Made by a program: the position numbers and the translations under genes | In this document: piece after piece, positions 1 through 64,000 of the stretch | Numbering within the stretch: the first letter of the stretch is position 1 | Layout of the letters: every line of letters begins with the position of its first letter | From: a virus | Direction: 5' to 3' (one strand) | IMG/VR virus record: IMGVR_UViG_3300045988_060960 | DNA length: 64,000 nt | Notes under the pieces: model-generated | Told to the model about the DNA's origin: nothing | The model's input: the letters and a program-made list of their open reading frames with translations, nothing else | Databases searched by the model: none

Positions 1-28
1 TCAAGATGGTTAGCTCTATTTGCCTATA

Positions 29-187
29 TTAGTCCGCCGCTTCAAACGCCTCGCACGGGGCGTTGTTGATTTCTCCGTAGAACCGGATGTCGTCGTCCTG
101 AGAAACCTCCAAGCCTTTTACTTTGCAGAGGCAATCGCCGTCGCAAACGTCGTTGGGAACGCAGTTCTTGCATTTGCCGCAGGTCAT
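29..187 (-). CDS. Small Cys-rich hypothetical protein (52 aa)
   Basis: Absent from the ORF track (under 60 aa). My minus-strand translation is MTCGKCKNCVPNDVCDGDCLCKVKGLEVSQDDDIRFYGEINNAPCEAFEAAD*. The ATG at 187-185 follows GGAAGGAGGAAATAAT and lies about 45 nt downstream of a consensus promoter. Confidence 0.5.
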   Translation of the reverse strand: MTCGKCKNCVPNDVCDGDCLCKVKGLEVSQDDDIRFYGEINNAPCEAFEAAD

Positions 188-231
188 ATTATTTCCTCCT
201 TCCGCGGGCTTCCGCTTTTCTTTCTATTCTC

Positions 232-260
232 ATTATAGCACTTTAAGTCGTTTTTGTCAA
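232..260 (-). promoter_or_regulatory. Sigma-70-type promoter TTGACA-17-TATAAT reading leftward
   Basis: On the minus strand, TTGACA is at 260-255, followed by a 17-nt spacer and TATAAT at 237-232. The promoter plus leader is nearly identical to the one at 18507-18560. Confidence 0.55.
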
Positions 261-262
261 TG

Positions 263-289
263 TTTTTCGGGAAAATTTTTCCCGAAAAA
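263..289. promoter_or_regulatory. Perfect 27-bp A/T-tract palindrome, candidate operator
   Basis: TTTTTCGGGAAAA-T-TTTTCCCGAAAAA (13+1+13) lies 2 nt upstream of the -35 box. Degenerate copies sit next to the promoters at 18477-18503 and 19395-19425. Confidence 0.5.
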
Positions 290-349
290 ATACTTAAAAG
301 AAAAAAGTGGCGCAGCGGGCTTACTGGCCTGCCGCGCCACTTTCTCGCG

Positions 350-832
350 TCAGTTGGATTTAATGAGACGGGTCAGGAGCGAATCGTACAGTTCCTGAAG
401 GATCTTGCACCGCGCCTCTGCTTCTGCAAGACGGGTGTCCAAATCGGGAATGGGGGGGGTCTCCTCACTTCGAGCTTCGGGCATCGAATCAGCACCGGCT
501 GCCGGAGCAAGACCGAGAGAAATCAGCATTGCCGTCTCGATGCTGCTCATCTCTGCATCCGTCACAGTACCACAGTAGCTTCCGATGCGCTCGGTGGCAA
601 CCGTGGTGATCTGCTCACAGATCGCAGTGCTGACACGGCTGGTACTGCGGATCGTGACGTGCGTGGGGAGATCGTGCTTGGGTGCGGTGGTGAGGTACAC
701 CATCTCCACGGTGCTGCTGTGCTTGTTGTTGGCGTCGTTGGACACGATGATGGCAGGGCGACCCGGGCGCTGCTCGCTACCTGTGCTGTACCCGCTCTCG
801 ACATACCAGATGCTTCCGCGAACAAAATCCAT
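350..832 (-). CDS. PemK/MazF-family endoribonuclease toxin-like protein with a C-terminal extension of about 50 aa
   Basis: The product MDFVRGSIWYVESGYSTGSEQRPGRPAIIVSND...VYLTTAPKHDLPTHVTI...QITTVATERIG matches the MazF/PemK pattern (G.IW.V...GSEQ.G.RPA.V.S...TT). Start moved to the ATG at 832, which follows GAGGAGG plus 8 nt. The ATG at 850 overlaps that ribosome-binding site. Confidence 0.8.
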   Translation of the reverse strand: MDFVRGSIWYVESGYSTGSEQRPGRPAIIVSNDANNKHSSTVEMVYLTTAPKHDLPTHVTIRSTSRVSTAICEQITTVATERIGSYCGTVTDAEMSSIETAMLISLGLAPAAGADSMPEARSEETPPIPDLDTRLAEAEARCKILQELYDSLLTRLIKSN

Positions 833-846
833 CGCTATGTACCTCC

Positions 847-1578
847 TCACAGGTTGAAATCAATATCGCTGTCTTCAAACTTCGTCCCGTAAGCGTCGTT
901 GTAACTCACGATACACTCACCGGGAATATAGCTCTCGCCATCGGGGCTAAATCGTCCGGAACGAAGCACACTACGCAACGTGAGCGTAGACCGGTGCTTG
1001 TCCTCTCCCATGATGGCTTCTGCCTCATCCGCCGTAATGTTCAGTGTCACACCGAGACGCATCCACAGCTTTTTTGCCGCTGCTTCTGCCGGCTTGTTAT
1101 GCCGACAGCTATCCGTATCCCGGCTGTAATCGCAGTCGCCTGTTCCGCTATGCTGGCACTCATCACACAGCATCAGCCGCTTGCCGCAGACGGGGCAAAA
1201 GGCTTTATAGCCGTGGGCGTCGGTATTCCACACCATCTCGATCTCGCTCCCGCAGTGCGGACAAGCCTCCGTGACGATGTATGTTCTCGGTTCATCCTTT
1301 TCCAGATACGCTTTACGCAGAAGCTCTGCGGCCTGAAATACCGTGTCATCGGAAGCGGGACAGCCATCGCAGGTGTTGCCGTTCGCCCAGTTTTCGAGAC
1401 GTTTGATAACGCTTTTCGGGTCGCTCGACATAACCTTTTCAGCGGTCATGTCCGTAATTTCCGAATCGAAGAAATCAATCTCCATTCCAGTAGCCTTGCT
1501 CTTTGCCTCCCGCTCAGACGAGGCTTCTACCTCTACTTCGCCGTGGCGGAGTTCACTCACTCTGACTTTGTACTTCAT
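847..1578 (-). CDS. Hypothetical protein with zinc-ribbon-like Cys pairs
   Basis: 243-aa ORF with CPHCG...CPVCG...CDECQ motifs. It has 4-nt overlaps with neighbours in the same operon. Confidence 0.7.
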   Translation of the reverse strand: MKYKVRVSELRHGEVEVEASSEREAKSKATGMEIDFFDSEITDMTAEKVMSSDPKSVIKRLENWANGNTCDGCPASDDTVFQAAELLRKAYLEKDEPRTYIVTEACPHCGSEIEMVWNTDAHGYKAFCPVCGKRLMLCDECQHSGTGDCDYSRDTDSCRHNKPAEAAAKKLWMRLGVTLNITADEAEAIMGEDKHRSTLTLRSVLRSGRFSPDGESYIPGECIVSYNDAYGTKFEDSDIDFNL

Positions 1579-1964
1579 CCAAATACTACCTCCCCAAATA
1601 ACGCATACTGTACGATGGTATCAGCACAATCGGCGTCCATGTCTGACATATCAACAGAACCATCTTCTGCATTGATTGTGATGGGCGCGCCATCTTCAAT
1701 CGCCTTAGTTAAGCCACGCAGAAATTTGTCCAGCGTCAGCTCCCACTTGTCACTGCTCTCGATGTCATAGAGCATGAGGGAGCCGCCCCGCGCGATCTGC
1801 TCGCTGGCATACTCACCAAGCCTTTTGCCGACCGGATTTGCCGCTCTGCACCAGTGCGTGATACCGCCCTCCAAAGCGGTACACATGATGTCGTCGATGT
1901 CCTGCGTTGACACGCGCACTTTCAGTTCAAGCTCCACCTCGAACTCGCGGGTTTCGTTTTTCAC
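1575..1964 (-). CDS. Hypothetical phage protein
   Basis: 129-aa ORF with start and stop overlaps to flanking genes. I recognised no motif. Confidence 0.65.
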   Translation of the reverse strand: MKNETREFEVELELKVRVSTQDIDDIMCTALEGGITHWCRAANPVGKRLGEYASEQIARGGSLMLYDIESSDKWELTLDKFLRGLTKAIEDGAPITINAEDGSVDMSDMDADCADTIVQYALFGEVVFG

Positions 1965-2164
1965 TTCGATACCTCCTCAAAACTTTCCCTGCTGGCTGAA
2001 GCCAGCACTTCGTTGCCGTACTCGGTGAGCATCTCTTTGAACCAGCGCTCATTCTTTTCCAGCCACTTCTCGGCTTGTGCCTCGGTGAGCGTGATACCGT
2101 TCTGCTCTGCGGCCGCGATCACGTCTTCGGCGCACCAACGTACAACGCCGTACCACCTTTCCAA
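1961..2164 (-). CDS. Hypothetical phage protein
   Basis: 67-aa ORF that overlaps the downstream gene by 4 nt. Confidence 0.55.
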   Translation of the reverse strand: MERWYGVVRWCAEDVIAAAEQNGITLTEAQAEKWLEKNERWFKEMLTEYGNEVLASASRESFEEVSK

Positions 2165-2178
2165 TCAGCATCCTCCTC

Positions 2179-2592
2179 TCACCAAGTCCGCCGCAAACCG
2201 GAAGCGGGGGTCAACGCAACGCCGATGCAGCCGAACTCAGAGCAGTCCGGCATATCGCGATTGTACACATAAGCGAGCTGCTGCCCGTCCTCGATGTCTG
2301 CGCGGTCTCGCCCCCACTCCTCGGGATAATCGCTGACGTACAGGTAGCTTTCCATCTCGCCGAGGGATGTGAAGCTGTGGATGACGTGGTAAACCAGTGC
2401 GTTATTCTTTTCCTCGAATTCACGCACCCGAGCGAGCTGCTCGCCCTCCAACCAGTAGCAGGCCCCGAGAGGCGGGGCGCTTTCAGATACGAGATCCTCT
2501 TTCTCGAACTGCTTGCGGATGCCGGGGAAAATACCCCACAGCTTCATCCGGGCAATCGCTTCGGCTTTCTTTGCTTCTCTCGTTACACTCAT
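2179..2592 (-). CDS. Hypothetical phage protein
   Basis: The ORF track starts this at a TTG (2610). The ATG at 2592 follows AAAGGAG plus 8 nt and gives MSVTREAKKAEAI... (137 aa). Confidence 0.65.
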   Translation of the reverse strand: MSVTREAKKAEAIARMKLWGIFPGIRKQFEKEDLVSESAPPLGACYWLEGEQLARVREFEEKNNALVYHVIHSFTSLGEMESYLYVSDYPEEWGRDRADIEDGQQLAYVYNRDMPDCSEFGCIGVALTPASGLRRTW

Positions 2593-2606
2593 CGTGAAAA
2601 CTCCTT

Positions 2607-2945
2607 TCAAACCAGATTTTTGCTCATAAAATCGTCGAACTCTTTGTAGTTCGACCAGCCATTCGCATTACCCGCTCGGTGCATTATGTTCCACAGGCCG
2701 AGCAGATCATCGTCGTACCCCATCGTGTCCACGACGAGGTTCTGGTGGAGACAGTACGCTGTCCACAGAGCCAGCAGCTGGGTGCGGTAGACATCCTCCG
2801 TAAAGTCTCCCTCGATAATGAACGCTTTCATGTACCCGAACTCTGCCGTACGGTTAAGCGTGGCGAACTGCCGTTCGATGTACTGCGCGGCGTCCAGATA
2901 CCCGCCGATTTTCAGTTCAGCGATGATTTTCTGCACATCCACCAT
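2607..2945 (-). CDS. Hypothetical phage protein
   Basis: 112-aa ORF in the operon. I recognised no motif. Confidence 0.65.
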   Translation of the reverse strand: MVDVQKIIAELKIGGYLDAAQYIERQFATLNRTAEFGYMKAFIIEGDFTEDVYRTQLLALWTAYCLHQNLVVDTMGYDDDLLGLWNIMHRAGNANGWSNYKEFDDFMSKNLV

Positions 2946-2948
2946 TAT

Positions 2949-3191
2949 TCACCACCATTCTACGTCGCGGATTATGCCCCGGACCACCTGGGAGAGAGAC
3001 CAGTAGATGAACGGCAGAAACAGGGCGAAAACCTCGCCGCCCACGGCGAAATACCCGCGCTGCTGGAAGGCATACGCAGCGCCGCAGCGATAAAGCCAGA
3101 TTCCTACCAGCGTGAGCAGGCCGTACTTGATGATCGTAACCCAGCGGGCGATGTGCTTCCTACGCCCTCGGACCGGATGTCTTTTGTTCAT
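2949..3191 (-). CDS. Small membrane protein (80 aa)
   Basis: The ATG at 3191 follows AAAAGGAGGA. The product MNKRHPVRGRRKHIARWVTIIKYGLLTLVGIWLY...FALFLPFIYW has two hydrophobic segments. Confidence 0.6.
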   Translation of the reverse strand: MNKRHPVRGRRKHIARWVTIIKYGLLTLVGIWLYRCGAAYAFQQRGYFAVGGEVFALFLPFIYWSLSQVVRGIIRDVEWW

Positions 3192-3196
3192 AGCCG

Positions 3197-3334
3197 TCAA
3201 TCCTCCTTTTCCCATTCCATTTGCGCCCGGAGCGTTCGGGCGTACTCGTTGTACGCCCGAACGCTTTCCAGGCTGGCCCAATCGACTTGCTTATGCCGCT
3301 CGGCAAGAGCCGCATAATACTCAGCCTGCGTCAC
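3197..3334 (-). CDS. Small hypothetical protein (45 aa), GTG start
   Basis: Absent from the ORF track. The GTG overlaps the peptidase stop (GTGA). My translation is VTQAEYYAALAERHKQVDWASLESVRAYNEYARTLRAQMEWEKED*. Confidence 0.4.
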   Translation of the reverse strand: MTQAEYYAALAERHKQVDWASLESVRAYNEYARTLRAQMEWEKED

Positions 3335-4371
3335 TGAGGAAGCACCTCCTCCTCATCGTAGCCGAACATCCCGTAGTAGTCCTCGCCGAACTCAGACTGG
3401 CAGAGCATCGTGATTGCCCCATCGCCCATCTCCTCGCGCATCGCATCGAGTTCCTCCGGCGTGTAGAAGTCCAGCAGCGCAAAGTATTCCTCGCGGATAC
3501 TGTCGGGGATATGGGAGAGGTCAGCTCCGTCGCAGTCCGGCTCCAACTCGATGACCTTGCCGCCCTTCGTAGGCGGAAGATCTTTGGGGCGCAGACACGC
3601 GGAGCCACGATCGTAATAGTAGTCGTTGCCCCAATGGCCCCAGCCTCTGCCGAACGACCGCGCTGCCTCGATGTACTCGAACCGGGGGAAGTTGGAGGTC
3701 GTGGATTCTTCAACAATCTCCAAGACCTTTTTTACCGTCTGGTTCAGGTGTTTTCTGTTGATATACTCGTGGAGGGTGTGGGCGTTGTAATACCCAGAGG
3801 AAAGATTTACGGCTGCAACACCGAGCGCGGGCGCCACGTAAGAGATGTCGCTAAACGAACCCCACTCGGTAGCGAAGCCTTTTCCAGTTATGTAACTCTC
3901 GAACTCCGGGTTCTCGCAATCGTAATACACTGCATCGTTGCGGCCCTTGCGGTCGATTTCAATGAGCAGCTTCAAGTTACTCAGTTCTTTCGGGAGGCGG
4001 CCTTTCCCATGCTTTTCACAGAACGCGCTTGCGCCTACGCCGCCGACTTCCTCATCGCAGGTGAACAGGAGCCACGGCTTCACTTTGGCCTGCTCATAAA
4101 CTGCGTTCAGAGCATAAACGCCACAGCGGTCGTCACCGCCGATCCCCTGCGGAGACATCAGGATATTCCCGTTGTCCGAGCGGCAGATAGTCTTGACCCG
4201 CTCCTTGTGTACCGTATCGAGGTGAGCCAGCAGCATAACGGGTGCTTCGCCCTTCACGAGAAGATATTTGCCTTTCAAAACAAAGGTGTCTGCGCAGGTG
4301 CGGTATTTCGTCCGCAACATATCAAAAAGCTCTTTCTGGGTCTGGGTCAGGTAATGCTCCAAGGGTTTCAT
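3331..4371 (-). CDS. M20/M28-type metallopeptidase-like protein with an acidic C-terminal extension
   Basis: The motifs MLLAHLDTVH, GIGGDDRCGV and FTCDEEVGGVGA resemble the metal-ligand motifs of M20/M28/M42 peptidases (family recalled from memory). Confidence 0.7.
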   Translation of the reverse strand: MKPLEHYLTQTQKELFDMLRTKYRTCADTFVLKGKYLLVKGEAPVMLLAHLDTVHKERVKTICRSDNGNILMSPQGIGGDDRCGVYALNAVYEQAKVKPWLLFTCDEEVGGVGASAFCEKHGKGRLPKELSNLKLLIEIDRKGRNDAVYYDCENPEFESYITGKGFATEWGSFSDISYVAPALGVAAVNLSSGYYNAHTLHEYINRKHLNQTVKKVLEIVEESTTSNFPRFEYIEAARSFGRGWGHWGNDYYYDRGSACLRPKDLPPTKGGKVIELEPDCDGADLSHIPDSIREEYFALLDFYTPEELDAMREEMGDGAITMLCQSEFGEDYYGMFGYDEEEVLPQ

Positions 4372-6056
4372 ACAGCTTCCTCCTTTTCATTCTCCTCGAC
4401 AACTGCTCCGCAAGCGGGGCAGGTGCCATCGTTCCGAGCCTCAATCAAATCGCCGCAGTGCGGACAGGTTTCATAGAGTCTCGCACAGTCATCGCAAACT
4501 GTCACGACATCTCCGTCGGCTTTGTGGAGGGTCTGGACATCATCGCCGTGATACAGCTCATCACACCTGTCGCAAATGTAATAATCATCCATGCAATCGT
4601 CGCAGACATAAACCTCACGACTGCCGTTGTGAGCCAGGTGCATATCCTCCCGGCGGTGATATTCGCCGCACTCCTCACACTCCTCGTAATACTCGGAGAG
4701 ACAGCTGTCACAAACATCTCGACCGTCGATGTAATTCACGCTATCATTCGCGTGATATTCGCCGCAGACATCGCAGTAGGTGTAGTTCTCATCGCGGCAA
4801 CGCTCGCAAACCCGAATCCACTCGCCGCGCGAGTTGCGAACATCGAACAGCTCCTCCTCGTATTCCTCGCAATCGTCACACATCTCCGTGTCCCTGTTTT
4901 CCGGGTCGCAATCCTCGCAGTAAACGCCGTGACTGGTTTCGCAGCCGCACATTACGCAAAGCCCCCAGGTTCCAACATCGAGCGGGTTCGCATTTTGGTC
5001 AAAATCAACTCGGGTGCTGATGTGTCCGTCAAAGTCCGGGTAGGCCCAGTCGTGATACCCGCCAAAGCCCTCTCCGACGCAAACCAAATCGCGCCGATCT
5101 CCGGTGGACGAGGTGGTTTTCCACAGGTTCGGGACATTTTCGAGGGCGGAGATTTCACGCTGAACCAGATCGCGGTACAGTTTGGAATCTTCCGCAGCTC
5201 CGTAAACGCCTCCCGACGTGTTGTACATCCGGCTCTGCAAAAGCAGTCCGCTGCCGGGGCGATACGCAAAAATCTGCCGCGTGGTCTTGCGGTTATTAAG
5301 CGTTTCTGCATCCGTCGGGTCTGCTACGGTGAAAACGATGAAGCTAACATCGTCCCGAGCATATCCGGTGCAGCCGTTGTTGTACTCATACTCGGTCGAG
5401 TTAAACGAGTGGCAGCTCGTGAGCGTGCTTCCGCGATCATCGCATTTCGGATTGCTCATCGTGATGAAATGCGCCGGGTTGATGCTGACGAACATCTTGA
5501 ACCCAATCTTCTTGGAGTTCAGCTCATCCGCGAACTGTGCGAATAGCCGCTGGAACTCGCTGCCGGCGGTTTCGTCCGCCACACCAAGTTCAACACACAG
5601 AGCCTTAAAAATACGGCTCGGTTTTCGAGCGGGGGCGTAGGCTTTAGGAGCCAGTCGTTTAATAGCCGCGATATACTGCTCGCGCATATAATCATCGGCG
5701 TTCGGCTCAGAAAAGAACCGGATTGCGTAAACGATGTTGTCCCGAAGGATTCGGTCCCCATTGTGCATGGGGTCGTACAGAATCTGGCGGGCAAGCCGTT
5801 CGATGCGATTATAGTCAGGGTTGTGGGTTCTGGTTCCGTTGATAACCAGCGCGTCCAACTTAGTGTTCCAGACCGGGGACTTGCTGAACAACTCGCGCAG
5901 CCCCTGCTTTGCGATGCTGCTGTCCTTCGCAAGGCGCTTGATGAATTTCTCCGATACATCATTCAGCACATCGCGCTGACGGGTGTGGCGTCCGTAGTCT
6001 TCCATTGCCGTTCTGATATTCTGTTCGGCCTGCTCGATGATTTCCTGCATTTCCAT
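4368..6056 (-). CDS. Large hypothetical protein; the C-terminal third is an array of CxxC zinc-ribbon-like units
   Basis: 562 aa. The C-terminal region runs CVMCGC..CEDCD..CDDCE..CERCR..CDVCG..CDSCL..CEECG..CDDCM..CDRCD..CDDCA..CPHCG..CPACG. The N-terminal two-thirds are unrecognised. Confidence 0.75.
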   Translation of the reverse strand: MEMQEIIEQAEQNIRTAMEDYGRHTRQRDVLNDVSEKFIKRLAKDSSIAKQGLRELFSKSPVWNTKLDALVINGTRTHNPDYNRIERLARQILYDPMHNGDRILRDNIVYAIRFFSEPNADDYMREQYIAAIKRLAPKAYAPARKPSRIFKALCVELGVADETAGSEFQRLFAQFADELNSKKIGFKMFVSINPAHFITMSNPKCDDRGSTLTSCHSFNSTEYEYNNGCTGYARDDVSFIVFTVADPTDAETLNNRKTTRQIFAYRPGSGLLLQSRMYNTSGGVYGAAEDSKLYRDLVQREISALENVPNLWKTTSSTGDRRDLVCVGEGFGGYHDWAYPDFDGHISTRVDFDQNANPLDVGTWGLCVMCGCETSHGVYCEDCDPENRDTEMCDDCEEYEEELFDVRNSRGEWIRVCERCRDENYTYCDVCGEYHANDSVNYIDGRDVCDSCLSEYYEECEECGEYHRREDMHLAHNGSREVYVCDDCMDDYYICDRCDELYHGDDVQTLHKADGDVVTVCDDCARLYETCPHCGDLIEARNDGTCPACGAVVEENEKEEAV

Positions 6057-6061
6057 AACTC

Positions 6062-6499
6062 TTACCTCCTGAGCATTCCATCGTTGATGTAGTTGGCGAA
6101 GATCCAGTTCCGACAGGTCTTCTGCCGGCGAGTGTAAATTCCCGGCGGATTGGGAACATAATCCTCAAAGTGAATGCGCCGCGCGTCCGTGATCTTCAAT
6201 CGGATGAGCCGGTTGTTCACCGTAACTGTTTCGCCGGGAGCGGGGATGAACGCGATGTGCGTATTCTGGTGGTAGTTGAATCCGGCGCTCAGTCCGCAGA
6301 GGTAATACGCGACTGCTTTCGGGTGCTCGATAACGTCGATGTCGATGAGCGCCTTGGGCTGGTGCAGAGTTCCGTAGTAAACCCGATTGTCTTTTCCACC
6401 GATGAAACATTCCGCACAGCATTTACTGATGTCAACTCTGCGGATATCCCGCAGCCAGAAAAACTCGTGATATTTTTTGACTTCAAGCGTGAGGTGCAT
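6062..6499 (-). CDS. Cys-containing 145-aa family protein, paralog 1 of 3 (function unknown)
   Basis: MHLTLEVKKYHEFFWLRDIR..CCAECFIG..AYYLCGLS..NTHIAFIP..TCRNWIFANY. It shares these blocks with 19896-20330 and 57538-58008. The ribosome-binding site is AAGGAGGTG. Confidence 0.8.
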   Translation of the reverse strand: MHLTLEVKKYHEFFWLRDIRRVDISKCCAECFIGGKDNRVYYGTLHQPKALIDIDVIEHPKAVAYYLCGLSAGFNYHQNTHIAFIPAPGETVTVNNRLIRLKITDARRIHFEDYVPNPPGIYTRRQKTCRNWIFANYINDGMLRR

Positions 6500-6966
6500 T
6501 ACTTCACCTCCTTCTGCTCGTCCGCGACCTCGGTCTTTTCGGGGGTCTTCTTCTTACGACCGCGCTTCTTGGGCGCGGTCTTTTTCTTTCCGGTCTCCTT
6601 CTTCGTGACCGGCTCGTCAACCGCCCAGCTCAGCTGAACTTTGAAGCTGCCATCGCACATCTTCTCGATCTCGCAGCTCCAACCCTCACCGCTCACCGAG
6701 ACGGAATCGTCATCGCGGTTCGCGCTGTCCGCAGCGGTCTGGATCTGGCTCATGGCGTCCTCCGCTACGATCTGAAGTGCCTCGGCAGCTTTGAGATACT
6801 CAGCCAGCCAGAAAGCGGCTTTCTTGTAACTGCGCACCGTGTAGGTCGCATCCGCCTGACAGCGGCCAGACCCGATCACGATGTCCATGACATTCTCGGT
6901 CTCCGAGAAGTTCGCCTGACCGGGTTCGTGAACCTTGACCCAACGTCCCTGTTTTAGTTCTGCCAT
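6499..6966 (-). CDS. Hypothetical protein with a Lys/Arg-rich C-terminal tail
   Basis: 155 aa. The tail KKETGKKKTAPKKRGRKKKTPEK suggests nucleic-acid binding (inference). Confidence 0.65.
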   Translation of the reverse strand: MAELKQGRWVKVHEPGQANFSETENVMDIVIGSGRCQADATYTVRSYKKAAFWLAEYLKAAEALQIVAEDAMSQIQTAADSANRDDDSVSVSGEGWSCEIEKMCDGSFKVQLSWAVDEPVTKKETGKKKTAPKKRGRKKKTPEKTEVADEQKEVK

Positions 6967-7057
6967 TTGTTTGTCCTCCTTAGCAGTAATTCCGACCTGC
7001 CATCATCAGCGCCGGGGAGGTCGGCCCCCGGCGGACGCCCTTTCGGGCGTTTCGGCT

Positions 7058-7207
7058 TCAAACTGCTGCTTTCAGGCTTTTTATGTACTTTCGCTCGGCT
7101 TCAATGTAGGCGATGTCCTCCTCGCTCGGACCGGTGTCAGACTGGATCAGGTCTTCGATGAATCCCATCAGCGCCGTCTCCAAAATCTCTATGAACTTCT
7201 TATCCAT
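7058..7207 (-). CDS. Small acidic hypothetical protein (49 aa), first gene of the leftward operon
   Basis: Absent from the ORF track. My translation is MDKKFIEILETALMGFIEDLIQSDTGPSEEDIAYIEAERKYIKSLKAAV*. The ribosome-binding site is AAAGGAG. Confidence 0.5.
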   Translation of the reverse strand: MDKKFIEILETALMGFIEDLIQSDTGPSEEDIAYIEAERKYIKSLKAAV

Positions 7208-7265
7208 CTGAAAGTCTCCTTTCTTGACTGCCGGTGTTTTTGCTCAACTCCGGCCAATTATTGAA

Positions 7266-7772
7266 ATGGCTAAATCCCCTAAAATTGCTCTCGCTCTTGC
7301 GGCGGCAACTACGCTGCTTTGTCTCGCTGCCTGCGGGCCGAAGAACACGTCTCTGCCAGAACCGGAGGTGGAAGTTCTGCCTTCGGAGCCATACATCACG
7401 TCTGAGGCGCCGCAGGGCGAGAGCACATATTCTCCCAATCCTTGGTCTGATGAAGACGTGAACGCTATGGCGCTTACCCTCGCTGGGGAGTGCTACGAGG
7501 ACAAGCAGGAAGATAAACGGCTTGTCTGCGAAGTAATCCTGAACAGAGTGAGCGACGGCGGATTCGGCGGAGAAACTGTGCTGAGCGTGGTTTCTGCACC
7601 GAACCAATTCGACGGATACTGGAACCAGTCAAGGCCCGTAAGTGAGAACGATTACGCTGTTGCTGAGCAGGCTTTGGAAGACTGGCACGAAAACGGCTGC
7701 GAGCCGCTTTCGGATTACCTGTACTTCAGCGCTGGACCTGATCGGGAGAATGTTTTCAGGACTGACTATTGA
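7266..7772 (+). CDS. SleB-like cell-wall hydrolase lipoprotein
   Basis: MAKSPKIALALAAATTLLCLAACGPK has a lipobox (LAAC). LTLAGECYED...VILNRV...VVSAPNQFDGYW resembles the SleB/Hydrolase_2 family. Confidence 0.75.
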   Translation: MAKSPKIALALAAATTLLCLAACGPKNTSLPEPEVEVLPSEPYITSEAPQGESTYSPNPWSDEDVNAMALTLAGECYEDKQEDKRLVCEVILNRVSDGGFGGETVLSVVSAPNQFDGYWNQSRPVSENDYAVAEQALEDWHENGCEPLSDYLYFSAGPDRENVFRTDY

Positions 7773-7794
7773 ACAACTACAAGGAGGACAAAAA

Positions 7795-8241
7795 ATGTTT
7801 GAGGTTCGCGTTTTAATCGAATCCCCGCAGCTTGCGGAGGCCATCAACAATCTTGCCGCTGCCATCGGCAGTGCGAAGCAGATTCAGCAGACTGCACCTT
7901 CGCAGATCCCGGCTCCTGTTCTCAAACCGGCGCCTACCGATGTTACTGTGACGGTAAACCCTCCCTTCGCGCAGCCGGGTGTGCCGGTTGCCCCGGCGCA
8001 ACCTGTCCCTTCTGCTCCTGCCCCTGGTAATGTTCCTGTTCCCAATGTTCCTCTGGCTGAACCCCCCAAGTACACAGTTGACCAGATCATGGCCGCCGGA
8101 GCCACGCTGATGGATGCCGGTAAGGTCAACGAACTCATCAACCTGCTTCATTCGTTTGGCGTTCAGGCCGTGATGGATCTGAAACCTGAGCAGCTGGGCG
8201 CGTTTGCCACCGCAATGAGAGAACTGGGGGCAAAGATATGA
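7795..8241 (+). CDS. Hypothetical protein with a Pro-rich linker
   Basis: The ATG at 7795 follows AAGGAGGA. 148 aa. Confidence 0.6.
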   Translation: MFEVRVLIESPQLAEAINNLAAAIGSAKQIQQTAPSQIPAPVLKPAPTDVTVTVNPPFAQPGVPVAPAQPVPSAPAPGNVPVPNVPLAEPPKYTVDQIMAAGATLMDAGKVNELINLLHSFGVQAVMDLKPEQLGAFATAMRELGAKI

Positions 8242-9407
8242 GCGATCACGCACTTCTCTCTCCATCGAGCGCCCACAGATGGCTGCACTGCACACTCGCA
8301 CCTCGTTTGGAGGCAACGCTTCCTGAGAAGACGAGCGAGTTCGCCAGAGAGGGTACCATCGCTCACAGCGTCTGCGAGATATCTGCCAAAAAGCGGTTCA
8401 AGATGGCAAAAGCCGCTGAATATAACCGCGTAATTAAGAAGCTGAAAGCTGACCCGAGCTGGAACGACGAAATGCTCCACACCGCTGAGTTGTACGTTGA
8501 CCATCTCGCGGAACGGGCTATGGAGTTTGCAAACGAACCCTACGTAGCGTTCGAGGTCAGAGTTGACATCTCCGAGTATGTTCCAGACGCTTTCGGACGG
8601 TGCGACAATGTGATGCTGGGCGGAGACACGCTCATCATTACCGATTACAAGCACGGCAAAGGCGTGAAGGTAGAGGCCGACAGAAATCCGCAGATGATGC
8701 TGTACGCTCTGGGTGCGGTGAAACTCTACCGGCCACTTTTCGGGGGGTCGTTGAAGAATGTGAAGTTCTACATCGACCAACCGCGCTTGAACGCATACGA
8801 AGGCTGGGGCTGCTCCATCGACGAACTTTTGGAATGGGGCGAAAGCGTAAAGCCCATCGCTCAGAAAGCCTTCATGGGATTCGGAGAATATGCTGCCGGC
8901 GAGTGGTGCCGATTTTGCCGTGCGAACGGGCTTTGCAAGGCGCAAGCAGAGCAGCAGGTCAGCGCATTGGATGATTTCGCCGGCGTTATTGGAAATCCCA
9001 GCGCACTTCTTACGCCGGAGCAGATGGGCGACGTCCTTACCCGTGGCAAAACGCTGGTTGACTGGTACGAGGCGGTCAAAGAAAACGCCTTGGCTGCCAT
9101 CCTCAACGGAACCAAAATCCCCGGATACAAGGCTGTGGAGGGACGCAGCAGTCGCATCTGGACCAGCCAAGATGCTGCCTTGGAAAAGCTGCAAGCGAGC
9201 GGGATTGACCGCGCTGTAATCTACGACAGCGTTCCGAAAACACTCGCTCAGCTCGAAAAGATGCTTGGCAAAGCCAAGTTCAACGAGCTGGTTGGTGAGT
9301 TCGTGACCAAACCACAGGGCAAGCCTGCCCTTGCAACTGCTGATGACAGCAGGGCTGAATTCAGCAGAGCCGCGTCTGACTTCGCGGGTGTTGCTTCGCA
9401 GAGTTAA
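8238..9407 (+). CDS. PD-(D/E)XK (Cas4/RecB-like) nuclease, DUF2800-like
   Basis: The N-terminus LLSPSSAHRWLHC, the core ITDYKHGKGV and the Cys cluster WCRFCRANGLCKA match, as does its position at the start of the DUF2800/DUF2815/PolA replication module. Confidence 0.8.
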   Translation: MSDHALLSPSSAHRWLHCTLAPRLEATLPEKTSEFAREGTIAHSVCEISAKKRFKMAKAAEYNRVIKKLKADPSWNDEMLHTAELYVDHLAERAMEFANEPYVAFEVRVDISEYVPDAFGRCDNVMLGGDTLIITDYKHGKGVKVEADRNPQMMLYALGAVKLYRPLFGGSLKNVKFYIDQPRLNAYEGWGCSIDELLEWGESVKPIAQKAFMGFGEYAAGEWCRFCRANGLCKAQAEQQVSALDDFAGVIGNPSALLTPEQMGDVLTRGKTLVDWYEAVKENALAAILNGTKIPGYKAVEGRSSRIWTSQDAALEKLQASGIDRAVIYDSVPKTLAQLEKMLGKAKFNELVGEFVTKPQGKPALATADDSRAEFSRAASDFAGVASQS

Positions 9408-9479
9408 AGAGTTATGAGTTTATTCGATAAAAGTGAATTTGACGCAGAGCAAATGTTCCAGTATGAAAGGAGAAAAAAT

Positions 9480-10190
9480 ATGTATAACAACATCCCCACC
9501 AAGGTCCTGACCGGTGAAGTTCGTCTGTCCTATGTGAACCTTGTCGCCCCCCGCGTGAATAACAATGACCCCACGGCCACCCCCAAGTATTCTGCGACCC
9601 TGCTCATTCCGAAAACTGACGTCGCGGTCAAGCAGAACATCGACGCCAGCATCGAGGCTGCCGCCAAGGATGCCCAGGCTAAAATCTGGGGCGGTGTCCG
9701 TCCTCCCGTGCTGCCCATCCCCATCCACGACGGTGACGGCGTTCGCGAGAACGGCACCCCCTACGGCCCTGAGTGCAAAGGCTGCTGGGTCGTGACTGCC
9801 AGCTCGAAGAACAAGCCGCAGGTTGTTTCCCAGAGCGATATCAACACCGAGCTGCTGCCGCAGGACATTTACAGCGGTATGTACGCCCGGGTGACGATCA
9901 ACTTCTTCGGCTACAATCGCGCCGGCAAGCGAGGTGTGGGCTGCGGTCTTGGCAACGTGATGAAGACCCGTGATGGCGAGGCTCTGGCTGGCGGCGCGTC
10001 TGCTGCGGCTGACTTCGCCGGTATTGGTCAGGAGATTGCAGCTCCTGCTACTCCGGGATTCGGCGCGGCGATGCCGGCGACTCCCGGCCAGATGAATTAT
10101 CAGGGCGTAGGAACCAGCGCCCCTGCCAATCCGATGGGCGTCCAGCCCGGTGCAATCAATCCCCTCACCGGCCAGCCGTATTTCGGTTAA
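9480..10190 (+). CDS. DUF2815-like phage ssDNA-binding protein
   Basis: The ATG at 9480 follows GAAAGGAG. The product begins MYNNIPTKVLTGEVRLSYVNLVAPR. Synteny places it between the nuclease and the polymerase. Confidence 0.75.
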   Translation: MYNNIPTKVLTGEVRLSYVNLVAPRVNNNDPTATPKYSATLLIPKTDVAVKQNIDASIEAAAKDAQAKIWGGVRPPVLPIPIHDGDGVRENGTPYGPECKGCWVVTASSKNKPQVVSQSDINTELLPQDIYSGMYARVTINFFGYNRAGKRGVGCGLGNVMKTRDGEALAGGASAAADFAGIGQEIAAPATPGFGAAMPATPGQMNYQGVGTSAPANPMGVQPGAINPLTGQPYFG

Positions 10191-10199
10191 GTAGCGAAA

Positions 10200-10243
10200 G
10201 ACACGCGGCCGCAGTGTAAGCGGTCGCGTGTCTTTTTTGTTTT
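10200..10243 (+). terminator. Rho-independent terminator
   Basis: The stem GACACGCGGCCGC / GCGGTCGCGTGTC (one mismatch) has loop AGTGTAA and is followed by TTTTTTGTTTT. Confidence 0.7.
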
Positions 10244-10258
10244 AAGGAGGACAGATTT

Positions 10259-10630
10259 ATGGTCGAAAAAGCAAGATTTCGGGTTGAATACCCGAGCGGC
10301 TATGTGGATGTGGTCGTTGGAGAATTCTTCGGCGCATCCGATAAGGCGAAAATAAAAAAGCTCCTCCGACTTGCCAAGCGGCATTGTGCGGAGGAGCAGC
10401 GGTTAAAGTTGCGCGACGATATTCTTGCCGAGCACCAGCTGTGTGTCACGGCTCTCGACAGACTGCACGAGCTGCGGTTGGAACAACAGAACCTGCTGTC
10501 AGATTTCTTCGGCGGGATTACATGGCGGCAGCCTGACGCAATTACGGGCGCCGAGCGGGCCATTATGCGCCGACGTGATAAATTGATGTGGAGTTCGGGC
10601 CAGCTCCATGATGTGAGGTGGTTTGGATGA
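10259..10630 (+). CDS. Hypothetical protein
   Basis: 123-aa ORF after AAGGAGGA. Confidence 0.6.
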   Translation: MVEKARFRVEYPSGYVDVVVGEFFGASDKAKIKKLLRLAKRHCAEEQRLKLRDDILAEHQLCVTALDRLHELRLEQQNLLSDFFGGITWRQPDAITGAERAIMRRRDKLMWSSGQLHDVRWFG

Positions 10631-12612
10631 AACACCATCTTTCGATTGACCTTGAAACTTTCAGCAGCGAGCCGATCGCAAAAACCGGCGCTTACAAATA
10701 CGTGCAAAGCCCGGATTTTGAGATCCTGCTGTTTGCATATTGCCTTGATGACGGCCCCGTAGAGATCGTTGATCTGGCGAATGGAGAGATCCTCCCGGAT
10801 TGGCTCTACGACGCCATCTCGAACCCTGATTACATTAAACACGCATATAACGCGGCGTTTGAATGGTATTGCCTGTCTAAGTTCTGCGGACGCTTACTTC
10901 CGGTGGATCAGTGGCGCGATACGATGCTGCACGGCTTGTATTGCGGGTTCACCGCCGGCTTGGATGCCACCGGCAAGGCTCTTGGCTTGCCGGCTGAAAA
11001 ACAGAAGCTGTCGGTAGGCAAGGCCCTGATCCGGTATTTCTGTGTCCCATGCGTAGCTACCCAGAGCAACGGAGGCAGGCACAGAAATCTTCCAAAGCAC
11101 GATCCTGAAAAATGGGAGCTGTTCAAGACCTACTGCTGCGGGGATGTCACGACGGAAATGGAAATCGAGCGACGGCTATCTGGATTTCCGGTTCCTGCCG
11201 ATGTTGAGAAGCAATGGCAGACCGATTTGCTGATTAACGCCCGCGGTGTTTCCGTTGACATGGGCATGGTTCGCGGGGCGCTTGAAATCGACGCTACGTC
11301 CAGAGATAAGCTCACTCAGGAAGCGATCTCGCTCACCGGGTTGGAGAACCCGAACAGCATCTCGCAGCTGGCAAAATGGTTGGAAAAAGCCACAAGCACT
11401 CCGGTGACTGACCTGCGCAAGGATACGGTTGCTGAAATGCTGGAAGCGGCTGCCCTTCCGGGATCTGCCCGAAGGATGCTCGAAATCCGGCAGGAGCTGG
11501 GCAAAACCAGCACGAAGAAGTATGTTGCCATAGAGGCTGCTGTTTGCAGAGACAGCCGCGTTCGCGGGCTGCTCCAATTCTACGGCGCGAACCGGACTGG
11601 TCGTTGGGCAGGCAGACTTGTTCAGGTCCAAAACCTCCCTCGAACATACATTGGTCAGCTCCCGCTGGCCCGTGAAGCTGTCAGAGGTAGGCAGGGTGAG
11701 AAGCTGCAACTCCTGTACGGTTCAGTTCCTGACACGCTCTCGCAGCTCATCAGAACCTCATTTGTGGCTTCTGACGGTTGCAAGCTGGTTGACGCCGATT
11801 TCAGCGCCATTGAAGCCCGCGTTATTTCCTGGCTGGCGGGTGAACAGTGGCGACTGGAAGTATTCAGAACCCACGGTAAGATCTACGAGGCTTCGGCCAG
11901 CCAGATGTTTGGAGTTCCTTTGGAGAGGATCAAGAAGGGGAACCCTGAATACGCGCTGCGCCAGAAGGGCAAGGTTGCTGAGCTGGCGCTTGGTTATCAA
12001 GGCAGCTCTGGCGCTCTGATCGCTATGGGAGCTTTGCGAATGGGCATTCCCGAAGAAGATTTGCCGGACATCGTTTCTCGCTGGCGGGATTCTAACAAGC
12101 GGATCGTTGACCTCTGGTACTCTCTTGAAACCGCTGCTGTTTCCGTCATTCAAACCGGACACACAGCGGGTGTCAGAGGGCTGATCCTCGCCAGAGAGTT
12201 CGACGTCGAAAACAATCTGGATTTTCTCACCATTACGCTGCCGAGCAAACGGAAGCTGTACTATGCGAATCCAGCGCTTGGTGAGAACCAGTGGAATCGG
12301 CCATCTATCCTCTACCGGGGCGTGAACCAGACAACAAAGCAGTGGTCGCAGCTTGAAACCTACGGCGGAAAACTCGTGGAGAATGTAGTTCAGGCTATCG
12401 CGCGTGATTGCCTCGCAACGGCTATCGAGAACCTTGAAGCAGCCGGCTTTCCGGTGGTCTTCCACGTCCACGACGAAGTTGTAATCGACTGCCCCTCCGG
12501 AAAAGCAAATCTTGATGAGGTGGTGCAGATTATGACACGCACAATTCCGTGGGCGCCCGATCTCCCCCTCAATGCCGATGGCTGGGTGGGCGACTTCTTC
12601 AGAAAGGACTGA
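10627..12612 (+). CDS. Family A DNA polymerase with an N-terminal 3'-5' exonuclease
   Basis: Motifs seen: the exonuclease motif SIDLETFS, motif A DADFSAIEARV, motif B KGKVAELALGYQGS and motif C VHDEVV. The ATG at 10627 follows GAGGTG. Confidence 0.9.
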   Translation: MKHHLSIDLETFSSEPIAKTGAYKYVQSPDFEILLFAYCLDDGPVEIVDLANGEILPDWLYDAISNPDYIKHAYNAAFEWYCLSKFCGRLLPVDQWRDTMLHGLYCGFTAGLDATGKALGLPAEKQKLSVGKALIRYFCVPCVATQSNGGRHRNLPKHDPEKWELFKTYCCGDVTTEMEIERRLSGFPVPADVEKQWQTDLLINARGVSVDMGMVRGALEIDATSRDKLTQEAISLTGLENPNSISQLAKWLEKATSTPVTDLRKDTVAEMLEAAALPGSARRMLEIRQELGKTSTKKYVAIEAAVCRDSRVRGLLQFYGANRTGRWAGRLVQVQNLPRTYIGQLPLAREAVRGRQGEKLQLLYGSVPDTLSQLIRTSFVASDGCKLVDADFSAIEARVISWLAGEQWRLEVFRTHGKIYEASASQMFGVPLERIKKGNPEYALRQKGKVAELALGYQGSSGALIAMGALRMGIPEEDLPDIVSRWRDSNKRIVDLWYSLETAAVSVIQTGHTAGVRGLILAREFDVENNLDFLTITLPSKRKLYYANPALGENQWNRPSILYRGVNQTTKQWSQLETYGGKLVENVVQAIARDCLATAIENLEAAGFPVVFHVHDEVVIDCPSGKANLDEVVQIMTRTIPWAPDLPLNADGWVGDFFRKD

Positions 12613-12617
12613 TTACT

Positions 12618-12917
12618 ATGACGCGAAAAGAGCGCGAAGAAAATCCGGGCGAATCTTTCGACGGCGGATACCACCTCTACGCGAAAGAGAAGCATGACGA
12701 GCGCGTTGCAAAGAATCCTGATCGGATTCAATACGCCATCGAGCAATTCCAGCGGAACAACATTGAGTTCTCCCTGAAAAACGCCCAGACCGGGCACTTC
12801 CACTGCCGGCGGCAGTCGGATGACAAGCTGTTCCAGTTCTGGGCCGGGACAGGAAAGATCCTGGGATACGACAATGTTCGCGGCATTCACGCGCTGATTA
12901 AGATTCTCACGAGGTAG
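12618..12917 (+). CDS. Hypothetical protein
   Basis: 99-aa ORF immediately after the polymerase. Confidence 0.55.
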   Translation: MTRKEREENPGESFDGGYHLYAKEKHDERVAKNPDRIQYAIEQFQRNNIEFSLKNAQTGHFHCRRQSDDKLFQFWAGTGKILGYDNVRGIHALIKILTR

Positions 12918-12922
12918 TAGAT

Positions 12923-13156
12923 ATGGCACACGACAACAAATCAAGTCTCTATGAAAATTCGGAGGGCTACCTTGACCCCACAGTAGGCGAGGCGATGAGC
13001 AACATTGCTGCCGAACAGCGTCGAAAAGAGGCCGACAGACTTGCCGCCATCAGCGCACTCATTCCGATCCTGCGGCAGACAGCGGAACTTGTGGGCTTCG
13101 AGATTGTAGGCAGGGTGGTTCTTCTGGATAAGGAATCGGGCAAGAAGTACAGATGA
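12923..13156 (+). CDS. Hypothetical protein
   Basis: 77-aa ORF in the operon. Confidence 0.55.
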   Translation: MAHDNKSSLYENSEGYLDPTVGEAMSNIAAEQRRKEADRLAAISALIPILRQTAELVGFEIVGRVVLLDKESGKKYR

Positions 13157-13178
13157 CGGAAGGAGGTCGGAGCCGAAT

Positions 13179-15596
13179 ATGAAAAACGACCGCCAAATCA
13201 CGATCACCGTCGGTAATAACCGAAAGAGTGTAAATTGGCAGCCGCAGACCATCATGCTTTCGGAATTCTACGAAAAGCTCCGAATTCCGAGCCGTTCGAC
13301 AGAGACGATGCAGGAATATCTGGCTCTGAAGAAATCAGAGCAGGATGACCGGAAAGACATCGGTGGATTCGTCGCAGGCAGCCTGTCCGGCCCCCGCAGA
13401 AAAGCGGGAGCCGTGACGGGACGTGATGTGATAACGCTGGATTTTGACAACATTCCTCCCGGCGGCACGGAGGAAATAGAAAAACGGGTCGAGGGCCTCG
13501 GGTGTGGGTACTGTATCTATTCCACTCGGAAACACGCACCGGCCAACCCTCGGCTGCGGATTCTACTGCCGCTCGATCGGACAGTGACTTCGGATGAATA
13601 CGAGCCTCTCGCCAGATACATGGCGACTTGTATCGGCATCGAGTTCGCTGATCCGACTACGTTTGAGGCCACCCGGCTCATGTATTGGCCGAGTTGCTGC
13701 GCAGACAGCGAGTACGTCTTCGTGTTCGGAGACAAGCAGATGCTCTATGCAGATGGCCTCCTGCAAGTCCTTAACGAGAAATACGGCGACTGGCGCGATG
13801 TGAGCAAGTGGCCGCAGGTTCCCGGAGCGGACAACGCATATAAAAAGATGGCGATGAAGCAGAGCGACCCGCTGAGCAAAAATGGCGTAGTGGGCGCGTT
13901 CTGCCGGACATACGACATATATGGCGCGATGGACACCTATCTCGACGGGATCTATGCACCGGTGGATAATTCCAGAGGCCGTTTCACTTATCTTGGCGGC
14001 AGCACGACCGGCGGCGCTGTGGTGTATGACAACGGTATGTTCCTCTATTCGCACCACTCCACTGACCCCTGCTGCGGGAAGCTGGTCAACGCCTTCGATA
14101 TGGTTCGGCTGCACAAGTTCGGAGACCGAGATGACGGTGCTGACCCCAATACTCCCACGAATAGACTTCCATCCTACACAGCGATGTGCCAGCTTGCCTT
14201 GGATGACCCCAAGGTCTCCCGGCAGCTGGCGAAGGAAAGAGCCGATTCTGCGGTGAACGATTTCGGCGGGCTGGCAGCGGCGGCCAAAGAGGGCGAGAAC
14301 CTCGACTGGACGATGGATCTGGAACTGAACCAAAACGGCATGGTCAAGGCCACCATCGACAACATCTGGCTTATCCTTGAAAACGACCCGAACCTCCGTG
14401 GCAAATTCGCTCTAAACGAGTTTGCGGGTCGTGGCGAGGTGTTGGGCGACTTACCGTGGAGTTCTTTCGACCAGCGCAGAGCTTGGGCAGACAATGACAA
14501 TCAGGGCCTCTACTGGTACTTCGAGAAGGTCTACAAGATCACCGGAAACGGGAAGATCGACGGCGCTCTATCCCTGCACAGCGAGAAGCATAAGTTCAAT
14601 GACGTGCGCAACTATCTGTCCAAGCTCAGCTGGGACGGCTATCCGCGTCTGGACACGCTGCTGATTGAGTACCTGGGCGCGATGGATCGACCCTATGTTC
14701 GGGCGGTCACGCGAAAGGCTTTCACAGCTGCTGTGGCTCGGGCCATGACCCCCGGCTGCAAATACGATACGATGCTCATTTTGGCAGGCGCCCAGGGCCT
14801 TGGCAAGTCCACCCTTCTCGACAAGATGAGCAGAGGCTGGTTCAACGACGGTATCCGCACATTTGAGGGAAAGGAAGCCAGCGAGCTGCTACAAGGCGTG
14901 TGGCTGGTCGAGATCGGCGAGCTGGACGCCTTCAGGCAGACAGATGTCGCTCGCATCAAGCAGTTCCTATCCCTGCGAGCAGACCGCTTTCGGGCGGCCT
15001 ACGGGCGCCACGTGAAGGATATCCCGAGATGCTGCGTGTTCTTCGGAACCACGAATACCGCCATGTTCCTGCGGGACCGCACCGGCAACCGCCGGTTCTG
15101 GCCGGTAGATGTGGGCCTGCAACCGCGCATCAAGACTGTGTGGGACGATTTGGATGACGACACCATTGACCAGATATGGGCCGAGGCTGTTATGCGCTGG
15201 CGTTTGGGCGAGAGCCTATTCCTGACGGGAGAGTTGGAAGACGAGGCCAAAAAGGAGCAGGAAGATCACCGGGAGATCAGCAGCAAGGAGGGCATCATCC
15301 TCGATTTTGTCGAGAGACAGGTGCCGGAGGATTGGCAAAAATGGTCGCTGGATAAACGCCGGCTGTTCTTAAACGGTACAGTCGAGGGCAACGTAACCTT
15401 GGTTCCACGCAACCGAATTTGTGCGCTGGAAATCTGGTGCGAAGCCTTCGGCGGGCAGCCGAGAGATTTCCGGTATTCTGAATCCTCGGAAATCAACGAC
15501 ATCCTCAGAGCGATGCCTGGATGGGAGAAAGCTCCCAACGGTTTGCGCTTCGGATATTGCGGGTATCAGAGGGGGTTCCTTCGGAGAAAGGAGTGA
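13179..15596 (+). CDS. Primase/helicase of the VirE (virulence-associated protein E) type
   Basis: 805 aa. It has a P-loop (LILAGAQGLGKSTLLDK), FFGTTN and RRFWPV blocks typical of VirE-family phage replication proteins, and a prim-pol-like N-terminus (ITLDFDN). Confidence 0.8.
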   Translation: MKNDRQITITVGNNRKSVNWQPQTIMLSEFYEKLRIPSRSTETMQEYLALKKSEQDDRKDIGGFVAGSLSGPRRKAGAVTGRDVITLDFDNIPPGGTEEIEKRVEGLGCGYCIYSTRKHAPANPRLRILLPLDRTVTSDEYEPLARYMATCIGIEFADPTTFEATRLMYWPSCCADSEYVFVFGDKQMLYADGLLQVLNEKYGDWRDVSKWPQVPGADNAYKKMAMKQSDPLSKNGVVGAFCRTYDIYGAMDTYLDGIYAPVDNSRGRFTYLGGSTTGGAVVYDNGMFLYSHHSTDPCCGKLVNAFDMVRLHKFGDRDDGADPNTPTNRLPSYTAMCQLALDDPKVSRQLAKERADSAVNDFGGLAAAAKEGENLDWTMDLELNQNGMVKATIDNIWLILENDPNLRGKFALNEFAGRGEVLGDLPWSSFDQRRAWADNDNQGLYWYFEKVYKITGNGKIDGALSLHSEKHKFNDVRNYLSKLSWDGYPRLDTLLIEYLGAMDRPYVRAVTRKAFTAAVARAMTPGCKYDTMLILAGAQGLGKSTLLDKMSRGWFNDGIRTFEGKEASELLQGVWLVEIGELDAFRQTDVARIKQFLSLRADRFRAAYGRHVKDIPRCCVFFGTTNTAMFLRDRTGNRRFWPVDVGLQPRIKTVWDDLDDDTIDQIWAEAVMRWRLGESLFLTGELEDEAKKEQEDHREISSKEGIILDFVERQVPEDWQKWSLDKRRLFLNGTVEGNVTLVPRNRICALEIWCEAFGGQPRDFRYSESSEINDILRAMPGWEKAPNGLRFGYCGYQRGFLRRKE

Positions 15597-15602
15597 CGCG
15601 GT

Positions 15603-15941
15603 ATGGTTGTGAAAAAGGCTGGCGGAAAAATATACGGGGCGGTCTTTACAGCCGCCGAGCGGAAGGCCATGAACATCGAGATCGAGAGACAGCTTGCGGA
15701 GTATACGCGCAAATACGAAGTAGAGCTGAACGCCAGAGTTTTGTACGTTCTTCGAGAGCAGTTGGGTTTCGGTGAGCAGCGTCTGCGGAGGTTCTTCGAT
15801 CGGTTTCAGATCGAGATAGATGATCTGGTCAAATACTACGAGATGGGCGACGAGGACGCCGCGTGGCTCTGTACGAGGAAGCTCAAAGAAGCCGGAATCG
15901 ACGTCGCCCAGTGGTGCAAAGAGGCTGAAACATTGGAATGA
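15603..15941 (+). CDS. Hypothetical protein
   Basis: 112-aa ORF. Its last 17 nt, including the TGA stop, lie inside the 313-bp element. Confidence 0.6.
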   Translation: MVVKKAGGKIYGAVFTAAERKAMNIEIERQLAEYTRKYEVELNARVLYVLREQLGFGEQRLRRFFDRFQIEIDDLVKYYEMGDEDAAWLCTRKLKEAGIDVAQWCKEAETLE

Positions 15942-16237
15942 AACATCTGAATTTAAGTCAAACATTAGACACGAAATTCAAACTTTAGGCGGGAAATTCA
16001 ACCCAATGTTTCAGGCCGTGAATGTTTCAATGTATCGCCAATGTTTCACCAATGTATCGGCCAAAACCCCAGTAAAATCAAGGGTTTCCGGCGTTTTGAA
16101 ACATTGAAACATTCATTTCTATAAATTATGAAAATAGAGAGATTAGAGAGATTAGAGAAAATATCGCACGTCTCTAATCTCTCTAATCCGCCTGATTTGC
16201 GCGTAGTACGCGCGCGCGAAACGGCTGAATGTTTCAG
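15925..16237 (+). repeat. 313-bp non-coding element, copy A, bounded by 10-bp terminal inverted repeats CTGAAACATT...AATGTTTCAG
   Basis: It aligns end to end with the reverse complement of 41902-42214, which is the same length. It contains 8 exact TGAAACAT/ATGTTTCA octamers (15926, 15939, 16097, 16105 forward; 16006, 16022, 16041, 16229 reverse), an AT-rich block and an 18-bp hairpin (16141-16158 / 16171-16188). Confidence 0.85.
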
Positions 16238-16247
16238 GAGGAAAAAC

Positions 16248-16535
16248 ATGAATGAAAGTCGAATTGAGAGGCACCTCGTAGACGGTGTAAAAAGGCTCGG
16301 AGGAATGTGCGTGAAGTTCGTAAGTCCGGGAACTCCCGGCGTTCCTGACCGCATTATTATCACCGCCACAGGCCGCATCATTTTTGTTGAACTGAAGACC
16401 GAGACCGGGCGTTTGTCTAAAATCCAGCGGTATACGATTGGAGAGATGATGAAGCGCGGCGCTGACGTGAGAACTGTCAAGGGTCTCGACGCGGTGAAGG
16501 AGCTTCTCGCTGAAATTGGAGGGATGCACGTATGA
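16248..16535 (+). CDS. VRR-NUC domain nuclease
   Basis: ERHLVDGVKRLGGMCVKFVSPGTPGVPDRIIITATGRIIFVELKTETGRLSKIQ matches the VRR-NUC PD-(D/E)XK core. The ATG at 16248 follows CAGGAGGAAAAAC. Confidence 0.85.
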   Translation: MNESRIERHLVDGVKRLGGMCVKFVSPGTPGVPDRIIITATGRIIFVELKTETGRLSKIQRYTIGEMMKRGADVRTVKGLDAVKELLAEIGGMHV

Positions 16536-17902
16536 TATTTAGTCCGTATCCGTATCAGCAGTATTGTATCGACAGCATCATCTACAATCGAGCGATAGGT
16601 CTGTTTTTGGATATGGGTCTCGGAAAAACAGTCATCACCCTGTCTGCGATCCACGACCTTCGGTACAATCGGTGGGAGGTATCCAAGCCACTCATCATCG
16701 CCCCAAAAACGGTAGCCGAGGCCACCTGGACTACGGAGGCAAAAAAGTGGGACCACTTGAAAATGATGCGGGTTGTTCCGGTTCTTGGTACGGTGCAGCA
16801 GCGGCTGCGGGCGCTGGCTACTCCGGCGGATGCTTATGTAATCAACCGCGAGAATGTGACTTGGTTGGTGGAGCATTTCAAAAATGCGTGGCCGTTCGAC
16901 ATGGTAGTGCTGGATGAAAGTTCCAGTTTCAAAAACGCATCCAGCAAGCGGTTCAAATCCATGAAGCTGGTTCGCAGTCGGATCAAGCGGATCGTGGAGC
17001 TGACCGGTACCCCGTCCAGCAACGGGCTGGAAGATCTGTGGGCGCAGATTTATCTCCTTGACGGCGGCGCCCGATTGGGCAAAACCTTGGGTGCCTACCG
17101 GGATCGGTATTTCGTTCCTGGCCGGAGAAACCGCACGACGATTTTCAATTACGCGCCGAAAGACGGCAGCTTTGAGATGATAAAACAGGCCATCAGCGAT
17201 ATTTGTATCAGCATGAAGGCCAGCGATTACCTGACCCTGCCAGACATGATTCCGCATGATATCCCGGTTGCCTTGGACAGCGCAGCGAAGAAAGCCTACG
17301 CGCAGTTGGAAACCGATCTGCTTTTGCAGGTTGACGAGAACACCATCACGGCGCAGAGTGCCGGCGTTCTCACGGGAAAGCTGCTTCAGCTCTGCAACGG
17401 TGCAATCTATGACGAGAATCGGAACGCCGTCAAAGTACATGACTGCAAAATCAATGCCTTTTTGGAGTTGATTGAGCAGCTGAACGGGCAACACGCCCTG
17501 GTGTTCTACAATTTCCAGCATGATCGTGACCGGCTTGTGGAGGCTTTGGCGAGTACGAAGCTGCGGGTTCGTGTATATTCACAGGCCAAAGATGAGGCCG
17601 ATTGGAACAACGGAGAGATCGACGTCCTGCTGGCCCATCCCGCGAGCTGCGGCTACGGACTGAACCTTCAGCGCGGCGGCTACAATGCGATTTGGTTCGG
17701 GCTGACTTGGAGCTTGGAGCAGTATGAGCAGGCCAACAAGCGGCTTCACCGGCAGGGGCAAGAGCATCCGGTTGTGATCCACCACCTGATTGTGCAGGGC
17801 GGTATGGACGAATCGGTGGTCGCAGCCCTTCAGAGCAAGGGCGATATGCAAAACGCGCTGATGGATGCGCTGCGCGTTCGCATCAACAAATTACGCAGTT
17901 AA
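16532..17902 (+). CDS. SNF2-family helicase
   Basis: Motif I is LDMGLGKT and motif II is VVLDESSSFKN. The C-terminal helicase lobe contains QANKRLHRQGQ. Confidence 0.9.
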   Translation: MIFSPYPYQQYCIDSIIYNRAIGLFLDMGLGKTVITLSAIHDLRYNRWEVSKPLIIAPKTVAEATWTTEAKKWDHLKMMRVVPVLGTVQQRLRALATPADAYVINRENVTWLVEHFKNAWPFDMVVLDESSSFKNASSKRFKSMKLVRSRIKRIVELTGTPSSNGLEDLWAQIYLLDGGARLGKTLGAYRDRYFVPGRRNRTTIFNYAPKDGSFEMIKQAISDICISMKASDYLTLPDMIPHDIPVALDSAAKKAYAQLETDLLLQVDENTITAQSAGVLTGKLLQLCNGAIYDENRNAVKVHDCKINAFLELIEQLNGQHALVFYNFQHDRDRLVEALASTKLRVRVYSQAKDEADWNNGEIDVLLAHPASCGYGLNLQRGGYNAIWFGLTWSLEQYEQANKRLHRQGQEHPVVIHHLIVQGGMDESVVAALQSKGDMQNALMDALRVRINKLRS

Positions 17903-17919
17903 AAAAGGAGGAGTTCACC

Positions 17920-18411
17920 ATGAACAGAGATGAGATCGCGGAAGTCACCCGCATTGCCGCAGCTGAAGTTCTTGCCCGAAAGGATGAGCTGCTTGATGAG
18001 GAATATGACGCTCGTTATCACGACGTTAATCTGCTTATGAAAAACTACCGGAAGCTGAAAGCGCATTACTCCCACGTCTCTCCCGAGGCTCTGGAAGTGA
18101 GTTCGATCTGCTCGATGCGCCGGAAGACTGGGCTGATGATGAGCCACGTAGATAAAATGCTGGTGGCCTACGAGGCCATGTGCAAGGAATCCGAGAACTC
18201 TGATGAGGCCCGGCGCTGGGAGGCGCTGTATCTGCGGTACATCCAGCCCACTCGCATGAGTGTGGACGATATCGCTGATGAGCTGTGTATTGATAAGCGG
18301 ACCTTCTATCGCGACATCAATCGCGCGATGGAAGACATGGCCGTTTTGCTGTTCGGAATTGAGGCCATCGGGTCGTGGAGGCACAAGCGTGCTGCCGACG
18401 TCAAAAGATAA
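17920..18411 (+). CDS. Putative late-gene transcriptional activator (ArpU/RinA/sigma-70 region 4-like)
   Basis: It has NYRKLKAHY and a C-terminal HTH-like block SVDDIADELCIDKRTFYRDINRAMEDMA. It is the last gene of the replication operon. The family assignment is from memory and not verified. Confidence 0.55.
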   Translation: MNRDEIAEVTRIAAAEVLARKDELLDEEYDARYHDVNLLMKNYRKLKAHYSHVSPEALEVSSICSMRRKTGLMMSHVDKMLVAYEAMCKESENSDEARRWEALYLRYIQPTRMSVDDIADELCIDKRTFYRDINRAMEDMAVLLFGIEAIGSWRHKRAADVKR

Positions 18412-18419
18412 AATCGGAA

Positions 18420-18450
18420 GGGTCTGCCGGTCTTCGGCAGGCTCTTTTTT
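18420..18450 (+). terminator. Rho-independent terminator
   Basis: A stem of about 10 bp (GGGTCTGCCG / CGGCAGGCTC, with G-U pairs) is followed by TTTTTT. Confidence 0.7.
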
Positions 18451-18466
18451 ATTCCTGTCCGTTCTC

Positions 18467-18535
18467 TTTTCAGAAAATTTTTCGGGAAAAAATTTTAGGA
18501 AAAACCTTGACAAAAATGACCAAAAGTCGTATAAT
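18467..18535 (+). promoter_or_regulatory. Degenerate A/T-tract operator copy plus a TTGACA-17-TATAAT promoter
   Basis: TTTTTCGGGAAAAAATTTTAGGAAAAA is at 18477-18503. TTGACA is at 18507-18512 and TATAAT at 18530-18535. The leader AGAATAGAAAGAAAA is shared with the promoter at 232-260. Confidence 0.6.
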
Positions 18536-18582
18536 AAGAATAGAAAGAAAAAGAAAGAGACCGTAAGAGGAGGCCGATAAAG

Positions 18583-18870
18583 ATGATGAACACAGAAGAT
18601 TGCATCAGAGCTGAAGTTGAATATCGAGAATGGCGCGAATGCCCGCTTTGGTATTGCGTCAAGACCAAGCTCGGAAGCGACGGTTCAGTCGAGAGTGAGA
18701 TCGTCAGTGATGAGAAAACCAAAGTTCCAATCGCCATTCAGAGCGCGGATAAACCGCTGGACGGCGTGTTTGAGGACGCGAGCGGAGTTACCTACTACAC
18801 CTACCACGCCGGGTACAAGGCAGCAGCCAAGCAGGTTGAGGCCGCCAAGAAAGTAGGCAAACTCAGCTGA
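18583..18870 (+). CDS. Hypothetical protein (95 aa) driven by a consensus promoter
   Basis: The ribosome-binding site is AGAGGAGG. The product begins MMNTEDCIRAEVEYREWRECPLWYC. I recognised no family. Confidence 0.6.
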   Translation: MMNTEDCIRAEVEYREWRECPLWYCVKTKLGSDGSVESEIVSDEKTKVPIAIQSADKPLDGVFEDASGVTYYTYHAGYKAAAKQVEAAKKVGKLS

Positions 18871-18892
18871 CCATTTCAGTCATTTGTATCAC

Positions 18893-19108
18893 CTACTTTC
18901 CGACCGCTTCTCGGCGGCTTTTTCTTTGCCTGAAATCGAACTGATACAGATGTGTTTCAACGCCCAGTGCAGTTTCTCGGTAAAAAATACCGTCTGAAAT
19001 CCACTCTCGGACGATCCGCTCTCCGCCGTTCAACTCAGGCATACTGGCTTTTGCCAGATCTGCAAGCTCTGCCGCAACCGCAAGCAGAACTGAGATGGCC
19101 GTAATCAC
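18893..19108 (-). CDS. Possible small protein downstream of the cro-like gene (GTG start overlapping the TGA stop)
   Basis: There is a GTGA overlap with the stop of 19105-19311. However, the 3' end overlaps a plus-strand terminator-like hairpin, so this may be spurious. Confidence 0.3.
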   Translation of the reverse strand: MITAISVLLAVAAELADLAKASMPELNGGERIVREWISDGIFYRETALGVETHLYQFDFRQRKSRREAVGK

Positions 19109-19311
19109 TGGCCCTGATTTACGTCGTCGGCCAGAAGCTCCTCGATGGTGCAACCGTAGAGCTTCGCAAGCAAGGGCAGCTTATCCGCTCGCGGCTTAGA
19201 AAGCCCACGCTCCCACTTGCTTACGGCGGATTCCTTCACGCCAACGGCCTTTGCGACCTCACGCTGCGTAGGGATGGCTCCGCGAAGCCTCCGCTCTCTC
19301 ATTACGTTCAT
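19105..19311 (-). CDS. XRE-family HTH protein, Cro-like
   Basis: LRGAIPTQREVAKAVGVKESAVSKWERGLSKPRADKLPLLAKLYGCTIEELL is a canonical XRE helix-turn-helix. It is divergent from the second XRE gene. Confidence 0.8.
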   Translation of the reverse strand: MNVMRERRLRGAIPTQREVAKAVGVKESAVSKWERGLSKPRADKLPLLAKLYGCTIEELLADDVNQGQ

Positions 19312-19360
19312 CCTTTCACCTCCTGAACTACTTTGCGGTGGGTTTCTTAACTTACGGTTT

Positions 19361-19455
19361 CATTATAGCACTTATAGTCCTCAATGTCAACTCCCATTCT
19401 CTTTTTTCTCGAAAAATTTTCTGGTGTTGACAACTTGACTTAAAAGACATATAAT
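19361..19455. promoter_or_regulatory. Divergent lysogeny-switch promoters with an A/T palindrome between them
   Basis: Minus strand: TTGACA at 19390-19385, 18-nt spacer, TATAAT at 19366-19361. Plus strand: TTGACA at 19427-19432, 17-nt spacer, TATAAT at 19450-19455. Between them lies TTTTTTCTCGAAAAATTTTCTGG. Confidence 0.65.
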
Positions 19456-19482
19456 TGACTTTAAGGAAAGGTGGTGACACTT

Positions 19483-19899
19483 ATGGACGGATTCGGTGAT
19501 AGACTGAGAAGGCTCAGAAAAGACCGGGACATCACGCAAGGGCAGCTCGCTGAAGTGATCGGGGTTGTTCCATCTGCCGTGGGCAAATATGAAAGGATTC
19601 CGCAGTCTTACCCGAGTGTGGACGCTCTTATAAAGATTGCGGACTTCTTTGACGTCAGCATAGACTATTTGCTTCGCGGAACTCAGCCATCTCAAACTGT
19701 CGAAAATAACTTGAACGGGCAGATGCTCAACAGCTCTTTCGTGCAGGCCAACCACGGGGGAATCGTGTACAACGGAGACGGAGGTAATAATTTCTCCCCA
19801 GAGGCGTTGGAACTGCTGCGCATTTATGAGACCTTGAATGGCCGGGAACGCTTGAAGCTGCTGAACTTCGCTGTGGAATTGGACGGTGATACGAAATGA
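19483..19899 (+). CDS. XRE-family repressor, CI-like
   Basis: LRRLRKDRDITQGQLAEVIGVVPSAVGKYERIPQSYPSVDALIKIADFFDVSIDYLL. The ATG at 19483 follows AAAGGTGGTG. It is the first gene of an operon ending in the integrase. Confidence 0.8.
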   Translation: MDGFGDRLRRLRKDRDITQGQLAEVIGVVPSAVGKYERIPQSYPSVDALIKIADFFDVSIDYLLRGTQPSQTVENNLNGQMLNSSFVQANHGGIVYNGDGGNNFSPEALELLRIYETLNGRERLKLLNFAVELDGDTK

Positions 19900-20330
19900 G
19901 AGTGACGTTGGATATAAAAAAGCAGTGCTCTTTCTTCTGGCTGAGAGCTATCCGAAGCGCCCGTATAGACCGGTGCTGCGCCAAGTGTTTCATCGGGGAT
20001 GCCTACCACGAGGTCTATGAAGGAACCCGATTCAAAGATAAGGCGCACGTGGATCTGGAAATCACTCCTGATCCGCGTGTCAAGGCGTATTACCTTTGCG
20101 GTCTCAGCCGTGGATTCCGGTACAAGGATAATACTCACATCGCTTTCGTCCCCTGCGAGGGGCAAGACATTGAAGTGGAAAACGACAAGATTCGGCTCAT
20201 AATTACTGGCGCTCGCCAGATTGATTTCCAGAATTACAAGCCGAACCCGGAAGGCGAATATACCCACGAACAGCGTACCTGCCGAAACTGGATCTTCGCC
20301 AACTATTTGCTGGACGGGATGCCGCTTTGA
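19896..20330 (+). CDS. Cys-containing 145-aa family protein, paralog 2 of 3
   Basis: FFWLRAIR..CCAKCFIG..AYYLCGLS..NTHIAFVP..TCRNWIFANY. Its start overlaps the repressor stop (ATGA), and its stop overlaps the integrase start (TTGA). Confidence 0.8.
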   Translation: MRVTLDIKKQCSFFWLRAIRSARIDRCCAKCFIGDAYHEVYEGTRFKDKAHVDLEITPDPRVKAYYLCGLSRGFRYKDNTHIAFVPCEGQDIEVENDKIRLIITGARQIDFQNYKPNPEGEYTHEQRTCRNWIFANYLLDGMPL

Positions 20331-21727
20331 ACCGCGCAGCCCTCTACATCCGCGTCTCTACGCTTGAACAGGCGCAGGAGGGCTATTCCGTAGGCGAGCA
20401 GAAGGAACGCCTGATTGCGTACTGCAAAGCCAAAGACTGGATCATCGCAGACATCTATGTGGATGGCGGATATACCGGCAGCAATCTGAATCGCCCCGGT
20501 ATCCAGAAGCTCATCTCAGAAACGGATAAGTTTGATCTCGTGCTGGTCTACAAGCTGGACCGCCTCTCACGGTCTCAGCGGGACACGCTGTACCTCATCG
20601 AAGAAATATTCCGGCCCAAGGGCGTAGACTTTATCTCCATGCAGGAGAGCTTCGACACCTCTACGCCCTTCGGAAAAGCAATGATCGGCCTGCTGGCAGT
20701 ATTTGCCCAGCTTGAACGCGAGCAGATCAAGGAGCGAACGTGGATGGGCCGCGTTGCCCGAGCCAAAACCGGCCTCCATCACGGTGGCGGGTACATCCCT
20801 ATCGGCTACGAGTATGAGGACGGGCATCTCGTCATCAATCCGTATGAGGCAGAGCAGGTTCGGAAGATCTACGAATGGTATCTCGCCGGCGCTTCCCTGA
20901 AGACAATAACTGACCGGCTGCAAGAGGCGGGGTACACCAATAAATACAGCAGCTATACCTCGTGGTCAAGTGTTCGGAACATTCTCGGCAATGAGACCTA
21001 CACTGGGAGGCTGCACTTCGGAGATGTGGTCGTGGATCACGCACACGAAGCAATTATCAGTACAGAACAGTTCAACGCTGCACAGGTTCTGCGAGGTAAG
21101 AAGCAGGAACAATACGGCACGGCTTTCCAGTCGAAGCACCTCCTGACTGGGCTTATCTTTTGTGGACATTGCGGAGGACGGTATTACCTTCGCAACACCG
21201 GCAAGTACACCTACTATGCCTGCTACTCCCGCACCAAGCAGATAAAGAGCATGGTCAAGGACCCGAACTGCAAAAACAAGATCTGGAAAGGCTCTGAGCT
21301 GGAACCCATCATTGATGCCAAGATCCGGGAACTGCTGTCCTCCCCGCAGATGGCAGCCGAGATTGCGGCAGCTCGAAAGCCAAAGCCAGCCACCGGCAGC
21401 AGAAATACCGAAGTGGAAAAGCGGCTCCGGGAAATCGACAAACAAATTGGTAAGCTCATGGAGCTGTACCAGCACGACGATATACCGCCCGAGCTTCTGG
21501 GCGAGCGCATCAACAAGCTCTACAACGAGCGCACCGCGTTGGAATCCACCCTTGCCCCGGTGGTCGAGGATGAGGCCATGCCGTTCGATTTGGTGGAGGC
21601 CCTCATCTCGGACGCCGCGCAGGTCTGGGACTTCGCGGACGAGAGCCAGAAACGCCGCATCCTGCAAAGCCTCGTGTCCCGCATTGTGCTCACCGATGAT
21701 GACGTCAAGATTGAGTGGGCCTTCTGA
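20327..21727 (+). CDS. Large serine recombinase (phage integrase)
   Basis: AALYIRVSTLEQ carries the catalytic Ser motif. LVYKLDRLSRS is present, followed by recombinase and zinc-ribbon regions (CGHCGG..YYAC) and a coiled-coil tail. It uses a TTG start. Confidence 0.9.
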   Translation: MNRAALYIRVSTLEQAQEGYSVGEQKERLIAYCKAKDWIIADIYVDGGYTGSNLNRPGIQKLISETDKFDLVLVYKLDRLSRSQRDTLYLIEEIFRPKGVDFISMQESFDTSTPFGKAMIGLLAVFAQLEREQIKERTWMGRVARAKTGLHHGGGYIPIGYEYEDGHLVINPYEAEQVRKIYEWYLAGASLKTITDRLQEAGYTNKYSSYTSWSSVRNILGNETYTGRLHFGDVVVDHAHEAIISTEQFNAAQVLRGKKQEQYGTAFQSKHLLTGLIFCGHCGGRYYLRNTGKYTYYACYSRTKQIKSMVKDPNCKNKIWKGSELEPIIDAKIRELLSSPQMAAEIAAARKPKPATGSRNTEVEKRLREIDKQIGKLMELYQHDDIPPELLGERINKLYNERTALESTLAPVVEDEAMPFDLVEALISDAAQVWDFADESQKRRILQSLVSRIVLTDDDVKIEWAF

Positions 21728-21740
21728 TGGCAAACAAAAA

Positions 21741-21773
21741 AAAGCCCTACCGCTGCGTGAGCGGTAGGGCTTT
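21741..21773. terminator. Bidirectional terminator hairpin between the convergent integrase and lysis operons
   Basis: The 13-bp perfect stem AAAGCCCTACCGC / GCGGTAGGGCTTT has loop TGCGTGA and is flanked by an A-run and a T-run. Confidence 0.7.
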
Positions 21774-21777
21774 CTTG

Positions 21778-22290
21778 TTACTTCTCTGAAGACTGCGCGA
21801 TTGCGTTCTGCACAACGGCGGCTGCGGTCGCAGCAGCAGTGCTGGCGGCAACCGATGTAGCATTCGCAGAGCTGGCGCTTTCCAGTGCCGCAGTAGCGGC
21901 GGGCAGCACCTTCTGCTTGCGTACCTCGGCCTCAATGTAGGTGGTGAGGTACTCGGTCAGATCGCCATAGGTTTCCTCGATAAAGGCTTTGGTTGCGGGG
22001 CTGATCGCCTTGATACAGGCGGCAAGCGCCATAGCAAGGGCCTGCTTCTGAGCCTCCGCGTCAAAGCTGCCGGCCTTCTTCAGTTCATCGACATAGGTCT
22101 GCGAAACGGCAAACACAGCGATACTGACGATACCGGTTACTTCCTCGATGACGTTCCCCAGCAGAATGCTGTTGGTCTGCGCTGCGGCCTCCTCACCTTT
22201 CTTCTTGACGAAGGCGGCGACATAAGCGGAGAGCGCGGTCACTGCGGCGGTGACAACCGCCATCAGCAGGTTAAAGACAGCTTCATTCAT
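21778..22290 (-). CDS. Holin, LL-H-like
   Basis: It has an N-terminal TM segment (FNLLMAVVTAAVTALSAYVAAFV) followed by KKKG and a long helical region. The architecture and its position next to the endolysin fit the LL-H holin family (from memory). Confidence 0.65.
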   Translation of the reverse strand: MNEAVFNLLMAVVTAAVTALSAYVAAFVKKKGEEAAAQTNSILLGNVIEEVTGIVSIAVFAVSQTYVDELKKAGSFDAEAQKQALAMALAACIKAISPATKAFIEETYGDLTEYLTTYIEAEVRKQKVLPAATAALESASSANATSVAASTAAATAAAVVQNAIAQSSEK

Positions 22291-22302
22291 CAGTCGTACT
22301 CC

Positions 22303-23829
22303 TTACATTTTGGTGCAGTAGTCAAGGCTGACCCAGCCAGCGCCGGATTTCAGCTTGCCCCACTTGCTTGCGCCGGCCCCTGCGGATTCCTCCACAATCG
22401 TGTAGACACCGGGTTTGATGAATCCCTTGCGGGCGTAGCCGGTGCCGGGGCCAGACCGGATGTTGAGGTCGGTGGCGGTGATTCTCACCGTGTAGTTCAC
22501 GGCTGCGGAGCCGCCGGCCACCGAGATAGCGTTGGCGTCCACCCAGCCGTACACGTTGCTGGTGGCGTCCGTGTGGATGACGTGGTACGGATGCTTGGCG
22601 TTGGCAGAGATAGCCGTAATCTTGGCTGGCCCAGCCTTGGCCGCAGAGCCGCTGGCGGCGTTGGCGCTGGTGTAGTGCTTGCCACCAGCGAAGTTGACCA
22701 CCGTGCCGATGTCCAGCCCCGCAGCAGGGGTGCTGGGGGTCGAGGGCGCGGAAGGCTGCGCGGTGGAGCCACCGAGCTGCGCCGTGACCTTGCTTGCGAG
22801 GTCGCCCATACGGGCGTACATCCAGTCGCCGGGGCAGCTCTTGTTGGCGAACCATCTGTGGACGGTCAAGACCATCTCGTCAGACTTGGGGGAGTAGTTG
22901 AGGGTCTTGTTCTTGTCGCCCAGCCAGAGCAGCTTCTTCTTGCCGTTGCGCTTGCAGATGTCCACGCAGAGCGTGATGAGCTTCTGGTACACGACATCCT
23001 TGAAGGCATACGGCGCGGTGGTGTCGGACGCGCACTCGATGGTCACGGCTCGCTGGTCGTTGGCGTTGGAGGACGTACACCAAGAACGATTGCCCTCATC
23101 CACGCACAGCAGCACCCGGCCATCCACACCGATACCGTAGTTGCAGGACGCCTGACGGGACGTAGGCGCGAACACGTTGCCCAGCGTCTCCACAGAACAC
23201 TGGCCTACCACGCAATGCGGGGTGATGCAGTCGATGGCGTGGGTACGCTTGCCGGAATGATTCGGGCTGAGTTTCGTATAGTTTACGAGCGAACTGTTGC
23301 TCATGCTATTACCTCCATTCGCGGGCGCTGCGTACTTGTCGTAGTAGGTCTGACCGTACCCTGCCCGCTTGATTTTGACTGCCTCGCTTTGGTCAGCCGG
23401 ACGTTCAAAGTCCAGCAGCACACTGTCGCTGGCAGTCCGAACGGCAGTGGCGGTTTTCAGGGTGGACAGCACGGACCTGTAGCCGGTGGAAATCTCCTCA
23501 AACAAAAAATCGAGCTGCATTTCCAAGTCACCAATGGACTTGCCTGCGGCCCGAGCGAAGTTCAGCATATTCTGTTTTCGGCTCCAATACGTCCACTGAG
23601 CGAGGCCGTAGCCCGCGCTGTCGTGGACAAAGTTCTGGTACTTCCCGCTGTCTACGGCGGCGGTGTACGCCGCGTCTGTGTAGCCCAGCTTCTTCTCGTA
23701 GGTGTTCTGTAGGTTCTGCGGATTCAGGCCGCTCTCAGCGTAGAGGTTTCCCATGAGGCCGGCAGCGCCAGCCGGGGAAAGCCCCTTGCCAGTGAGGTAG
23801 TCCCAAATCCTTTTCTCGTTGGTGCTCAT
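22303..23829 (-). CDS. Multidomain endolysin: lysozyme-like N-terminus, amidase_2/PGRP-like middle, SH3b-like C-terminus
   Basis: N-terminus: GLSPAGAAGLMGNLYAESGLNPQN. Middle: ITPHCVVGQ...SNANDQRAVTIEC...HRWFANKSCPG. C-terminal repeats end in WGKLKSGAGWVSLDY. Confidence 0.85.
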   Translation of the reverse strand: MSTNEKRIWDYLTGKGLSPAGAAGLMGNLYAESGLNPQNLQNTYEKKLGYTDAAYTAAVDSGKYQNFVHDSAGYGLAQWTYWSRKQNMLNFARAAGKSIGDLEMQLDFLFEEISTGYRSVLSTLKTATAVRTASDSVLLDFERPADQSEAVKIKRAGYGQTYYDKYAAPANGGNSMSNSSLVNYTKLSPNHSGKRTHAIDCITPHCVVGQCSVETLGNVFAPTSRQASCNYGIGVDGRVLLCVDEGNRSWCTSSNANDQRAVTIECASDTTAPYAFKDVVYQKLITLCVDICKRNGKKKLLWLGDKNKTLNYSPKSDEMVLTVHRWFANKSCPGDWMYARMGDLASKVTAQLGGSTAQPSAPSTPSTPAAGLDIGTVVNFAGGKHYTSANAASGSAAKAGPAKITAISANAKHPYHVIHTDATSNVYGWVDANAISVAGGSAAVNYTVRITATDLNIRSGPGTGYARKGFIKPGVYTIVEESAGAGASKWGKLKSGAGWVSLDYCTKM

Positions 23830-23846
23830 CGCGCCTCAGTCCTTTC

Positions 23847-24281
23847 TTAGCCCACGCCCGTAGTCCCGTCCCCTGAAGCGTCAGAAATGACGTCTGCGGT
23901 GTCCGTAGGCAGCGTGGTGGGCTTGTCCGGCCAGTGATTGTTTTTGCTCAGGTTCTCGATGGCAGATTTGAGGCCGTACACAAGGACCACGCCGATAATC
24001 TGCGTGACGGCCACCTGTGATAAGCTCTCGGCAATCTGCATCTTGTCGAGGAAGGCGAGGACATAGCTGCACCATACCCATGCAAACCCGTTGGCAAGGC
24101 AGACCCACACGACCATCTTCATGGTCTCGTGCTTTTTCTTCTTCACCGCAGAATTGCCGGCCCGCGACTTCTTGCGCGAGCCAGCGCTTATGCTGCGGAT
24201 GACGAGATAGCCGAGGAAGACGACGCTCATAACGCCTACGCTGGCGAGAATGGCGATGAGGATATTCCAGCCAGTTCCCAT
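23847..24281 (-). CDS. Membrane protein with three hydrophobic segments, holin-like
   Basis: Segments WNILIAILASVGVMSVVFLGYLVI, MVVWVCLANGFAWVWCSYVLAFL and VAVTQIIGVVLVYGL. The start is uncertain (24281, 24287 or 24311). Confidence 0.55.
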   Translation of the reverse strand: MGTGWNILIAILASVGVMSVVFLGYLVIRSISAGSRKKSRAGNSAVKKKKHETMKMVVWVCLANGFAWVWCSYVLAFLDKMQIAESLSQVAVTQIIGVVLVYGLKSAIENLSKNNHWPDKPTTLPTDTADVISDASGDGTTGVG

Positions 24282-24314
24282 ACTCATACCTCCCTGTGGC
24301 GATAATGACATCGA

Positions 24315-24896
24315 CTACTGGACCTTATCCCCGCCGCTGCCGGGCCGGGTCCGTCCGGGGATAGGCTCATCGATGTTCACGATTTTCAGCTTGTTCATGG
24401 CCGGCTGAACGACGGAGTGAATGTACCCATCCCCACCGACATCCTCGTAGTCGCTGAACATCTCCCAAAACGCCTCGGCCTCCATCGTATTCCATGCGCC
24501 CGTAGGATTGCAGGACGGGTCGGTGTAGTACCGATAGCTCTGAAGCAGACGGTCTCTGAGCCGATTCCGCTCTCGGCGGGTCGTATCGTCCTCCATCTTC
24601 TTCAGCCGCGACGTCTGCTCGTTCTGGGCAGAGCGGAGCGCCTCAATCTCTGTCTGCAATTCCTTTTGGGTGCGGATACTCTGTGCGCGGTACTCAGGGT
24701 ACTTGCTTACGGCGTCAAGGGCGGTTTTGAGTTGCTCGTCCTTTTTCTTGCTGGCCTCGTACCTGCCAATCAGGTACTTTGACACTTTCTGATAAATCAG
24801 ATAGCAGAAAAGGATAGCGAGCGCAAATTCGACAACATTGAGTACCGTGATGCTGCCGAACATCTCCTTGAACTCATCTAAACCAGTCAACGGCAT
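24315..24896 (-). CDS. N-terminally anchored coiled-coil protein, hypothetical
   Basis: 193 aa. One TM segment (VVEFALAILFCYLIY) is followed by a charged helical region. Confidence 0.6.
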   Translation of the reverse strand: MPLTGLDEFKEMFGSITVLNVVEFALAILFCYLIYQKVSKYLIGRYEASKKKDEQLKTALDAVSKYPEYRAQSIRTQKELQTEIEALRSAQNEQTSRLKKMEDDTTRRERNRLRDRLLQSYRYYTDPSCNPTGAWNTMEAEAFWEMFSDYEDVGGDGYIHSVVQPAMNKLKIVNIDEPIPGRTRPGSGGDKVQ

Positions 24897-24935
24897 TACC
24901 TCCCACCCGTTTTTAGTCTGAAAAAGCCGGCGGCC

Positions 24936-25121
24936 TTATTCGGGCCGCCGGTATTCAGCCGTATTTACGTCGCCGACCAACGCTTGTAAACGGGCGGAAA
25001 GTGCCTCGTCTTCCACAGCCTGCGCCCCGAGCTGTTCCAGCACAAAAGCCTGGGCTTTTATGATCTCAGCCTGTCGAACGCAGATGTCGGCCAGTTTTTC
25101 GATCACTTCCGCGCTGCTCAC
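24936..25121 (-). CDS. Small hypothetical protein, GTG start
   Basis: 61 aa. There is a GTGA overlap with the stop of the XkdX-like gene. Confidence 0.5.
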   Translation of the reverse strand: MSSAEVIEKLADICVRQAEIIKAQAFVLEQLGAQAVEDEALSARLQALVGDVNTAEYRRPE

Positions 25122-25294
25122 TTTGCAGCGACAGGATACTTCTCGCCGGTAATCTCCTCGTAGCGGTCAGCGTTGATTTCGCCGTCCTCCACGCGGGACG
25201 CCAGCTCGGTCTTAACACTGTTCTTGCGGTAGTCGGGAACAGAATCCCAAACCTGCGTACCGGCAATCAGCCGGTTGGCCCAAATCTTATTCAT
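25118..25294 (-). CDS. XkdX-family small phage protein (58 aa)
   Basis: Absent from the ORF track. My translation is MNKIWANRLIAGTQVWDSVPDYRKNSVKTELASRVEDGEINADRYEEITGEKYPVAAK*. The W...I...YEEITGE pattern and its position after the fibres resemble XkdX. Confidence 0.6.
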   Translation of the reverse strand: MNKIWANRLIAGTQVWDSVPDYRKNSVKTELASRVEDGEINADRYEEITGEKYPVAAK

Positions 25295-25737
25295 CAGTTT
25301 GTACCTCCTTCAGAAATGGCAAGAGTGCTGACAAGGGAATCCAGCTCGCATACGGCGTCCTCAATGGCGCTCATACGCTCATCATTCATCTCGTCCTGCT
25401 CACACATGGCGTCCTCGATCTCGCTCATCCGGGTGCCGGTCAGCTCGTCCTGCTCACACAGGGCGTCTTCCAGCGCGGCAGTGCTCTCGTTGACCTGCTG
25501 GATAACAGGCCCGGTCTTATCGACGGCACGGTAATGCCGGTCGATCTCGTACCAGTCGTAGCAGTTGCCCTCCACGTCCTCGGCGCTCTCGATTTTCCGC
25601 ACGACGCGGAAGTTATCGGTGATGGTCTGGTCGGGGAATGTCTGCTCGATCTGGTGGAACCCGGTCAGGTCGGTGTGGGAATCGCCCTTTGTTTTGAGGA
25701 CTTCGATTTCGCCCTGCGTTCCAAATACGTATTCCAA
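25294..25737 (-). CDS. Hypothetical protein in the XkdW position, with EDAxCEQDE repeats
   Basis: A TTG start follows AAAGGAGGA. The repeats are EDALCEQDE, EDAMCEQDE and EDAVCELD. Confidence 0.6.
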   Translation of the reverse strand: MEYVFGTQGEIEVLKTKGDSHTDLTGFHQIEQTFPDQTITDNFRVVRKIESAEDVEGNCYDWYEIDRHYRAVDKTGPVIQQVNESTAALEDALCEQDELTGTRMSEIEDAMCEQDEMNDERMSAIEDAVCELDSLVSTLAISEGGTN

Positions 25738-26861
25738 GTGAGTTCCTCCTTTCGCTGCTTCTGCCGGATGATGCGCTTCAGCTCACGCATGAGACGTTCA
25801 CCTTGGAACAGCATCCGATAGATGTTGTGATTATTGCAGTGTTTCAACTGCCCGAGGCGGGAGAGCAGACTGGCCGCCGCTCCTGCCAAAATGCGCTTTT
25901 TCAAGCGTCTCCGCTTTCGATAACGAGCGATAGCCCGTTTAATGCGGAGAAGATTGTGTTTACGCGGGATGGTGTAACCGCGCCCATAGCGATAGCCTAC
26001 TGCATCAGGCATACGCTCTTTCGGCCTCTCATACCCGCGTCTTGGAGGGTTTAACGGGACGCGTGGATTCCTCCTCACTGTCGGGAATATCTGCCAATCG
26101 GCTTTGAGCCGGAGCTGATGGGCATTCAGCCATGTCTCCACGAGCACACGCAGCTTCTTCAGCTTGCGTTTGTTCGAGCCAAAAATGGTAAGGTTATCCA
26201 TGTAGCGGACGTAGTGCTTGCACAGCCCGCTCTCCCGGATAAGCATGTCCAGCGGCTGCAAGACCGTGTTGGCAAACCACTGAGAGGTATAGGCCCCAAT
26301 CAAAACGCCATCCTTGATGACGCGCCAAATGAGGTCGAGAACGCGATAGTCTTTGATGAGCTGGCGCATACGGTCCATCACGACCTCCGGCTTCAGGCTG
26401 TCGTAGAAGTGGTGGATGTCACCGCAGAACTCATACTTCGTCCCGCGAGGGTCTTTGTCCATCCAGATCTCGATGGCTTTCCGGGCGTGATGCGGGCCTC
26501 TGTCACGGATGCTCCCGCAGCAGTAGTAATCCATCCCGCGCATGAACACAGGCTGCAACACCTGAATCAGAGCGTGGTGGACGTACTGGTCGGGCCACTG
26601 GACCGGCTCGCTGACCGTGCGCCATTTCCGGGCGCTGGCGTCCCATCGCTGAGACACGTGAGGTTTCTTCTGCTCGAAACCGTCGATGATGATTTGCCGC
26701 AGCTCCTTGACGCGCTCCTCCTTTGTTTCCTCCACCCATGCGGTGCAAGAGTTCGGACGATGATGCGTTCGCCAGTGGTGAGTGCGGTTCACCTCGTCGA
26801 TGGCAAGCAGCAGGTTGTCATCAGATACGAGCTTCTCAAAGAGATTCTTTGCTCGCTTCAC
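25665..26861 (-). CDS. DGR-type reverse transcriptase
   Basis: It has NLFEKLVSDDNLLLAIDEV, HHALIQVLQPVF, the DGR hallmark IGAYTSQWFANTVL, and the catalytic box YVRYMDNLTIFG. The GTG start at 26861 follows AAAAGGAGGA plus 9 nt. The upstream in-frame part of the ORF is the TR. Confidence 0.9.
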   Translation of the reverse strand: MKRAKNLFEKLVSDDNLLLAIDEVNRTHHWRTHHRPNSCTAWVEETKEERVKELRQIIIDGFEQKKPHVSQRWDASARKWRTVSEPVQWPDQYVHHALIQVLQPVFMRGMDYYCCGSIRDRGPHHARKAIEIWMDKDPRGTKYEFCGDIHHFYDSLKPEVVMDRMRQLIKDYRVLDLIWRVIKDGVLIGAYTSQWFANTVLQPLDMLIRESGLCKHYVRYMDNLTIFGSNKRKLKKLRVLVETWLNAHQLRLKADWQIFPTVRRNPRVPLNPPRRGYERPKERMPDAVGYRYGRGYTIPRKHNLLRIKRAIARYRKRRRLKKRILAGAAASLLSRLGQLKHCNNHNIYRMLFQGERLMRELKRIIRQKQRKEELTWNTYLERRAKSKSSKQRAIPTPT

Positions 26862-27004
26862 AGGGATGTTCCTCCTTTTAGCTGTACGGGCTTTCCAGCG
26901 CCTCCGCAGAGGTGTACTAACCCGCTCCCCAAATTTGCTTATCTTCACCAAGGGGTGCGCGACTACCTGTGCCGTGAAATGGAGGATTAAGCAAAGCACA
27001 AAAA

Positions 27005-27147
27005 GGATGCGGCAGCCGATGTTCGCGTTCGAGTTCGAGACGTCGTTGTAGTTGACGTAGAACAGGCCGTGGTTGGTGTTCTGGTTGTAGTTGCCACCAA
27101 CGTAGAGGCACGGGTTCGACGAGTTGAAGTTCCAGTTATCGCACGTA
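27005..27147 (-). repeat. DGR template repeat (TR)
   Basis: 143 bp aligned to 27265-27407 (offset 260). It is rich in AAC codons on the minus strand (translates as CDNWNFNSSNPCLYVGGNYNQNTNHGLFYVNYNDVSNSNANIGCR). Confidence 0.9.
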
Positions 27148-27189
27148 ACCCAGAACGATGACATCGGCACTGCACAGGTAGCCCCGGTT

Positions 27190-27259
27190 GGTCCCCGCGC
27201 CTACGGCGCGGGTCCCTTATGAGGGGGCTTCGCCCCCTCAAACTCCCCCATTAGGGGAG
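27190..27259 (-). promoter_or_regulatory. Three consecutive GC-rich hairpins between VR and TR
   Basis: Hairpins: CTCCCC/GGGGAG (27243-27259, including the stop codon), GAGGGGGC-TTC-GCCCCCTC (27221-27239), and CCCGCGCC-TAC-GGCGCGGG (about 27193-27213). Confidence 0.6.
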
Positions 27260-29350
27260 TTCTTGGAGGCGGCAGCCGATGTTCGCGTACGAGTACGAGA
27301 CGCCGTTGAAGTAGACGAAGAACAGGCCGCGGTAGGTGCTCTGGACGTAGTAGCCACCAACGCAGAGGCACGGGTACGACGAGTTGAAGTACCAGTAATC
27401 GCACGAATACGTAGAATCGCTGCCACTGGACGCAGACGGCGCGAACACCGGGAACCCAGCCTGAGTTCTCACTGTGAACTTAGAAGGATAACCGCTCGTT
27501 AGCGTACCCACGTTCACGCCGTTGGCGCTGTCGCTGAACTGGTTGGGATTCTTGATGACGTTCAGGCCGCTGCCGTTGTAATAGCAACCGTCCATCCAGT
27601 CGTACACGTTATCCCACAAGCCCTCGATGTTGCGGTACTGGGTACCGCAGCCGTAGGTGGTGCGGGAGTTCTTCGTGGTGCCGGTATGGTAGGGCATACT
27701 GTCGGTGTACCCCATATTCTCGGTGTTGCTGTCGTTACCGCAGCCATACCCGATTTTCGCCTGAGAGTTCCAATCGGCGAACTCCACAATGTAGAGCAGC
27801 CAGATGGTGAAACGCATCAGGAAGTCCATCTGCCAGATGTTCGCGCCGAGGCCATGAATGGTGGAACGAGCACTGGACCGGGTGATGTTCGCCTTGGGGC
27901 GCTGGCCGCTGGTGGACTTGTTGCTGGACGTGCCGCAGTGATAACGACCGATGTACACGACATCGCGCTCGCCCTTGCCGTCGCCCCTGTCCATGTGGGC
28001 GGGGGAAACAGAAAAGCCGCTCTGCGCTCTGTCGGCGATCTGGATTTTCAGGCCGTTGCCGTTCTGGGTCAGCTTGTACCAGAACTTCGGGATGGCGACC
28101 ATCGTACCGCCGGTGCGCTCGCTCTTGACCATGCCCGCCCACGGCTGCAAATCGTCGAAGGGAGAGCTGTACTTACTTGCGCCCTGCACATACGGCACGG
28201 GGTCAGTGAAGCCCGCCGCCTCATCGGTGCGGGTCCACTTGGTCGTGCTGCTGCCATCCCAGCTCGCGCCGTAGATGTGGACCATGTTGGTCACGTTGAC
28301 CGTAAAGGTCTTGTTGGCGGGAGCGTTGTGGTTCGTGCCAGCCGCGACCTTTACGGTTACAGTCACGTTGCCCTCATCGAGCGCGGTGACGTTTACCTTG
28401 TTGCCGCTGACCGACACGCTGACGACATCGGGGTCGCCGGACGTGGCGGTAATCGCACCGTCGCCCGCACGGGTCACAGTGACGGAGCCGGTAGGCGAAT
28501 CGCCGTTCAGCGACAGCGAAGTCGGATTGAGGCTCAGAGAGCCAGCAGCCTTGGCAATGCTCCACGCCACGGTCTTGGCGGTGGTCGTGCCGTCGCTCCA
28601 CTGGTAGCCGGGCTTCGGAGTGAAGCTGGCATTGTAGCTGCCGGCGTTGGTGCCGCTGGTCGTGCCGCCCAGTGTCAGCTCGGCGCTGTTGTAATCGTCG
28701 AACGTGGGGGTCTGCGCCTGACCGGTGTAGGTCAAGCTCTCGCCCTGAGACGGGATGGCCGCAATGGGGATTTTGACGGTGGCGGTGTAGTTCTCGTCGG
28801 CCTCCGTCACGTTGACCTCTACGGACGCAGAGGTCTTGCCGGAAATTGTGGCGCTTACCGTGTATTTGCCGGCCTTCTTGACCGAGATCGCAGCCACGCC
28901 GCTGCCGTTGGCGGTTGCGGTGTAGGCGCTGCCACCGAGGACAGCCTTTGCCTCCGCGTTGGGGGCAGTCGTGACCGTAATGGTCGCGGTGAACACGGCC
29001 AGCGTGACTTCATACTGGCCGAAGTACGCGCCGGTGGTCACGGTTGCGGAATACTGCTCGCCAGACGCTGTGCTCGCGCTGACGGTGTACTCCGTGTTGC
29101 AGTTCTTGACGCTGACGGAATCCACAAGACCCTCCGGCACGGTGCCGGTCTTGGTGTCCCCCGCGCCGTCAGTAACCGTGTACTGCTGGCCGGCAAAGTC
29201 AGCGTCGAACGTGATTTTCAGGACGCACCCGGAACCGCCGCCCCCTTCAAGCGCCTCGTTCGCCTTCTCCAACGCGCTGTTGGCAAGGGCGCGAACCGCT
29301 TCAAGCTCGGGACCGCTCACGCCGGGTACGTTTACACTTCCATAGCCCAT
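27251..29350 (-). CDS. DGR target: receptor-binding tail-fibre protein with Ig-like repeats and a C-terminal FGE-sulfatase/C-type-lectin-like VR domain
   Basis: 699 aa. The central region has T/S/V-rich beta repeats. The C-terminus ...YIGRYHCG...GLWDNVYDWMDG...CDYWYFNSSYPCLCVGGYYVQSTYRGLFFVYFNGVSYSYANIGCRLQELP carries the VR. Confidence 0.85.
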   Translation of the reverse strand: MGYGSVNVPGVSGPELEAVRALANSALEKANEALEGGGGSGCVLKITFDADFAGQQYTVTDGAGDTKTGTVPEGLVDSVSVKNCNTEYTVSASTASGEQYSATVTTGAYFGQYEVTLAVFTATITVTTAPNAEAKAVLGGSAYTATANGSGVAAISVKKAGKYTVSATISGKTSASVEVNVTEADENYTATVKIPIAAIPSQGESLTYTGQAQTPTFDDYNSAELTLGGTTSGTNAGSYNASFTPKPGYQWSDGTTTAKTVAWSIAKAAGSLSLNPTSLSLNGDSPTGSVTVTRAGDGAITATSGDPDVVSVSVSGNKVNVTALDEGNVTVTVKVAAGTNHNAPANKTFTVNVTNMVHIYGASWDGSSTTKWTRTDEAAGFTDPVPYVQGASKYSSPFDDLQPWAGMVKSERTGGTMVAIPKFWYKLTQNGNGLKIQIADRAQSGFSVSPAHMDRGDGKGERDVVYIGRYHCGTSSNKSTSGQRPKANITRSSARSTIHGLGANIWQMDFLMRFTIWLLYIVEFADWNSQAKIGYGCGNDSNTENMGYTDSMPYHTGTTKNSRTTYGCGTQYRNIEGLWDNVYDWMDGCYYNGSGLNVIKNPNQFSDSANGVNVGTLTSGYPSKFTVRTQAGFPVFAPSASSGSDSTYSCDYWYFNSSYPCLCVGGYYVQSTYRGLFFVYFNGVSYSYANIGCRLQELP
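27265..27407 (-). repeat. DGR variable repeat (VR) at the 3' end of the target gene
   Basis: By my manual alignment there are 18 mismatches to the TR. Every one is at a position where the TR coding (minus) strand has A. The first non-A mismatch (27148/27408) marks the repeat boundary. Confidence 0.9.
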
Positions 29351-29354
29351 AGGC

Positions 29355-29744
29355 TTACTCCTTTCCTTCCTGAATCCGATACTTCACAGAGATGGCCGAC
29401 GCCGGGACCTGCAAAGCGCGGAACCGGAGCTTGCCGTCCTGCGTCTCCACAGTCGGGCAGAGGCCGCAAGCAACAGCAGCACTGACAGAGGCAGGATCGA
29501 GGAAGACCCTCACGTCATCAGCCGCCGTAACGCCCGCTGCGGTGAAGTCGTAGTATTGCGGGTAAGCATTGGTATCAGCAGACCACCCTGTCGCTGGAAT
29601 CGTTGCCGACACCTCCTGCGACTTGTCCGGCTTCTGAGCATCCATTTCCTCCAAAGCCTCCGCAGCGGCGCTCGCTACTTCGGCAATTTCGGACTTCGCT
29701 TGCAGAGCCAAAGACTTCAGATGGTCAAGGGTTACAACTGCCAA
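29355..29744 (-). CDS. Hypothetical tail-fibre-associated protein
   Basis: 129 aa. A TTG start follows AGGAGG. Confidence 0.6.
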   Translation of the reverse strand: MAVVTLDHLKSLALQAKSEIAEVASAAAEALEEMDAQKPDKSQEVSATIPATGWSADTNAYPQYYDFTAAGVTAADDVRVFLDPASVSAAVACGLCPTVETQDGKLRFRALQVPASAISVKYRIQEGKE

Positions 29745-29824
29745 TGTGAATCACCTCCTAATTTTTCTGAGAACGGACCAGCCCTCCACAACCCGCCCAT
29801 CGGTCCGCTCGTCAGGTCTCTATC

Positions 29825-30742
29825 TTAGGCGGTGGGGAAAATCTCGGCCAGCATTTCCGTGACCTCCTCATCGGTGGCGATAGTCACCACGGGGGTCTCG
29901 GAACCGTTAATCTTGATGTTGCCGGGAGTGGTGCTGGCCTCGACCTTAGTCGCGCCAGCGGCGACGTCCTCGACCTTGGCGAAGTGCTCCTTGGACATCA
30001 GACCGTCGGCCTCAGCAGTGGCCTTCTGGTAGGTGGTGTCCTGACCGGGGATGCCCAGACCGGTGATGTCCTCCTTGGTGACAGCCTCAGCGTCAGACAC
30101 ATGACCCTGAGCGTCCACAGTTACCTTGTACAGCCCGCTCTCGTGAGCAGTGTGGGCAGGGTGGGTGTAGTTGTTTGCGCCCTCTGCGATGCCGTCCAGC
30201 TTGGCCTTGTCAGCGGCGGACATAGCGCCGGCGGTGCTGGCGGTAGCCACATCCAGCTTGAAGCCGGCAGCGGTCACGCCGAGGCCGTTGGCATTGGCGG
30301 TGTCAATCCTTGCAGAAATCAGGTTCTGGGCGCTGACCTCGATGCCGTTGCCGCCGGTGTAGGCGTCCACCAGCTCATTGACGGGCAGGTAGACGTGGGA
30401 GGCGGTGTCATCGGCGCTCTTGCTGTTGATAACAAAGTCGATGTACAGGTCGCCCACCTGAGCACCCTCGTAGGGGGTATCAGCGGTTTCGACGGTCTTG
30501 ATGTCAGCACTGTTGACGAGGAAGTCCTTGGGAATGTTAATCTTCTCGCCCACCTGGGCACCATCCTTGGTCAGATAGTAGGTGGACAGGAAGCCGGTCT
30601 CAGCAGTAGCCTGCTTGGCCACGCTGTACTCGGGGACCTTGATGGCGGCCAGCTCCGCTTTGGTGGCGTAATCAGACTTGATCTTGTTCGCCAGAGACTT
30701 CAGGTGGCCGAGCTTGGTGAGCTTGTTGACATCGTAACTCAT
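29825..30742 (-). CDS. Tail-fibre component
   Basis: 305 aa. It starts MSYD..K and ends with the shared tag IATDEEVTEMLAEIFPTA. Confidence 0.65.
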   Translation of the reverse strand: MSYDVNKLTKLGHLKSLANKIKSDYATKAELAAIKVPEYSVAKQATAETGFLSTYYLTKDGAQVGEKINIPKDFLVNSADIKTVETADTPYEGAQVGDLYIDFVINSKSADDTASHVYLPVNELVDAYTGGNGIEVSAQNLISARIDTANANGLGVTAAGFKLDVATASTAGAMSAADKAKLDGIAEGANNYTHPAHTAHESGLYKVTVDAQGHVSDAEAVTKEDITGLGIPGQDTTYQKATAEADGLMSKEHFAKVEDVAAGATKVEASTTPGNIKINGSETPVVTIATDEEVTEMLAEIFPTA

Positions 30743-30775
30743 GATAAAATCCTCCTAATAAGTTTTGGTATTATC

Positions 30776-31126
30776 TCAGGCTTCGGGGTCTTCCGAGCCA
30801 AAGATTTCGGAAATCATCTCAGCGACTTCGCCGTCAGTGGCGATACGGTCATCCACGATGGCGTCCACGTCGCCTTCGAGGTCTCCGGTGCCGAGAGCTT
30901 CCAGCTCGCCGGCGGCGTTCTTAATCTGGTAGACGGTGGAGACGCCTTCCTCCACCACAGCGATGACCTGACCGACATAGGCGGTCGGGTTGGTCTGTGC
31001 GTAGGTTTGCGCGTCGGACATAGAGTAGAACACCGAGTTTTTGTCCAGCGGGAAAGCATCCTGCCGGGACATACTCAGCGGGAACTCCATAAAGGCAAAA
31101 CTCTTGTCAGAACCGTTGATAGCCAT
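30776..31126 (-). CDS. Small tail-fibre-associated protein
   Basis: 116 aa. It ends with IATDGEVAEMISEIFGSEDPEA. Confidence 0.6.
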   Translation of the reverse strand: MAINGSDKSFAFMEFPLSMSRQDAFPLDKNSVFYSMSDAQTYAQTNPTAYVGQVIAVVEEGVSTVYQIKNAAGELEALGTGDLEGDVDAIVDDRIATDGEVAEMISEIFGSEDPEA

Positions 31127-31142
31127 ACTTCATTCCCTCCTC

Positions 31143-32585
31143 TCAGCCCAGCGTGACCTTCAGGGTCGCGGCGTTCTCGTAAGGCACAGCAGGCTCAAAC
31201 ACCCACACGTTGTACGCAACGGCGGTGTAGCCCTCAGCGCCCTCGACATTGACGGAAGACTGCGTAAAGGTGCCGGTCACGTCGGCGTTCATCGCGGTCT
31301 CGTTGATGACCTTGGTCACGCCGGTCTTGCCAGCGATGCAGGCGATGACCACACGCTGCGCCCCGGCAGGGACGTTGATAGTCAGCGTACCGGCGGCATA
31401 CGCCTTGTTGCTCTTGGTCAGACCCCGGATGTAGGCACTGTCAACGGTGGGCTTCTCTGTGGTGGCCCCGTAGAAGTAGTTCCGGTAGGGCGTGTAGGCC
31501 CCGGTGGTCTTCTCCTTCGTACCGGAAGCGATGTTCACGGCAGGGTCAGAGGCGCTGCCGAGGTTGTCGTTGGCAGTCACACCAGCGCCGTGAGTGGCGA
31601 TGGCCTTGTACTTCAGGGACGCCACGACGTTCTCGCCGCCCTGGTCTCCGATGATAAAGCCATCGCCGCCATTGTTATCGGAACCGGCGCTCAGGCTGGC
31701 AGCGTCCACGCTGGCAATCTGCTCAGTGCCGCCGTCAGTGATACGCTGCACCACCCAGTTGGAGGCGGTGACACCGGTCTCCGGGCCGTACTGGTAGCTG
31801 CCGGGGTTCAGATTGCCTGCCGTATACGCAGCAGACGCCAGAGAGGTGCCGGCCTCCACAGCCTTCGCACCGGACAGGTTGAACCCGCTGATGCTGGGCT
31901 GGGCGGTGATAGTGGGCTGAAGGCGTTTGCTCAGGATTTCGGTGAACACGTCCAGCACACTCTTGCCCTTAGAGCTGAGAGTGGCGGTGCCGTCCGCGTT
32001 CTTGGTCAGGTTGCCGAACTGGGTGTAGTTGCCGGCCAGCGTGATGTTCTCCGGCATAATCACCTTGTCGGCATCCACATTACCGGTGATGCTCACCCAG
32101 TCCTCGCCGTCGAAACGGTAGGCGGTCATCTCATAGGTGATGCTGTCCACCACAGTGACCACAGCAAACATATCTCCGGCCTTCGGGGTAATGTCGCTGT
32201 GCTCAGTGAAGTACGCCTCGATGACCGAAGCGTCGGTCGCTTCAAGGTCGGTCTTGGTGCCGGTGTACACCGCACCGCCGCCCACGCCGTTGAGCGCCTC
32301 AGCCAGATCATCGTCGGTTACGTAGCCGTCCAGACTGACGGTGGTATCGTCGAGCAGCTCGACCACACCATCAATCAGGGCGTACACGTCGTAATGGCCG
32401 GTCTCATCGTTGTGGACGAGGTACAGCACGTTTTCCTCAGCCGTGCCAGCGTCAGGCACGGTATCGGACTTCTGGAAGCGGGCGTGGCCCGCTTTGGAAA
32501 TCGCGGCGAGATATTCCGTCTTAATGCGGGTCGCCGTGTCCTTCAGGGCTTTTACGTTTACGACCTTGGTCTCGTCATAAGCCAT
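31143..32585 (-). CDS. Tail-fibre / structural protein
   Basis: 480 aa. It starts MAYD..K, similar to 29825-30742. The composition is beta-rich. Confidence 0.65.
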   Translation of the reverse strand: MAYDETKVVNVKALKDTATRIKTEYLAAISKAGHARFQKSDTVPDAGTAEENVLYLVHNDETGHYDVYALIDGVVELLDDTTVSLDGYVTDDDLAEALNGVGGGAVYTGTKTDLEATDASVIEAYFTEHSDITPKAGDMFAVVTVVDSITYEMTAYRFDGEDWVSITGNVDADKVIMPENITLAGNYTQFGNLTKNADGTATLSSKGKSVLDVFTEILSKRLQPTITAQPSISGFNLSGAKAVEAGTSLASAAYTAGNLNPGSYQYGPETGVTASNWVVQRITDGGTEQIASVDAASLSAGSDNNGGDGFIIGDQGGENVVASLKYKAIATHGAGVTANDNLGSASDPAVNIASGTKEKTTGAYTPYRNYFYGATTEKPTVDSAYIRGLTKSNKAYAAGTLTINVPAGAQRVVIACIAGKTGVTKVINETAMNADVTGTFTQSSVNVEGAEGYTAVAYNVWVFEPAVPYENAATLKVTLG

Positions 32586-32606
32586 ATTTCGGTCTCCTCC
32601 TATTTC

Positions 32607-33653
32607 TTAGTTTTGCGGTTCGTTTTCCTCGGGCGGGAACACCTCGTCAAGCATCTGCTCCGTGTCGCCGGTGGTCACGATGGCCTCGTCGGGAAGGCCG
32701 GAGCCTTCATACGAGAGTGTGCCATCGGGCGTGGTGGAGAATCCGTCGCCGAGTTTTACGCCGCCCAAGCGGTCCTTAGTTGCTACTGGCAATACATAGG
32801 TGCCACCCCCTCCACTGATGCCGCCGTCGGCAGACAGCAACACGAGGGTAGCCGCCATGTCCTCCGTCGGCGCTTGCTGCACCCAGAACCGCACAGCGCC
32901 GTCAAGCACACGGGAAGATGTGCTCATGCCGGCTGCCTTTGCGATATTCTGGGCGGCTTTATGCAACATGACCTGCGGAATCAAGCCCTCAACAGCCTCC
33001 TCAACGGGGAGGTCCAGATAAAGCTCTCCTTCCACAATGTCTTCTGCATCTTCCAAATCCGCGCTGCTGGCCCAGCCGGCGGCGGGAATCGTGATTTCGA
33101 CCTCGGCCACATCGCCACCGCCGCCCAGACTGCCGCCGTGGGCGTTGGGGTCTGAGTTGTGGTCGGCAATCATCTGCTGCACCTGAGAAACGGTGGCGAT
33201 GGCCTCCGGGTCGATGATCGCAGTGACGGCATCTACGTCACCAACTGCGGCGATGAGGTCAAACGTGGCGAGCTTGCCAACGATGGAGCTGGCAGGCCGA
33301 ATCCACTCCGGTTCGTTTTCAAGGGACAGATAGGTGAACGGGACTTCGCCCTCATCCGGGTCCTCGGCGAACAGCACGATGTTCGTCAGGTAGAAACCCG
33401 CCGCCACGTTGTCGCTTTTGATTTGCACCGTGACTTGGCACTCGCCGTCCACGGGATTGGTGACTGCGGCAATCATCGCATCCATGACGTAGCCAGCAGG
33501 CTCCATCATGGTCTTGGGCGTCAAACCCTCTGGAATCTGGCCGCTGCCTGCTGCCGCCCTCGTGTATTTCATCGAGCATCTACCCGCGAGGACTTTTCCA
33601 ATCAGGCTCACGCCGGTGAGGGAACCGTAGCTCCCGTCTTCAAACTTGGACAT
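32607..33653 (-). CDS. Tail-fibre / baseplate-proximal fibre protein
   Basis: 348 aa. It ends with IVTTGDTEQMLDEVFPPEENEPQN. Confidence 0.65.
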   Translation of the reverse strand: MSKFEDGSYGSLTGVSLIGKVLAGRCSMKYTRAAAGSGQIPEGLTPKTMMEPAGYVMDAMIAAVTNPVDGECQVTVQIKSDNVAAGFYLTNIVLFAEDPDEGEVPFTYLSLENEPEWIRPASSIVGKLATFDLIAAVGDVDAVTAIIDPEAIATVSQVQQMIADHNSDPNAHGGSLGGGGDVAEVEITIPAAGWASSADLEDAEDIVEGELYLDLPVEEAVEGLIPQVMLHKAAQNIAKAAGMSTSSRVLDGAVRFWVQQAPTEDMAATLVLLSADGGISGGGGTYVLPVATKDRLGGVKLGDGFSTTPDGTLSYEGSGLPDEAIVTTGDTEQMLDEVFPPEENEPQN

Positions 33654-33668
33654 AATCGCTCCTCCTTC

Positions 33669-34511
33669 TTAATCAATTCTTTTGGCCTTGATTCGCGTGT
33701 GATAGACAGCCCCTCCTGCGCCGTCCTGGCGGCCTCTGTGCGCCCTCCTTTCTGGGGGCGGGGTAGATGTCACGGTAGGTGTCTGAACGGCTCCACGCAA
33801 GAGCTGGACGGGCATCTGGGCGGTTCTATCAGCACTGAACGGAGGAGGCTCGAATTTCGCCCCCGCAAACCCGCCGAAGTGGACGCCCAGCACGTCTGTG
33901 CTTTCTCTGTCTTGGCTCACCGGCACAGCGGACACATCGGCGTCCACAAACCCGCAGTGCAGCAAAGTCAGGTCATAGCGGTAGGTGCGGTAGGTGCGAA
34001 GATAAAGCCGCATCCCGACACCGGCCACCAGAATACGCTTGATGGCATAGGCTATCGGCTCGATCAGTTCCTCCCGATCGGGAGAAAGCAGAGCCATATC
34101 CACGTACAGAGCAATCTTGGCTGGGAATACATCATCCAGTTCAACATCGCTCTGCTCTACATCAAGCAGCATAGCTGCCGCCCGAATTACCGTATCTGTG
34201 TCGCCGCCCGAAAGCTGCGCCATGATTTTCACTTTGATTGCGAGGCGGTAAAACCTATCATCAGAGCTGACCCGCTTGACGCCAAAATTCGCGCCGTAGC
34301 GGTCAAGCACAGAGCCGCAGGCATAGTCGAGGTCATCCCACAGCTTTACCAGCGCAGCCTGCTCCTCGACAGTTTCGAGGCCCCACGCCAGAATCGAAAA
34401 TAGCTTTCCGATAACGGTTTCCAGCGGTAGGCCCAGCTTCACATTGTCGTAGTCTTTTCTGCTGTACGCACTGGTCAGCGCATACAGCATTTTGGAAAGG
34501 AACTTATTCAT
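33669..34511 (-). CDS. Baseplate wedge partner (XkdU position, DUF2313-like)
   Basis: 280 aa. It has a 4-nt overlap with the baseplate J-like gene. The assignment rests on PBSX-like synteny. Confidence 0.55.
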   Translation of the reverse strand: MNKFLSKMLYALTSAYSRKDYDNVKLGLPLETVIGKLFSILAWGLETVEEQAALVKLWDDLDYACGSVLDRYGANFGVKRVSSDDRFYRLAIKVKIMAQLSGGDTDTVIRAAAMLLDVEQSDVELDDVFPAKIALYVDMALLSPDREELIEPIAYAIKRILVAGVGMRLYLRTYRTYRYDLTLLHCGFVDADVSAVPVSQDRESTDVLGVHFGGFAGAKFEPPPFSADRTAQMPVQLLRGAVQTPTVTSTPPPERRAHRGRQDGAGGAVYHTRIKAKRID

Positions 34512-35686
34512 GCGACCACCACCATGCTCTCATCCGTTACCGCTTTCTCGCGGGCGGCGATGGTGATGTTTTTCCAGCTAAAAGTCTCTCCGTCCGAGCT
34601 GATTTGCAGGTCGAAGTCTACGACACCTTGGACCTTGAAAACCTCGGTGGGCAGGGCCACGCACACGACGTTTTGGCCGATGTTCAGGCCGCCGCGCGTG
34701 TCGGAACCGATGTACTCGGTAAGCCGCTGCTTGATTTGCTCCACGCCGTCCAACGGAAAGGTGTTGTCAGTTTGGAGGTTGAACACCTTGATCCACACGT
34801 TCACCGGAGTGGGCCGGCTGAAGTTGATGGCCTTGATCCGCCCGGAGGCGTCCACGACCGGCACAGATACGTTTCCGTAGGTCTGGATGCCGGCACCTTT
34901 CCGGCGGTGGATAGTGGTGGCGATGGATTCATCCAGCCCTCCGTACACCACCAGCTCTATGGAATGGGGCGGCAAGCCGCTGGCGTTTATTTCGTCGGTA
35001 TCATTTTCCTCTCCGGTTACAGCTATGACGGCTTCTACGTTCTCGTAGATCGCCGCGATAATCGCGTCAATGTTGACGCCGCCGGCAAAATCCGTAGAGA
35101 TGTAATACCGGGCGCGGAACTCAGCATCAGTCTCTGTGTTCCGCCCGCCCTCGAACGGAGCAGCGTTTGACACGGCGGAGATACCGTTCTTCGGGTTGGT
35201 GATAACTGTAATCGTCCCCGCTTCTGTATTGCCATCGGGGCCAGCTACGACTGCGGAAGCCGGAAGCGTAATGCTCCCATCCAAAATCACGCCAGACTGA
35301 AGCGTTATATATTGCTGGCCCGCGATAGTCTCGGCAAGGTAGCCTTCCGGGACCTCCGCGCCTATCTCGCCTGTAAAGGTGAGGTAGCCCACGGCTTTCT
35401 GCGCCCCCAGCAGCCGCAGCCCAATCGCTCGACCGAGGTTGTACAGGCTGTGGCCGACTGCGGTATCAACGAACCGGCTATTGTAGACATCTTCTAGGGT
35501 CGAGAACAGGAGGTTGAGCATCCATGCAAAAATCCGCAGGAAGATACCGAGCGGAGAGCGCACGGTAAGGTTTGCTTTTGAACCGAACAGCTCTCTGGCC
35601 TTGTATTCGAGCGCGTCCAGTAGTTCAGCGTAAGTGGGGCGTCTAAAACCGGCGTCAGTCAAGCCCCAGTCCGTTGTTTTTGCCAT
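34508..35686 (-). CDS. Baseplate J/gp47-like protein (XkdT position)
   Basis: 392 aa. Size and position between the gp25/W-like and XkdU-like genes support the call. Confidence 0.7.
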   Translation of the reverse strand: MAKTTDWGLTDAGFRRPTYAELLDALEYKARELFGSKANLTVRSPLGIFLRIFAWMLNLLFSTLEDVYNSRFVDTAVGHSLYNLGRAIGLRLLGAQKAVGYLTFTGEIGAEVPEGYLAETIAGQQYITLQSGVILDGSITLPASAVVAGPDGNTEAGTITVITNPKNGISAVSNAAPFEGGRNTETDAEFRARYYISTDFAGGVNIDAIIAAIYENVEAVIAVTGEENDTDEINASGLPPHSIELVVYGGLDESIATTIHRRKGAGIQTYGNVSVPVVDASGRIKAINFSRPTPVNVWIKVFNLQTDNTFPLDGVEQIKQRLTEYIGSDTRGGLNIGQNVVCVALPTEVFKVQGVVDFDLQISSDGETFSWKNITIAAREKAVTDESMVVVA

Positions 35687-36057
35687 TATGCTGTCACCTC
35701 CAATGTGATAGTTTCGCCGTTCACCAACGTAGCTGAGAAAGCCACGGAGACCTCTCTGCGCTCACAGGATACGGACATCGAATCAATGCGGGATACATCT
35801 GGCTCTTGGAAAATAGCCTCCCGCATGATCTCTTTGATCTCCTCCTCATCCACGTCGTTCTGATTTACACCGAGAATCCGTTCATAGTCCGTGCCGTGCG
35901 TTTCGTCGGCAAAGAACTCGGCTTTCCACGTCAGGAGAGCGTGACGGACATTTTGAACCGTAGTGTCCCGGTCAAAAATCTTCTGGAAGTGACCATCCTC
36001 GTCCAGAACAAGGTCTCGAGTTTCTGGGTCAATCAGCAGTGTCATGTTGTCTCCCAC
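35686..36057 (-). CDS. Baseplate protein, gp25/W-like (XkdS position)
   Basis: A GTG at 36057 follows AGGGAGG plus 8 nt. The ORF could extend to the ATG at 36084. Confidence 0.55.
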   Translation of the reverse strand: MGDNMTLLIDPETRDLVLDEDGHFQKIFDRDTTVQNVRHALLTWKAEFFADETHGTDYERILGVNQNDVDEEEIKEIMREAIFQEPDVSRIDSMSVSCERREVSVAFSATLVNGETITLEVTA

Positions 36058-36070
36058 GTGAATCACCTCC

Positions 36071-36673
36071 CTACATAGGTTCACCGGTTACGCCGCCGGA
36101 ATCGCCAAGGTGTTTGTGGTGCGCCCCGCTGACGCGCTCCTCAGAAACGACGTCTTTTGAAGCTGTGATTTTCCCTTCCACATGGACGTCGCCCAAGATT
36201 TGCACCCCGGCCTTCGTGACTGCAACATAAACACTACCGTCGTCCGTTGCGAGAACGAGGCTCTCGCCGGGAAGACCCCGCACCGCGTAGTCACCCGCCA
36301 CGATTCCGCCGATGAAAACAGCGTCCGTGGTTGCGTGGTTTCGTTCGGTGAGCGGTTGAGCTTCTTTGCCTCCGCTCACCGTACTGTCCATATCGTGATC
36401 GAGATAGACCACCACTCCCACGTCGCCCGCTTTTATCCAAGGGCGTATGATAAACCCGCCGCTCCGAGTGCAAGCGACGGGTATGCTCAGAATGGGAGGT
36501 TGGCTTTCATACTTCCCGTTCTGCAAATGTTTCGACAGGGGCTGTACATCCACCGTCATCTTGGCTGGGTCGAATGACTTGACCGACACGACTGCCGCCA
36601 CGCAAATGGATTCAGCCAGCTTCCGGTCGTGAATTTGCTGGTAGTTATATGGCTTTACGTTTGCCACCGGCAC
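36071..36673 (-). CDS. Baseplate central spike / gpV-gp45-like (XkdR position)
   Basis: 200 aa with an OB-fold-like N-terminus (AAVVSVKSFDPAKMTVDVQP). The call is positional. Confidence 0.55.
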   Translation of the reverse strand: MPVANVKPYNYQQIHDRKLAESICVAAVVSVKSFDPAKMTVDVQPLSKHLQNGKYESQPPILSIPVACTRSGGFIIRPWIKAGDVGVVVYLDHDMDSTVSGGKEAQPLTERNHATTDAVFIGGIVAGDYAVRGLPGESLVLATDDGSVYVAVTKAGVQILGDVHVEGKITASKDVVSEERVSGAHHKHLGDSGGVTGEPM

Positions 36674-36679
36674 ACCTCC

Positions 36680-37522
36680 TCAGTACGGTCGCAGCTCCAT
36701 CGAAGTCTCCCAGTCACTTGTCCTGCCGCCGCTATGCTTGCCTTCCACGACAATAAAGCGGCCATTCAGGTCAGCAGACTGAATTTTGATGACCTCTGCG
36801 GTTGCCACACGATAGTTGAGCAGGCAGGAGCGGGAAATAGTGTCTTCCTCCCGGTCCTCCCCAGTTGTCTGCGAGTTCAGGTCGGTTTCAACGGGAATCT
36901 GAACCTTTTCCTCATCTGCTCTGAGCAGCCCGTTCGAGGGCGTCAAGGTCAATCCGTTGTCGATTCCGTCATCGGACTTGGTGATGTAGATTTGCCCCGT
37001 AGTCCGTATGATGAAACGGCTCTTGCACTCATTCACCACGATCTCCGTCAGAACCTGCTTCAGATTTCCCCGGCATACCCGCCCACGCGGATAACTCACG
37101 TCGGTGGTCAGCTCGCATTTTGAGACCTCGACGCCGAAGATGTTCAGCAGGTCTTTCACAATGGCTGACGCCTTAGAGTTCTGCACGTAGGTCTTGTTGA
37201 TGAGCTTGCCGAGGATTTCATCGGCACAAGGCTGTATCGTCAGCGTGGAGGTCCAGTCCACATTGGACTGCTTGTGCTTCAGGCCGACTACTTTCCCAAT
37301 CAGGATGCAGCCGACATCGCCTTCGTATCCCGCATTGAGGATGACGGGGTCCTTTTTCTTGATGCCGGCGCGAGTATTGGCGGAGAGGTTCGTCACCGTC
37401 ACCGTAGCCACCGGCGGCTCATCGCTGTCATCAAACGGGATGCTGAACTTGAAATCCAGATCCGCAAGTGAATATTTCTTGTTCCCGATAACCAGCGTGG
37501 CTTCCCGAATCCAAAACGCCAT
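36680..37522 (-). CDS. Baseplate hub, XkdQ/gpD-like
   Basis: 280 aa in the synteny position after the tape-measure-proximal genes. Confidence 0.5.
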   Translation of the reverse strand: MAFWIREATLVIGNKKYSLADLDFKFSIPFDDSDEPPVATVTVTNLSANTRAGIKKKDPVILNAGYEGDVGCILIGKVVGLKHKQSNVDWTSTLTIQPCADEILGKLINKTYVQNSKASAIVKDLLNIFGVEVSKCELTTDVSYPRGRVCRGNLKQVLTEIVVNECKSRFIIRTTGQIYITKSDDGIDNGLTLTPSNGLLRADEEKVQIPVETDLNSQTTGEDREEDTISRSCLLNYRVATAEVIKIQSADLNGRFIVVEGKHSGGRTSDWETSMELRPY

Positions 37523-37523
37523 A

Positions 37524-37880
37524 TCACTCCACCTTCCTTTCGTAGAGGTAGAGCTTGACTTCTTTTCCGAAGTTCTCCGGCGTTACCTCCGAGATTTCCT
37601 CGCCGGTTATGCAGACGGGGATGATGACAGGCAGCGGAAACCGCTCGTCTTCTACCACGTTGAACAGCGCCCTGCCGTAGCGAATAACCTCGCCAAATAC
37701 CAAAACGTCGCCGTTCAGGTCCAGCAGGTCAACGGTGAAGAACTTGCCGATCTCGTTGTACTTGACAGTGAACGTGTATGTCTTATCCGTCAGCTTGACA
37801 GAGAATGAGTACGGCACTTTCGACACATCAATGTTGATGTACTCAATGTCCTCGTTCAGGTCAATCAGTTGCAGCGCCAC
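37524..37880 (-). CDS. Hypothetical tail protein
   Basis: 118-aa ORF in the tail operon. Confidence 0.55.
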   Translation of the reverse strand: MALQLIDLNEDIEYINIDVSKVPYSFSVKLTDKTYTFTVKYNEIGKFFTVDLLDLNGDVLVFGEVIRYGRALFNVVEDERFPLPVIIPVCITGEEISEVTPENFGKEVKLYLYERKVE

Positions 37881-37895
37881 ACTCTATCACCTCCG

Positions 37896-38492
37896 TCAGT
37901 TGGCTTCCAGACCGTCATAGCCGCCCGTGCTCCGCGTAAGCGGAGCCGAGCTGCTCGGCGTATCATAGGCTTCTCTGTACCGCTCTGCGCTTGCGGAGCT
38001 GACCGATTGCAGAGAAACCGTTGTCATTCCCACACTGGCTGTTTGCGCCAGCTGCTGGTTATCTGTTTTGCCGGCGTCCTGACTGGACATCAGCACTTCC
38101 GAATCCATCGGCACGAATTCAGAAGAAACCAGCCGTACTTGTTTCAGCGTGGCCGAGAAGGACGCGCCGTTTCTGTTCTTATAGCTGCGGTCAAATTTCA
38201 GACTGGTAAAGACGAGGTTTGCCATGCGGGTCACGCCGGTGTACGTGATGATATCCCGCGAATCCCGCATGGCTTTCAGTGCGTTGATCGCGCTGTCCCC
38301 GCCCACGATGGTGCCTGAAATAGTCAGCTGCCCCGCAGCGTTGTTCACGTGGTCGTTGATATCAGCCCCGCTCTCCACGGGGTTCGAGGTGACAGAGCTG
38401 CTGTAACTCTCACTCTCTTTCTCGACCACACCGTTCTCGAAAGGTACGAAACGAACTGTCCCGCCCTTTCTACCGGTGAGCGTATACGCCAT
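37896..38492 (-). CDS. Hypothetical tail protein (XkdP position)
   Basis: 198-aa ORF immediately after the tape measure gene. Confidence 0.55.
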   Translation of the reverse strand: MAYTLTGRKGGTVRFVPFENGVVEKESESYSSSVTSNPVESGADINDHVNNAAGQLTISGTIVGGDSAINALKAMRDSRDIITYTGVTRMANLVFTSLKFDRSYKNRNGASFSATLKQVRLVSSEFVPMDSEVLMSSQDAGKTDNQQLAQTASVGMTTVSLQSVSSASAERYREAYDTPSSSAPLTRSTGGYDGLEAN

Positions 38493-38506
38493 TCCGACAC
38501 CTCCTA

Positions 38507-41422
38507 TCAGAACGAATACTGGTTCTTCAAGGACATCTGCTGCAATTCCTCCTCGCGGAACTCGTCGTAAAGCTCACGAACAGTGTCACGCAGAGAATCA
38601 CGCATATTGTCCACGGTTTCCTCGGAAACTTCCCCATACACGTGAACTACGATGCTCGGGGAGAATACCGGAGCTGGACTGGCAGGGAAATCGCCATCAG
38701 GCGATACATCCCCTGGCGGCGGCCCTACTTTTGGCTTGTCCCCATCGTCATCCGATCCTTCGGTGTTAGGACCGTTTACCTCGTCCGCAGGCTTCTGATC
38801 CGCCAAAAAGCGAATAAGCTCAGGGCTTACCATGATGACTTGCATAGCCTGCCCACCGAGATCAACGGGGTTGAAATCTCCAACAACCGGATTGACCTTG
38901 TACGAAACATCCGAAACAGGAGGAGTGTTGACGTCGGCCACAACAGGCATCACGCTATACGACACGTCAGACGATACTTTTGTCGGCAAATCAAACTCGG
39001 TAGGAAGGGCATTCTCCATGTCTTTCTTGACACCGCCCATCGACTTATCGAAGCCTTCTCCAACACCGAGCGCCATGTTCTTACCAACTTGGTCGGCAAA
39101 AACAGTGGACGGGCTGTGGATGCCCAGAAGACCTTTGACACCATCAACGATGCCGCCAAAGAATCCGGCCACTTTGTCTTTAATCCAACCTGCCATCGCA
39201 GAAATACCGTTCCAGATACCCTGAACGATATTCTTGCCGATGTCCACGATACCACCCATCAAGGCGCTCATGCCGCTCACGATTGCAGAAATGATCTGCG
39301 GGAGCTGTGCCACCAGTTGAGGAATGGCCTGAATGATGCCGCTCGCCAGCTGAAGCAGAAGCTGCACACCGGTTTCAAGGATCAGCGGCATATTCTCTGC
39401 TATCGTCCCAGTAATCGAGGTGATGATGGATGGCAGCTGTTCCAGCAGAATGGGGATAGCCTGAATGATGCCAAACGCCAGATTGGTGAGAATCTGGATG
39501 CCCTGTTCCATGATGATCGGCATATTCTCCGTGAAGAAAGTGATGAGCGATTCAATGATGACCGGCAGCTGTTCCAACAGCAGAGGCACCGTGTCAACTA
39601 TACCCTGTACGAGATTCATAATGATCGCTGCGCCCTGTTCCAGAATCAGCGGCAGGCTCTCTGTGAGCGCCACAATGATGCCGTCGATGATAAGCGGGAG
39701 TTGCTCAATCAGCATCGGGAGAGCGGTCATAATACCCTCTGCCAGCCCGCTCAGGAGCTGCATACCCGCCTCTATGAGCATCGGGACATTCTCAATCAGA
39801 GATGTTGCCACGGACACGATAGCGTTTACGAACTCCGGTATGAGCGTCGGCAGCATTTGCCCGACCGATGTAATCAGGCTGTCCACCAACTGAATGGCGG
39901 CATCTGCGATGACCGGCACATTCTCTACAAGGGTCTGCGCAATCATCAACACCGCATCAACCGCAACCGGAGCCAGCTCAGGCAGCAGCCCGATCAGAGA
40001 GCTGAGCACCTCGTCGAAGATGCCGGCAGCCGCCTCCACAATGGGCGGAAGCAACCCGCTGATTGCAGGGACTGCCTGCCCCAGCGCCTCCGGGAGAGCA
40101 GCGGCAAGGTTTTCTACGACCGGCGTGACATTCTTCACGACATTTCCGAAGTTGGCCGTGACGTCGTTCACCAGCTTGCCAATGTCAGCATTTTCATTAC
40201 CGAGGCCGGCAAACAGGTTTTCCACGGCAGCTTTTGTGCTGGCCCATGAGCCGCTGATCGTCTCAGCGGCTTCTTTCGCGGTGGTGCCGGTAATGCCCAT
40301 CTCCGTCTGAATGACGTGGATGGCCTCGGTGATGTCCGCAAAGGAGTTGATGTCGAACTTCGTACCAGCCAACTTACCCGCATCATCCAGCAGTCGCTGC
40401 ATTTCGTCCTGAGTGCCACTGTAACCGAGCTTCAGGTTGTCCAACATGGTGTAGTTCTGCATGGAGAATCCGCGATAGGCGTTTTGAATATCCTCCAAGC
40501 TCGTACCCATTTTATTGGAGTTGTCGGCCATGTCTGTGATTGCCAGGTCAACCTGCTTAGCAGCCGCTGCGGTATCGCCGCCGAGGGAGCTTATCATACT
40601 CGCCGAGAAACTCGTAGCGAGATTCATGTAGTTATTCGCCGACATACCAGCGGTCTGGAAAGCGTTTGAAGCGTACTGCTGCACCGTACCAGACGCGCTC
40701 TTGAACAGCGTGTCTACACCGCCTACGAGCTGCTCATAGTCGGCATAGGCAGACACGACCTGTTTGCCGATGGCAATGGCCCCGGCCACCGCAGCGGCGC
40801 TCACGGCTCCGATTGCAGCACCGGCTCCTTTCAGAACACCGCCAAGCCTGCTGAACTTGTCGTTCGTAGAATCAGCAGCGGCGCCCAGCCCATCAACATC
40901 TCTGCGGGCGGCGCCCGCCGAATTTCCGAGATCATCTGTCTGGGTGGCTGCTTGTTGCGCACTTCTCGCCATATCAATCAGGCGAGACCTGGCGTTCTGT
41001 ACGGCGTTGCCAAAGCCGTCTCGGATGGTACTGATGGGGTGAGCAAACTTCGATCCGATACTGGCGATATTGGACGCCGTATTATTCGCAAAATCACGCA
41101 CCTTGCCAGTGACATAATCGAAAGCCCCGCCGACGCCCTGCCGCACAGACGATGAGAAGCTGTCTCCGCTGTCGATACCCCGGAGGAATGATGCGCGGAA
41201 CGCATTCCCGACAGAATTAGCCTGCGTCTGGACACCGCCGAGGCTGCTTGTTACACCTCGGATGCCTGATTCAGCGCCGGATGTGTCAGCGTCCACAGTG
41301 ATGCGGCTGCCGGCACCATTCAGTCCGCCAAGGCCGCTGGTCAGATTGCGAATACTGCTCTCTGCCCGCGAGGTATTGGCCTCGACATTTATGCTGTATG
41401 TTAAGCTGCGAGCCTCATCCAC
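38507..41422 (-). CDS. Tail tape measure protein
   Basis: 971 aa, Ala/Gly/Ile-rich and helical. It has tandem units of about 40 aa (LPxLIEQLPxII...) and follows the chaperone genes. Confidence 0.9.
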   Translation of the reverse strand: MDEARSLTYSINVEANTSRAESSIRNLTSGLGGLNGAGSRITVDADTSGAESGIRGVTSSLGGVQTQANSVGNAFRASFLRGIDSGDSFSSSVRQGVGGAFDYVTGKVRDFANNTASNIASIGSKFAHPISTIRDGFGNAVQNARSRLIDMARSAQQAATQTDDLGNSAGAARRDVDGLGAAADSTNDKFSRLGGVLKGAGAAIGAVSAAAVAGAIAIGKQVVSAYADYEQLVGGVDTLFKSASGTVQQYASNAFQTAGMSANNYMNLATSFSASMISSLGGDTAAAAKQVDLAITDMADNSNKMGTSLEDIQNAYRGFSMQNYTMLDNLKLGYSGTQDEMQRLLDDAGKLAGTKFDINSFADITEAIHVIQTEMGITGTTAKEAAETISGSWASTKAAVENLFAGLGNENADIGKLVNDVTANFGNVVKNVTPVVENLAAALPEALGQAVPAISGLLPPIVEAAAGIFDEVLSSLIGLLPELAPVAVDAVLMIAQTLVENVPVIADAAIQLVDSLITSVGQMLPTLIPEFVNAIVSVATSLIENVPMLIEAGMQLLSGLAEGIMTALPMLIEQLPLIIDGIIVALTESLPLILEQGAAIIMNLVQGIVDTVPLLLEQLPVIIESLITFFTENMPIIMEQGIQILTNLAFGIIQAIPILLEQLPSIITSITGTIAENMPLILETGVQLLLQLASGIIQAIPQLVAQLPQIISAIVSGMSALMGGIVDIGKNIVQGIWNGISAMAGWIKDKVAGFFGGIVDGVKGLLGIHSPSTVFADQVGKNMALGVGEGFDKSMGGVKKDMENALPTEFDLPTKVSSDVSYSVMPVVADVNTPPVSDVSYKVNPVVGDFNPVDLGGQAMQVIMVSPELIRFLADQKPADEVNGPNTEGSDDDGDKPKVGPPPGDVSPDGDFPASPAPVFSPSIVVHVYGEVSEETVDNMRDSLRDTVRELYDEFREEELQQMSLKNQYSF

Positions 41423-41441
41423 ACATCATCCCTCCTTTCCA

Positions 41442-41675
41442 TCAGGATTTTTTATTCCACTCATTTTGCCACAGGAGGCGGGCCTGCTCAGCTTCTGTAA
41501 ACTCAAACAGATCCATTTCTTTCAGCTCTGTATAGCTGATTCCCCCCATGCAGAATGTCATCCGCCAAAAGCGTTCATTCCTGCGCGCTCGTTTCTCGGC
41601 GGCTTTAGGATTTTGCTCGCTCCGCAAGAAAGTTTTCGATCTCGCGTACCAGCTCACCCGGCGTTGCGAGATCAT
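41442..41675 (-). CDS. Tail assembly chaperone extension ORF (possible frameshift product or a small separate gene)
   Basis: It overlaps the 3' end of 41605-41886 by 71 nt in the +1 frame. An internal ATG at 41561 is an alternative independent start. Confidence 0.4.
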   Translation of the reverse strand: MISQRRVSWYARSKTFLRSEQNPKAAEKRARRNERFWRMTFCMGGISYTELKEMDLFEFTEAEQARLLWQNEWNKKS

Positions 41676-41886
41676 CCTGATCGTCGAAGTAACGGATTCC
41701 GCCCTTCGAGACTTCCACGGGCGCAGTTACGCAGCCCTTGATGAGTGCGTCCGCGTATTTCGCGGTATTCTTTCTTCCATTGGCGGGGTTGATGTAGAGG
41801 TCAGTCAGGTTCGAGTACCACGAAAAGGTGACACTCTGAAGCTGGTAATCCACGCCACCGACGGTGACTGTTTTAGTACGGGCCAT
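41605..41886 (-). CDS. Tail assembly chaperone (XkdN position)
   Basis: 93 aa, between the tube and tape measure genes. The ribosome-binding site is GAAGGAG. Confidence 0.65.
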   Translation of the reverse strand: MARTKTVTVGGVDYQLQSVTFSWYSNLTDLYINPANGRKNTAKYADALIKGCVTAPVEVSKGGIRYFDDQDDLATPGELVREIENFLAERAKS

Positions 41887-41901
41887 AGGTCAACACTCCT
41901 T

Positions 41902-42214
41902 CTGAAACATTCAGCCGTTTCGCGCGCGCGTACTATGCACGAATTAGGCGTATTAGAGAGAATAGGCGTATACGTGCTGCACACGAATACGCCTAAATAC
42001 TCTATTTTAGATATTATTAGGAATAAATGTTTCAATGTTTCAAAACGGTCAAAACCCCAGTAAATACGGGGATTTTGGGTGAAACATTGCCGATACATTG
42101 GCGAAACTTTGAAACATTCGGGGGCTGAAACATTGGGTTGAATTTCCCGCCTAAACTTCGACTTTCGTGTCTAATGTTAGACTTTAATTCAGATGTATCA
42201 CCCCAATGTTTCAG
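41902..42214 (-). repeat. 313-bp non-coding element, copy B (inverted relative to copy A)
   Basis: It has the same 10-bp termini and the same length. It contains 7 exact TGAAACAT/ATGTTTCA octamers (41903, 42080, 42110, 42126; 42027, 42035, 42206) and a hairpin TAGGCGTAT/ATACGCCTA (41963-41971 / 41987-41995) at the position homologous to the hairpin in copy A. Confidence 0.85.
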
Positions 42215-42606
42215 TTTTGCAGCGTCAGATCCGGGATGATAAAGATGATGGAAACGTCCGCAGCTTCCTTCGCACGGGAGCGGTCGGGCAGCTTGGACAC
42301 CATCACATTCCGGGCAAAAATCACAGTGCCGTTGTCATTGGCATCCGTGACAGCCAGATTGCCCATTGTGTTCTGCTCGGCGCACCGCTCGATGAACGAG
42401 ATGTCCGGAGAATCGGGCTGAAGCGTGATGGTCAGCTTAGCAGCCTTGTTGGCGTTCAGGATGTAGGTCCCGTCGCCCTTCACGCCTTTCTTCAGCGTCA
42501 CGTTATCCTCGTCTCTTGCAAGGGTGAACAAGCTGTCACCGAACATACGGAGCTGATGATTGTTGAAGGTCACGTTTACCTTCTGGGGATCGTAGGTCTG
42601 TAACAT
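42211..42606 (-). CDS. Tail tube protein (XkdM position)
   Basis: 131 aa, immediately after the sheath gene. Its TGA stop lies inside the terminal repeat of the element. Confidence 0.7.
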   Translation of the reverse strand: MLQTYDPQKVNVTFNNHQLRMFGDSLFTLARDEDNVTLKKGVKGDGTYILNANKAAKLTITLQPDSPDISFIERCAEQNTMGNLAVTDANDNGTVIFARNVMVSKLPDRSRAKEAADVSIIFIIPDLTLQN

Positions 42607-42625
42607 AGTTTCTCACACTCCTTCT

Positions 42626-44107
42626 TTACAGAGAAACGCGGAGGACGCCCTTGGTTTTAACCTGATGCACGGCGCCAGAGAGCTGCGCTTCCCAGTAGAT
42701 GTCGGGCATAACGCGATTCCGGCGCTGATCGTCCGTGGCGTCTGCAAACTTGGGGATAGTGACGGTGTACAGCCCGGCGCGGCTTTTCTGGTCAACGGCA
42801 ACGATTTTGTGGTCGTCGTCAGCGGCCTCGGCGAGAGTCTGCAAGACGGCAGATGCAATCAGCCCGAAGCCGGCATCATCGTAGTCGATGTTGGCGTTTT
42901 CGAGCATGATGTCGTAGAGCAGGTCACGCATACGTTTTGCGATCCAGTCTCCGCCGAGAACAACGTCGATGAACTCGCCGTTGAGGCACACGCCCTCCTT
43001 CACATACTGGCGTTTGTACTCCTCCGTGAGGAAGTTCACGTGGTTTTCCAGAAGCTGCTCCCGCTCGGCGTCGGTCAGACGCGGGAGCGAGATGAGTTTC
43101 TCACCCTCGCTGGTGTTGGCGTTGCCGTCTTGGGGGCGCTTGAATTTCCAAGTGACCGCCTTCGGATAAAAGGGACCCACATTTCCGGTGTAAGAGGCGT
43201 CCGGTTCCTCGTTCAGATACTCCTCATCCGTGTAGATTACAGCGGCCCGAGCGGTGGAGCTGACGAGCTGCTTATTGCTGGTCTGCCCCATGTAGAACTT
43301 TCGGTGGTCTTCAACACCAGCACCAAGCTCTGCCTCAGTAGGTTCACTGGCCTCCGCAAACTTCGCGAGGGCAATGACGTATTCGTCGTCGTCCTTGTCG
43401 GTCAGCAGGTAGTACCAGTCATTCGTTACCTCCGTCTGAAATTGCTTGATGGCGTTTACGAGATTATCAGCAGCGCTGATCTCGTCCGAGCCGTTTACAA
43501 ACTCCGCAGTCAGTTCGGCGGCGAAGGGAGTGGTCATGCCTTCGTCCTCGAAGATTTCAACCCGCTCGGGGATGGAATCTGCTTCACCGGAAACGGTAGC
43601 CGTGTAGAGGACGGTATCACCCACAGCCGCGCCGGAGTAAGTTTTCCCGCCAATCTCAAAGCTGGTTCCATCAAACAACGCGGCAAACTGTGCTGCGGTA
43701 GTTACGGCTGATTTGGCGGTCACTTTCACAAGGGCCTTGCCGTCTCCGCCAATTCTCGCCCACAGCTCCTTGCTTGCGTCCACACTCTGCGGTTCCGCGA
43801 ATGTTACAGCGAAGGTTGCGGTCACGGCAGGAGATGCGCTGGGAGGCTCAAAGCCTACGATTTTGAACTTGCTGATAAGGGTGTCCGCGAGGGTCGTTTT
43901 ACCCTGATTTAGCAAGGTTGTCACCTTGCGAACGATTTTGGAGTTGGGGCAAGGCCCGTCGGGGCCAAACACGGCCTCAACACTCGCCAGATCCCGGTAC
44001 GTGTTCACCGGATATTCGCCGGTGGTGGACACGAGAAGGATGTCGAGGCTCTCCTTTTCAGTGGGCAGCGCGTCTCGCTGCACCACGACGATGATGTCTT
44101 TTGCCAT
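42626..44107 (-). CDS. Contractile tail sheath protein (XkdK position)
   Basis: 493 aa. The call rests on size and synteny with the tube, chaperone and tape measure genes. Confidence 0.7.
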   Translation of the reverse strand: MAKDIIVVVQRDALPTEKESLDILLVSTTGEYPVNTYRDLASVEAVFGPDGPCPNSKIVRKVTTLLNQGKTTLADTLISKFKIVGFEPPSASPAVTATFAVTFAEPQSVDASKELWARIGGDGKALVKVTAKSAVTTAAQFAALFDGTSFEIGGKTYSGAAVGDTVLYTATVSGEADSIPERVEIFEDEGMTTPFAAELTAEFVNGSDEISAADNLVNAIKQFQTEVTNDWYYLLTDKDDDEYVIALAKFAEASEPTEAELGAGVEDHRKFYMGQTSNKQLVSSTARAAVIYTDEEYLNEEPDASYTGNVGPFYPKAVTWKFKRPQDGNANTSEGEKLISLPRLTDAEREQLLENHVNFLTEEYKRQYVKEGVCLNGEFIDVVLGGDWIAKRMRDLLYDIMLENANIDYDDAGFGLIASAVLQTLAEAADDDHKIVAVDQKSRAGLYTVTIPKFADATDDQRRNRVMPDIYWEAQLSGAVHQVKTKGVLRVSL

Positions 44108-44122
44108 AAGGCTTCCTCCTTC

Positions 44123-44653
44123 TTATGAATGAGCATTTCCCGAAGGATCGTTTACTCGCTCGACTGTTACTGTCGGCATCTCATCGGTTCTGACAAACGA
44201 GATGCGGATGTCGAATCCATACCGGCGAACGGAATCCTCTACGAGAAAGCTGGTGCGGTTTGCGGCGGCGCCCACATTATTCACAACAACATCGCCAAAT
44301 TCGGTTCTGATGTTGTGTCCGTTCAGCAAGAAAAAGCCTAAGCCTTTTTCACAAAGGGCGAGGGCTTCATCCTCTCCGTACACAAAACCATTTTCAGTTT
44401 CACGGTTCATGCTGCAAAAAGTGAAGGACATTGTAGCCATCACAGGTTCTGACCTGCGACGGATGAACTCTCCGTCTTTCTCGATCAGCTCTTGCAAGCC
44501 GAAAGCGTGTTCTGAAATTCGCGGAGCAAGAATGCTGTAATAGCAATACGGATAATCTGGCATATCTTCGATCTGCTCAGATAGCCGAACCGGTCGTCCG
44601 ATGTGGGCTTCCAGTCCTGCAACGATTGCGTTGCGAGCTTGTTCCAGCGTCAT
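44123..44653 (-). CDS. Tail completion / neck protein
   Basis: 176 aa. The call is positional. Confidence 0.5.
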   Translation of the reverse strand: MTLEQARNAIVAGLEAHIGRPVRLSEQIEDMPDYPYCYYSILAPRISEHAFGLQELIEKDGEFIRRRSEPVMATMSFTFCSMNRETENGFVYGEDEALALCEKGLGFFLLNGHNIRTEFGDVVVNNVGAAANRTSFLVEDSVRRYGFDIRISFVRTDEMPTVTVERVNDPSGNAHS

Positions 44654-45000
44654 TTCTTTACCACCCCTTCCACCAAAAAGCGGAGCATGGGGTGAATAGA
44701 GTTGTGCGACAGTTTTTGCGTGACGGTGTACTGCTGACCGTCGTAGGTGTCTCGGATAATCTGTCCGGGAGAAATGTCGATCGGGTCATCGGTGTACAGC
44801 TTCTGAGAGTTTTGTGTGTAGGTTCCTTCAGGAAGCATCTTCCAATCCAAGTTGGAAAGGGGGAGCACTACGCCCCAGAAGCTCTTTACCGGTTTTTCCA
44901 CGGGCCTCGACTGCCCGCCGGGGCCGCGCTCGAATGTGCGGTCTGTCACGGTCAGAATGTGTAAAAGCGCTCGTGGAAGTCTTGGTGTTGCACGAAGCAT
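44650..45000 (-). CDS. Head-tail adaptor / head closure-like protein
   Basis: 116 aa. The call is positional. Confidence 0.5.
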   Translation of the reverse strand: MLRATPRLPRALLHILTVTDRTFERGPGGQSRPVEKPVKSFWGVVLPLSNLDWKMLPEGTYTQNSQKLYTDDPIDISPGQIIRDTYDGQQYTVTQKLSHNSIHPMLRFLVEGVVKK

Positions 45001-45003
45001 AGA

Positions 45004-45432
45004 TTACTCCTCCACTTTGTACGCGATGCGGTCTCTGATGTGAGTACCTGTTTCATACAGCGTCGTGTGCTGCGTTTTCTTTGAGAAATCAGATTGCGGC
45101 TTGACACGGTTATCGTCGATGAAGTTCTGCACGAGTTGAGCAGCCTGCGCCCCAATGGCGTTCGCTGCGGAACTTGCGGATGTTTCACCTGTCAGAACCT
45201 TGTCTACCTGCTTTGTAACAATGCCGCTGAGCTTTTCTTGGTCGGCATCGAAACTCGCTCGTATGAACGAGCGTTCTGGCAGCTTATCAGTACCGTACTC
45301 ATGCGCGTGGGCAATCGCGATAACTTCCGAATCTGCCTCGCCCACAATCCCGACAATGATTTTCTTGCCCGCCATCTCACGGCAGGCGGATTTCAGGCGC
45401 TCAAAGTCGCTGAGTATCGCATTGGTGTCCAC
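45004..45432 (-). CDS. HK97 gp10-like head-tail joining protein
   Basis: AIAHAHEYGTDKLPERSFIRASF resembles the gp10-family core. The GTG at 45432 follows GGAGG plus 8 nt. Confidence 0.6.
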   Translation of the reverse strand: MDTNAILSDFERLKSACREMAGKKIIVGIVGEADSEVIAIAHAHEYGTDKLPERSFIRASFDADQEKLSGIVTKQVDKVLTGETSASSAANAIGAQAAQLVQNFIDDNRVKPQSDFSKKTQHTTLYETGTHIRDRIAYKVEE

Positions 45433-45434
45433 GA

Positions 45435-46058
45435 TCAATACCTCCGATACATATTGATAATCTGGGACCAAGATTCAGGCTGAGACTTGTCGAAATTCCA
45501 TGTCACGTCAGAGATAGAGAAAGACGACAGCCCCTGAGAACCATTTTGCAGATTGGTATACGCCTGAGAGACGATATCCCAAATCAGCCCTTCAAGATCC
45601 GCAGGCAGGGTCTGAGGGTCATCGGCAGTGGCATCCTTTGGTAAAACATATCCCGCCGTGTAGCTCACTTCGATGGCCCTCTTGGGCGCTACAATGTCGT
45701 AGGCCAGACCTCTGCGGTATCCTGCTTTCAGCCAGCCCTCGTCCCGGTAAATCACCCCGATCTGTCCGTCCTGCGAGAAGTCATAGGTTTTCGGGTCAAC
45801 TACTTTGCCGTCTTCCTTGACATACTCCACACTGATGATGGGGTATTCCAGAGTGACGAGTTCCTGCTGTCCGTCGGCATCGTATTTTTGCCGGTAAGAC
45901 CGGCGGCCCAAATGCCTGCCGATCTGGCGCTCGATCCACGAGGACGCCCGGTTAATCAGGAGCGTGATGACCTCATCAGTTTGAGCATCCTCTACTCCTG
46001 CCAACCCCAGCATCAGCTTCATTCTGTCGAGGGTTGTGAGCGCATTGTCTGCAAGCAT
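45435..46058 (-). CDS. gp6-like head-tail connector
   Basis: The N-terminus LTTLDRMKLMLGLAGVEDAQTDEVITLLINRASSWIE is typical of the Phage_connect_1-type family. Confidence 0.65.
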   Translation of the reverse strand: MLADNALTTLDRMKLMLGLAGVEDAQTDEVITLLINRASSWIERQIGRHLGRRSYRQKYDADGQQELVTLEYPIISVEYVKEDGKVVDPKTYDFSQDGQIGVIYRDEGWLKAGYRRGLAYDIVAPKRAIEVSYTAGYVLPKDATADDPQTLPADLEGLIWDIVSQAYTNLQNGSQGLSSFSISDVTWNFDKSQPESWSQIINMYRRY

Positions 46059-46087
46059 ATAGACCTCCTAAATGAGAGGCGGCAAGA

Positions 46088-46234
46088 TTATTTCTCGCCG
46101 CCAGCGTCTTTCTTTTTGTCGTCGGGCTTTACGCCCCCGGCGGGTGCGGGTGCCGCCGAGCCGGGAGCCTTGTTGCTGCTGGGGCCAGTTGCCTTGTTGG
46201 CGGAAGGCCCGACAGGTTTGTAGATTCTCGGCAT
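46088..46234 (-). CDS. Small low-complexity basic protein (48 aa)
   Basis: Absent from the ORF track. My translation is MPRIYKPVGPSANKATGPSSNKAPGSAAPAPAGGVKPDDKKKDAGGEK*. The ribosome-binding site is GGAGGG plus 7 nt. Confidence 0.4.
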   Translation of the reverse strand: MPRIYKPVGPSANKATGPSSNKAPGSAAPAPAGGVKPDDKKKDAGGEK

Positions 46235-46248
46235 GGTCATTCCCTCCG

Positions 46249-46617
46249 TTACACGGGCTGGGTGTGCTTGTCGCCGAGAGCGATGGACAGGGCAGTGCCG
46301 GTAGCGGCAGCGCCGGAGGCGGTAATCTTCACAAAGTCCTTCAGACCCAGCAGGTCGATGTCGATGTTCACGACATCATCTTTTGCCAGCTCCTCAGTGG
46401 TGAAGGTACCGCCCTCGGTCTGCTTCTCAGGAAACACCTGAACATCGGTTACGGGGACGAAATCGGAATTGTCATCACTGTGGGTGACGGTCAGGGTCAG
46501 CGCACCGGCGGTCCCGATCTTGGCGCCAATCACGCCGGACAGGAAACCGGACCGGTCAATGGCCTCCCCAGAGGTGTAGGGCAGAACTTTGACGTTCTGA
46601 AGCAGTTCTCTTTTCAT
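46249..46617 (-). CDS. Hypothetical head-module protein
   Basis: 122 aa, directly after the major capsid gene. Confidence 0.6.
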   Translation of the reverse strand: MKRELLQNVKVLPYTSGEAIDRSGFLSGVIGAKIGTAGALTLTVTHSDDNSDFVPVTDVQVFPEKQTEGGTFTTEELAKDDVVNIDIDLLGLKDFVKITASGAAATGTALSIALGDKHTQPV

Positions 46618-46633
46618 TGCTGTTTACCTCCTA

Positions 46634-48256
46634 TTACACGGGGACAGAAACCTTGGAGGCCACGGCGAAACTCTCGTCATGGCGCAGGCCGGTGTCCACA
46701 TTGTTGATGGCGCGAACCAGCGTCTGGTCGTTCTCGAAAGCGGAGATCAGGTTGCCGGCGTCATCGGTCCAAGAGCCTTCACGGCTGGTCTCGATTTCCA
46801 GAGCGCCCTGCTCGCCGATAACCAGATCGTTCCAGTTGCCGAAGATGATCTGGGTTTTACCGCCCACAGTTTCCAGCAGGTTGGTGGTCTTGTAGGGGTA
46901 GCCAACCAGAGTGCCGTTCTTGTTCATCTCGTCAGCGAAGATGAAGCCGCCAACATTGTCGCGAAGGGACTTGAAGAACTGTTCCACGCTGGTGTTGAAC
47001 ACGAAGCCCAGACCGTCGGCATAGACGTTGTTCTTCAGGACGGAAGCCACGAGGTAGTTGGGGAAGGCGGCGGTCAGGACGCCGGCAGTGCTGGCGTATT
47101 CAGTGCCGAGGCTGGTCACGTCCAGATTCAGGACGTTCTTGTTGCGGGTGATACCGAGAGGCTGGAACTCACCGCCGGAACCCAGAAGCGCGCCGAAGTC
47201 AACGCCGAGGGCCATCTGCTTGGTGACATCCTGACCAACGATGACGTCGTTGTCGAAGTTGGTAGAGCGCAGCAGATCGTTACTCATGGGGATGAGGGCG
47301 GTCAGCTTCTTGGCAGACAGCTTCAGGTTGCCGAACTTGGGAGCGGACTTGGGCAGAGAACGGCTCTCACCAGTAAACAGAGCACGGGAACCGGTCTTGA
47401 TCTTGGGGATGTTCAGGTTGCCATTATTCATGCCGAGCCGGCGGGCGCCCAGGCTATAAATAACGGTGGAGGGGTACAGCAGCTCGATGATCTCGTTGGC
47501 GTACACCTCGGGAACCAGATAACCACCGTCGGAAGGAGAGGTCACAGACAGGGCCTTAAACTCATGCGCCATCTCAGTGTCGCCGAATTTACGCTCCGCA
47601 GTGAAAGCGGCCTTCTCGGCGTCGCCGCCGGATGCGTGGATGCACTTCACAGCACGGCCAAACATACCGTAGGCAGCTTTGCGGCGCTCGGGGCCGGACA
47701 TGGATTCCATACGAGCCTTGAAGCCGGTAGTCCGCACACTGTCACGAGAAGCGCCGGTAGAGAGGAACAGGCTTGCGTACTTGCGCTGGGGAGCGCCCAC
47801 ACGCTCACCAGAGCGGGCCGCCTTGGTCTCAGTGACACCGGCGGTACCCTTTGTCTCAGAGGCGGGAGCGGCGCTCTTGGCGCCCTCAGAAGCGCCCATA
47901 GCACCCAGAGCGGCGATCACCTTGGCGATCAGCTCGGGAGACACGGCAGCGCCCATGTCTTCGCCTTCGCCCTTCTCAGCGACGACGCCAGCAGCGGGAG
48001 CGGCAAAAGCGAGCGGGTCGGTAACAGCGAGCGGGTCGGTAACAGCAGCTGCGGCAACACCGTCGCCTTCGCTCTCACCAGAGCCAAAGCCTTCGTCACC
48101 CAGCGCGCCGAGGATGTTGTTTACCTCGGAGATAATATCATCGGTGGAGAAGCCGCCGGGGGCACCTTCGCCCTCCTTGCAAGCCTTGCGACGCTCGTCG
48201 AGATTGGAAAACACCTTCGCAATCAGTTCGGCGAGCTGTTCCTGAGTAAGTTTCAT
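46634..48256 (-). CDS. Major capsid protein, HK97 fold, with a long N-terminal low-complexity/scaffold-like region
   Basis: 540 aa. The C-terminal ~350 aa include KLSAKKLTALIPMSNDLLRSTNFD. It follows the prohead protease. Confidence 0.85.
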   Translation of the reverse strand: MKLTQEQLAELIAKVFSNLDERRKACKEGEGAPGGFSTDDIISEVNNILGALGDEGFGSGESEGDGVAAAAVTDPLAVTDPLAFAAPAAGVVAEKGEGEDMGAAVSPELIAKVIAALGAMGASEGAKSAAPASETKGTAGVTETKAARSGERVGAPQRKYASLFLSTGASRDSVRTTGFKARMESMSGPERRKAAYGMFGRAVKCIHASGGDAEKAAFTAERKFGDTEMAHEFKALSVTSPSDGGYLVPEVYANEIIELLYPSTVIYSLGARRLGMNNGNLNIPKIKTGSRALFTGESRSLPKSAPKFGNLKLSAKKLTALIPMSNDLLRSTNFDNDVIVGQDVTKQMALGVDFGALLGSGGEFQPLGITRNKNVLNLDVTSLGTEYASTAGVLTAAFPNYLVASVLKNNVYADGLGFVFNTSVEQFFKSLRDNVGGFIFADEMNKNGTLVGYPYKTTNLLETVGGKTQIIFGNWNDLVIGEQGALEIETSREGSWTDDAGNLISAFENDQTLVRAINNVDTGLRHDESFAVASKVSVPV

Positions 48257-48261
48257 TTTCG

Positions 48262-49014
48262 TTACCTCCTGTTAGGTGAGGGGACAATCTCGAAGACAAT
48301 CCCCGATGTTTTGGTCTGCTCAGGTTTCTGCGCAGATTTTTGGATGTTGTTCTGGGTCTGAGTTTCCTCCGGCGGCGCCGGTTCAAGGAACGGGCCGAGG
48401 ATTTCAGCAAGTTCCCGGACAACTGCGATAAAGGGTTTCAGAGCGTCAAGCCGTGCGCGGGTAATTTTGCCAGCCTTGATCTCAGAACGGAGATCTTCGG
48501 CGAGCGATTTTACCTCGTTGATCTTGGCCTGGTCATTCATAGCCCAGGTCACAATGGAAACTTCCCACAGCCTGATTTCTTTCAGATGCCGAACGCCATC
48601 ATCTTTGTCGAAGTCGAAAGATACTGCATCGTAGCCGATAGACAGTTCTGTCAGTACGCCGTCTCTGAGCAGCGTTTTGATGTCGCGGCCCATAGAGGTG
48701 TCACTGATTTTGCCCCGGATGAAAAGACCTCTCTCATCCTCACGCAGTTCCAATGGTCTGCCGACAGGAAGCCAGCAATCGTTGTGCAGCGCGAGGATCT
48801 TGATTCGGTCAAAATCCTCTCTGATGGTCTTGGAGAACGCGCCTTTCTCGATGATGTCATCGCCGCTGTCCCTGTTTCCAAACACAGCCGCGTACCCAGA
48901 GAACTCGCCACTCTCATCAGAGTTTTCCAGTTCAAACTTGAACGCCTTGTACTCACAAGTAGAGGCTTTCGGCTCCGGCGTAGCACCGGCAGCTCGTTTT
49001 CCCTTAATAGCCAT
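48262..49014 (-). CDS. HK97-family prohead protease
   Basis: FSGYAAVFGNRDSGDDIIEKGAFSKTI and LHNDCWLPVGR match the prohead protease family. Confidence 0.85.
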   Translation of the reverse strand: MAIKGKRAAGATPEPKASTCEYKAFKFELENSDESGEFSGYAAVFGNRDSGDDIIEKGAFSKTIREDFDRIKILALHNDCWLPVGRPLELREDERGLFIRGKISDTSMGRDIKTLLRDGVLTELSIGYDAVSFDFDKDDGVRHLKEIRLWEVSIVTWAMNDQAKINEVKSLAEDLRSEIKAGKITRARLDALKPFIAVVRELAEILGPFLEPAPPEETQTQNNIQKSAQKPEQTKTSGIVFEIVPSPNRR

Positions 49015-49050
49015 ACGGTTTACCTCCTTTCCTCAGAGATTAGGGCAATC

Positions 49051-51171
49051 TTAAAAACCGCCGTATGTCAGGTAACAACGGCAGTTGATAAGCTCTTCCG
49101 GGCGAGGGTCCTGCGGATCACGCGGATAGCGCAAACCGTTAGAGAACCTGCCATCAATCGGCACGGTCTCGCCATTTAGGATTACATGGTTAGGTCCATT
49201 CGACCCGTCCCTCGGGTTTTTCTGTGGCCTGTGATGCCATGTTTTAGTTTTCGCGCCGGCAGATTTCATCATGTCAAACTGCCCTGTGGCCAGTGTCGTC
49301 ATGGTTTCTTGCCGCGCAATGGTTTTCACGCGGGCAGCAGACGCAAAATTCATCTCGTCCTTGATGTACTGTCGCAAGGTGGCTTGGCTCGAACCCTCCG
49401 CCACTCCGCGCGATATGATTTCCGCAATCTTACGCTTGGTGGCTTGTTCAATACCGACGATCCTTTGCCCGCCGTTCACCTTGGCGTGGGTTACGAATTC
49501 AGGCCGGTCCACTTCAGTGAGGTTGTAGATTTCCTCACTGATTTTTACGCCATCGGAGTAGGTTTTCCGCCAGATCGGGTTAAAAAGTTGAATCAACTTC
49601 TCGGCTTCAGCGTTCCAATCCAGCAGCCCATCGGCAATGGCCTCGGTGATCCGGCGCTGCTCATCTTCTGGCAGAGCGTCCCACAGGTCAGGGTCGAACA
49701 TACCGTCGTCTGTGAGGAACCGGGACAGTGCCTCGAATACGTCGTCTGCGACGGCCTTGCTCGTGAGGCCGAGAGCCTCTGACACAGCGTCGATCTGGTC
49801 GCGGAAGTGTTTGGTCACGGCAGCCTCGAAAAGCCGCACGTCGGCCCGCTCGGCCTCAGCTTCGCGGCGGACGAGAGCTTCGGGGTTTACTCTGGCCCTC
49901 TTTTTCTCTCCCCATCCCCAGGACTGCTGCAACGCAAGATCATCTTGGAGCATGGATTGAGAAACGTCAGCCATGCTGTCTGTTTCATTCAAGAACAGGT
50001 CGTTGATGGAAACTTTGAATACATTCCCACCTTCGATGTCGGGCATATCCAGAAGTCTCCGAGCCTCGTTCTGCATGAGCAGGCCGGAGTTCCAGCCGTC
50101 GAGAGCCTTTGCCTTATCGAACTCCTTATCGTAGGGAATCACAGGGTCAAATCGCCAGATAAGTCCGTCTCCGAACAGGGGGAGCAGCTGCTTGTTGATG
50201 GCTTCCTCACGCATTTTGATGCGCGGGGCGAGTACATTCTTGGCGTAGATATACTGCGCAGCGTCGGCAGTTGCGCGGTTGCTGTTCTCGGTGATGCCCA
50301 TGATCTCGCGCGGAACACCAAAGTGTTCCAGAACAGCATCTCGAATTGCGATGCGGCTTTCCACGAAGCTCAGGTTCTTTCCGTTGCTGCTCCCCAGTTC
50401 TTTCACATCTACACGGCCCGAAAAGGCAGCTGCTAGGTGGCTGTTCTCCACTCCGCGATGCTTCTGGTTCCAGCGGGCCAGAAAGGCATCCCGCTGGTCA
50501 TCCGTGGCATCCGGCATGAGGAATACCACCGGGGGCGTGGCGTCGTTGTAGAAGAAGCGCTTTTGGAACCTTGCGGCGTACTCGTCAATTTCGACCTCAT
50601 CAGCTATGCTCTCGGCAATACCGAGGCCGCGCAAGAACGGGTCGAGCGGGTTAAGCTGCTTCATCACGAACATATCATCGACGGGGACCTGCATTGTCAG
50701 CCCTCCGGGGGAGACAATGGTATAGGTTGGGCTGCCGAGATACGGCGTCATCTTTACCCAATGCGGGGGGACATTCCACAGCTCAACGGGACGATTCCGT
50801 TCATCCCGCTCGATAAGGAAAAAGCTCTCACCGACGAGCATCAGATAAATCTCATGTAGTCGCCAGATGGCGGAGCTGGTCATCTCGTACAGAGGGTTGG
50901 GCTGCTCCATGAAATCGAGAAAACGATGGCTCGTAATCTCAGTTTCTGTTCCGTCCTCCTCCACTTTCAACAGCTTCCCGCTGATGGTGGCAAGGTCGCT
51001 CGCAATACGGTCCACCACAGCAAGTCGAGGGCTTTTGGAGAACATATCCAGCCACTGCGCCGTGTTCAAAGAGGGCGGTCTCGCCCAGCGCGAAACGAAG
51101 TTATCCTTGGCGGTTTTCATATACTCGTCCCGGACACTTCGGCGCGTGATTTCAAGATTAAAGATTCTCAT
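49051..51171 (-). CDS. Portal protein fused to a MuF/SPP1 gp7-like head morphogenesis domain
   Basis: 706 aa. The N-terminal ~400 aa are portal-like. The C-terminus ARQETMTTLATGQFD...NGPNHVILNGETVPIDGRF...INCRCYLTY is MuF-like. Confidence 0.85.
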   Translation of the reverse strand: MRIFNLEITRRSVRDEYMKTAKDNFVSRWARPPSLNTAQWLDMFSKSPRLAVVDRIASDLATISGKLLKVEEDGTETEITSHRFLDFMEQPNPLYEMTSSAIWRLHEIYLMLVGESFFLIERDERNRPVELWNVPPHWVKMTPYLGSPTYTIVSPGGLTMQVPVDDMFVMKQLNPLDPFLRGLGIAESIADEVEIDEYAARFQKRFFYNDATPPVVFLMPDATDDQRDAFLARWNQKHRGVENSHLAAAFSGRVDVKELGSSNGKNLSFVESRIAIRDAVLEHFGVPREIMGITENSNRATADAAQYIYAKNVLAPRIKMREEAINKQLLPLFGDGLIWRFDPVIPYDKEFDKAKALDGWNSGLLMQNEARRLLDMPDIEGGNVFKVSINDLFLNETDSMADVSQSMLQDDLALQQSWGWGEKKRARVNPEALVRREAEAERADVRLFEAAVTKHFRDQIDAVSEALGLTSKAVADDVFEALSRFLTDDGMFDPDLWDALPEDEQRRITEAIADGLLDWNAEAEKLIQLFNPIWRKTYSDGVKISEEIYNLTEVDRPEFVTHAKVNGGQRIVGIEQATKRKIAEIISRGVAEGSSQATLRQYIKDEMNFASAARVKTIARQETMTTLATGQFDMMKSAGAKTKTWHHRPQKNPRDGSNGPNHVILNGETVPIDGRFSNGLRYPRDPQDPRPEELINCRCYLTYGGF

Positions 51172-51183
51172 ATTTCACCTCGA

Positions 51184-52644
51184 TTAGAAATTGAAAGAGA
51201 AGCCGAACGGCTGCTTTTCTTCCAGTTCAAGGTAGGCGTTTGCTGACGCATCCACCATATCTTTCAGTTTCCCTACGGGGAAGTTTTCAAGCTGCCTGAA
51301 ATACTCGTCATTCCACTCTGCGAGTTTTACATCGACATTTCCGGCAAGCCACTGAGAGGAAAATGGTTCTGCTCTTGTTACCTTGTCTCCGCTTTCAAGC
51401 GAGGTGGTAACAGTGAAGCCTCCCAGCATTCTCACAAAGCTCTGGGCCTGATCCTTTCCAGCTTGTCCGGGGTCCTGCGGAAGTCGGATAGTCACATTTC
51501 CGTAGAGCGCATTGTCGCTCTGGGCAGTGTTCAGAATGAGTTGTCGCACATCAGCGCCGTTTTCGCGGACATTTATGACGTCCGCGACAAAGATCCGGCC
51601 ATTCTTTCTCTTTCCGAGAAGAACGCCTGCTGTATAAGCGCTGCTGTCGCTACGACTGTTTTTACGTAGAGCCTGCGGCAGTCCGTCAAGTTCGTCCACT
51701 TCACCGGGCGCCGTAGCGGCAAGGTCCCAAGCACGAACCCACCGAACAACGTCGGTAGGCACCGCATGGAACATCTGCCCGACTTTGGAGCGTTTGAAGT
51801 AATGCCCGGCGGATCTTCGGATTTTCCAGTTGCCGTTCAGCAGCTGTTCCTGGTCGAACTCAGACATCGCTCTCAGAGCGCCCATGTATCCAGGGTCGTG
51901 TTTCATCATGGCGGCGTTGTCCGTCAGCTTGGCGCTGATGAAGGATACGGACTTTACGTCTTCTTGCTCCTCCGGGGAATACAGACGGAAAGTTTCGTAC
52001 AGTTCCTGCGGAGTATCGGCCCAGTGGATGATGTTATTTCGCCGGACGAAGTATCGCAGCTTTCCGCATTTACTTTCGTCAGCGTACCCGGTTTCCGGGT
52101 CGATCCACCAGTCGATGAACTTCGCCACCCAGCTCTCGCCGTCAGGGTTGCAAGTGGCGCGGATATGCGGCTTTACGCCGCAGGTTGAGCGGTTACGAGA
52201 GAACATATAGAAAAACTGGCTCTCCGTGAAATGCACGAGTTCGTCGAACATCAGGAGCGGGATCTGAGAACCCTGCCAGTTGTATTTCTCTTTCTCGTAG
52301 AACATATGAGCGAACGTCACTTTGGCGCCAGACTGAAATCGCCACTGCACATTTGGCGTCAAAACGCTTGTCGCACCAAGATACGGATAGATCTCTTGGC
52401 TTGTGGCGTACAGACCGCCAGCGCTCATAATCTGCGGTCTGGACTGGCGGAATATTACGGCCTCGAACAGTTTGTTATCTACGTGCCGCAGACATTCAAG
52501 CAGCAGCGCAAAGGTCTTTCCGCCGCCCGCTGCGCCGCCATAAATACAAATGTCAGCCGGGGACCGCAGAAACATTTCCTGCTTTCCCTTTTGCGGGCGA
52601 ATAATTACCGGGCAGCTGCCGGAATCAGTCTTTCTTTTTGCCAT
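51184..52644 (-). CDS. terL: Terminase large subunit
   Basis: It has a Walker A motif (IYGGAAGGGKTFALL), LLMFDELVHF, and a C-terminal nuclease region. The ATG at 52644 follows GGAGG. Confidence 0.9.
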   Translation of the reverse strand: MAKRKTDSGSCPVIIRPQKGKQEMFLRSPADICIYGGAAGGGKTFALLLECLRHVDNKLFEAVIFRQSRPQIMSAGGLYATSQEIYPYLGATSVLTPNVQWRFQSGAKVTFAHMFYEKEKYNWQGSQIPLLMFDELVHFTESQFFYMFSRNRSTCGVKPHIRATCNPDGESWVAKFIDWWIDPETGYADESKCGKLRYFVRRNNIIHWADTPQELYETFRLYSPEEQEDVKSVSFISAKLTDNAAMMKHDPGYMGALRAMSEFDQEQLLNGNWKIRRSAGHYFKRSKVGQMFHAVPTDVVRWVRAWDLAATAPGEVDELDGLPQALRKNSRSDSSAYTAGVLLGKRKNGRIFVADVINVRENGADVRQLILNTAQSDNALYGNVTIRLPQDPGQAGKDQAQSFVRMLGGFTVTTSLESGDKVTRAEPFSSQWLAGNVDVKLAEWNDEYFRQLENFPVGKLKDMVDASANAYLELEEKQPFGFSFNF

Positions 52645-53059
52645 TCTCACCAACCTCCGAATCTCTCTCAGGCAGGTAAATCTGGACCTGCGGCTGGACA
52701 GAAAGGGGAGTTCCAGTGATCTTGGCCTCCACAGCTTTCCGGTCGTTGAAGAAGTCGCCGCCGTACACCTTCAAGGCATAAATTATGGCGGTCGTATCTC
52801 CACTCGACACGCGCTCCATCAATTTGTTCTGGCACATAGCCACAACGGCAAGACGGCCATTCTTGATGGCTTTCTCCAAAGCAGCGTGTTCTTTTTGGAG
52901 GTTTTGCAAGGTTCGTCTGGTGATGTCGAACACTTTCGCGATCTCATCCATCGACTTACCCTGCATGGCGAGGGACTGCACAATGGCGAGGTTGTTTTCA
53001 ACCTCGCCAGATTCTATCCACTGCTCGAACAGGTCCTTTCTCTTTTTCTCATTAGCCAT
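52625..53059 (-). CDS. terS: Terminase small subunit
   Basis: 144 aa. It has an HTH (GKSMDEIAKVFDITRRTLQNLQKEH) and sits immediately upstream of terL. Confidence 0.75.
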   Translation of the reverse strand: MANEKKRKDLFEQWIESGEVENNLAIVQSLAMQGKSMDEIAKVFDITRRTLQNLQKEHAALEKAIKNGRLAVVAMCQNKLMERVSSGDTTAIIYALKVYGGDFFNDRKAVEAKITGTPLSVQPQVQIYLPERDSEVGENGKKKD

Positions 53060-54455
53060 ACCTCTCCGCTACCTTTTCGATTAGGGCAGTCATAAGACCT
53101 ACGTGCTTGTTGTGCTTGAAGCCGCCGGGGTACTCGATGTTCAGCTCCTTTTCCAGATAAGTCTCATAGACTTCGTCGGGAAGCTGCTTGGGCTTCATGC
53201 AGGCGCAGTAGATATACCCAGCATTGCAGGCCAGAACGCCGACCTCATCGAAATAGTTTTCGAGGAGCGCAACATAGCTCTCACGGGTGTGGAACTTCTG
53301 CTTAAACACGATGCCGTTGGTGACGCCAAGCGTGTAGTTCTTGTCATCAAGATACCACAGGCAGTCACCCGCTCCGGCGGACAGCTTGGTTTTGTCGTAT
53401 GCCTTCTCAACATACGCAAGGTTTCTGGTGCAGGTAATCAGAACGCCGCTGGCTTTCAGAACGGCATTACAGGCGGTGAGAACCGCCTTCTCGAACTCAT
53501 CGTCCACGACAGAGTTGATTACGGCTTCCAGAACGCAGTAATCGAACAATCCGTCTGTGCGGACGTGCCGCTCGGCGCTCAGAATGTTGGCGATGATGCC
53601 CTTCATGTCCAGCTTGTTCGCGCCCTTCACCATAAGGGACGGCTCATACGCATGAATGTCGTAGCCCTTGGATTTCAGCAGCTTCACATAGGCCATGCGC
53701 CCCGCCCCGATGTCGATGATACTGTCCGACCGCTGCAAGCGTGGAATCAGGTACTTCTCATACAGGACAGAAGAATTGGACTGCCGGCCATCCGTACTCA
53801 GGCGCTTGGGCTGCGCAAGGAACTGGTGGTAGGTCTGAACACCGAGATTGTCGAAGTTGTACTTGCCGTACTCGACGCCCATACATTCGAGGAACTCGGC
53901 AACATCCTCGTTTTGGATGGCGTAGCACAGAACGCCGTAGCCCAGCTTCTTGGAGCAGTAGGCATACTCGGAGTTGAGGATGACATTGCCATCCCCATCC
54001 GTAACAACACTGCCCCACTCGCCGTAGCGGGACATCAGCTTGGTGATCTCCGAGCACACGAGAACATTCTGCGGCTCGCTCTCGATCTTGATTTTGTCCG
54101 AGGGGCAATAGTGGTAGCCGCCCACCGTGAACTCCTCGATGCGAACCGTGGTTTTGCTGGTCTCAATCGAGTTGTGCATCAGGTTGAACAGAATCTCGTC
54201 CTGAAGATTGGGGCTTTTGATTCTGATACAAGGCAGGTACTCCAAGCCGATGGCAGTGGCCGCCTTCTTTCTCTGGTGGCCGGCGGTGATGACATTGTTG
54301 GTGGAGTTGACAATCAGGGGCTTAACCATGCCAAACCGACGGATGCTGTGCTGAAGGGCTTCCAGCGCCTCTGGCGTGATGGAGCGGGGGTTGTACTCTG
54401 ATCCGGTTACTTCGTCGATCGGAACCTTCTCCACGAAATCAATCACGGTTTTCAA
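53052..54455 (-). CDS. ParB-N (ParB/Srx-like) domain fused to a class I SAM-dependent methyltransferase
   Basis: N-terminus: EYNPRSITPEALEALQHSIRRFGMVKPLIVN..ITAGHQRKKAA. C-terminus: motif I IIDIGAGRMAY, acidic post-I HAYEPS, motif II FDYCVLEAVINSV. I saw no [DNS]PP[YFW] tetrad anywhere in the 467 aa. Confidence 0.8.
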   Translation of the reverse strand: MKTVIDFVEKVPIDEVTGSEYNPRSITPEALEALQHSIRRFGMVKPLIVNSTNNVITAGHQRKKAATAIGLEYLPCIRIKSPNLQDEILFNLMHNSIETSKTTVRIEEFTVGGYHYCPSDKIKIESEPQNVLVCSEITKLMSRYGEWGSVVTDGDGNVILNSEYAYCSKKLGYGVLCYAIQNEDVAEFLECMGVEYGKYNFDNLGVQTYHQFLAQPKRLSTDGRQSNSSVLYEKYLIPRLQRSDSIIDIGAGRMAYVKLLKSKGYDIHAYEPSLMVKGANKLDMKGIIANILSAERHVRTDGLFDYCVLEAVINSVVDDEFEKAVLTACNAVLKASGVLITCTRNLAYVEKAYDKTKLSAGAGDCLWYLDDKNYTLGVTNGIVFKQKFHTRESYVALLENYFDEVGVLACNAGYIYCACMKPKQLPDEVYETYLEKELNIEYPGGFKHNKHVGLMTALIEKVAERYG

Positions 54456-55296
54456 CCCCCTTCAGAAGATAATTCGCAAAGCTCTCCGCCAGAATTGCGC
54501 CAGAGTCGATGTACTCCTTGTACTTCTCGTTCAGCCGGTCCATCTCCACCTGGGAGATGAAGAACGACACATCGCCGAACCGGAACTGACAGAACGGAAG
54601 AGCTGCTTTGGATTCCTTTTTCTGAGGCTCGTCATCGGCTTCGGGGGCCTCATAGGACGCTGCGTTTTCGGCTGCGGGAACGGAAGCGGCGGGCACATCA
54701 GGCTGGGACGCCAGCGTGGGATAGGAAACCTCCGGCGTCGGGGCCGTATCAACTTCATCATACCCGCCCGCAACTGCATCATTTTCTGCGTTGATGATGG
54801 AATTGCTGTCAACGGTGTGGACGGTGGGCTTCTTGGCCTTGGGCTTGTCGTTTACGCCCATGAAGTTGAAAGCCGGAATCTTGATCTCAGCCTGCTCCGG
54901 CTCGATGTCAAACACCTCGGTGCTCAGCTCGAAGCGATCCAACAGCAGCTGGTTCTTGTCAAGCGTGAGGTCAACGAGGGACAGTTCTTCTTTCAGCTTC
55001 TCAAAGTCCCAGTCGCTGTACTCGCTGGTTTTGTTGTCAACCAGTCGGAACAGATTGATCTGCTCCTCAGACAGCTCATCTGCGACGATGCAGGGAACAG
55101 TCTGGATTCCCATTTCACGGCAGGCCCGCACACGGGTGTGACCGCACACGATTGTGTAATTCATGTCGATAACAACCGGGAACAAGAAGCCGAACCGCTC
55201 GATGCTGTATTTCACCTTCTCTACGGCAAGGTCGTTGTTTCGCGGGTTGTTCTCATATTCCCGCAGACGGGATACGGAAACTTCTCTGATGTTCAT
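54439..55296 (-). CDS. ParB-N domain protein (285 aa)
   Basis: LREYENNPRNNDLAVEKVKYSIERFGFLFPVVID..IVCGHTRVRACREMG. The C-terminal motif FRFGDVSFF...RLNEKYKEYI is shared with the next gene. Confidence 0.8.
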   Translation of the reverse strand: MNIREVSVSRLREYENNPRNNDLAVEKVKYSIERFGFLFPVVIDMNYTIVCGHTRVRACREMGIQTVPCIVADELSEEQINLFRLVDNKTSEYSDWDFEKLKEELSLVDLTLDKNQLLLDRFELSTEVFDIEPEQAEIKIPAFNFMGVNDKPKAKKPTVHTVDSNSIINAENDAVAGGYDEVDTAPTPEVSYPTLASQPDVPAASVPAAENAASYEAPEADDEPQKKESKAALPFCQFRFGDVSFFISQVEMDRLNEKYKEYIDSGAILAESFANYLLKGVENRD

Positions 55297-55820
55297 TCTG
55301 CATTACCTCCCGTCAGATACAGGACAAAACCAAGGTAGGTCTTGTTCTTTTCGATATACGCGTCGTATACGGCCTTCAGGCGGGCGTATTCTTCTTCGGA
55401 CAGCGGAAGTTCTGTGCTGCCGAAAATGAGGCATTTGTGCTCAGTGAAGAACTTTCTGTCCCTGTTCGGCGTGAAGAAGGTGGTCTTGAAATCCATGCCG
55501 ATGCCGCTCAGCTCTTTGTGCAGCTTACCGACATCCCACGTGGAATACTCGTGGCTCTTGTTGTCGATGATCCGGGCCAACTTGGCATCTTCCTCAGACA
55601 TTTCCTGAACAATGCAGGGAACCTCGGTCATTCCAAGCCGTTTCGCGGCCTTCAATCTGGTGTGGCCGGAGATGATGACATTATTCGCGTCGATAGTGAT
55701 AGGGTTGAGGAATCCGAACTCGCGGATGCTTTCTGCAACCTTCGCGACACCGCCATCATTCCGGCGGGCATTTCCCTCGTATTCAACGAGTTCATCTACC
55801 CGCTTGTAAACAATTTCCAT
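55293..55820 (-). CDS. ParB-N domain protein (175 aa)
   Basis: LVEYEGNARRNDGGVAKVAESIREFGFLNPITID..IISGHTRLKAAKRLG. The C-terminal motif is LIFGSTELP...RLKAVYDAYI. Confidence 0.8.
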   Translation of the reverse strand: MEIVYKRVDELVEYEGNARRNDGGVAKVAESIREFGFLNPITIDANNVIISGHTRLKAAKRLGMTEVPCIVQEMSEEDAKLARIIDNKSHEYSTWDVGKLHKELSGIGMDFKTTFFTPNRDRKFFTEHKCLIFGSTELPLSEEEYARLKAVYDAYIEKNKTYLGFVLYLTGGNAE

Positions 55821-55840
55821 GTCGTGTCCTCCTTGTGTGT

Positions 55841-55880
55841 GAGCATAAAAAATGGGAGCCTTTCAGAACGGAAGGCTCCC
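55841..55880 (-). terminator. Rho-independent terminator after the SAM synthetase gene
   Basis: On the minus strand, the 9-bp stem GGGAGCCTT / AAGGCTCCC has a 9-nt loop and is followed by ATTTTTT. Confidence 0.7.
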
Positions 55881-55905
55881 AAATTTATCAGGTATTCAGT
55901 TTCCG

Positions 55906-56700
55906 TTAAAACAGGCCCCACTCAGCGAACTTTTCAAAACCGCCGCAGTTCTTGATAAACTCTCTGGCGATCTCAACGATTTCGCTGTAAGGCTTCCCGT
56001 CAACCTCGTCGTCGCCGATGGCGCAGAACAGCTTGACCGGCTTGCCGGTATGCTGCGCTTTGAGGAAAGCGTAAATATTGACGGACACATCCGCCTTGGA
56101 CAGGTCCTTTCCGTGCAGCCCGCCGCCCGTGACAGAATCAGCCATGTCAGAGCCGAGCTTTCGGTTAGTTGCTCCGGTATCAACATCCGTTCCGCCAGTC
56201 CAGTCGCCGAGCGGGTTGATCTCGGCGGTGGGGTACATCTTTTCGAGGTCTGCCTTCGCAGCGTTGCTCTGGCAGATAATGAGCTGATCTTCGCTCTTGA
56301 TATACTTGCCGTCAAACGGATAGGCTGCATAGATGTCGTGGGCAATCGCGGAGAGCGTCTTCTGCTCCTCCGTGAGCGGCATCCCTTTGAAGATACCGTT
56401 GTCGCCGCAGTGAACACCCCGCTCCTGATTTCCTGCGAGGTGTACATCCTGCGGGACGATAACGAGGTCGATCTGCACGAAGCCAGCGATGCGGCGGATC
56501 GCGTTGTGGATTGCAACGACAACTTCGGGCATAAGAAGCGGCGCCGAAGTCTCGACAACCGCATGGCATACGCCGTGGCCCACCAGAACCTCAACCGCGA
56601 TTTTGGGGTCGGGCTGTACCTGATAGGCAATGTCTACGATCGCGCCGGCAATCCGGTCTGCGATTTTGTCCGGGTGGGACGGATTTACTTTCTCAATCAT
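55906..56700 (-). CDS. Miniature S-adenosylmethionine synthetase (MAT/MetK-like, 264 aa)
   Basis: SHPDKIADRIAGAIVD (compare GHPDKICDQISDA), CGDNGIFKG (compare GDQGLMFGY), and TGATNRKLGSD...GGGLHGKDLSKADVSVN (compare TGRK...GGGAFSGKDPSKVDRSA). Confidence 0.8.
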   Translation of the reverse strand: MIEKVNPSHPDKIADRIAGAIVDIAYQVQPDPKIAVEVLVGHGVCHAVVETSAPLLMPEVVVAIHNAIRRIAGFVQIDLVIVPQDVHLAGNQERGVHCGDNGIFKGMPLTEEQKTLSAIAHDIYAAYPFDGKYIKSEDQLIICQSNAAKADLEKMYPTAEINPLGDWTGGTDVDTGATNRKLGSDMADSVTGGGLHGKDLSKADVSVNIYAFLKAQHTGKPVKLFCAIGDDEVDGKPYSEIVEIAREFIKNCGGFEKFAEWGLF

Positions 56701-56704
56701 GGTC

Positions 56705-57541
56705 TCAGTTCCTTTGCTTTATTTTTTCGTTCCCGTTGAGAGGCGGCCCGAGGAGGTCGCAATCCACGTCAGGAGCGGGCTGAACATAGCCGTAGTGGTT
56801 TGCATAACAGTAGGCGCAGCCGTTGCTGCAAGTGCTGTACGCACCGATATCGACGCTCTCAACGCATTGGCAAAGGCCGCGCTGGTTGCGGTCCTTTGGC
56901 TTGTCAACGCCAAACATTTTTCCATCGACGCAGCAAGAATGGGGTATTCCCAAATCCTCTGCGCAGGAACTTAAAACGATCCCGTGCTGCCGTGCAATCT
57001 CGAAAAGTTCCTGCGCAAATTCGCGCTGCTGCTCCGGCGACAAGGGCTGTATTTTGAGCGGTCGGAGGTCTACGCTTCGGTAGGAATCGACGAAGCTCAT
57101 CACCGCCTTATACGTGTGGCCTTCGAGCGCCTCCGCGATTTTGGTAAAAGCCCTGACGTGATAATCCCAGGTGTATTTCTCATTCAGAAAGACGGGATCG
57201 TAACGCCAGATGGCCTTATCCGCCCCGATCTTTTTGAACGCCGGAATAACAATCTCGTTCTTATCGGGAATATTCCGCTCCACATCCCGGCCATACGGGG
57301 TGATGGTGTACTGGAAATAATATTTGAACGCATCCAGCTCGTGAATTCTATCGAGCATGGGGGCTGCGTTTTTGGTCCAAAAAACAAACCCATCTACTTT
57401 GTCGGGCGTGAGGGATACACGCCCGACTTGTAGAGGGTTGTATGGGTTTCTAAGGAGGACAAATCCCTTACCCACGCGGTTGTAAAACCACTCGGAGAAC
57501 AAAGCCGGGATGTCCGTCCGTCTACTTGCGCTCACGATCAT
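56705..57541 (-). CDS. DUF1848-like protein with a C-terminal Cys cluster (putative Fe-S, radical-SAM-like)
   Basis: The N-terminus is MIVSASRRTDIPALFSEWFYNRV and the C-terminus is GLCQCVESVDIGAYSTCSNGCAYCYANH. Start set at 57541 (ATGA overlap with the upstream gene). The track ORF extends further by read-through. Confidence 0.8.
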   Translation of the reverse strand: MIVSASRRTDIPALFSEWFYNRVGKGFVLLRNPYNPLQVGRVSLTPDKVDGFVFWTKNAAPMLDRIHELDAFKYYFQYTITPYGRDVERNIPDKNEIVIPAFKKIGADKAIWRYDPVFLNEKYTWDYHVRAFTKIAEALEGHTYKAVMSFVDSYRSVDLRPLKIQPLSPEQQREFAQELFEIARQHGIVLSSCAEDLGIPHSCCVDGKMFGVDKPKDRNQRGLCQCVESVDIGAYSTCSNGCAYCYANHYGYVQPAPDVDCDLLGPPLNGNEKIKQRN

Positions 57542-58008
57542 AATGGCATCCCATCCTTCAAGTAATTCGCAAATATCCAGTTTCGGCAGGTCCGCTGAGA
57601 CTTTGTATAAACTCCGGGCGGATTCGGAACATAGTCCCAGAAGTGAATTCTGCGGGCGTTTGTGATGTCGAGCTTGATTCTGTCGTTTTCGATGTGAACT
57701 TCCGAATTGCTGTCCGGCACAAACGCGACGTGCGTATTCAACTCCCACACAAAACCATCGCTCAGCCCGCAAAGATAATACGCTTTCGCTCGCGGGCTTT
57801 GCCCCACCATGATGTCAACAACGGCCTGCGATTTGTGCAGTGTTCCGTAGTAGACCCGGTTGTCCTTCTCGCCGATAAAACACTTGGCGCAGCATTGCGA
57901 GATGTCAACGTCCCGAATGTCTCGGAGCCAGAAGAAATTGCATTTCTTCCGAATCTCCAATCGCAGGTGCATCGGCGCGTGTGTAACTATGAAATCCGAT
58001 GGTATCAT
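57538..58008 (-). CDS. Cys-containing 145-aa family protein, paralog 3 of 3
   Basis: MHLRLEIRKKCNFFWLRDIR..CCAKCFIG..AYYLCGLS..NTHVAFVP..TCRNWIFANY. The likely true start is the ATG at 57972, because the ATG at 58008 lies inside the -10 box. Confidence 0.8.
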   Translation of the reverse strand: MIPSDFIVTHAPMHLRLEIRKKCNFFWLRDIRDVDISQCCAKCFIGEKDNRVYYGTLHKSQAVVDIMVGQSPRAKAYYLCGLSDGFVWELNTHVAFVPDSNSEVHIENDRIKLDITNARRIHFWDYVPNPPGVYTKSQRTCRNWIFANYLKDGMPL

Positions 58009-58036
58009 TATAGCACCCCCTTAAATGACAGGTCAA
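58007..58036 (-). promoter_or_regulatory. Candidate promoter TTGACC-18-TATAAT for the three-gene SAM cassette
   Basis: On the minus strand, TTGACC is at 58036-58031 and TATAAT at 58012-58007. Confidence 0.45.
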
Positions 58037-58440
58037 TGACAGCTTTGTGACACGACGGAGACCCCTTGAATTTCAGGGTTCTGCGCCATGATCCAGTTCC
58101 CGAACTCGGTCAGGATCACCTCGCAGGGGCAAGAAAGCGCCGGCAAGAACTCCACGCCGGTCTCACTCATCGCACTGCGAACCGCAATGAACTCGCGGTC
58201 ATACCCGCTCACACGAGTTCTGGAAACCTTGGCTCGGTCGCCGTGGTCAGTGAAGCTCTCGAACAATGCGTGAGCGAGCGGATTTCCGGCGCTCAGCGAT
58301 TCACCCACAGTGAGCCGAGCTAAAACAACTTTGTAGCCTCCCGGAACAGTACCGACGAGGGTGTATTCACTGACGTTGCTCACGTAGTTCGGGAGAGGAT
58401 TGCCGCCCTCAAAGGGCTGCGGAATAAAATTCTTAATCAT
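58033..58440 (-). CDS. Hypothetical protein
   Basis: 135-aa ORF that overlaps its neighbours. Confidence 0.6.
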   Translation of the reverse strand: MIKNFIPQPFEGGNPLPNYVSNVSEYTLVGTVPGGYKVVLARLTVGESLSAGNPLAHALFESFTDHGDRAKVSRTRVSGYDREFIAVRSAMSETGVEFLPALSCPCEVILTEFGNWIMAQNPEIQGVSVVSQSCH

Positions 58441-58681
58441 CGTTGTCTACAACCTCCACAAAAGTATTTTCATCTTCGCAGTCCAGAGCGAGCATCAGGT
58501 CTGTATAGCTGGCGTTCTGAATTTCGATGGAACGCGAATTGGTGAGATCGCGTACCGTGATTTTCCGAGTGGGATGAAGGGCAGATACGAGATCAACCAG
58601 GTATTTCAAAACGCAGCAAACCAGAACCGTAAAACCGAGCCAGATCCAGAAGCTCGAAAAGATAAACTTAATAAATTCCAT
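58433..58681 (-). CDS. Small membrane protein (82 aa)
   Basis: The ATG overlaps the upstream stop. The product begins MEFIKFIFSSFWIWLGFTVLVCCVL. Confidence 0.55.
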   Translation of the reverse strand: MEFIKFIFSSFWIWLGFTVLVCCVLKYLVDLVSALHPTRKITVRDLTNSRSIEIQNASYTDLMLALDCEDENTFVEVVDNDD

Positions 58682-59223
58682 CACACGTTTCCTCCTCCAA
58701 CTGTTGAATCGTGCCACTGCAAACCGCGCTTTTTGTAAAGCGGAATCCAATGTTCGGCGTAGAAATCATAACCGGCTCCGTCGATTCCGAAGAAGTACCC
58801 CCACTCATCGTGGTGATAAATTCGGAATCCGCAGTCCGACATCGCACGAATGCCATCCTCATTTTCGAGCCAGTAATCATCGCAGGAATCTCCGAAGCTC
58901 CACATCGTTCCCCACATGGGGAGCGGATCATCGTTTGCCAATTCCAGATTATCCGGTTCTACGAGGATGGAAGGTCCTCCATCCAGATCCACACGGTACT
59001 TGTCGATCTCCGCGGAATACGCGACGACCTCGCCGAGATGTTCCAGCGTGTCACAATTTTCGGGCAGATCGAATACGTAAACCCGCCTGCCGGCACTGGG
59101 AAACGTCAGCTCCTCCCACTCCTCGCACTTAGACTGCATGAGCCGCTCAATCATACCCTGCGGAATGGCATTGAACTCGCGGACCCATTTTTGAGTGGCG
59201 TCATTTATAGATAAGCCTTTCAT
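58681..59223 (-). CDS. Hypothetical conserved phage protein
   Basis: 180 aa. It has a PMWGTMWSF...GIDGAGYDFYAEHWIPLYKKRGLQWH block. I recall the pattern from phage proteins of unknown function. Confidence 0.65.
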   Translation of the reverse strand: MKGLSINDATQKWVREFNAIPQGMIERLMQSKCEEWEELTFPSAGRRVYVFDLPENCDTLEHLGEVVAYSAEIDKYRVDLDGGPSILVEPDNLELANDDPLPMWGTMWSFGDSCDDYWLENEDGIRAMSDCGFRIYHHDEWGYFFGIDGAGYDFYAEHWIPLYKKRGLQWHDSTVGGGNV

Positions 59224-59238
59224 GTCCTTTTCACCTCC

Positions 59239-59940
59239 TTACAGTTCATACTCTTTGGGTCGCCCAGCCTTTCCCTTGTACCGAACGCTGGGACGCACCC
59301 ACACAGTTTTGCCGGACTTGTAATGCCGCAAGTGGCCTCTGATATTGACCTCGTGCTCAGGCTTGGTATACTTGCGCTTGGCGCCTTCCGGCTTCGGCAA
59401 ATCCTCCGGCTGGAAATCGCCGAGCGTGTAGATGCGTCGGATGAGGGGCTGCGGTCGCCGTATGTGGCGGCCTTTTTTCTTGGACTTCGCAGGTCGATGC
59501 TCCGTTCGCTGCTCGACCTTGACCACCTCCCGGTAGTGGGTCATAAACAGCATCAGCGCGTGATACTTCTGCGCCTCTTTCCGGCACATATTGTCCGACA
59601 TGACGAGCACATTGAGCAGCTCCAAATCCACCGCAGTCTGACTACCTGCCGGAGCCACCCGGCGGTTTCGGATTTCGGTGGTCTCCGGGTCATAGTCGAA
59701 CGCCACGATGGGCGGGAGGTTCGGCTTCGTTGTGACATACACAACGATCTCCGCGAAGCTGCCCTTGCTCTCGAACGTGAACTCGACCTGCTCCTCGCAA
59801 AGTTCCACAACACCGGATTCCATAGGGGCCAGAAATTTCTCGCGGTCGAGCCAGTTGAAGTTCTCGAAGTACCAATCGAGAACCAGCTGCATACGAGCGT
59901 TGCTCTTAACAATGATGCGATCAGCCGAGTTCCTGTTCAC
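59239..59940 (-). CDS. Hypothetical protein with a basic C-terminus
   Basis: 233 aa. A GTG start follows GGAGGG. Confidence 0.65.
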   Translation of the reverse strand: MNRNSADRIIVKSNARMQLVLDWYFENFNWLDREKFLAPMESGVVELCEEQVEFTFESKGSFAEIVVYVTTKPNLPPIVAFDYDPETTEIRNRRVAPAGSQTAVDLELLNVLVMSDNMCRKEAQKYHALMLFMTHYREVVKVEQRTEHRPAKSKKKGRHIRRPQPLIRRIYTLGDFQPEDLPKPEGAKRKYTKPEHEVNIRGHLRHYKSGKTVWVRPSVRYKGKAGRPKEYEL

Positions 59941-59943
59941 AGG

Positions 59944-60561
59944 TCAACCCTCCAATCTGGTGCTCCACCGAGCAGCTTTTTCGCGGATGAACCGCTCAAC
60001 TTCATCCTGGTCCAATCCCAAAGCTGCCGCGCACACAACCACATCGGCGAACTCCTCATTCAAAGCGCGGGACGCCTCACTCGTACTGACCGGGGTGCGG
60101 TTGCGCTTGTCAATAGTTCTGCGCAACTTCAGTGCGGCCTGAGACAATTCAGCGGCTTCCTCTGCCAGCCCTGCCAGAAGCTCACAGCAGCCAAGCAAAG
60201 TGTGTACTTCCGCAAGCTCACGGCCCCAGTCTTCGAGAGCCTTTTCGATACTTACCTCCGGGCGAATTACCTCGCGGATAATCTCTACCCGAAGGCAGCC
60301 CTCGATATCCTCCGATTCGTCGGCATGGTCATAATCAGCGAGCTTAACTTTCAGAGCCAGATCCCGAGACGGGATGAAAGCATCCACAATGGAGGGGATG
60401 CAGCTGAACCCGTTGTCGGTGTTCCAGCAGACTGCGAAGTCCTTCCCGCTTTGCCGCAGAACGTAGCACAGCTCGTTCAGCGAGCGAGGGTTGCTCTTGG
60501 CGAGGAGCGGGTGCTTTGCAAACTCCTCGTCAAGCCAGGTCTTGAATTGCTCAATATTCAT
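59944..60561 (-). CDS. MazG-like nucleotide pyrophosphohydrolase domain protein
   Basis: The C-terminal half LLAGLAEEAAELSQAALKLRR...LNEEFADVVVCAAALGLD matches the MazG EExxE/helical pattern. The ATG at 60561 follows AAAAGGAGGA. Confidence 0.65.
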   Translation of the reverse strand: MNIEQFKTWLDEEFAKHPLLAKSNPRSLNELCYVLRQSGKDFAVCWNTDNGFSCIPSIVDAFIPSRDLALKVKLADYDHADESEDIEGCLRVEIIREVIRPEVSIEKALEDWGRELAEVHTLLGCCELLAGLAEEAAELSQAALKLRRTIDKRNRTPVSTSEASRALNEEFADVVVCAAALGLDQDEVERFIREKAARWSTRLEG

Positions 60562-60585
60562 CTCATGTCCTCCTTTTTTGGGCAA

Positions 60586-60615
60586 TAGAAAAAGGCCCGC
60601 CGGTTTGGCGGGCCT
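60586..60615 (-). terminator. Rho-independent terminator (minus strand), mirrored at 60868-60897
   Basis: The 9-bp stem AGGCCCGCC / GGCGGGCCT is followed by a T-run on the minus strand. Confidence 0.6.
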
Positions 60616-60921
60616 CTCGGTATAGGCAAATTCAGCTATCTATCAAGGTGGAAACTATACCAAAAAGTCTTTTGGACTTCAATGTATCACCGCCTATTCG
60701 CAATCTTTATGTCACAGAACAGCCATTAGTCACACGGGGTATACCCCGTGTGACTAATGGCTGTTCTGTGACATAAAGATTGCGAATAGGCGGTGATACA
60801 TTGAAGTCCAAAAGACTTTTTGGTATAGTTTCCACCTTGATAGATAGCTGAATTTGCCTATACCGAGAGGCCCGCCAAACCGGCGGGCCTTTTTCTATTG
60901 CCCAAAAAAGGAGGACATGAG

Positions 60922-61539
60922 ATGAATATTGAGCAATTCAAGACCTGGCTTGACGAGGAGTTTGCAAAGCACCCGCTCCTCGCCAAGAGCAACCCTCGCT
61001 CGCTGAACGAGCTGTGCTACGTTCTGCGGCAAAGCGGGAAGGACTTCGCAGTCTGCTGGAACACCGACAACGGGTTCAGCTGCATCCCCTCCATTGTGGA
61101 TGCTTTCATCCCGTCTCGGGATCTGGCTCTGAAAGTTAAGCTCGCTGATTATGACCATGCCGACGAATCGGAGGATATCGAGGGCTGCCTTCGGGTAGAG
61201 ATTATCCGCGAGGTAATTCGCCCGGAGGTAAGTATCGAAAAGGCTCTCGAAGACTGGGGCCGTGAGCTTGCGGAAGTACACACTTTGCTTGGCTGCTGTG
61301 AGCTTCTGGCAGGGCTGGCAGAGGAAGCCGCTGAATTGTCTCAGGCCGCACTGAAGTTGCGCAGAACTATTGACAAGCGCAACCGCACCCCGGTCAGTAC
61401 GAGTGAGGCGTCCCGCGCTTTGAATGAGGAGTTCGCCGATGTGGTTGTGTGCGCGGCAGCTTTGGGATTGGACCAGGATGAAGTTGAGCGGTTCATCCGC
61501 GAAAAAGCTGCTCGGTGGAGCACCAGATTGGAGGGTTGA
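60922..61539 (+). CDS. Mirror copy of the MazG-like gene
   Basis: Its translation is identical to 59944-60561. Confidence 0.5.
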   Translation: MNIEQFKTWLDEEFAKHPLLAKSNPRSLNELCYVLRQSGKDFAVCWNTDNGFSCIPSIVDAFIPSRDLALKVKLADYDHADESEDIEGCLRVEIIREVIRPEVSIEKALEDWGRELAEVHTLLGCCELLAGLAEEAAELSQAALKLRRTIDKRNRTPVSTSEASRALNEEFADVVVCAAALGLDQDEVERFIREKAARWSTRLEG

Positions 61540-61542
61540 CCT

Positions 61543-62244
61543 GTGAACAGGAACTCGGCTGATCGCATCATTGTTAAGAGCAACGCTCGTATGCAGCTGG
61601 TTCTCGATTGGTACTTCGAGAACTTCAACTGGCTCGACCGCGAGAAATTTCTGGCCCCTATGGAATCCGGTGTTGTGGAACTTTGCGAGGAGCAGGTCGA
61701 GTTCACGTTCGAGAGCAAGGGCAGCTTCGCGGAGATCGTTGTGTATGTCACAACGAAGCCGAACCTCCCGCCCATCGTGGCGTTCGACTATGACCCGGAG
61801 ACCACCGAAATCCGAAACCGCCGGGTGGCTCCGGCAGGTAGTCAGACTGCGGTGGATTTGGAGCTGCTCAATGTGCTCGTCATGTCGGACAATATGTGCC
61901 GGAAAGAGGCGCAGAAGTATCACGCGCTGATGCTGTTTATGACCCACTACCGGGAGGTGGTCAAGGTCGAGCAGCGAACGGAGCATCGACCTGCGAAGTC
62001 CAAGAAAAAAGGCCGCCACATACGGCGACCGCAGCCCCTCATCCGACGCATCTACACGCTCGGCGATTTCCAGCCGGAGGATTTGCCGAAGCCGGAAGGC
62101 GCCAAGCGCAAGTATACCAAGCCTGAGCACGAGGTCAATATCAGAGGCCACTTGCGGCATTACAAGTCCGGCAAAACTGTGTGGGTGCGTCCCAGCGTTC
62201 GGTACAAGGGAAAGGCTGGGCGACCCAAAGAGTATGAACTGTAA
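61543..62244 (+). CDS. Mirror copy of the 233-aa hypothetical protein
   Basis: Its translation is identical to 59239-59940. Confidence 0.5.
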   Translation: MNRNSADRIIVKSNARMQLVLDWYFENFNWLDREKFLAPMESGVVELCEEQVEFTFESKGSFAEIVVYVTTKPNLPPIVAFDYDPETTEIRNRRVAPAGSQTAVDLELLNVLVMSDNMCRKEAQKYHALMLFMTHYREVVKVEQRTEHRPAKSKKKGRHIRRPQPLIRRIYTLGDFQPEDLPKPEGAKRKYTKPEHEVNIRGHLRHYKSGKTVWVRPSVRYKGKAGRPKEYEL

Positions 62245-62259
62245 GGAGGTGAAAAGGAC

Positions 62260-62802
62260 ATGAAAGGCTTATCTATAAATGACGCCACTCAAAAATGGGT
62301 CCGCGAGTTCAATGCCATTCCGCAGGGTATGATTGAGCGGCTCATGCAGTCTAAGTGCGAGGAGTGGGAGGAGCTGACGTTTCCCAGTGCCGGCAGGCGG
62401 GTTTACGTATTCGATCTGCCCGAAAATTGTGACACGCTGGAACATCTCGGCGAGGTCGTCGCGTATTCCGCGGAGATCGACAAGTACCGTGTGGATCTGG
62501 ATGGAGGACCTTCCATCCTCGTAGAACCGGATAATCTGGAATTGGCAAACGATGATCCGCTCCCCATGTGGGGAACGATGTGGAGCTTCGGAGATTCCTG
62601 CGATGATTACTGGCTCGAAAATGAGGATGGCATTCGTGCGATGTCGGACTGCGGATTCCGAATTTATCACCACGATGAGTGGGGGTACTTCTTCGGAATC
62701 GACGGAGCCGGTTATGATTTCTACGCCGAACATTGGATTCCGCTTTACAAAAAGCGCGGTTTGCAGTGGCACGATTCAACAGTTGGAGGAGGAAACGTGT
62801 GA
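62260..62802 (+). CDS. Mirror copy of the 180-aa hypothetical protein
   Basis: Its translation is identical to 58681-59223. Confidence 0.5.
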   Translation: MKGLSINDATQKWVREFNAIPQGMIERLMQSKCEEWEELTFPSAGRRVYVFDLPENCDTLEHLGEVVAYSAEIDKYRVDLDGGPSILVEPDNLELANDDPLPMWGTMWSFGDSCDDYWLENEDGIRAMSDCGFRIYHHDEWGYFFGIDGAGYDFYAEHWIPLYKKRGLQWHDSTVGGGNV

Positions 62803-63050
62803 TGGAATTTATTAAGTTTATCTTTTCGAGCTTCTGGATCTGGCTCGGTTTTACGGTTCTGGTTTGCTGCGTTTTGAAATACCTGGTTGATCTCGTATCT
62901 GCCCTTCATCCCACTCGGAAAATCACGGTACGCGATCTCACCAATTCGCGTTCCATCGAAATTCAGAACGCCAGCTATACAGACCTGATGCTCGCTCTGG
63001 ACTGCGAAGATGAAAATACTTTTGTGGAGGTTGTAGACAACGATGATTAA
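62802..63050 (+). CDS. Mirror copy of the small membrane protein
   Basis: Its translation is identical to 58433-58681. Confidence 0.45.
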   Translation: MEFIKFIFSSFWIWLGFTVLVCCVLKYLVDLVSALHPTRKITVRDLTNSRSIEIQNASYTDLMLALDCEDENTFVEVVDNDD

Positions 63051-63450
63051 GAATTTTATTCCGCAGCCCTTTGAGGGCGGCAATCCTCTCCCGAACTACG
63101 TGAGCAACGTCAGTGAATACACCCTCGTCGGTACTGTTCCGGGAGGCTACAAAGTTGTTTTAGCTCGGCTCACTGTGGGTGAATCGCTGAGCGCCGGAAA
63201 TCCGCTCGCTCACGCATTGTTCGAGAGCTTCACTGACCACGGCGACCGAGCCAAGGTTTCCAGAACTCGTGTGAGCGGGTATGACCGCGAGTTCATTGCG
63301 GTTCGCAGTGCGATGAGTGAGACCGGCGTGGAGTTCTTGCCGGCGCTTTCTTGCCCCTGCGAGGTGATCCTGACCGAGTTCGGGAACTGGATCATGGCGC
63401 AGAACCCTGAAATTCAAGGGGTCTCCGTCGTGTCACAAAGCTGTCATTGA
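63043..63450 (+). CDS. Mirror copy of the 135-aa hypothetical protein
   Basis: Its translation is identical to 58033-58440. Confidence 0.5.
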   Translation: MIKNFIPQPFEGGNPLPNYVSNVSEYTLVGTVPGGYKVVLARLTVGESLSAGNPLAHALFESFTDHGDRAKVSRTRVSGYDREFIAVRSAMSETGVEFLPALSCPCEVILTEFGNWIMAQNPEIQGVSVVSQSCH

Positions 63451-63474
63451 CCTGTCATTTAAGGGGGTGCTATA

Positions 63475-63945
63475 ATGATACCATCGGATTTCATAGTTAC
63501 ACACGCGCCGATGCACCTGCGATTGGAGATTCGGAAGAAATGCAATTTCTTCTGGCTCCGAGACATTCGGGACGTTGACATCTCGCAATGCTGCGCCAAG
63601 TGTTTTATCGGCGAGAAGGACAACCGGGTCTACTACGGAACACTGCACAAATCGCAGGCCGTTGTTGACATCATGGTGGGGCAAAGCCCGCGAGCGAAAG
63701 CGTATTATCTTTGCGGGCTGAGCGATGGTTTTGTGTGGGAGTTGAATACGCACGTCGCGTTTGTGCCGGACAGCAATTCGGAAGTTCACATCGAAAACGA
63801 CAGAATCAAGCTCGACATCACAAACGCCCGCAGAATTCACTTCTGGGACTATGTTCCGAATCCGCCCGGAGTTTATACAAAGTCTCAGCGGACCTGCCGA
63901 AACTGGATATTTGCGAATTACTTGAAGGATGGGATGCCATTATGA
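63475..63945 (+). CDS. Mirror copy of the Cys-containing family protein (paralog 3)
   Basis: Its translation is identical to 57538-58008. Confidence 0.5.
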   Translation: MIPSDFIVTHAPMHLRLEIRKKCNFFWLRDIRDVDISQCCAKCFIGEKDNRVYYGTLHKSQAVVDIMVGQSPRAKAYYLCGLSDGFVWELNTHVAFVPDSNSEVHIENDRIKLDITNARRIHFWDYVPNPPGVYTKSQRTCRNWIFANYLKDGMPL

Positions 63946-64000
63946 TCGTGAGCGCAAGTAGACGGACGGACATCCCGGCTTTGTTCTCCGAGTGGTTTTA
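63942..64000 (+). CDS. Mirror copy of the DUF1848-like gene, 5' fragment truncated by the window end
   Basis: It begins ATGATCGTGAGCGCAAGTAGACGG = MIVSASRR. Confidence 0.5.
   Translation, partial: MIVSASRRTDIPALFSEWF

Follow-up and report, generated by a model that had tools for sequence, protein, structure and literature searches.

A probable second, inverted copy of a predicted replication-origin region in the tail operon of a temperate phage of gut Clostridia

The window analysed here, a stretch of 64,000 nt (IMG/VR record IMGVR_UViG_3300045988_060960), represents essentially one temperate phage of ~60.7 kb. A replication module is located on the plus strand, from position 8238 to 21727, and encodes, in order, an exonuclease, a Gp2.5-like SSB/annealing protein, PolA, a VapE-type primase-helicase, the small orf112 product, a VRR-NUC nuclease, an SNF2 helicase, an HTH protein, an Xre-like protein and a large serine integrase. 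On the minus strand, a chain of genes ~39 kb in length runs from ~60.6 kb down to 21.8 kb, with the sheath, tube, chaperone and tape measure genes annotated in this order. Rfam and repeat matches typical of a diversity-generating retroelement are also observed near 27 kb. A palindrome centred at 60741 has no match in IMG/VR.

An element of ~320 nt is present twice in the window, as copy A between orf112 and the VRR-NUC gene and as copy B between the tail tube and tail assembly chaperone genes. The copies lie 26 kb apart and are mutually inverted and, as the replication module occupies the plus strand and the long gene chain the minus strand, each is located mid-operon with the same polarity relative to transcription. 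A repeat search of the window recovered two inverted pairs, 15925-16146/41993-42214 (222 nt; 81%) and 16174-16242/41897-41965 (69 nt; 90%), while pairwise alignment extended the homology from the ribosome-binding site of the downstream gene to the stop codon of the upstream gene. Copy B contains every block found in copy A, and the loop of a central hairpin is flipped (reverse-complemented) between them. Two contigs (OIZQ01000526.1 and OIZQ01000231.1) from an independent metagenome assembly of this phage furthermore contain both copies, with 3-4 mismatches per 350-360 nt. The repeat search, the alignment and this assembly bear out the initial annotation in describing a two-copy element of which copy B is inverted, with the alignment confirming that both copies share one polarity relative to their local genes, and copy B is indeed an unusual structured interruption of the tail operon. 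The expectation that tube and chaperone genes are normally adjacent also holds, with 15 nt separating the tube gene (xkdM) from xkdN in the PBSX-like Clostridium phage phiCT453A. The placement of the element between these two genes was correct, but not its start at 41902, as the intergenic element spans 41887-42214. The tube stop codon TGA (42211-42213), which had been assigned to the terminal repeat, constitutes the first three bases of the terminal TGAAACATT.

The 9-mer TGAAACATT occurs 15 times as an exact match in the window, with 14 of these matches inside the two copies (expected number: 0.59; shuffles reaching 15 exact matches: 0/100). When up to two mismatches are allowed, each copy contains 11-12 repeat units, in both orientations. 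These units, together with the remaining blocks and the neighbouring genes, are listed in Table 1, where they are termed iterons in keeping with the function predicted below.

Table 1. Positions of the two copies, their component blocks and adjacent genes in the window (iterons as predicted).
Feature	Position	Strand	Remarks
Primase-helicase gene (VapE, SF3 helicase, 805 aa)	13179..15596	+	VapE-like and phrog_256 profiles
C-terminal motif FGYCG-Y796-QRGF	15564-15566		codon of Y796
orf112	15603-15941	+	small ORF between primase-helicase gene and copy A
Copy A, whole	15925..16244	+	between orf112 (3' of primase-helicase gene) and VRR-NUC gene
Copy A, forward iterons	15926..15966	+	TGAAACATT, TGAAACATC, TCAAACATT
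Copy A, opposite-orientation array	16005..16059	-	five iterons
Copy A, tandem iteron pair	16097-16113	+
Copy A, AT-rich stretch	16114-16140	+	follows the tandem pair; 81% A+T
Copy A, last iteron and VRR-NUC ribosome-binding site	16228..16242	none	iteron at 16228-16236; ribosome-binding site GGAGGA
VRR-NUC nuclease gene	16248..16535	+	ATG at 16248
SNF2 helicase gene	16532-17902		next after VRR-NUC gene
HTH_23 protein gene	17920-18411
Serine integrase gene	20327-21727
Tail assembly chaperone gene	41605..41886	-
Copy B, whole	41887..42214	-	strand as flanking transcription; fills whole tube-chaperone intergenic region
Chaperone ribosome-binding site	41896-41901	-	AAGGAG
Copy B, last iteron	41903-41911		feature 41896..41911; adjoins chaperone ribosome-binding site
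Copy B, alternating block	41921..41930	none	CGCGCGCGCG; kept as TACGCGCG in most lineages
Copy B, long inverted repeat	41953..42004	none	arms of TTAGRGR / TAGGCGTAT units
Copy B, AT-rich stretch	42005..42025	none	86% A+T (window 45%); candidate DNA-unwinding element
Copy B, overlapping tandem iteron pair	42026..42042	-	TGAAACATTGAAACATT
Copy B, palindrome	42051..42076	none	A-run/CCCC, 9-nt loop, GGGG/T-run; bidirectional-terminator-like
Copy B, opposite-orientation array	42080..42134	+	five iterons: TGAAACATT x3, CGATACATT, CGAAACTTT
Copy B, conserved block	42135..42185	-	two ~21-nt units AGTC-N5-TTAGRC-N-GAAA, from alignment
Copy B, first iteron group	42192..42213	-	TGAAACATT (with tube TGA) and TGATACATC; two in transcription direction
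Tail tube gene	42211..42606	-	phrog_280

The overlap between repeat and coding sequence is found at both copies, with the orf112 stop codon (TGA, 15939-15941) starting the second forward iteron of copy A. Within the opposite-orientation array of copy B, the iterons have start-to-start spacings of 11, 11, 8 and 16 nt. The overlapping tandem pair recurs in most lineages examined, even where the iteron sequence is a different one, and the arms of the long inverted repeat covary between copies and lineages, with equal folding on both strands. The iterons are distributed asymmetrically around the AT-rich stretch, with one on the ribosome-binding-site side and none on that side in some relatives.

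Dozens of relatives were retrieved by scanning IMG/VR, metagenomes and genomes with patterns derived from the element. By BlastN, the element had no counterpart among GenBank phages and the 7.5-kb tail region recovered tape-measure fragments only, and an exact 22-mer from the ribosome-binding-site end was not found in IMG/VR. No earlier description of the element was found in a literature search. The flanks could be classified in 46 contigs with parental junctions, where the element is located upstream of the VRR-NUC gene (24 contigs) or of the chaperone gene (22 contigs); among these 46 junctions the TGAAACATT element occurs in no other context, three hybrid contigs joining primase to chaperone standing apart. 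Among loci retrieved by way of the tube protein, a homologous element is present in the relatives at 70-85% tube identity, the sole exception being L060, where copy B is absent and a 105-nt gap with a hairpin separates the tube and chaperone genes. In relatives sharing 62-85% tube identity, copy B immediately precedes the chaperone gene. In one lineage, an inserted MetK-like gene lies between the tube gene and the element, indicating that the element travels with the start of the chaperone gene and not with the stop of the tube gene. Judging from its occurrence down to ~62% tube identity, copy B is old and maintained. A related prophage in the cultured strain Butyricicoccus pullicaecorum DSM 23266 harbors copy A, a Clostridia MAG contains both copies on one contig and an Oscillospiraceae MAG contains another copy. 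Most of the metagenome matches that could be classified by record title derive from human gut samples.

A wider set of 80 loci, with VRR-NUC identities down to 49%, was fetched using the VRR-NUC protein as anchor. Most of these have a gap of 260-330 nt between the primase-helicase stop codon and the VRR-NUC gene, and most such gaps hold a similarly organised array, which usually begins at the primase stop codon. The array comprises, in order, two or three forward repeats, a spacer, three to six reverse repeats, a palindrome (A-run/CC..GG/T-run), an overlapping tandem forward pair, an AT-rich stretch, an inverted repeat with arms of TTAG units, a TACGCGCG block and the ribosome-binding site. 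The iterons themselves are lineage-specific (GAAACATT, GGAACATT, GYAACATT, CTAACATT, GTAACTTT, GTCAACA, GGCAACAT, CTAATTACA, GGGACAAC and GTAAACA). The same replication module is found in phages of S. aureus, Clostridium and Listeria, and S. aureus phage 47 (41806-42147; TGATRCAACA x9) and phiCT453A (12976-13339) share the array organisation described above, each with one copy in its genome. These two single-copy genomes and the lack of copy B in L060 suggest that a second copy is not required by this replication system. The matches listed in a GGAACATTGGAACATT scan for second copies in distant lineages were mostly unrelated environmental contigs.

Several proteins encoded near copy A were considered as binders of the repeats. 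The HTH_23 protein, the Xre-like protein, orf95, orf144 and orf112 were rejected, as their whole-domain identities do not separate the GAAACA from the GGAACA lineages, and they are furthermore undetectable in distant lineages that still carry iteron arrays. The whole-domain identity of the primase regions likewise does not discriminate between iteron types; a single residue of a C-terminal motif of the primase-helicase alone does. The primase-helicase matches the Pfam VapE-like domain (E-value: 7.5e-76), and its residues 376-736 match SaPI1 Rep1 with DNA (PDB 7PDS; phmmer E-value: 1.1e-71). Residues 620-805 were also modelled with AlphaFold using 37 homologs, with pLDDT values above 90 for the final ~100 residues. 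This model matches chains of 7PDS (E-value: 2e-7; 164-172 columns), followed by winged-helix DNA-binding domains (IRF, FOX) with non-significant E-values, and the variable residue 796 is located in the C-terminal β-hairpin.

In the motif FGYCG-X-QRGF, a tyrosine at X is paired with GAAACA in all 17 loci of this type and in the window, while an alanine is paired with GYAACA in 14 loci. A lysine at X is paired with GGAAC iterons in 16 loci from at least three separate lineages (14 with a clear GGAACA array, L063 with GGAACT/GGAACA and L084 given no iteron assignment), and 17 further lysine-type loci from another scan, with six different C-terminal tails, all contain GGAACA. The motif GPHGTQRGF is paired with CTAACA (3 loci) and GPHGIQKGF with GGCAACA (8 loci), with further motif variants accompanying GTCAACA, CTAATTACA and GGGACAAC. 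The primase-helicases of one lysine lineage (L077-81) share 88-90% identity with that of the window and are nearer to it than several tyrosine-type relatives. Across ~80 loci, residue X covaries with the third iteron base, with no exception found, a correlation which is partly confounded by shared ancestry. On the basis of this covariation, and as no other nearby protein tracks the repeats, we conclude that the repeats are the predicted iterons of the primase-helicase, which would bind them.

Copies A and B of one genome always have the same iteron type, as exemplified by the window (TGAAACATT at both copies) and contig 3300045988_028045 (TGGAACATT at both). Within a genome, the two copies are at least as similar to each other (70-76% identity) as they are to orthologous copies from divergent lineages; A and B of the TGGAACATT lineage share 76% identity with each other and 53-64% with any copy of the TGAAACATT lineage. 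This likeness within genomes, together with the shared iteron type, suggests that the copies co-evolve with a common binder, a process to which gene conversion between them perhaps contributes.

The Reps of the staphylococcal SaPI satellites are self-loading initiator-helicases whose C-terminal winged-helix domain binds iterons, and the SaPI origin, located immediately downstream of rep, comprises 6-12 iterons flanking an AT-rich centre (PMC9371898). The phage system resembles this organisation in its VapE-type SF3 initiator, which is homologous to Rep1 with a fold match through the C-terminal domain and is a fused primase-helicase like PriRep5 of SaPI5. Furthermore, short lineage-specific iterons, numbering 11-12 per copy and hence within the 6-12 range, occur in both orientations around an AT-rich stretch and, in the case of copy A but not copy B, downstream of the initiator gene. 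It differs from the SaPI origin in that the iterons are 8-9 nt instead of 5-6 nt long and are unevenly distributed, with approximately ten on one side and zero to two on the other, and in the presence of extra blocks (the AGTC/TTAG units, the inverted repeat with TTAG arms and the CGCGCG block). Moreover, the genome is that of a 60-kb temperate myovirus of Oscillospirales and not of a satellite, and it contains the second inverted copy 26 kb away. The position of the array downstream of a Rep1-homologous primase-helicase and the covariation of the iterons make a predicted origin-type region of this phage family, at which replication would fire, the best reading of copy A.

We suggest that copy B is probably a second, inverted copy of this replication-origin region, which would be bound by the initiator and serve as an additional origin or as a barrier to replication forks similar to oriR of SPP1. 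Hexamers of the primase-helicase would bind the iterons via the C-terminal winged-helix-like domain and, at copy A, would open the AT-rich stretch, load themselves and initiate DNA synthesis by priming. The same primase-helicase would bind copy B, which may then be a second origin or else a tightly occupied site at which forks from the first origin stall. A stalled fork could be processed by the exonuclease, the Gp2.5-like annealing protein and the VRR-NUC nuclease, which may lead to a switch to concatemer-producing replication. Several observations count against this reading, among them the single-copy genomes of S. aureus phage 47 and phiCT453A and the lack of copy B in L060. Furthermore, copy B is not located beside the initiator gene; the one iteron on the ribosome-binding-site side of the AT-rich stretch falls short of the at least two on each side described for SaPI; and the steady polarity and the exact fit to stop codon and ribosome-binding site are also compatible with a role in transcription.

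In Bacillus phage SPP1, oriL and oriR contain similar repeats and an AT-rich element, and oriR interrupts the late structural genes (PMC6316719, PMC3485210). A model has been proposed in which gp38 bound at oriR stalls forks and triggers the theta-to-sigma switch, with a junction resolvase, an exonuclease, an annealing protein and an SSB effecting restart in a concatemer-forming mode (PMC6316719, PMC3485210). The phage described here resembles SPP1 in having two similarly organised regions of repeats plus an AT-rich stretch in one genome, in the single origin-binding protein predicted for both, in the location of the second region within the late morphogenesis cluster (here between tube and chaperone) and in encoding an exonuclease, an annealing/SSB protein and a junction nuclease. 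SPP1, however, employs gp38 with a DnaB-type helicase (gp40) and its loader (gp39), whereas a self-contained VapE-type primase-helicase is encoded here. The oriL of SPP1 lies inside gene 38, while here two inverted copies each occupy an intergenic gap as far as the ribosome-binding site. The resemblance to SPP1 is as such one of arrangement and does not represent established family membership.

Two further systems show partial likeness. In satellite phage P4, a primase-helicase with a C-terminal origin-binding domain reportedly recognizes the same short iterons at two loci, ori and crr, both of which are said to be needed in cis according to work by Ziegelin, Lanka, Calendar and colleagues in the 1990s. 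The multifunctional enzyme and the presence of iterons at two separate loci would thus be common to both phages; P4 differs in being a small plasmid-like satellite, with crr at 4.5 kb from ori and with a different repeat organisation. For the Sfi21-type phages of Streptococcus thermophilus, Foley et al. (Virology, 1998) are said to have found that a non-coding region 3' of a putative primase gene acts as an origin when cloned. This short, repeat-rich element lies directly 3' of a VapE-like primase gene, as copy A does, but is present there in a single copy. Set against the known kinds, namely the SaPI ori, SPP1 oriL/oriR and P4 ori/crr, the best reading of what is new here is an inverted duplicate of a SaPI-type iteron origin within a tail operon.

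Copy B could alternatively be mainly a transcriptional control point, at which the primase-helicase bound to the iterons and the central hairpin attenuate or re-start transcription. Such a site would split the abundant sheath and tube proteins from the low-copy chaperone, tape-measure and baseplate genes and would couple late tail expression to replication. We consider this unlikely. The polarity of the copies relative to the flanking genes is constant in all relatives, each copy ends exactly at a ribosome-binding site, the central hairpin is flanked by A and T runs, and each copy lies in the middle of a long operon, with the nearest strong structural-gene promoter at 58036 (58007-58036; 11/12 match). 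A weak candidate, TTGAAA-N18-TAtAAa, was read by eye in the alignment and overlaps the tandem iterons. However, a scan of copies A and B for sigma-A-type (sigma-70-type) promoters returned none that was convincing, while four perfect 12/12 matches are found elsewhere in the window (232-260, 18507-18535, 19362-19390 and 19427-19455). The CCCC/GGGG stem with its A and T runs receives no call from the terminator scan of the window copies, and in most relatives the hairpin is weaker, with 2-3 G-C pairs plus mismatches. For the long inverted repeat, neither strand folds better than the other (mean difference: -0.1 +/- 3.5 kcal/mol; n=16), and the whole module plainly copies the origin-type region beside the initiator gene. 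The deliberate internal control point that the initial annotation had offered as one explanation is thus not favoured, given the lack of a sigma-A promoter in the copies and of an RNA-strand preference in their hairpins.

The inverted orientation of the copies raises two related explanations. Recombination between them would flip the intervening 26-kb segment while keeping the polarity of the operons. The inverted pair of origins might accordingly act as a replication-mode switch, in which recombination or template switching between initiator-bound repeats during theta replication flips one fork, giving rise to concatemers for packaging and to two isomers that differ by the 26-kb inversion, with the hybrid contigs as its trace. 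A mechanism of this kind, the double rolling circle of Futcher, is known from the yeast 2-micron plasmid. Its operation here appears quite unlikely. An inversion function could also be the main purpose of the pair, producing isomers or amplification of the double-rolling-circle type, with origin activity at copy B secondary, which is in our view very unlikely. The evidence for inversion consists of three contigs from different samples (L004, L303 and L323) which join primase to chaperone through a hybrid element at three different crossover points, with L004 contiguous over 11 kb in the order exo-SSB-PolA-primase-[element]-chaperone-tape measure. The inverted geometry would furthermore leave the operons co-directional in both isomers. 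Against this, the reciprocal junction (tube-element-VRR-NUC) was never seen, compared with 46 junctions of the parental type. Coverage is 1.4-2.4x in two of the three hybrid contigs, a Nextera adaptor is present in one, and the copies in the lineage of the hybrid contigs are identical over stretches of 21-31 nt, long enough to give rise to assembly chimeras. Given the missing reciprocal junction, the low coverage, the adaptor and the shared stretches, assembly chimeras represent a full alternative, and inversion between the copies is possible but unproven. Site-specific inversion by the serine integrase (Table 1) was rejected, as the three hybrid contigs have three crossover points.

The initial annotation had raised mobility as the other explanation for copy B, and a MITE-like, miniature non-autonomous element inserted at two intergenic sites would agree with the 10-nt terminal inverted repeats of the window copies (CTGAAACATT...AATGTTTCAG) and with the lack of an element between the tube and chaperone genes of L060. 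This is highly improbable. The so-called terminal inverted repeats are the outermost ordinary iterons, and the one at the ribosome-binding-site end is missing in several relatives (L016, L018, c013414 and c028045). No target-site duplication is present, the flanks differing between A and B with no direct repeat at either copy, and no transposase is associated with the element. The TGAAACATT element occupies the same two positions in the 46 contigs with parental junctions, the three hybrid contigs aside, while the position and architecture of copy A are kept down to 49% VRR-NUC identity and its repeats change along with the primase-helicase. Mobility is accordingly not borne out, and the caution of the initial annotation that transposition was unproven is shared here, transposition being unsupported. 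It had further held that an equivalent intergenic region in close relatives, together with uniform read-through transcription, would speak against an insertion; an equivalent region is present in all close relatives. A structured RNA, be it a nut/put-like antitermination element or a small RNA occurring once per operon, is hardly credible, as the presence of one copy per long operon with the same polarity to transcription and the covariation of the hairpin arms are outweighed by the lack of any Rfam family at the gathering threshold for the element and of any tRNA-scan result at it, by equal sense and antisense folding with G-U pair counts free of strand bias, by the flipped loop of the central hairpin between A and B, and by the dominance of short double-strand repeats in both orientations among the conserved features.

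The reading of copy A as an origin-type region, and of copy B as its probable second copy, identifies the likely origin of replication, together with its recognition code, in a large group of uncultured phages of gut Clostridia. One residue in the tail of the primase-helicase predicts the iteron sequence, a relationship which is directly testable by mutagenesis. For annotation, these results suggest that repeat-rich intergenic blocks in structural operons should be compared with the region adjacent to the initiator gene before they are called mobile elements or regulatory RNAs. The phage may furthermore represent a second natural example of the two-origin layout of SPP1, built on an unrelated initiator, and would then offer a second system in which to test whether a late origin serves as a fork barrier or replication-mode switch, as has been proposed.

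The two inverted copies of the origin-like element, copy A downstream of the primase-helicase gene and copy B between the tube and chaperone genes, share three conserved blocks, one of which, the inverted repeat with TTAG-unit arms, is also found in Staphylococcus aureus phage 47. The copies differ in the loop of the hairpin formed by an A-run, a GC-stem and a T-run, which in copy A (16060-16095) is the reverse complement of that in copy B (42051-42076) and in all relatives. The copy A hairpin has been flipped in place, and its reverse-complemented loop was seen again in an independent assembly. Three of the retrieved contigs, L004 (7500-7850), L303 and L323, are hybrids with the order primase, element, chaperone, and the crossover point is different in each; the reciprocal junction was not found among the contigs examined.

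Features of the origin-like element and of other regions of the window
Feature	Coordinates	Strand	Remarks
CGCGCG block	41921-41930 (copy B)		Conserved; equivalent position in copy A
Inverted repeat with TTAG-unit arms	41953-42004 (copy B)		Conserved; equivalent position in copy A
AGTC-N5-TTAGRC units	42135-42185 (copy B)		Conserved; equivalent position in copy A
Type II hammerhead ribozyme	6991-7057	-	Rfam RF02276; 46.2 bits (gathering score 37)
RT-18 RNA	26872-26957	-	RF03021; 69.7 bits
Direct repeat pair	27005-27145, 27265-27405		141 nt; 88% identity; adjoins RT-18 RNA
Repeat family D2	25340-25447		Two tandem units of 54 nt; 70% identical; within minus-strand ORF near retroelement region
TTGACA-N17-TATAAT promoters	232-260	-	Perfect (12/12)
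	18507-18535	+	Perfect (12/12)
	19362-19390	-	Perfect (12/12)
	19427-19455	+	Perfect (12/12)
Paralogous ORFs (~145-155 aa)	19896-20330	+	
	57538-58008	-	Mirrored at 63475-63945

Among the relatives, loci L033-L044, of the TGGAACATT lineage, carry an inserted gene that separates the tube gene from the origin-like element, at locus coordinates ~4420-5220 (e.g. L037). Its product begins MIEKVNPSHPDKIADRIAG and looks like a SAM synthetase (MetK). Dense clusters of the GGAACA iteron furthermore occur in at least ~70 environmental viral contigs (among L141-L259; e.g. L153, L157, L169, L187 and L239), where they share the overlapping tandem pair GGAACATTGGAACATT with the origin-like element and are often symmetrical in layout. 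Homologs of the primase-helicase, VRR-NUC and chaperone of the window phage were undetectable in the DNA fetched for these contigs.

The end of the window is occupied by a perfect palindrome of 3259 nt (57483-60741/60742-64000) with zero spacer, centred on GGGGTA|TACCCC. It represents either a fold-back or chimeric assembly, with the contig reversing at ~60.74 kb, or a hairpin or head-to-head end of the phage DNA; the 23-mer adjoining its centre has no match in IMG/VR. The two paralogous ORFs have DNA stretches of 70-75% identity in common (repeats D3, D4, I5 and I6), and neither has a PHROG match. Two of the four perfect promoters fall within a duplicated region of ~90 nt (repeat I3; 216-289/18478-18551), and the two promoters at 19.4 kb form a divergent pair flanking the Xre-like gene.

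Two structured RNAs are also encoded on the minus strand, of which the hammerhead ribozyme is flanked on each side by a minus-strand ORF of unknown function. Close to the tail-fibre region, the RT-18 RNA and the adjoining 141-nt repeat pair carry the signature of a diversity-generating retroelement with its template and variable repeats.

Follow-up and report, generated by a model that had tools for sequence, protein, structure and literature searches.

The 64,000-nucleotide stretch of viral DNA analyzed here (IMG/VR record IMGVR_UViG_3300045988_060960; hereafter, the window) is from a gut prophage in which a trio of ParB genes lies directly upstream of the DNA-packaging genes, the third ParB being fused to a methyltransferase (MTase). 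We tentatively favor, at somewhat short of an even chance, the reading that the fusion is a late-expressed, ParB-assisted MTase that places a non-canonical mark (not m6A, m4C, or m5C) on the phage's own double-stranded DNA around packaging.

Gene Layout and Packaging Synteny

The three successive ParB-N genes of the original prediction are present as minus-strand open reading frames at 53052–55820, and each product scores above the Pfam gathering threshold for ParB_N (PF02195; 26.3 bits), at 40.3, 37.4, and 36.9 bits (E = 3e-10 to 4e-9). They encode short ParB paralogue 1 (ParB175, 175 aa; 55293..55820; ParB_N 3.9e-9, phrog_620 5.7e-44), short ParB paralogue 2 (ParB285, 285 aa; 54439..55296; ParB_N 2.6e-9), and the ParB-MTase fusion (53052..54446). 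The fusion gene likely starts at the GTG at 54446 (464 aa) and not, as first assumed, at the TTG at 54455 (467 aa); more than 100 homologues, the majority, are 464 aa long. Successive ParB genes share 4 and 8 nt, and the end of the fusion gene overlaps by 8 nt the start of the gene for the terminase small subunit (terS; 52625..53059, minus strand; phrog_309 3.7e-17, HTH_28). The terminase large subunit gene follows (51184..52653, minus strand; Terminase_6N/6C by Pfam) and, after it, a portal/MuF gene (49051-51171). Oriented like the terminase genes, the ParB module is translationally coupled to terS.

Three further minus-strand genes precede the trio, encoding a short MetK-like SAM synthetase (264 aa; 55906..56700; Pfam S-AdoMet_synt_N 2.4e-10, phrog_1569 1.9e-66, with MetK matches in the PDB), a DUF1848 protein (278 aa from the ATG at 57541; 56705..57541; Pfam PF08902 1.7e-87), and a small partner protein, orf156 (156 aa; 57538..58008). 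The DUF1848 protein matches PADLOC RTasDUF1848 at 1e-39 and carries CSNGCAYC (CX3CX2C) at its C-terminus; it has no Radical_SAM match in Pfam and no relative in the PDB by sequence. Between MetK and the first ParB gene lies an intrinsic-terminator-like hairpin (55846..55881, minus strand; found by folding and as repeat pair I8), made of a 10-bp GC-rich stem and a U-run and followed by a GGAGG ribosome-binding site. Folding of 19 distinct intergenic sequences from related loci showed it in the corresponding position in 18, with stem sequences that vary between relatives and pairing that is always kept. A simple terminator scan missed it, probably because its loop exceeds 8 nt. This conserved terminator-like element assigns the ParB genes to the transcription unit of the terminase.

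The suggestion that triplicated ParB domains target a neighboring SAM cassette to DNA is not supported in its original form. The conserved unit has one short ParB, and, among ParB-MTase loci, DUF1848 and MetK are found only in the window's clade, where the hairpin separates them from the ParB genes; ParB neighbors of DUF1848 were not found in other phage contigs. In sister phages, MetK orthologues with 63–73% identity do immediately precede ParB-N6_N4 methylases, and the slot between MetK and terminase there holds a canonical ParB-N+N6_N4_Mtase protein, with or without a C5 MTase. On this comparison, sister phages show the short MetK to be a general companion of ParB-linked DNA methylases, and the positional equivalence supports a DNA substrate for the window's enzyme as well. 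A ParB-N+N6_N4 methylase also occupies the equivalent slot in Phi1207.3 (PMC4260502).

The link to packaging, proposed from the window alone, holds as conserved synteny in unrelated phages, together with the terS coupling in the window: the module adjoins three different terminase/portal arrangements, its neighbors including Terminase_6-type and GpA-type terminases and lambda-type portals. This synteny is consistent with a mark made on phage DNA; terminase adjacency is nonetheless a correlation, which counts against that reading, and terminase-adjacent sites are a common place for phage accessory genes. Tight adjacency to terminases of several families also speaks for a different, rather improbable explanation, in which the ParB domains are the working part, an NTP-regulated nicking or DNA-processing aid to terminase at pac or cos, and the MTase is a SAM sensor or a minor activity. 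HNH proteins assist some terminases in a comparable way. In all three ParB-N domains the glutamate of the GERR motif is replaced by His (GHxR), as in ParB-type nucleases, and PDB 5k5d, a 'ParB domain protein nuclease', is matched at 1e-3; a passage of PMC5512222 cites a report that the ParB-methylase Bce_0392 nicks DNA. However, the SAM-binding residues rank with the best-conserved positions of the family, a repeat scan found no parS- or pac-like repeats near the genes, and the module is absent from most phages with the same terminase types, which argues that it is not a general packaging requirement.

ParB-N Domains and the Short ParB Proteins

The ParB-N domains match Spo0J, ParB, and Noc structures in profile comparisons (6e-14 to 1e-8). 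The NPR and P[IL][IV] patterns first described for all three apply broadly, except that ParB285 reads PVV and that the Box I motif, NPR in the fusion and ParB285, is NAR in ParB175. The Box II P-motif arginine (GxxR) is present in each, as GHQR in the fusion and GHTR in both short ParBs, and in the fusion-family alignment G56 and R59 are invariant and R21 is 98% conserved. The N-termini of known methylases are close to these domains: that of the phrog_498 'DNA methyltransferase' matches them at 5.5e-33 and 2e-32, and that of PADLOC MTase_II at 1e-20. Furthermore, the motifs GH[GQ]R, N[PA]R, and DN[KR] are common to the window's ParB-N domains and the ParB-N6_N4 fusions of sister phages. By these matches, the window's ParB-N domains are of the subtype found fused to DNA methylases, which adds to the case for a mark on DNA. 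Pfam and NCBIfam searches recognized no HTH or similar DNA-binding domain in any module protein, which counts against it.

The C-terminal motif noted in the two short ParBs is genuine; it reads [LF]xFG-x12-RL-x3-Y-x2-YI, continues into GF..L, and is also kept in the short ParBs of distant loci, among them those of Yersinia, Bacteroides, and Streptomyces-type phages. ParB175, an acidic protein (pI 5.7), consists of the ParB-N domain and a small conserved C-terminal domain with this motif (LIFG-x12-RL-x3-Y-x2-YI...GFVLYL). ParB285 has the same architecture with an acidic, Pro/Ala-rich low-complexity linker between the two domains, and it aligns with ParB175 at 50% identity over 110 aa (E = 3e-34), the C-terminal motif included. 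A second short ParB is confined to loci L004-L031, the other loci having one; judged by this distribution, ParB285 is a clade-specific duplication that gives the triplet.

Phage records annotate such genes as 'ParB-like partition protein', and the E. coli homologues lie on 47–48 kb plasmids. That these are ordinary partition ParBs of a plasmid-like prophage is nevertheless very improbable, given scores on TIGR00180 of 30.2–40.6 bits against a cut-off of 58.45, with coverage of the N-domain only. The proteins also lack an HTH, no ParA was found among the scanned neighboring genes and no parS array nearby, the genes sit within the packaging operon, and the window's phage uses a serine recombinase for integration.

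Architecture of the ParB-MTase Fusion

The fusion matches phrog_5475 collinearly over its full length (1.3e-65, residues 9–446), and its AF2 model is of high quality (pLDDT 93.9, pTM 0.91). Domain 1 (aa 1–97; 54156..54446, minus strand) has the ParB-N/CTPase fold according to Pfam, profile comparison, and the family alignment. Its motifs YNPR, AGHQR, and DEIxFNxxHN are nearly invariant in the family, and the NTP pocket appears to be intact. Domain 2 (aa ~98–200; 53847..54155, minus strand), assigned by hhalign and the AF2 model, has a degenerate ParB/Srx-like fold in which the GHxR motif is lost. It matches the N-domain profile of the short ParBs (hhalign Prob 88%, E = 3.2e-6, 59 collinear columns) and, weakly, the fusion's own domain 1 (E = 3–5e-4), and its secondary-structure order in the AF2 model is that of domain 1. 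This second ParB-like domain was overlooked in the original prediction. Domain 3 (aa ~201–464; 53055..53846, minus strand), assigned by profile and fold searches, is a Methyltransf_23/UbiG-like Rossmann MTase with a β-hairpin insert and two C-terminal helices.

Class of the MTase Domain

The MTase motifs quoted in the original prediction coincide with the best-conserved columns in an alignment of 73 family members. IIDIGAG is motif I, with D245, G247, and G249 invariant; HAYEPS contains E268 (97% conserved); and FDYCVLEAVINSV covers D302, N311, and S312. The SAM motifs D245/G247/G249, E268, and D302 are 95–100% conserved in the family, and because these SAM-binding residues rank among its most conserved positions, catalysis is argued for: the UbiG/Methyltransf_23-type domain is apparently active.

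The absence of any PP dipeptide from the 467-aa protein was verified. Across the family, [DNS]PP[YFWH] is missing from 72 of 73 members, its single occurrence lying outside the MTase domain, and no member matches PF01555 (N6_N4_Mtase), a profile that the sister-phage fusions do match. Nor was a conserved catalytic Cys found, the highest Cys content of any MTase-domain column being 56%, at a position that is Leu in the window protein; PF00145 (cytosine-C5 MTase) matches neither this protein nor the family. Instead, all 73 members match Methyltransf_23 (PF13489; best E = 1.6e-16). With 23.8 bits, the window protein by itself falls below the 27-bit cut-off of this profile, and the class assignment accordingly draws on the family matches, a UbiG profile match (1e-8), and the fold search, in which Foldseek gave a probability of 1.00 to GSMT, GNMT, TcaB9, and METTL6 and no DNA MTase appeared among the top 50 matches. 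Profile, motif, and fold comparison thus agree with the original view that the enzyme is not an N6/N4 amino-MTase, and they extend this to the C5-MTases. It may fairly be inferred that the MTase acts on a different acceptor atom or substrate.

The nearest relatives are UbiG, Rickettsia protein-lysine MTase 2, glycine/sarcosine N-MTs, dTDP-sugar C-MTs, and METTL6. UbiG, GSMT, and the sugar C-MTs share with the window MTase the Rossmann fold, the GxGxG of motif I, an acidic residue after β-2, and the FDxV...LxxV β-4 region. However, identity to these enzymes is 12–19%, TM-scores on the whole model are low, and the substrate-binding parts differ; none of the UbiG, glycine/sarcosine N-MT, or dTDP-sugar C-MT enzymes is fused to a ParB fold, unlike the window protein. 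That the closest MTase relatives use small molecules, sugars, proteins, or tRNA counts against a mark on DNA and speaks for an appreciably less probable alternative, in which the substrate is a protein (terminase, portal, capsid, or host factor), RNA, or a nucleotide or small molecule, and the ParB folds serve as an ATP/CTP regulatory or substrate-binding module as in Srx/SerK, with a role in anti-defense or virion maturation. The lack of a recognizable DNA-binding domain and weak SerK/Srx matches point the same way. In addition, the ParB fold is a general NTP-binding module, bacterial SAM-MTase fusions bind ATP, and the authors of a 2025 survey propose anti-defense or phage-host roles (PMC12704722). 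On the other side, the ParB-N subtype is that of DNA amino-methylases, sister phages keep bona fide DNA methylases in the equivalent slot, and late expression with the packaging genes fits poorly with an early anti-defense role. The MTase domain and the small partner are also basic family-wide (median pI 8.8 and 8.6, with 4.7 for the short ParBs), which would suit action on DNA, although the window fusion itself is acidic (pI 5.8), a point against that reading.

Family Spread and the Small Partner Protein

In IMG/VR, the conserved unit, one short ParB plus one ParB-MTase, was found at 388 loci; it also occurs in prophages from about nine bacterial phyla, and its hosts extend from Akkermansia and Streptomyces to E. 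coli; a short, acidic, HTH-less ParB almost always precedes the ParB-MTase. The fusion family forms 316 clusters at 50% identity, nearly all of 455–480 aa. Among the matches listed, 133 of 150 representatives have a ParB-N domain followed by the MTase domain and 16, mostly fragments, the MTase alone. Phage-plasmids of 47–48 kb in E. coli carry the module as well, as do cultured phages of Yersinia (for example vB_YpM_44), Bacteroides (BS-TP3), and Brochothrix.

The gene for orf156, which the original prediction did not mention, is present at ~75–85% of loci (65 of 83 viral and reference-phage loci; 43 of the 58 genome loci with enough flank) and, at most of the distant ones, lies directly downstream of the ParB-MTase. 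The protein is predicted to be a basic β-sandwich with a C-terminal helix (AF2 pLDDT 91.8). Its invariant residues are W27, L28, C40, Y78, C80, N91, H93, C141, R142, and N143 (motif TCRNWQFA), which include a Cys3His set. It has no sequence match in Pfam, PHROG, NCBIfam, or the PDB, and its predicted fold has none in the PDB (Foldseek, best E = 0.03); its 541 homologues are each named 'hypothetical'.

Relation to Known Systems and Proposed Mechanism

The window protein belongs to an architecture already reported, the phage/prophage-enriched ParB-CTPase+Methyltransf_23 (PF13489) fusion of Kaljevic et al. (PNAS 2025; PMC12704722), with which it shares both the domain combination and the enrichment in phages and prophages. 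The novelty of the fusion type is therefore smaller than originally implied. What that survey reported was the domain co-occurrence, and it loosely called the protein a 'predicted DNA methyltransferase' (PMC12704722); the internal degenerate ParB domain, the short ParB partner, the Cys3His partner, and the terminase link are described here for the first time. The ParB-N+N6_N4 fusions (phrog_498; Phi1207.3 orf32; Streptococcus Javan phages; B. cereus Bce_0392) have in common with the window the GH[GQ]R ParB-N subtype and, in related phage backbones, the slot between a short MetK and terminase. They differ in carrying PF01555 and a DPPY-type motif for exocyclic amino methylation, whereas the window's UbiG/Methyltransf_23-like catalytic domain lacks that motif and its module has an additional pseudo-ParB domain and separate ParB paralogues. 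To our knowledge, all characterized ParB-linked phage methylases are amino-methyltransferases.

DpdB and DndB are ParB-like proteins of the DNA 7-deazaguanine and phosphorothioate systems. They resemble the window module in that a ParB/Srx-fold NTPase works with a DNA-modifying enzyme, but they represent other ParB subfamilies with other partner enzymes, and Dnd or Dpd gave no sequence match in the window and no PADLOC match. DndB is mentioned in the 2025 survey (PMC12704722). A precedent that supports a DNA substrate by analogy is the phage T-dioxygenase 5mYOX176, which acts on double-stranded DNA only with the help of ParB176, a phage ParB that lacks any DNA-binding domain (O'Toole et al., PNAS 2026, PMC13229309). 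As described, that system likewise sets a short ParB, made of a nucleotide-binding and a C-terminal domain, beside a DNA-modifying enzyme, often near terminase; 5mYOX176, however, is an Fe(II)/2OG dioxygenase unfused to a ParB domain, whereas the window enzyme is a ParB-fused MTase. No TET/JBP-type dioxygenase domain was found in the module or the scanned neighbors, nor any such conserved cluster across 83 loci, and the conserved neighbors include no dioxygenase, glycosyltransferase, or other known hypermodification enzyme, an absence that counts against the DNA mark that we favor.

Under the favored reading of a non-canonical mark on phage DNA, the ParB-N domains would come together in a complex gated by NTP, in which the fusion pairs with the short ParB or its ParB-N domain packs on the internal pseudo-ParB domain. 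This complex would load or activate the MTase on duplex DNA, much as a ParB-like protein activates 5mYOX176 on double-stranded DNA, and the small basic orf156 would aid substrate binding. In the window's clade, MetK would raise the SAM supply and the possibly radical-SAM-like DUF1848 protein might contribute separate or preparatory chemistry. More speculative, and on balance unlikely as a whole, is the full proposal that the short ParB, the ParB-pseudoParB-MTase, and the Cys3His protein constitute a previously unrecognized, NTP-gated, packaging-tied DNA modification system that is spread through prophages of about nine phyla, is extended by DUF1848 in this clade, and makes a methyl mark other than m6A, m4C, or m5C (for example O-, C-, or ring-N-methylation, or methylation of a pre-modified base).

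Phage DNA modifications govern escape from restriction and other defenses and are a source of biotechnology tools. With a catalytic domain of the small-molecule type and assistance from ParB, an enzyme of this sort could make a DNA mark of a new kind; were the substrate something other than DNA, the module would show the ParB NTP switch put to a new purpose. The family has many members, its partner protein has a predicted fold that matches no solved structure, and the presence of the module in cultured phages and E. coli phage-plasmids makes the question directly testable.

The ParB genes and the domain make-up of the fusion

Three successive minus-strand ORFs at 53052-55820 encode proteins of 175, 285 and 467 aa, each of which scores above the curated Pfam ParB_N cut-off of 26.3 bits (36.9, 37.4 and 40.3 bits, respectively) and matches many PHROG 'ParB-like' families, bearing out the original prediction of three tandem ParB-N paralogs with the last fused to a methyltransferase (MTase). 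Within the trio, neighbouring genes share 4 and 8 nt, and the 3' end of the fusion gene extends 8 nt into the small terminase gene. Since GAAGGGGG precedes a GTG at 54446 and more than 100 homologues of the fusion are 464 aa long, this GTG, three codons inside the predicted ORF, is probably the true start of the fusion (53052-54446). The ParB-N domains of the two shorter proteins, ParB175 (55293-55820) and ParB285 (54439-55296), are 50% identical (E 3e-34), and both proteins carry the C-terminal motif attributed to them, [LF]xFG-x12-RL-x3-Y-x2-YI...GF..L. The predicted ParB-N motif is also seen overall, with small slips in its spelling: ParB175 has NAR rather than NPR, and ParB285 has PVV. At residues ~150-230, between its ParB-N and C-terminal domains, ParB285 contains an acidic, Pro/Ala-rich low-complexity insert that its paralogue ParB175 lacks.

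The fusion comprises an N-terminal ParB-N domain, a middle region and a C-terminal MTase domain, and its SAM and NTP-pocket residues are intact. In the confident AlphaFold model of this protein (pLDDT 93.9, pTM 0.91), residues ~100-190 repeat the strand/helix order of residues 1-93, and the middle domain is probably a degenerate ParB/Srx fold, the fourth ParB-like fold of the set. The sequence support is confined to profile-profile comparison, in which the middle-region profile matched the short-ParB N-domain profile with 88% probability (E 3.2e-6, 59 collinear columns) and the fusion's own first domain more weakly (E 3-5e-4). The GHxR motif has been lost from the middle domain, and a plain HMM search returned no significant second ParB-N match there (best i-E 0.018).

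The methyltransferase half is of small-molecule type

A PHROG family of 'unknown function' (phrog_5475) matches the fusion end to end (E 1.3e-65), and the C-terminal half scores 23.8 bits against Methyltransf_23, just below the 27-bit cut-off. An exhaustive search for relatives of residues 100-467 yielded 316 clusters at 50% identity, nearly all of them 455-480 aa long with the same layout as the window fusion. In an alignment of 73 family members, 26-44% identical to the window protein, invariant or nearly invariant residues include D245, G247 and G249 of motif I, the acidic residue after beta-2 (E268), D302, N311 and S312 around beta-4, and R341, D367 and Q383. Every one of the 73 matches Methyltransf_23 (best E 1.6e-16) and none matches N6_N4_Mtase or C5 DNA_methylase; [DNS]PP[YFWH] occurs in a single member, outside the catalytic domain, and cysteine reaches no more than 56% in any column of the MTase domain. 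The possibility of a concealed motif of the amino-MTase or C5-MTase kind was rejected after a search of these 73 members. The family profile found UbiG structures at 1e-8, while the best PDB fold matches of the AlphaFold model were glycine/sarcosine N-methyltransferases, GNMT, dTDP-sugar C-methyltransferases and METTL6, with no DNA methyltransferase among the top 50. Motif, Pfam, profile and fold results therefore agree with the initial description of a small-molecule-type class I MTase without the amino-MTase tetrad, for the window protein and for its whole family, and HMM and structure comparison place this half in the Methyltransf_23/UbiG type. A PADLOC 'mad2' match to the fusion (2.5e-5) is uninformative, since it is limited to the generic SAM-binding region and mad2 itself is predicted to be an N6-MTase.

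A conserved module beside the packaging genes

The fusion belongs to a module with its own partner genes, an operon structure and synteny with packaging genes. Our IMG/VR scan detected 388 loci with relatives, of which 80 were retrieved and combined with three cultured-phage loci into a set of 83; a further 74 loci from bacterial genomes and MAGs, independent of this set, came from a profile scan with a 12-sequence alignment, whose pattern samples only the LDSVLNS subgroup. Across the 83 loci, one short ParB ends at the fusion gene start wherever there is enough upstream flank, and two short ParBs occur only in the window's clade (L004-L031). The ParB triplet hence arose by duplication of the short ParB partner in this lineage. 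Packaging genes always adjoin the module in this set, whatever their type: in the window clade and Streptomyces-type loci the module lies upstream of terS and a Terminase_6 terL, in L047-L065 it is flanked by a GpA-type terL and a lambda-type portal, and in L032-L036 it lies upstream of a GpA-type terL. The packaging link proposed for the ParB genes thus holds as synteny. No parS- or pac-like repeats were found in 52.4-58.1 kb of the window. Plasmid partition is essentially excluded, and we rejected it because TIGR00180 matches are sub-threshold and no HTH, ParA or parS was found.

Hosts in the genome records include Akkermansia, Kitasatospora/Streptomyces, Lachnospiraceae, Turicibacter, Ignavibacteria, Bacteroidota, Melainabacteria, Acidobacteriota, Spirochaetes, Myxococcota and Cetobacterium, and cultured phages with the module infect Yersinia, E. 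coli, Bacteroides and Brochothrix. Six loci from Melainabacteria/Gastranaerophilales MAGs (L101, L104, L113, L115, L133 and L134) encode the ParB-MTase, but the flanks searched contain no short ParB and no homologue of the small partner described below, so that the fusion may act by itself in certain lineages. E. coli phage vB_EcoM-613R2 (L003), which has a second short ParB directly upstream of terL, shares with E. coli plasmids such as NZ_CP048340.1 an enterobacterial version of the module consisting of a short ParB, the ParB-MTase and a 239-aa hypothetical protein that replaces the small partner. Among 5426 complete E. coli genomes, 71 carry this version, more than 99% conserved, on plasmids of 47-48 kb, which are probably phage-plasmids and could be used as an experimental model.

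Homologues of a 156-aa protein (57538-58008, minus strand), the small partner, are present in 65 of the 83 loci and in 43 of the 58 genome/MAG loci having at least 1.5 kb downstream. Small partner and ParB-MTase occur together in ~75-85% of loci, across phyla. The gene lies four genes upstream in the window and directly downstream of the fusion gene in distant loci. All 541 homologues are named 'hypothetical', with many copies in Streptomyces/Kitasatospora prophages. Sequence comparison gave no match in Pfam, PHROG, NCBIfam, PADLOC or PDB, and nothing was returned by a profile search against PDB sequences or by single-sequence tblastn against cultured-phage records. The protein has an invariant Cys3His set and a TCRNWQFA motif, its invariant residues being W27, L28, C40, Y78, C80, N91, H93, C141, R142 and N143. 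Its model is confident (pLDDT 91.8); a PDB fold search produced no significant match (best E 0.03, TM <=0.3), and a BFVD search produced only two, both uncharacterised relatives. No Rosetta-stone fusion with the ParB-MTase was seen among the 150 listed representatives of the 316 clusters.

DUF1848, MetK and the hairpin before the ParB genes

Just upstream of the ParB genes, on the same strand, lie a DUF1848 protein (56705-57541; PF08902, E 1.7e-87) with a radical-SAM-type C-terminal CX3CX2C, and a MetK-like protein (55906-56700; phrog_1569) shortened to 264 aa from the ~385-400 aa of cellular enzymes, which keeps the HPDK and GGxxxGKDxSKxD regions. The DUF1848 protein belongs to no PHROG family, matches only eight uncultured-phage records, and hits the DRT-associated PADLOC model 'RTasDUF1848' at 1e-39. 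A terminator-like hairpin (55846-55881, minus strand) with a 10-bp GC-rich stem and a U-run separates MetK from the first ParB gene; in clade members without MetK, it separates DUF1848 from that gene. Of 19 distinct folded intergenic sequences of related loci, 18 contain the hairpin, the only exception being L026, and its stem sequences vary between relatives yet pair in every case, pointing to a genuine terminator. This places the three ParB genes at the head of the terminase transcription unit, and DUF1848 and MetK at the tail of the preceding one.

The original prediction was that the triplicated ParB-N domains may target the chemistry of this 'SAM cassette' to DNA. As stated, that idea is not supported: among ParB-MTase loci DUF1848 and MetK occur only in the window's clade, the hairpin sets them off, and DUF1848 is found elsewhere without ParB. 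Specifically, DUF1848 was rejected as a general ParB partner on four other DUF1848 phage contigs, in which it has no ParB, MT23, small-partner or MetK neighbours. Short MetK orthologues (63-73% identity) occur in phages of Streptococcus (Javan), Terrisporobacter and Oscillospiraceae, in which MetK is followed by a canonical ParB-N+N6_N4_Mtase gene, in some cases by a C5 methylase as well, and then by the terminase, a gene order also present in Phi1207.3. Gardnerella phages, too, have orthologues immediately upstream of ParB-N6 DNA methylases. MetK thus accompanies ParB-linked methylases generally, and the slot between MetK and terminase in this phage lineage is a DNA-methylation slot, in which the fusion is positionally equivalent to true DNA methylases.

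Function of the module

Of the readings considered, a methyltransferase assisted by ParB and acting on phage DNA late in infection has the best support. Window ParB-N domains match the N-termini of ParB-linked DNA methylases in PHROGs and PADLOC, and share with canonical ParB-N+N6_N4_Mtase fusions the GH[GQ]R, N[PA]R, DN[KR] variant. O'Toole et al. (PMC13229309) describe a thymine dioxygenase whose action on dsDNA depends on a phage ParB that lacks a DNA-binding domain, and note that terminases often lie near ParB/dioxygenase systems. According to Kaljevic et al. (PMC12704722), the ParB fold can bind CTP, ATP or GTP, and bacterial ParB-fold fusions to SAM methyltransferases bind ATP; phage fusions are given there without a function. 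The module may be gated by NTP, with the short ParB(s) acting as activator or loader of the methyltransferase, the internal pseudo-ParB possibly taking the place of the other protomer in a ParB N-domain dimer, and the basic small partner serving as an accessory factor.

Counting against DNA as the substrate, no DNA-binding domain is detectable in the module proteins, the nearest catalytic relatives of the MTase half are not DNA-acting, and the window fusion is acidic, although the MTase domain and the small partner are basic family-wide. A substrate other than DNA, the main rival, is conceivable but doubtful, and we consider it unlikely that the module, as a DNA-acting methyltransferase, writes a new DNA mark. 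Iyer et al. (PMC5512222) summarize reports that ParB domains, among them that of a ParB-methylase, introduce nicks, and the module adjoins packaging genes; the fusion nevertheless keeps its SAM residues, and a role of the ParB domains as nuclease or packaging accessory seems distinctly improbable. ParB and Methyltransf_23 fusions have been catalogued before, so the protein is not of a new kind. Compared with characterised ParB-linked DNA modification enzymes, it differs in catalytic class and in its extra pseudo-ParB domain, and its module has a dedicated partner of unknown fold.

Other features of the window

Segments 57483-60741 and 60742-64000 form a perfect inverted repeat with 3259-nt, 100% complementary arms and no spacer, which has the look of a fold-back assembly artefact at a contig end. 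All ORFs past 60741 are mirror copies of 57483-60741, so that the small partner gene recurs in the mirror arm (63475-63945). A 213-aa protein (59944-60585, minus strand) has no Pfam match; its C-terminal part matches MazG-like nucleoside triphosphate pyrophosphohydrolase PHROGs (1.6e-7). On the plus strand, 8238-21727 is a replication/integration block typical of temperate Firmicutes phages, encoding a DUF2800/PD-(D/E)XK nuclease, an Enc34-type SSB, a family A DNA polymerase, a VapE-like primase-helicase, an SNF2 helicase and a large serine recombinase.

Follow-up and report, generated by a model that had tools for sequence, protein, structure and literature searches.

Genes for SAM synthetase (metK) are common auxiliary genes of gut phages (PMC11283538, PMC12180181), and 59% of Ca. 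Heliusvirales genomes carry one (PMC11283538). Phage metK genes standing beside a ParB-methylase gene have already been described, and the SAM synthetase has been proposed to supply the methyl donor for the adjacent methylase (PMC4260502). Such pairs are found in Φ1207.3 (orf29/orf32), in the Gardnerella phage vB_Gva_AB1 (ORF19/20) and in Ca. Heliusvirales. A second kind of related system is the UG25 methylase-reverse-transcriptase system, which is associated with DUF1848 proteins (PMC9226505); our literature search for DUF1848, PF08902 and IPR014998 found a single relevant paper. A third is the SAM lyase (SAMase) of phage T3, which acts against restriction and BREX.

The locus analysed here lies in a window of 64,000 nucleotides, the whole stretch taken from the virus record IMGVR_UViG_3300045988_060960. 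As in the metK/ParB-N methyltransferase phages, a methionine adenosyltransferase (MAT) gene is located directly upstream of a ParB-N gene in the packaging region, and the protein belongs to the same conserved MAT family, with the same proposed methyl-donor role for phage DNA methylation. Unlike in those phages, a terminator separates MAT from ParB in the window and MAT is probably co-transcribed with a gene that we call A and a DUF1848 gene; moreover, the ParB-N genes number three, and a Methyltransf_23-like domain takes the place of N6_N4_Mtase. Orf29 of Φ1207.3 is a complete MAT with three domains and 353 aa, whereas the MAT of the window has 264 aa (hereafter mini-MAT). Compared with the DUF1848 proteins of UG25 systems (Mestre et al. 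2022), the window protein likewise matches the family over its full length, has each of the seven invariant Cys and likewise has a methyltransferase nearby, but the locus lacks a reverse transcriptase and the DUF1848 partner is an orphan 156-aa protein. T3 is similar in that a phage alters the host SAM pool in a defence context, and opposite in direction: T3 acts by destroying SAM and inhibiting MetK, and the window phage would instead add SAM-synthesising capacity.

Three tightly packed genes followed by a good terminator occupy positions 58008-55906 on the minus strand. They are gene A (57538-58008, 156 aa), the DUF1848 gene (56705-57541, 278 aa) and the mini-MAT gene (55906-56700, 264 aa). 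Gene A and the DUF1848 gene overlap by an ATGA (57541-57538), a junction of the translational coupling type, and the DUF1848 and mini-MAT genes are separated by 4 nt (56704-56701). The ORF coordinates agree exactly with the packing, overlap and gap given in a preliminary description of this DNA. All three are real genes and are probably read as one common transcript. The intrinsic terminator (55841-55880, minus strand), also proposed before, consists of a 10-bp GC-rich hairpin followed by T6; its predicted energy was -19 kcal/mol (z = -3.6), and 0 of 200 shuffled sequences were equally stable, which confirms the assignment. In relatives that lack MAT, an equivalent hairpin stands directly 3' of the DUF1848 gene.

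The preliminary description had also placed a promoter in front of gene A. The underlying match, TTGACC-18-TGcTATAAT (58007-58036, minus strand), does exist; it agrees with the sigma-70 consensus at 11/12 positions, has the TG extension as well, and no other match within 8 kb is better. Its -10 hexamer is conserved as TAnAAT. The number of sigma-70-like matches, 4 observed against 4.7 expected, is not in excess over chance, and the -10 hexamer overlaps the gene A start codon. A Shine-Dalgarno sequence is present at 58022-58016, 7 nt upstream of the ATG at 58008, and among 21 relatives the N-terminal extension of gene A, 8-14 codons long, differs in length only by multiples of 3. These two features argue that ATG 58008 is translated; since the TATAAT lies over it, promoter function is doubtful. 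On the same strand, three TGTCAY direct repeats with 11-nt spacing (58025-58052) form a candidate regulator-binding site, which overlaps the TTGAC hexamer and the stop codon of an upstream 135-aa gene (up135). The repeat block, GTGTCACAAAnnTGTCATTGAC, is invariant across 21 diverged relatives, and apart from the palindromic copy the window contains no second instance of the pattern (0.9 chance matches expected).

The mini-MAT protein matched PF00438, the N-terminal MetK domain, over residues 3-71 (41.2 bits; cutoff 33.1) and phrog_1569 with an E value of 2e-66. No match to PF02772 or PF02773, the central and C-terminal MetK domains, was obtained, so that the Pfam evidence is limited to the N-terminal domain, and the score against the full-length equivalog TIGR01034 (47 bits) was far under the cutoff of 309. 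E. coli MetK is 384 aa long, as stated previously. By hhalign (probability 90%), residues 3-208 of mini-MAT were aligned onto residues 9-276 of E. coli MetK, and the MetK blocks quoted in the preliminary description are indeed present. In this alignment H9, D11, K12, E37, D100, D174, R180, K181, K198, K202 and D204 fall on the MetK catalytic positions H15, D17, K18, E43, D119, D239, R245, K246, K266, K270 and D272 (E. coli numbering from Met1), and K166 of MetK has no counterpart. The residues at the catalytic positions are invariant in 18 family members, as is the whole HPDK stretch (H9, P10, D11, K12). This evidence supports the view that the last gene encodes a shortened MAT in which the catalytic residues are kept. 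The family is very large (> 8000 homologue clusters) and highly conserved, with 67-85% identity across hosts. The GC and GC3 of the MAT gene are not distinct from those of the neighbouring genes, thus composition gives no sign of a recent foreign origin. Literature searches brought up no paper about a phage MAT of minimised size; as a naturally minimised and extremely conserved SAM synthetase, a MAT of 260 aa is also of practical interest.

Downstream of the terminator and on the same strand as MAT, three ParB_N genes occupy 53052-55820 (55293-55820, 54439-55296 and 53052-54455; ParB_N E values 1e-9 to 1e-10), followed by a TerS-like gene and by TerL at 51184-52653. Compared with deposited phages, TerL has no close relative (at most 52% identity). 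The cassette had been described as lying upstream of three ParB-N proteins and a methyltransferase; this holds, with the methyltransferase-like domain, of class I, fused to the third ParB-N protein. This protein scored 23.8 bits against Methyltransf_23, under the cutoff of 27, also matched phrog_5475 ('unknown function') and gave no N6_N4_Mtase match. The ParB_N/methyltransferase genes are likely the functional partner module of MAT.

To place the trio in context, we compared gene order across relatives. The lineage, which comprises gut temperate phages of the Lachnospiraceae/Oscillospiraceae type, keeps the order up135-A-DUF1848-ParB×3-terminase in all relatives, and every member with enough flanking sequence has A-DUF1848 and, together with it, the ParB-methyltransferase. 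MAT is present in some relatives and missing in about ten; the loci without it include L007-L012, L029-L031 and L154-L159. Relatives that lack MAT and have 78-89% DUF1848 identity retain up135-A-DUF1848-ParB×3-TerL, and MAT-positive and MAT-negative members interleave by identity. In the relative L160, a hairpin terminator stands between DUF1848 and MAT, and MAT runs straight into ParB1. A unit that ends in a terminator and holds A, DUF1848 and MAT together is seen in the window, in contigs nearly identical to it and at about 20 loci of IMG/VR. Among 79 mini-MAT loci in IMG/VR, a ParB-N/DNA methylase is directly downstream in 69, while DUF1848 is present at only 9, all of this lineage; 60 have the ParB/methylase partner and no DUF1848. 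NatCom_991, Gardnerella AB1 and Javan191 show the order Terminase_4, mini-MAT, ParB_N+N6_N4_Mtase (PF01555). Outside the lineage, neither MAT nor gene A was found near roughly 100 DUF1848 loci.

We consider it probable (about 60%) that the 2.2-kb stretch consists of two modules which share one transcript by chance in this phage. The first would be a lineage-specific operon of gene A and DUF1848, with the upstream repeat/promoter-like region and the downstream terminator. The second would be mini-MAT, a mobile and very common phage gene whose usual site is within the packaging module, with a ParB-N/DNA methyltransferase gene directly following it, and which may have arrived at the DUF1848|ParB junction in this lineage and, in the window, just upstream of the terminator. 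Late in infection, MAT would increase the SAM supply for the phage ParB-N/methyltransferase proteins, these would methylate progeny DNA ahead of packaging, and the DNA would be shielded from restriction. Any use of SAM by DUF1848 would be a secondary benefit. DUF1848 itself would most likely be an oxygen-sensitive Fe-S enzyme with an α/β barrel, a CxxxCxYC cluster that possibly binds SAM and a four-Cys auxiliary cluster, and would probably act on DNA in methylation-linked repair or modification. The third ParB protein counts against this mechanism: judged from its profile matches, its methyltransferase domain is not a canonical DNA methylase.

The preliminary description had instead proposed a self-contained three-gene system, in which A, DUF1848 and mini-MAT form a dedicated module and phage-made SAM feeds a radical-SAM-type enzyme that, with the ParB-N/methyltransferase proteins, gives the DNA a new hypermodification or a mark for counter-defence. 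The shared terminator-bounded unit, the constant company of DUF1848 and the ParB-methyltransferase in the lineage, and the Cys motif and top fold matches of DUF1848 described below speak for this proposal. We regard it as unlikely, because MAT is dispensable in the lineage and its position relative to the terminator varies, distant DUF1848 loci have neither MAT nor gene A, mini-MAT pairs elsewhere with ParB-N/methylase genes, and paralogues of gene A head unrelated genes. The picture of a phage supplying its own SAM to a new Fe-S enzyme seems to be mostly an accident of gene order, and mini-MAT belongs to the already familiar phage self-methylation module of "SAM synthetase + ParB/DNA methylase". 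Since MAT is inside the A-DUF1848 unit in the window and about 20 loci, a functional MAT-DUF1848 link is possible in that sub-lineage.

The assignment of the middle gene to DUF1848 was confirmed by profile search: the protein matched PF08902 over profile positions 1-262/262 (E 8.5e-88, 295 bits, cutoff 30.5). Clustered at 50% identity, the family falls into about 3,900 groups, and neither PHROGs nor NCBIfam has a model for it. The radical-SAM-like C-terminal Cys motif noted earlier is present as C238-x3-C242-x2-C245 (CxxxCxYC), with Y244 preceding the third Cys, and the protein extends 30 aa beyond '...CYAN'. Four further Cys (C193/C204/C224/C226) are invariant; the seven Cys and Y244 did not vary in any of 102 sequences, with identities as low as 30%. 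On this basis DUF1848 is a putative two-cluster Fe-S enzyme, with one cluster at CxxxCxYC and one at the four Cys. The radical-SAM profile PF04055 gave no match at E <= 0.01, and phmmer and profile searches against PDB chains found no radical-SAM relatives; the chains that were hit (Cas12i2, adiponectin, PTPN21) are noise. The AF2 model (pLDDT 93.8) is an α/β barrel of 7-8 β/α units with the invariant residues clustered at the C-terminal ends of the β-strands. In Foldseek the best probabilities were those of Cfr, PFL-AE and NifB, all weak (E about 1e-3, TM 0.34-0.64): Cfr had E 1e-3 at TM 0.34, and the target-normalised TM was 0.64 for PFL-AE and 0.50 for NifB. The resemblance to the partial (β/α)6 TIM-barrel core of radical-SAM enzymes is faint, and generic TIM barrels score alike (IolE and IolI, probability 0.97-0.99).

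A DNA-directed role, suggested previously, gains support from the homologues. A C-terminal Qxx[LIMF][FL] (QxxLF tail), which resembles the QL[SD]LF-type motif of β-clamp-binding proteins and may be of that kind, closes the sequence of 49 representatives out of 111 and of 51 distant homologues out of 101; outside the lineage its frequency is 44-50%, against about 0.3% in other 14-aa windows. The protein of the window and 81 of 81 lineage proteins lack this tail and have ends like ...KIKQRN, which sets them apart from the about half of the examined homologues that carry it. A methyltransferase-like gene lies immediately upstream of DUF1848 in 21 of 96 distant loci; iterated HMM comparison (E <= 1e-3) detected no homology of this family to the ParB-methyltransferase of the window. 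Distant homologues are often found beside integrases and Schlafen/AlbA genes as well, and about 75% of bacterial loci have DUF1848 alone in an unremarkable context. Fusions of DUF1848 to a PcrA/UvrD tudor domain, to an SplB-like Radical_SAM/'DNA repair photolyase' domain and to GNAT were seen as singletons or tiny clusters; as functional evidence they are weak hints.

These features allow two opposing views of DUF1848 chemistry. The protein shares with the radical-SAM nucleic-acid enzymes SplB (spore photoproduct lyase) and RlmN/Cfr the motif CxxxCxΦC, a partial α/β barrel in the model and a presumed DNA-directed role, Cfr being the top Foldseek match. It differs from them in having no PF04055 match, weak fold scores, four extra invariant Cys and a motif that is C-terminal and not after β1; because of this position, a circular permutation is possible. 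Taken as one joint reading, which we hold to be improbable, DUF1848 would be a DNA-acting radical-SAM enzyme of anaerobes, circularly permuted and working downstream of methyltransferases. It would repair off-target methylation or alkylation damage as an oxygen-independent counterpart of AlkB, or alternatively convert a methylated base into a further modification. The β clamp would recruit the cellular versions, the co-translated orphan protein A would have replaced the clamp tail in the phage lineage, and the acquired mini-MAT would supply the ParB-methyltransferase and DUF1848 alike; the locus would then be an undescribed phage DNA-modification or repair pathway.

The other view takes DUF1848 as a non-radical-SAM TIM-barrel DNA repair nuclease or glycosylase, with structural or redox Fe-S clusters as in EndoIII or AddB, that processes DNA near packaging and has no link to SAM. 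The xylose-isomerase-like TIM-barrel superfamily includes Endo IV and UvdE. The IolE and IolI matches, which belong to barrels of this type, the missing PF04055 match, the clamp-binding-like tails together with the PcrA/UvrD-tudor fusion, and the neighbouring ParB-like nuclease-domain and terminase genes are consistent with it. It is nevertheless unlikely, because CxxxCxYC, in which an aromatic residue precedes the third Cys, has the spacing of the canonical radical-SAM signature and shows 100% conservation, the best target-normalised TM values belong to radical-SAM domains, one fusion carries an SplB-like radical-SAM domain, and the His/Asp/Glu pattern by which Endo IV-type enzymes bind metal was not found.

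In PADLOC, DUF1848 matched RTasDUF1848 (PDLC03815, DRT) with E 1.1e-39 over positions 1-240/242; this shows family membership only, because all DUF1848 proteins tested match about equally. No reverse transcriptase, which in UG25 systems carries an N-terminal methylase domain, was present among the genes scanned at 51184-60585 or in the called genes of related loci. It is very unlikely that A-DUF1848 is a prophage 'moron' active in the lysogen for anti-phage defence or exclusion, akin to the UG25 accessory: this would fit the PADLOC match and the UG25 association (PMC9226505), the unit's own promoter-like site and terminator, its closeness to the prophage-host junction in L011 (about 1 kb), and the integrase, Schlafen/AlbA and methyltransferase-like neighbours of distant homologues, but no reverse transcriptase accompanies it in the genes scanned, the UG25 authors rated the defence role inconclusive, the promoter is doubtful, most bacterial DUF1848 loci are solitary, and a clamp-binding-like tail suits repair better than defence. 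The variable presence typical of morons is seen for MAT among close relatives and not for A-DUF1848, which all lineage members with enough flank possess.

Under the two-module reading, the remaining value of the locus lies in DUF1848, a large family with no structure and almost no literature. The leads are its two probable Fe-S sites, the clamp-binding-like tail of about half of the homologues examined, and the methyltransferases that repeatedly accompany it, whether in bacteria, on mobile elements, in an RT system of the defence type or in this phage lineage. Should DUF1848 indeed serve methylation-linked anaerobic DNA repair or modification, it would fill a gap in what is understood of methylation chemistry in strict anaerobes and their phages.

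Gene A encodes an orphan phage protein with invariant C39, C40, C43, C80, C141 and H93, of which 355 homologues were found. It had no match in Pfam, PHROG or PADLOC, and NCBIfam has no model for it; a TIGR04184 hit (E 0.005; 16 bits where the cutoff is 475) is noise. The AF2 model (pLDDT 91.4, residues 1-7 disordered) matched nothing in the PDB better than E 0.13 and, in BFVD, two uncharacterised phage proteins and no others. The '145-aa family' to which gene A had been assigned is real: two paralogues lie elsewhere in the window, at 6062-6499 (minus strand) and 19896-20330 (plus strand). Paralogues of gene A head other, unrelated genes. A 434-aa 'A-DUF1848 fusion' (P0042) is a frameshifted, error-ridden read-through and was discarded as Rosetta-stone evidence. 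The window also contains a perfect palindrome, missed in the preliminary description, in which 57483-60741 is mirrored by 60742-64000; a further gene A copy at 63475-63945 sits in the second arm and is thus a duplicate artefact.

The ORF calls agreed with the preliminary description, which had placed three tightly packed minus-strand genes at 58036-55841. These are gene A (57538-58008, 156 aa), the DUF1848 gene (56705-57541, 278 aa), whose product matches Pfam PF08902 over its full length (E 8.5e-88), and mini-MAT (55906-56700, 264 aa), encoding a shortened SAM synthetase. The ATGA overlap of the first two genes (57541-57538) and the 4-nt gap before mini-MAT were both as claimed, and the terminator 3' of mini-MAT (55880-55841, minus strand) is a hairpin of -19 kcal/mol (z = -3.6; 0 of 200 shuffled sequences were equally stable) followed by T6. 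Three ParB_N genes lie downstream (53052-55820, minus strand). The third (53052-54455, 467 aa, phrog_5475 'unknown function') has a sub-threshold Methyltransf_23 domain in Pfam; this Methyltransf_23/11-like domain differs from the N6_N4 DNA methylase that is usual in phage ParB-methylase fusions. The same protein gave a weak PADLOC 'mad2' match.

The promoter proposed for this operon is doubtful. The sequence TTGACC-18-TGcTATAAT (58036-58007, minus strand) is indeed the top sigma-70-like match in 8 kb (11 of 12 positions), but its -10 hexamer overlaps the gene A start codon, the ATG at 58008, and the four such matches found in 8 kb, against 4.7 expected, are at chance level. GGGGG stands 7 nt upstream of this ATG, and AGGAGG is found in relatives. 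In 21 diverged relatives the stretch from this ATG to a conserved Met13 measures 24-42 nt, always a multiple of three and free of stop codons, which argues that the N-terminal extension of gene A is translated; a transcript started from TATAAT could not encode it. A strikingly conserved block, GTGTCACAAAnnTGTCATTGAC, holds three TGTCAY direct repeats with 11-nt spacing (58052-58025, minus strand), which overlap the TTGAC hexamer and the stop codon of the upstream 135-aa gene (up135). The block is invariant in the 21 diverged relatives, synonymous positions included, and the triple-repeat pattern is unique within the window, its palindromic copy aside. It looks like a protein-binding site, a candidate for a regulator or a ParB-type protein.

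The three genes had been taken as one dedicated, self-contained novel system. To compare related loci, IMG/VR was scanned with two seeds, DUF1848 and the ParB-methyltransferase. Gene A, DUF1848 and the three ParB genes were found in every member of the window's phage lineage with sufficient flank, whereas MAT was present in about 22 lineage loci and absent in about 10. In the close relatives L007-L012 the order is up135, gene A, DUF1848, three ParB genes, TerS-like, TerL and portal, without MAT, and a terminator hairpin stands directly 3' of DUF1848. Members with and without MAT are interleaved by identity (with MAT at 79%, without it at 89% DUF1848 identity). In the related locus L160 (IMG/VR 3300010163_000911, 3790-4672) the terminator hairpin separates DUF1848 from MAT, so that MAT is on the other side of the terminator compared with the window; as the first ParB gene begins 37 nt after it, MAT belongs there to the ParB operon and not to the DUF1848 operon. 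About 100 distant DUF1848 loci (30-52% identity) were drawn from bacterial genomes, phage records and IMG/VR; neither MAT nor gene A nor the ParB trio was near any of them, and one showed a weak ParB match. One lineage member, L011 (ENA ANDE20-1 scaffold_46, 1-4940), is a prophage copy, in which the phage borders, some 1 kb upstream of gene A, on bacterial-looking genes (a Fer2/Fer4 protein, GGDEF-EAL, QueF, a PfkB-type kinase and a small radical-SAM protein), which places the A-DUF1848 unit near one prophage end.

Mini-MAT itself belongs to a large family, with at least 8000 clusters at 90% identity and at least 574 matching loci in IMG/VR, and shows 67-85% identity among phages of Gardnerella, Streptococcus and Oscillospiraceae. 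A ParB-N/DNA methylase gene lies directly downstream on the same strand in 69 of the 79 IMG/VR mini-MAT loci compared, and DUF1848 occurs within 4 kb in only 9 of the 79, all from the window's lineage. Three annotated phages have the order small terminase (Terminase_4), mini-MAT and ParB_N+N6_N4_Mtase, and metK has been reported in 59% of Ca. Heliusvirales genomes (PMC11283538). The protein matches phrog_1569 ('unknown function', E 2e-66) and, in Pfam, the N-terminal MetK domain only; neither Pfam nor TIGR01034 scores its central and C-terminal domains, which are too reduced. By hhalign, residues 3-208 align to positions 9-276 of E. coli MetK (sequence checked against PDB 7ll3), and the 11 residues aligned to catalytic positions (H9, D11, K12, E37, D100, D174, R180, K181, K198, K202 and D204) are all invariant across the family. 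To judge from these residues, mini-MAT looks functional. Its GC and GC3 are unremarkable.

The proposed novel system therefore dissolves, MAT being variable within the lineage and partnered with ParB-N/DNA methylase genes in most loci. The gene order, conservation patterns, conserved motifs and family memberships are direct observations, and they are best explained, with a probability of roughly 0.6, by two adjacent modules: MAT with the ParB-N/methyltransferase genes, and an A-DUF1848 operon. All biochemical functions at the locus are ones that we infer. MAT would be a functional member of the ParB-N/methyltransferase set of the packaging region, and the SAM it supplies could serve methylation of phage DNA before packaging as an anti-restriction measure, while gene A and DUF1848 would form a lineage-specific operon. 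The pairing of MAT with ParB-methylases is already known; the combination found here, in which MAT has been recruited into the DUF1848 transcript, is a lineage-specific variant. The dedicated three-gene hypermodification module favoured by the preliminary description would fit the tight packing of the three genes, but it is unlikely given the MAT-free relatives.

Gene A represents an orphan family of 355 homologues, with C39, C40, C43, C80, H93 and C141 invariant; profile searches against Pfam, PHROGs and PADLOC gave no matches. Apart from seven disordered N-terminal residues, AF2 modelled the protein confidently (pLDDT 91.4); the model found no match in PDB and just two uncharacterised phage proteins in BFVD. 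Two paralogues were found in the window, at 6062-6499 (minus strand) and 19896-20330 (plus strand), with 66% and 59% identity, respectively. One precedes a 562-aa ORF without a Pfam match, an order that recurs in other contigs (146 aa followed by 583 aa); the other stands after an HTH_3 repressor-like gene and shares 4 nt with the beginning of the gene for a large serine recombinase (20327-21727). Since the paralogues precede different genes, the family seems to be a leader gene for various cargoes and not specific to DUF1848.

DUF1848 is a known, uncharacterised family of 3,915 clusters at 50% identity (E ≤ 1e-10), with essentially one mention in the literature and no NCBIfam model or PHROGs family. 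Few loci make the family tractable, and this is one of them; the analysis yields testable predictions for it. Seven cysteines (C193, C204, C224, C226 and C238-x3-C242-x2-C245, with Tyr immediately before C245) show 100% conservation across 102 sequences whose identity falls as low as 30%. AF2 gave a confident model (pLDDT 93.8, pTM 0.91), with 7-8 β/α units followed by an irregular Cys-rich C-terminus. Other invariant residues, among them S4-D10, N32, W55-N58, R113-P116, S149-Y154 and E195, lie at the C-terminal ends of the strands, a placement that in the model is as in barrel enzymes. Sequence searches against PDB gave no relatives and Foldseek no close matches; the top Foldseek probabilities were for radical-SAM enzymes (Cfr, E 1e-3; PFL-AE domain, TMt 0.64; NifB, TMt 0.50), and generic and xylose-isomerase-like TIM barrels scored about as high. 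These barrels would suit a non-radical Fe-S TIM-barrel repair nuclease or glycosylase, which, beside the radical-SAM hits, we consider improbable.

In 21 of 96 distant DUF1848 loci (including L001, L032, L041, L042, L065, L071, L075, L083, L086, L099, L110, L115, L116, L121 and L127), an unannotated class-I methyltransferase-like gene of about 300 codons lies directly upstream on the same strand. Its product is Cys-rich with GxGxG motifs, matches PADLOC 'C3a159 methyl transferase' (E 1.6e-13) and has no Pfam match; the pair may be a conserved two-gene module on mobile elements. Two more distant loci have other methyltransferase-like neighbours, and the other loci have varied, often mobile contexts, with serine or tyrosine integrases, a Schlafen/AlbA gene or smpB-adjacent sites. 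Among the C-termini examined (homologues P0361-P0509, loci L001-L134), about half of those outside the lineage carry Qxx[LIMF][FL] in the last 14 residues (49 of the 111 representatives with lengths of 295-345 aa, and 51 of the 101 distant loci), as in NQLNLF, SQLSLF and CQLTLFD. Such a match occurs in 0.3-0.4% of other 14-aa windows, a more than 100-fold enrichment, and in 0 of 81 members of the window's lineage. The tail resembles QL[SD]LF, the motif binding the bacterial β sliding clamp that characterises enzymes of DNA repair and replication, which would suggest a link to the clamp. Rare fusions, to a PcrA/UvrD tudor domain, an SplB-like Radical_SAM domain (JGI name 'DNA repair photolyase') and GNAT, are singletons and serve as weak pointers only. 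Taken together, the observations on DUF1848 suggest an Fe-S enzyme that acts on DNA and is functionally tied to methyltransferases, possibly a radical-SAM enzyme, which would perform a methylation-linked repair or modification reaction. DUF1848 has also been reported as the partner of UG25 methylase-RT fusions, for which a defence role was rated inconclusive (Mestre et al., PMC9226505); that the A-DUF1848 pair is a prophage defence moron related to UG25 is the least probable reading, as the match of the window protein to PADLOC 'RTasDUF1848' (DRT, E 1e-39) reflects family membership and nothing more specific, all tested DUF1848 proteins matching similarly.

The window ends in a fold-back, in which 57483-60741 is the exact reverse complement of 60742-64000 (3,259 nt, no spacer, extending to the window end). 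The genes at 60898-63998 are mirror copies within it, and a second 'gene A' at 63475-63945 was rejected as a real copy for this reason. Two near-identical independent contigs, L013 and L015, stop no more than about 100 nt from the palindrome centre, which locates the fold-back at the end of a contig or genome. A snap-back at a linear end, from assembly or from the library, is the probable cause; a hairpin-type terminus is possible. A further inverted repeat of 222 nt (15925-16146 and 41993-42214) is 81% complementary, with its arms 25.8 kb apart.
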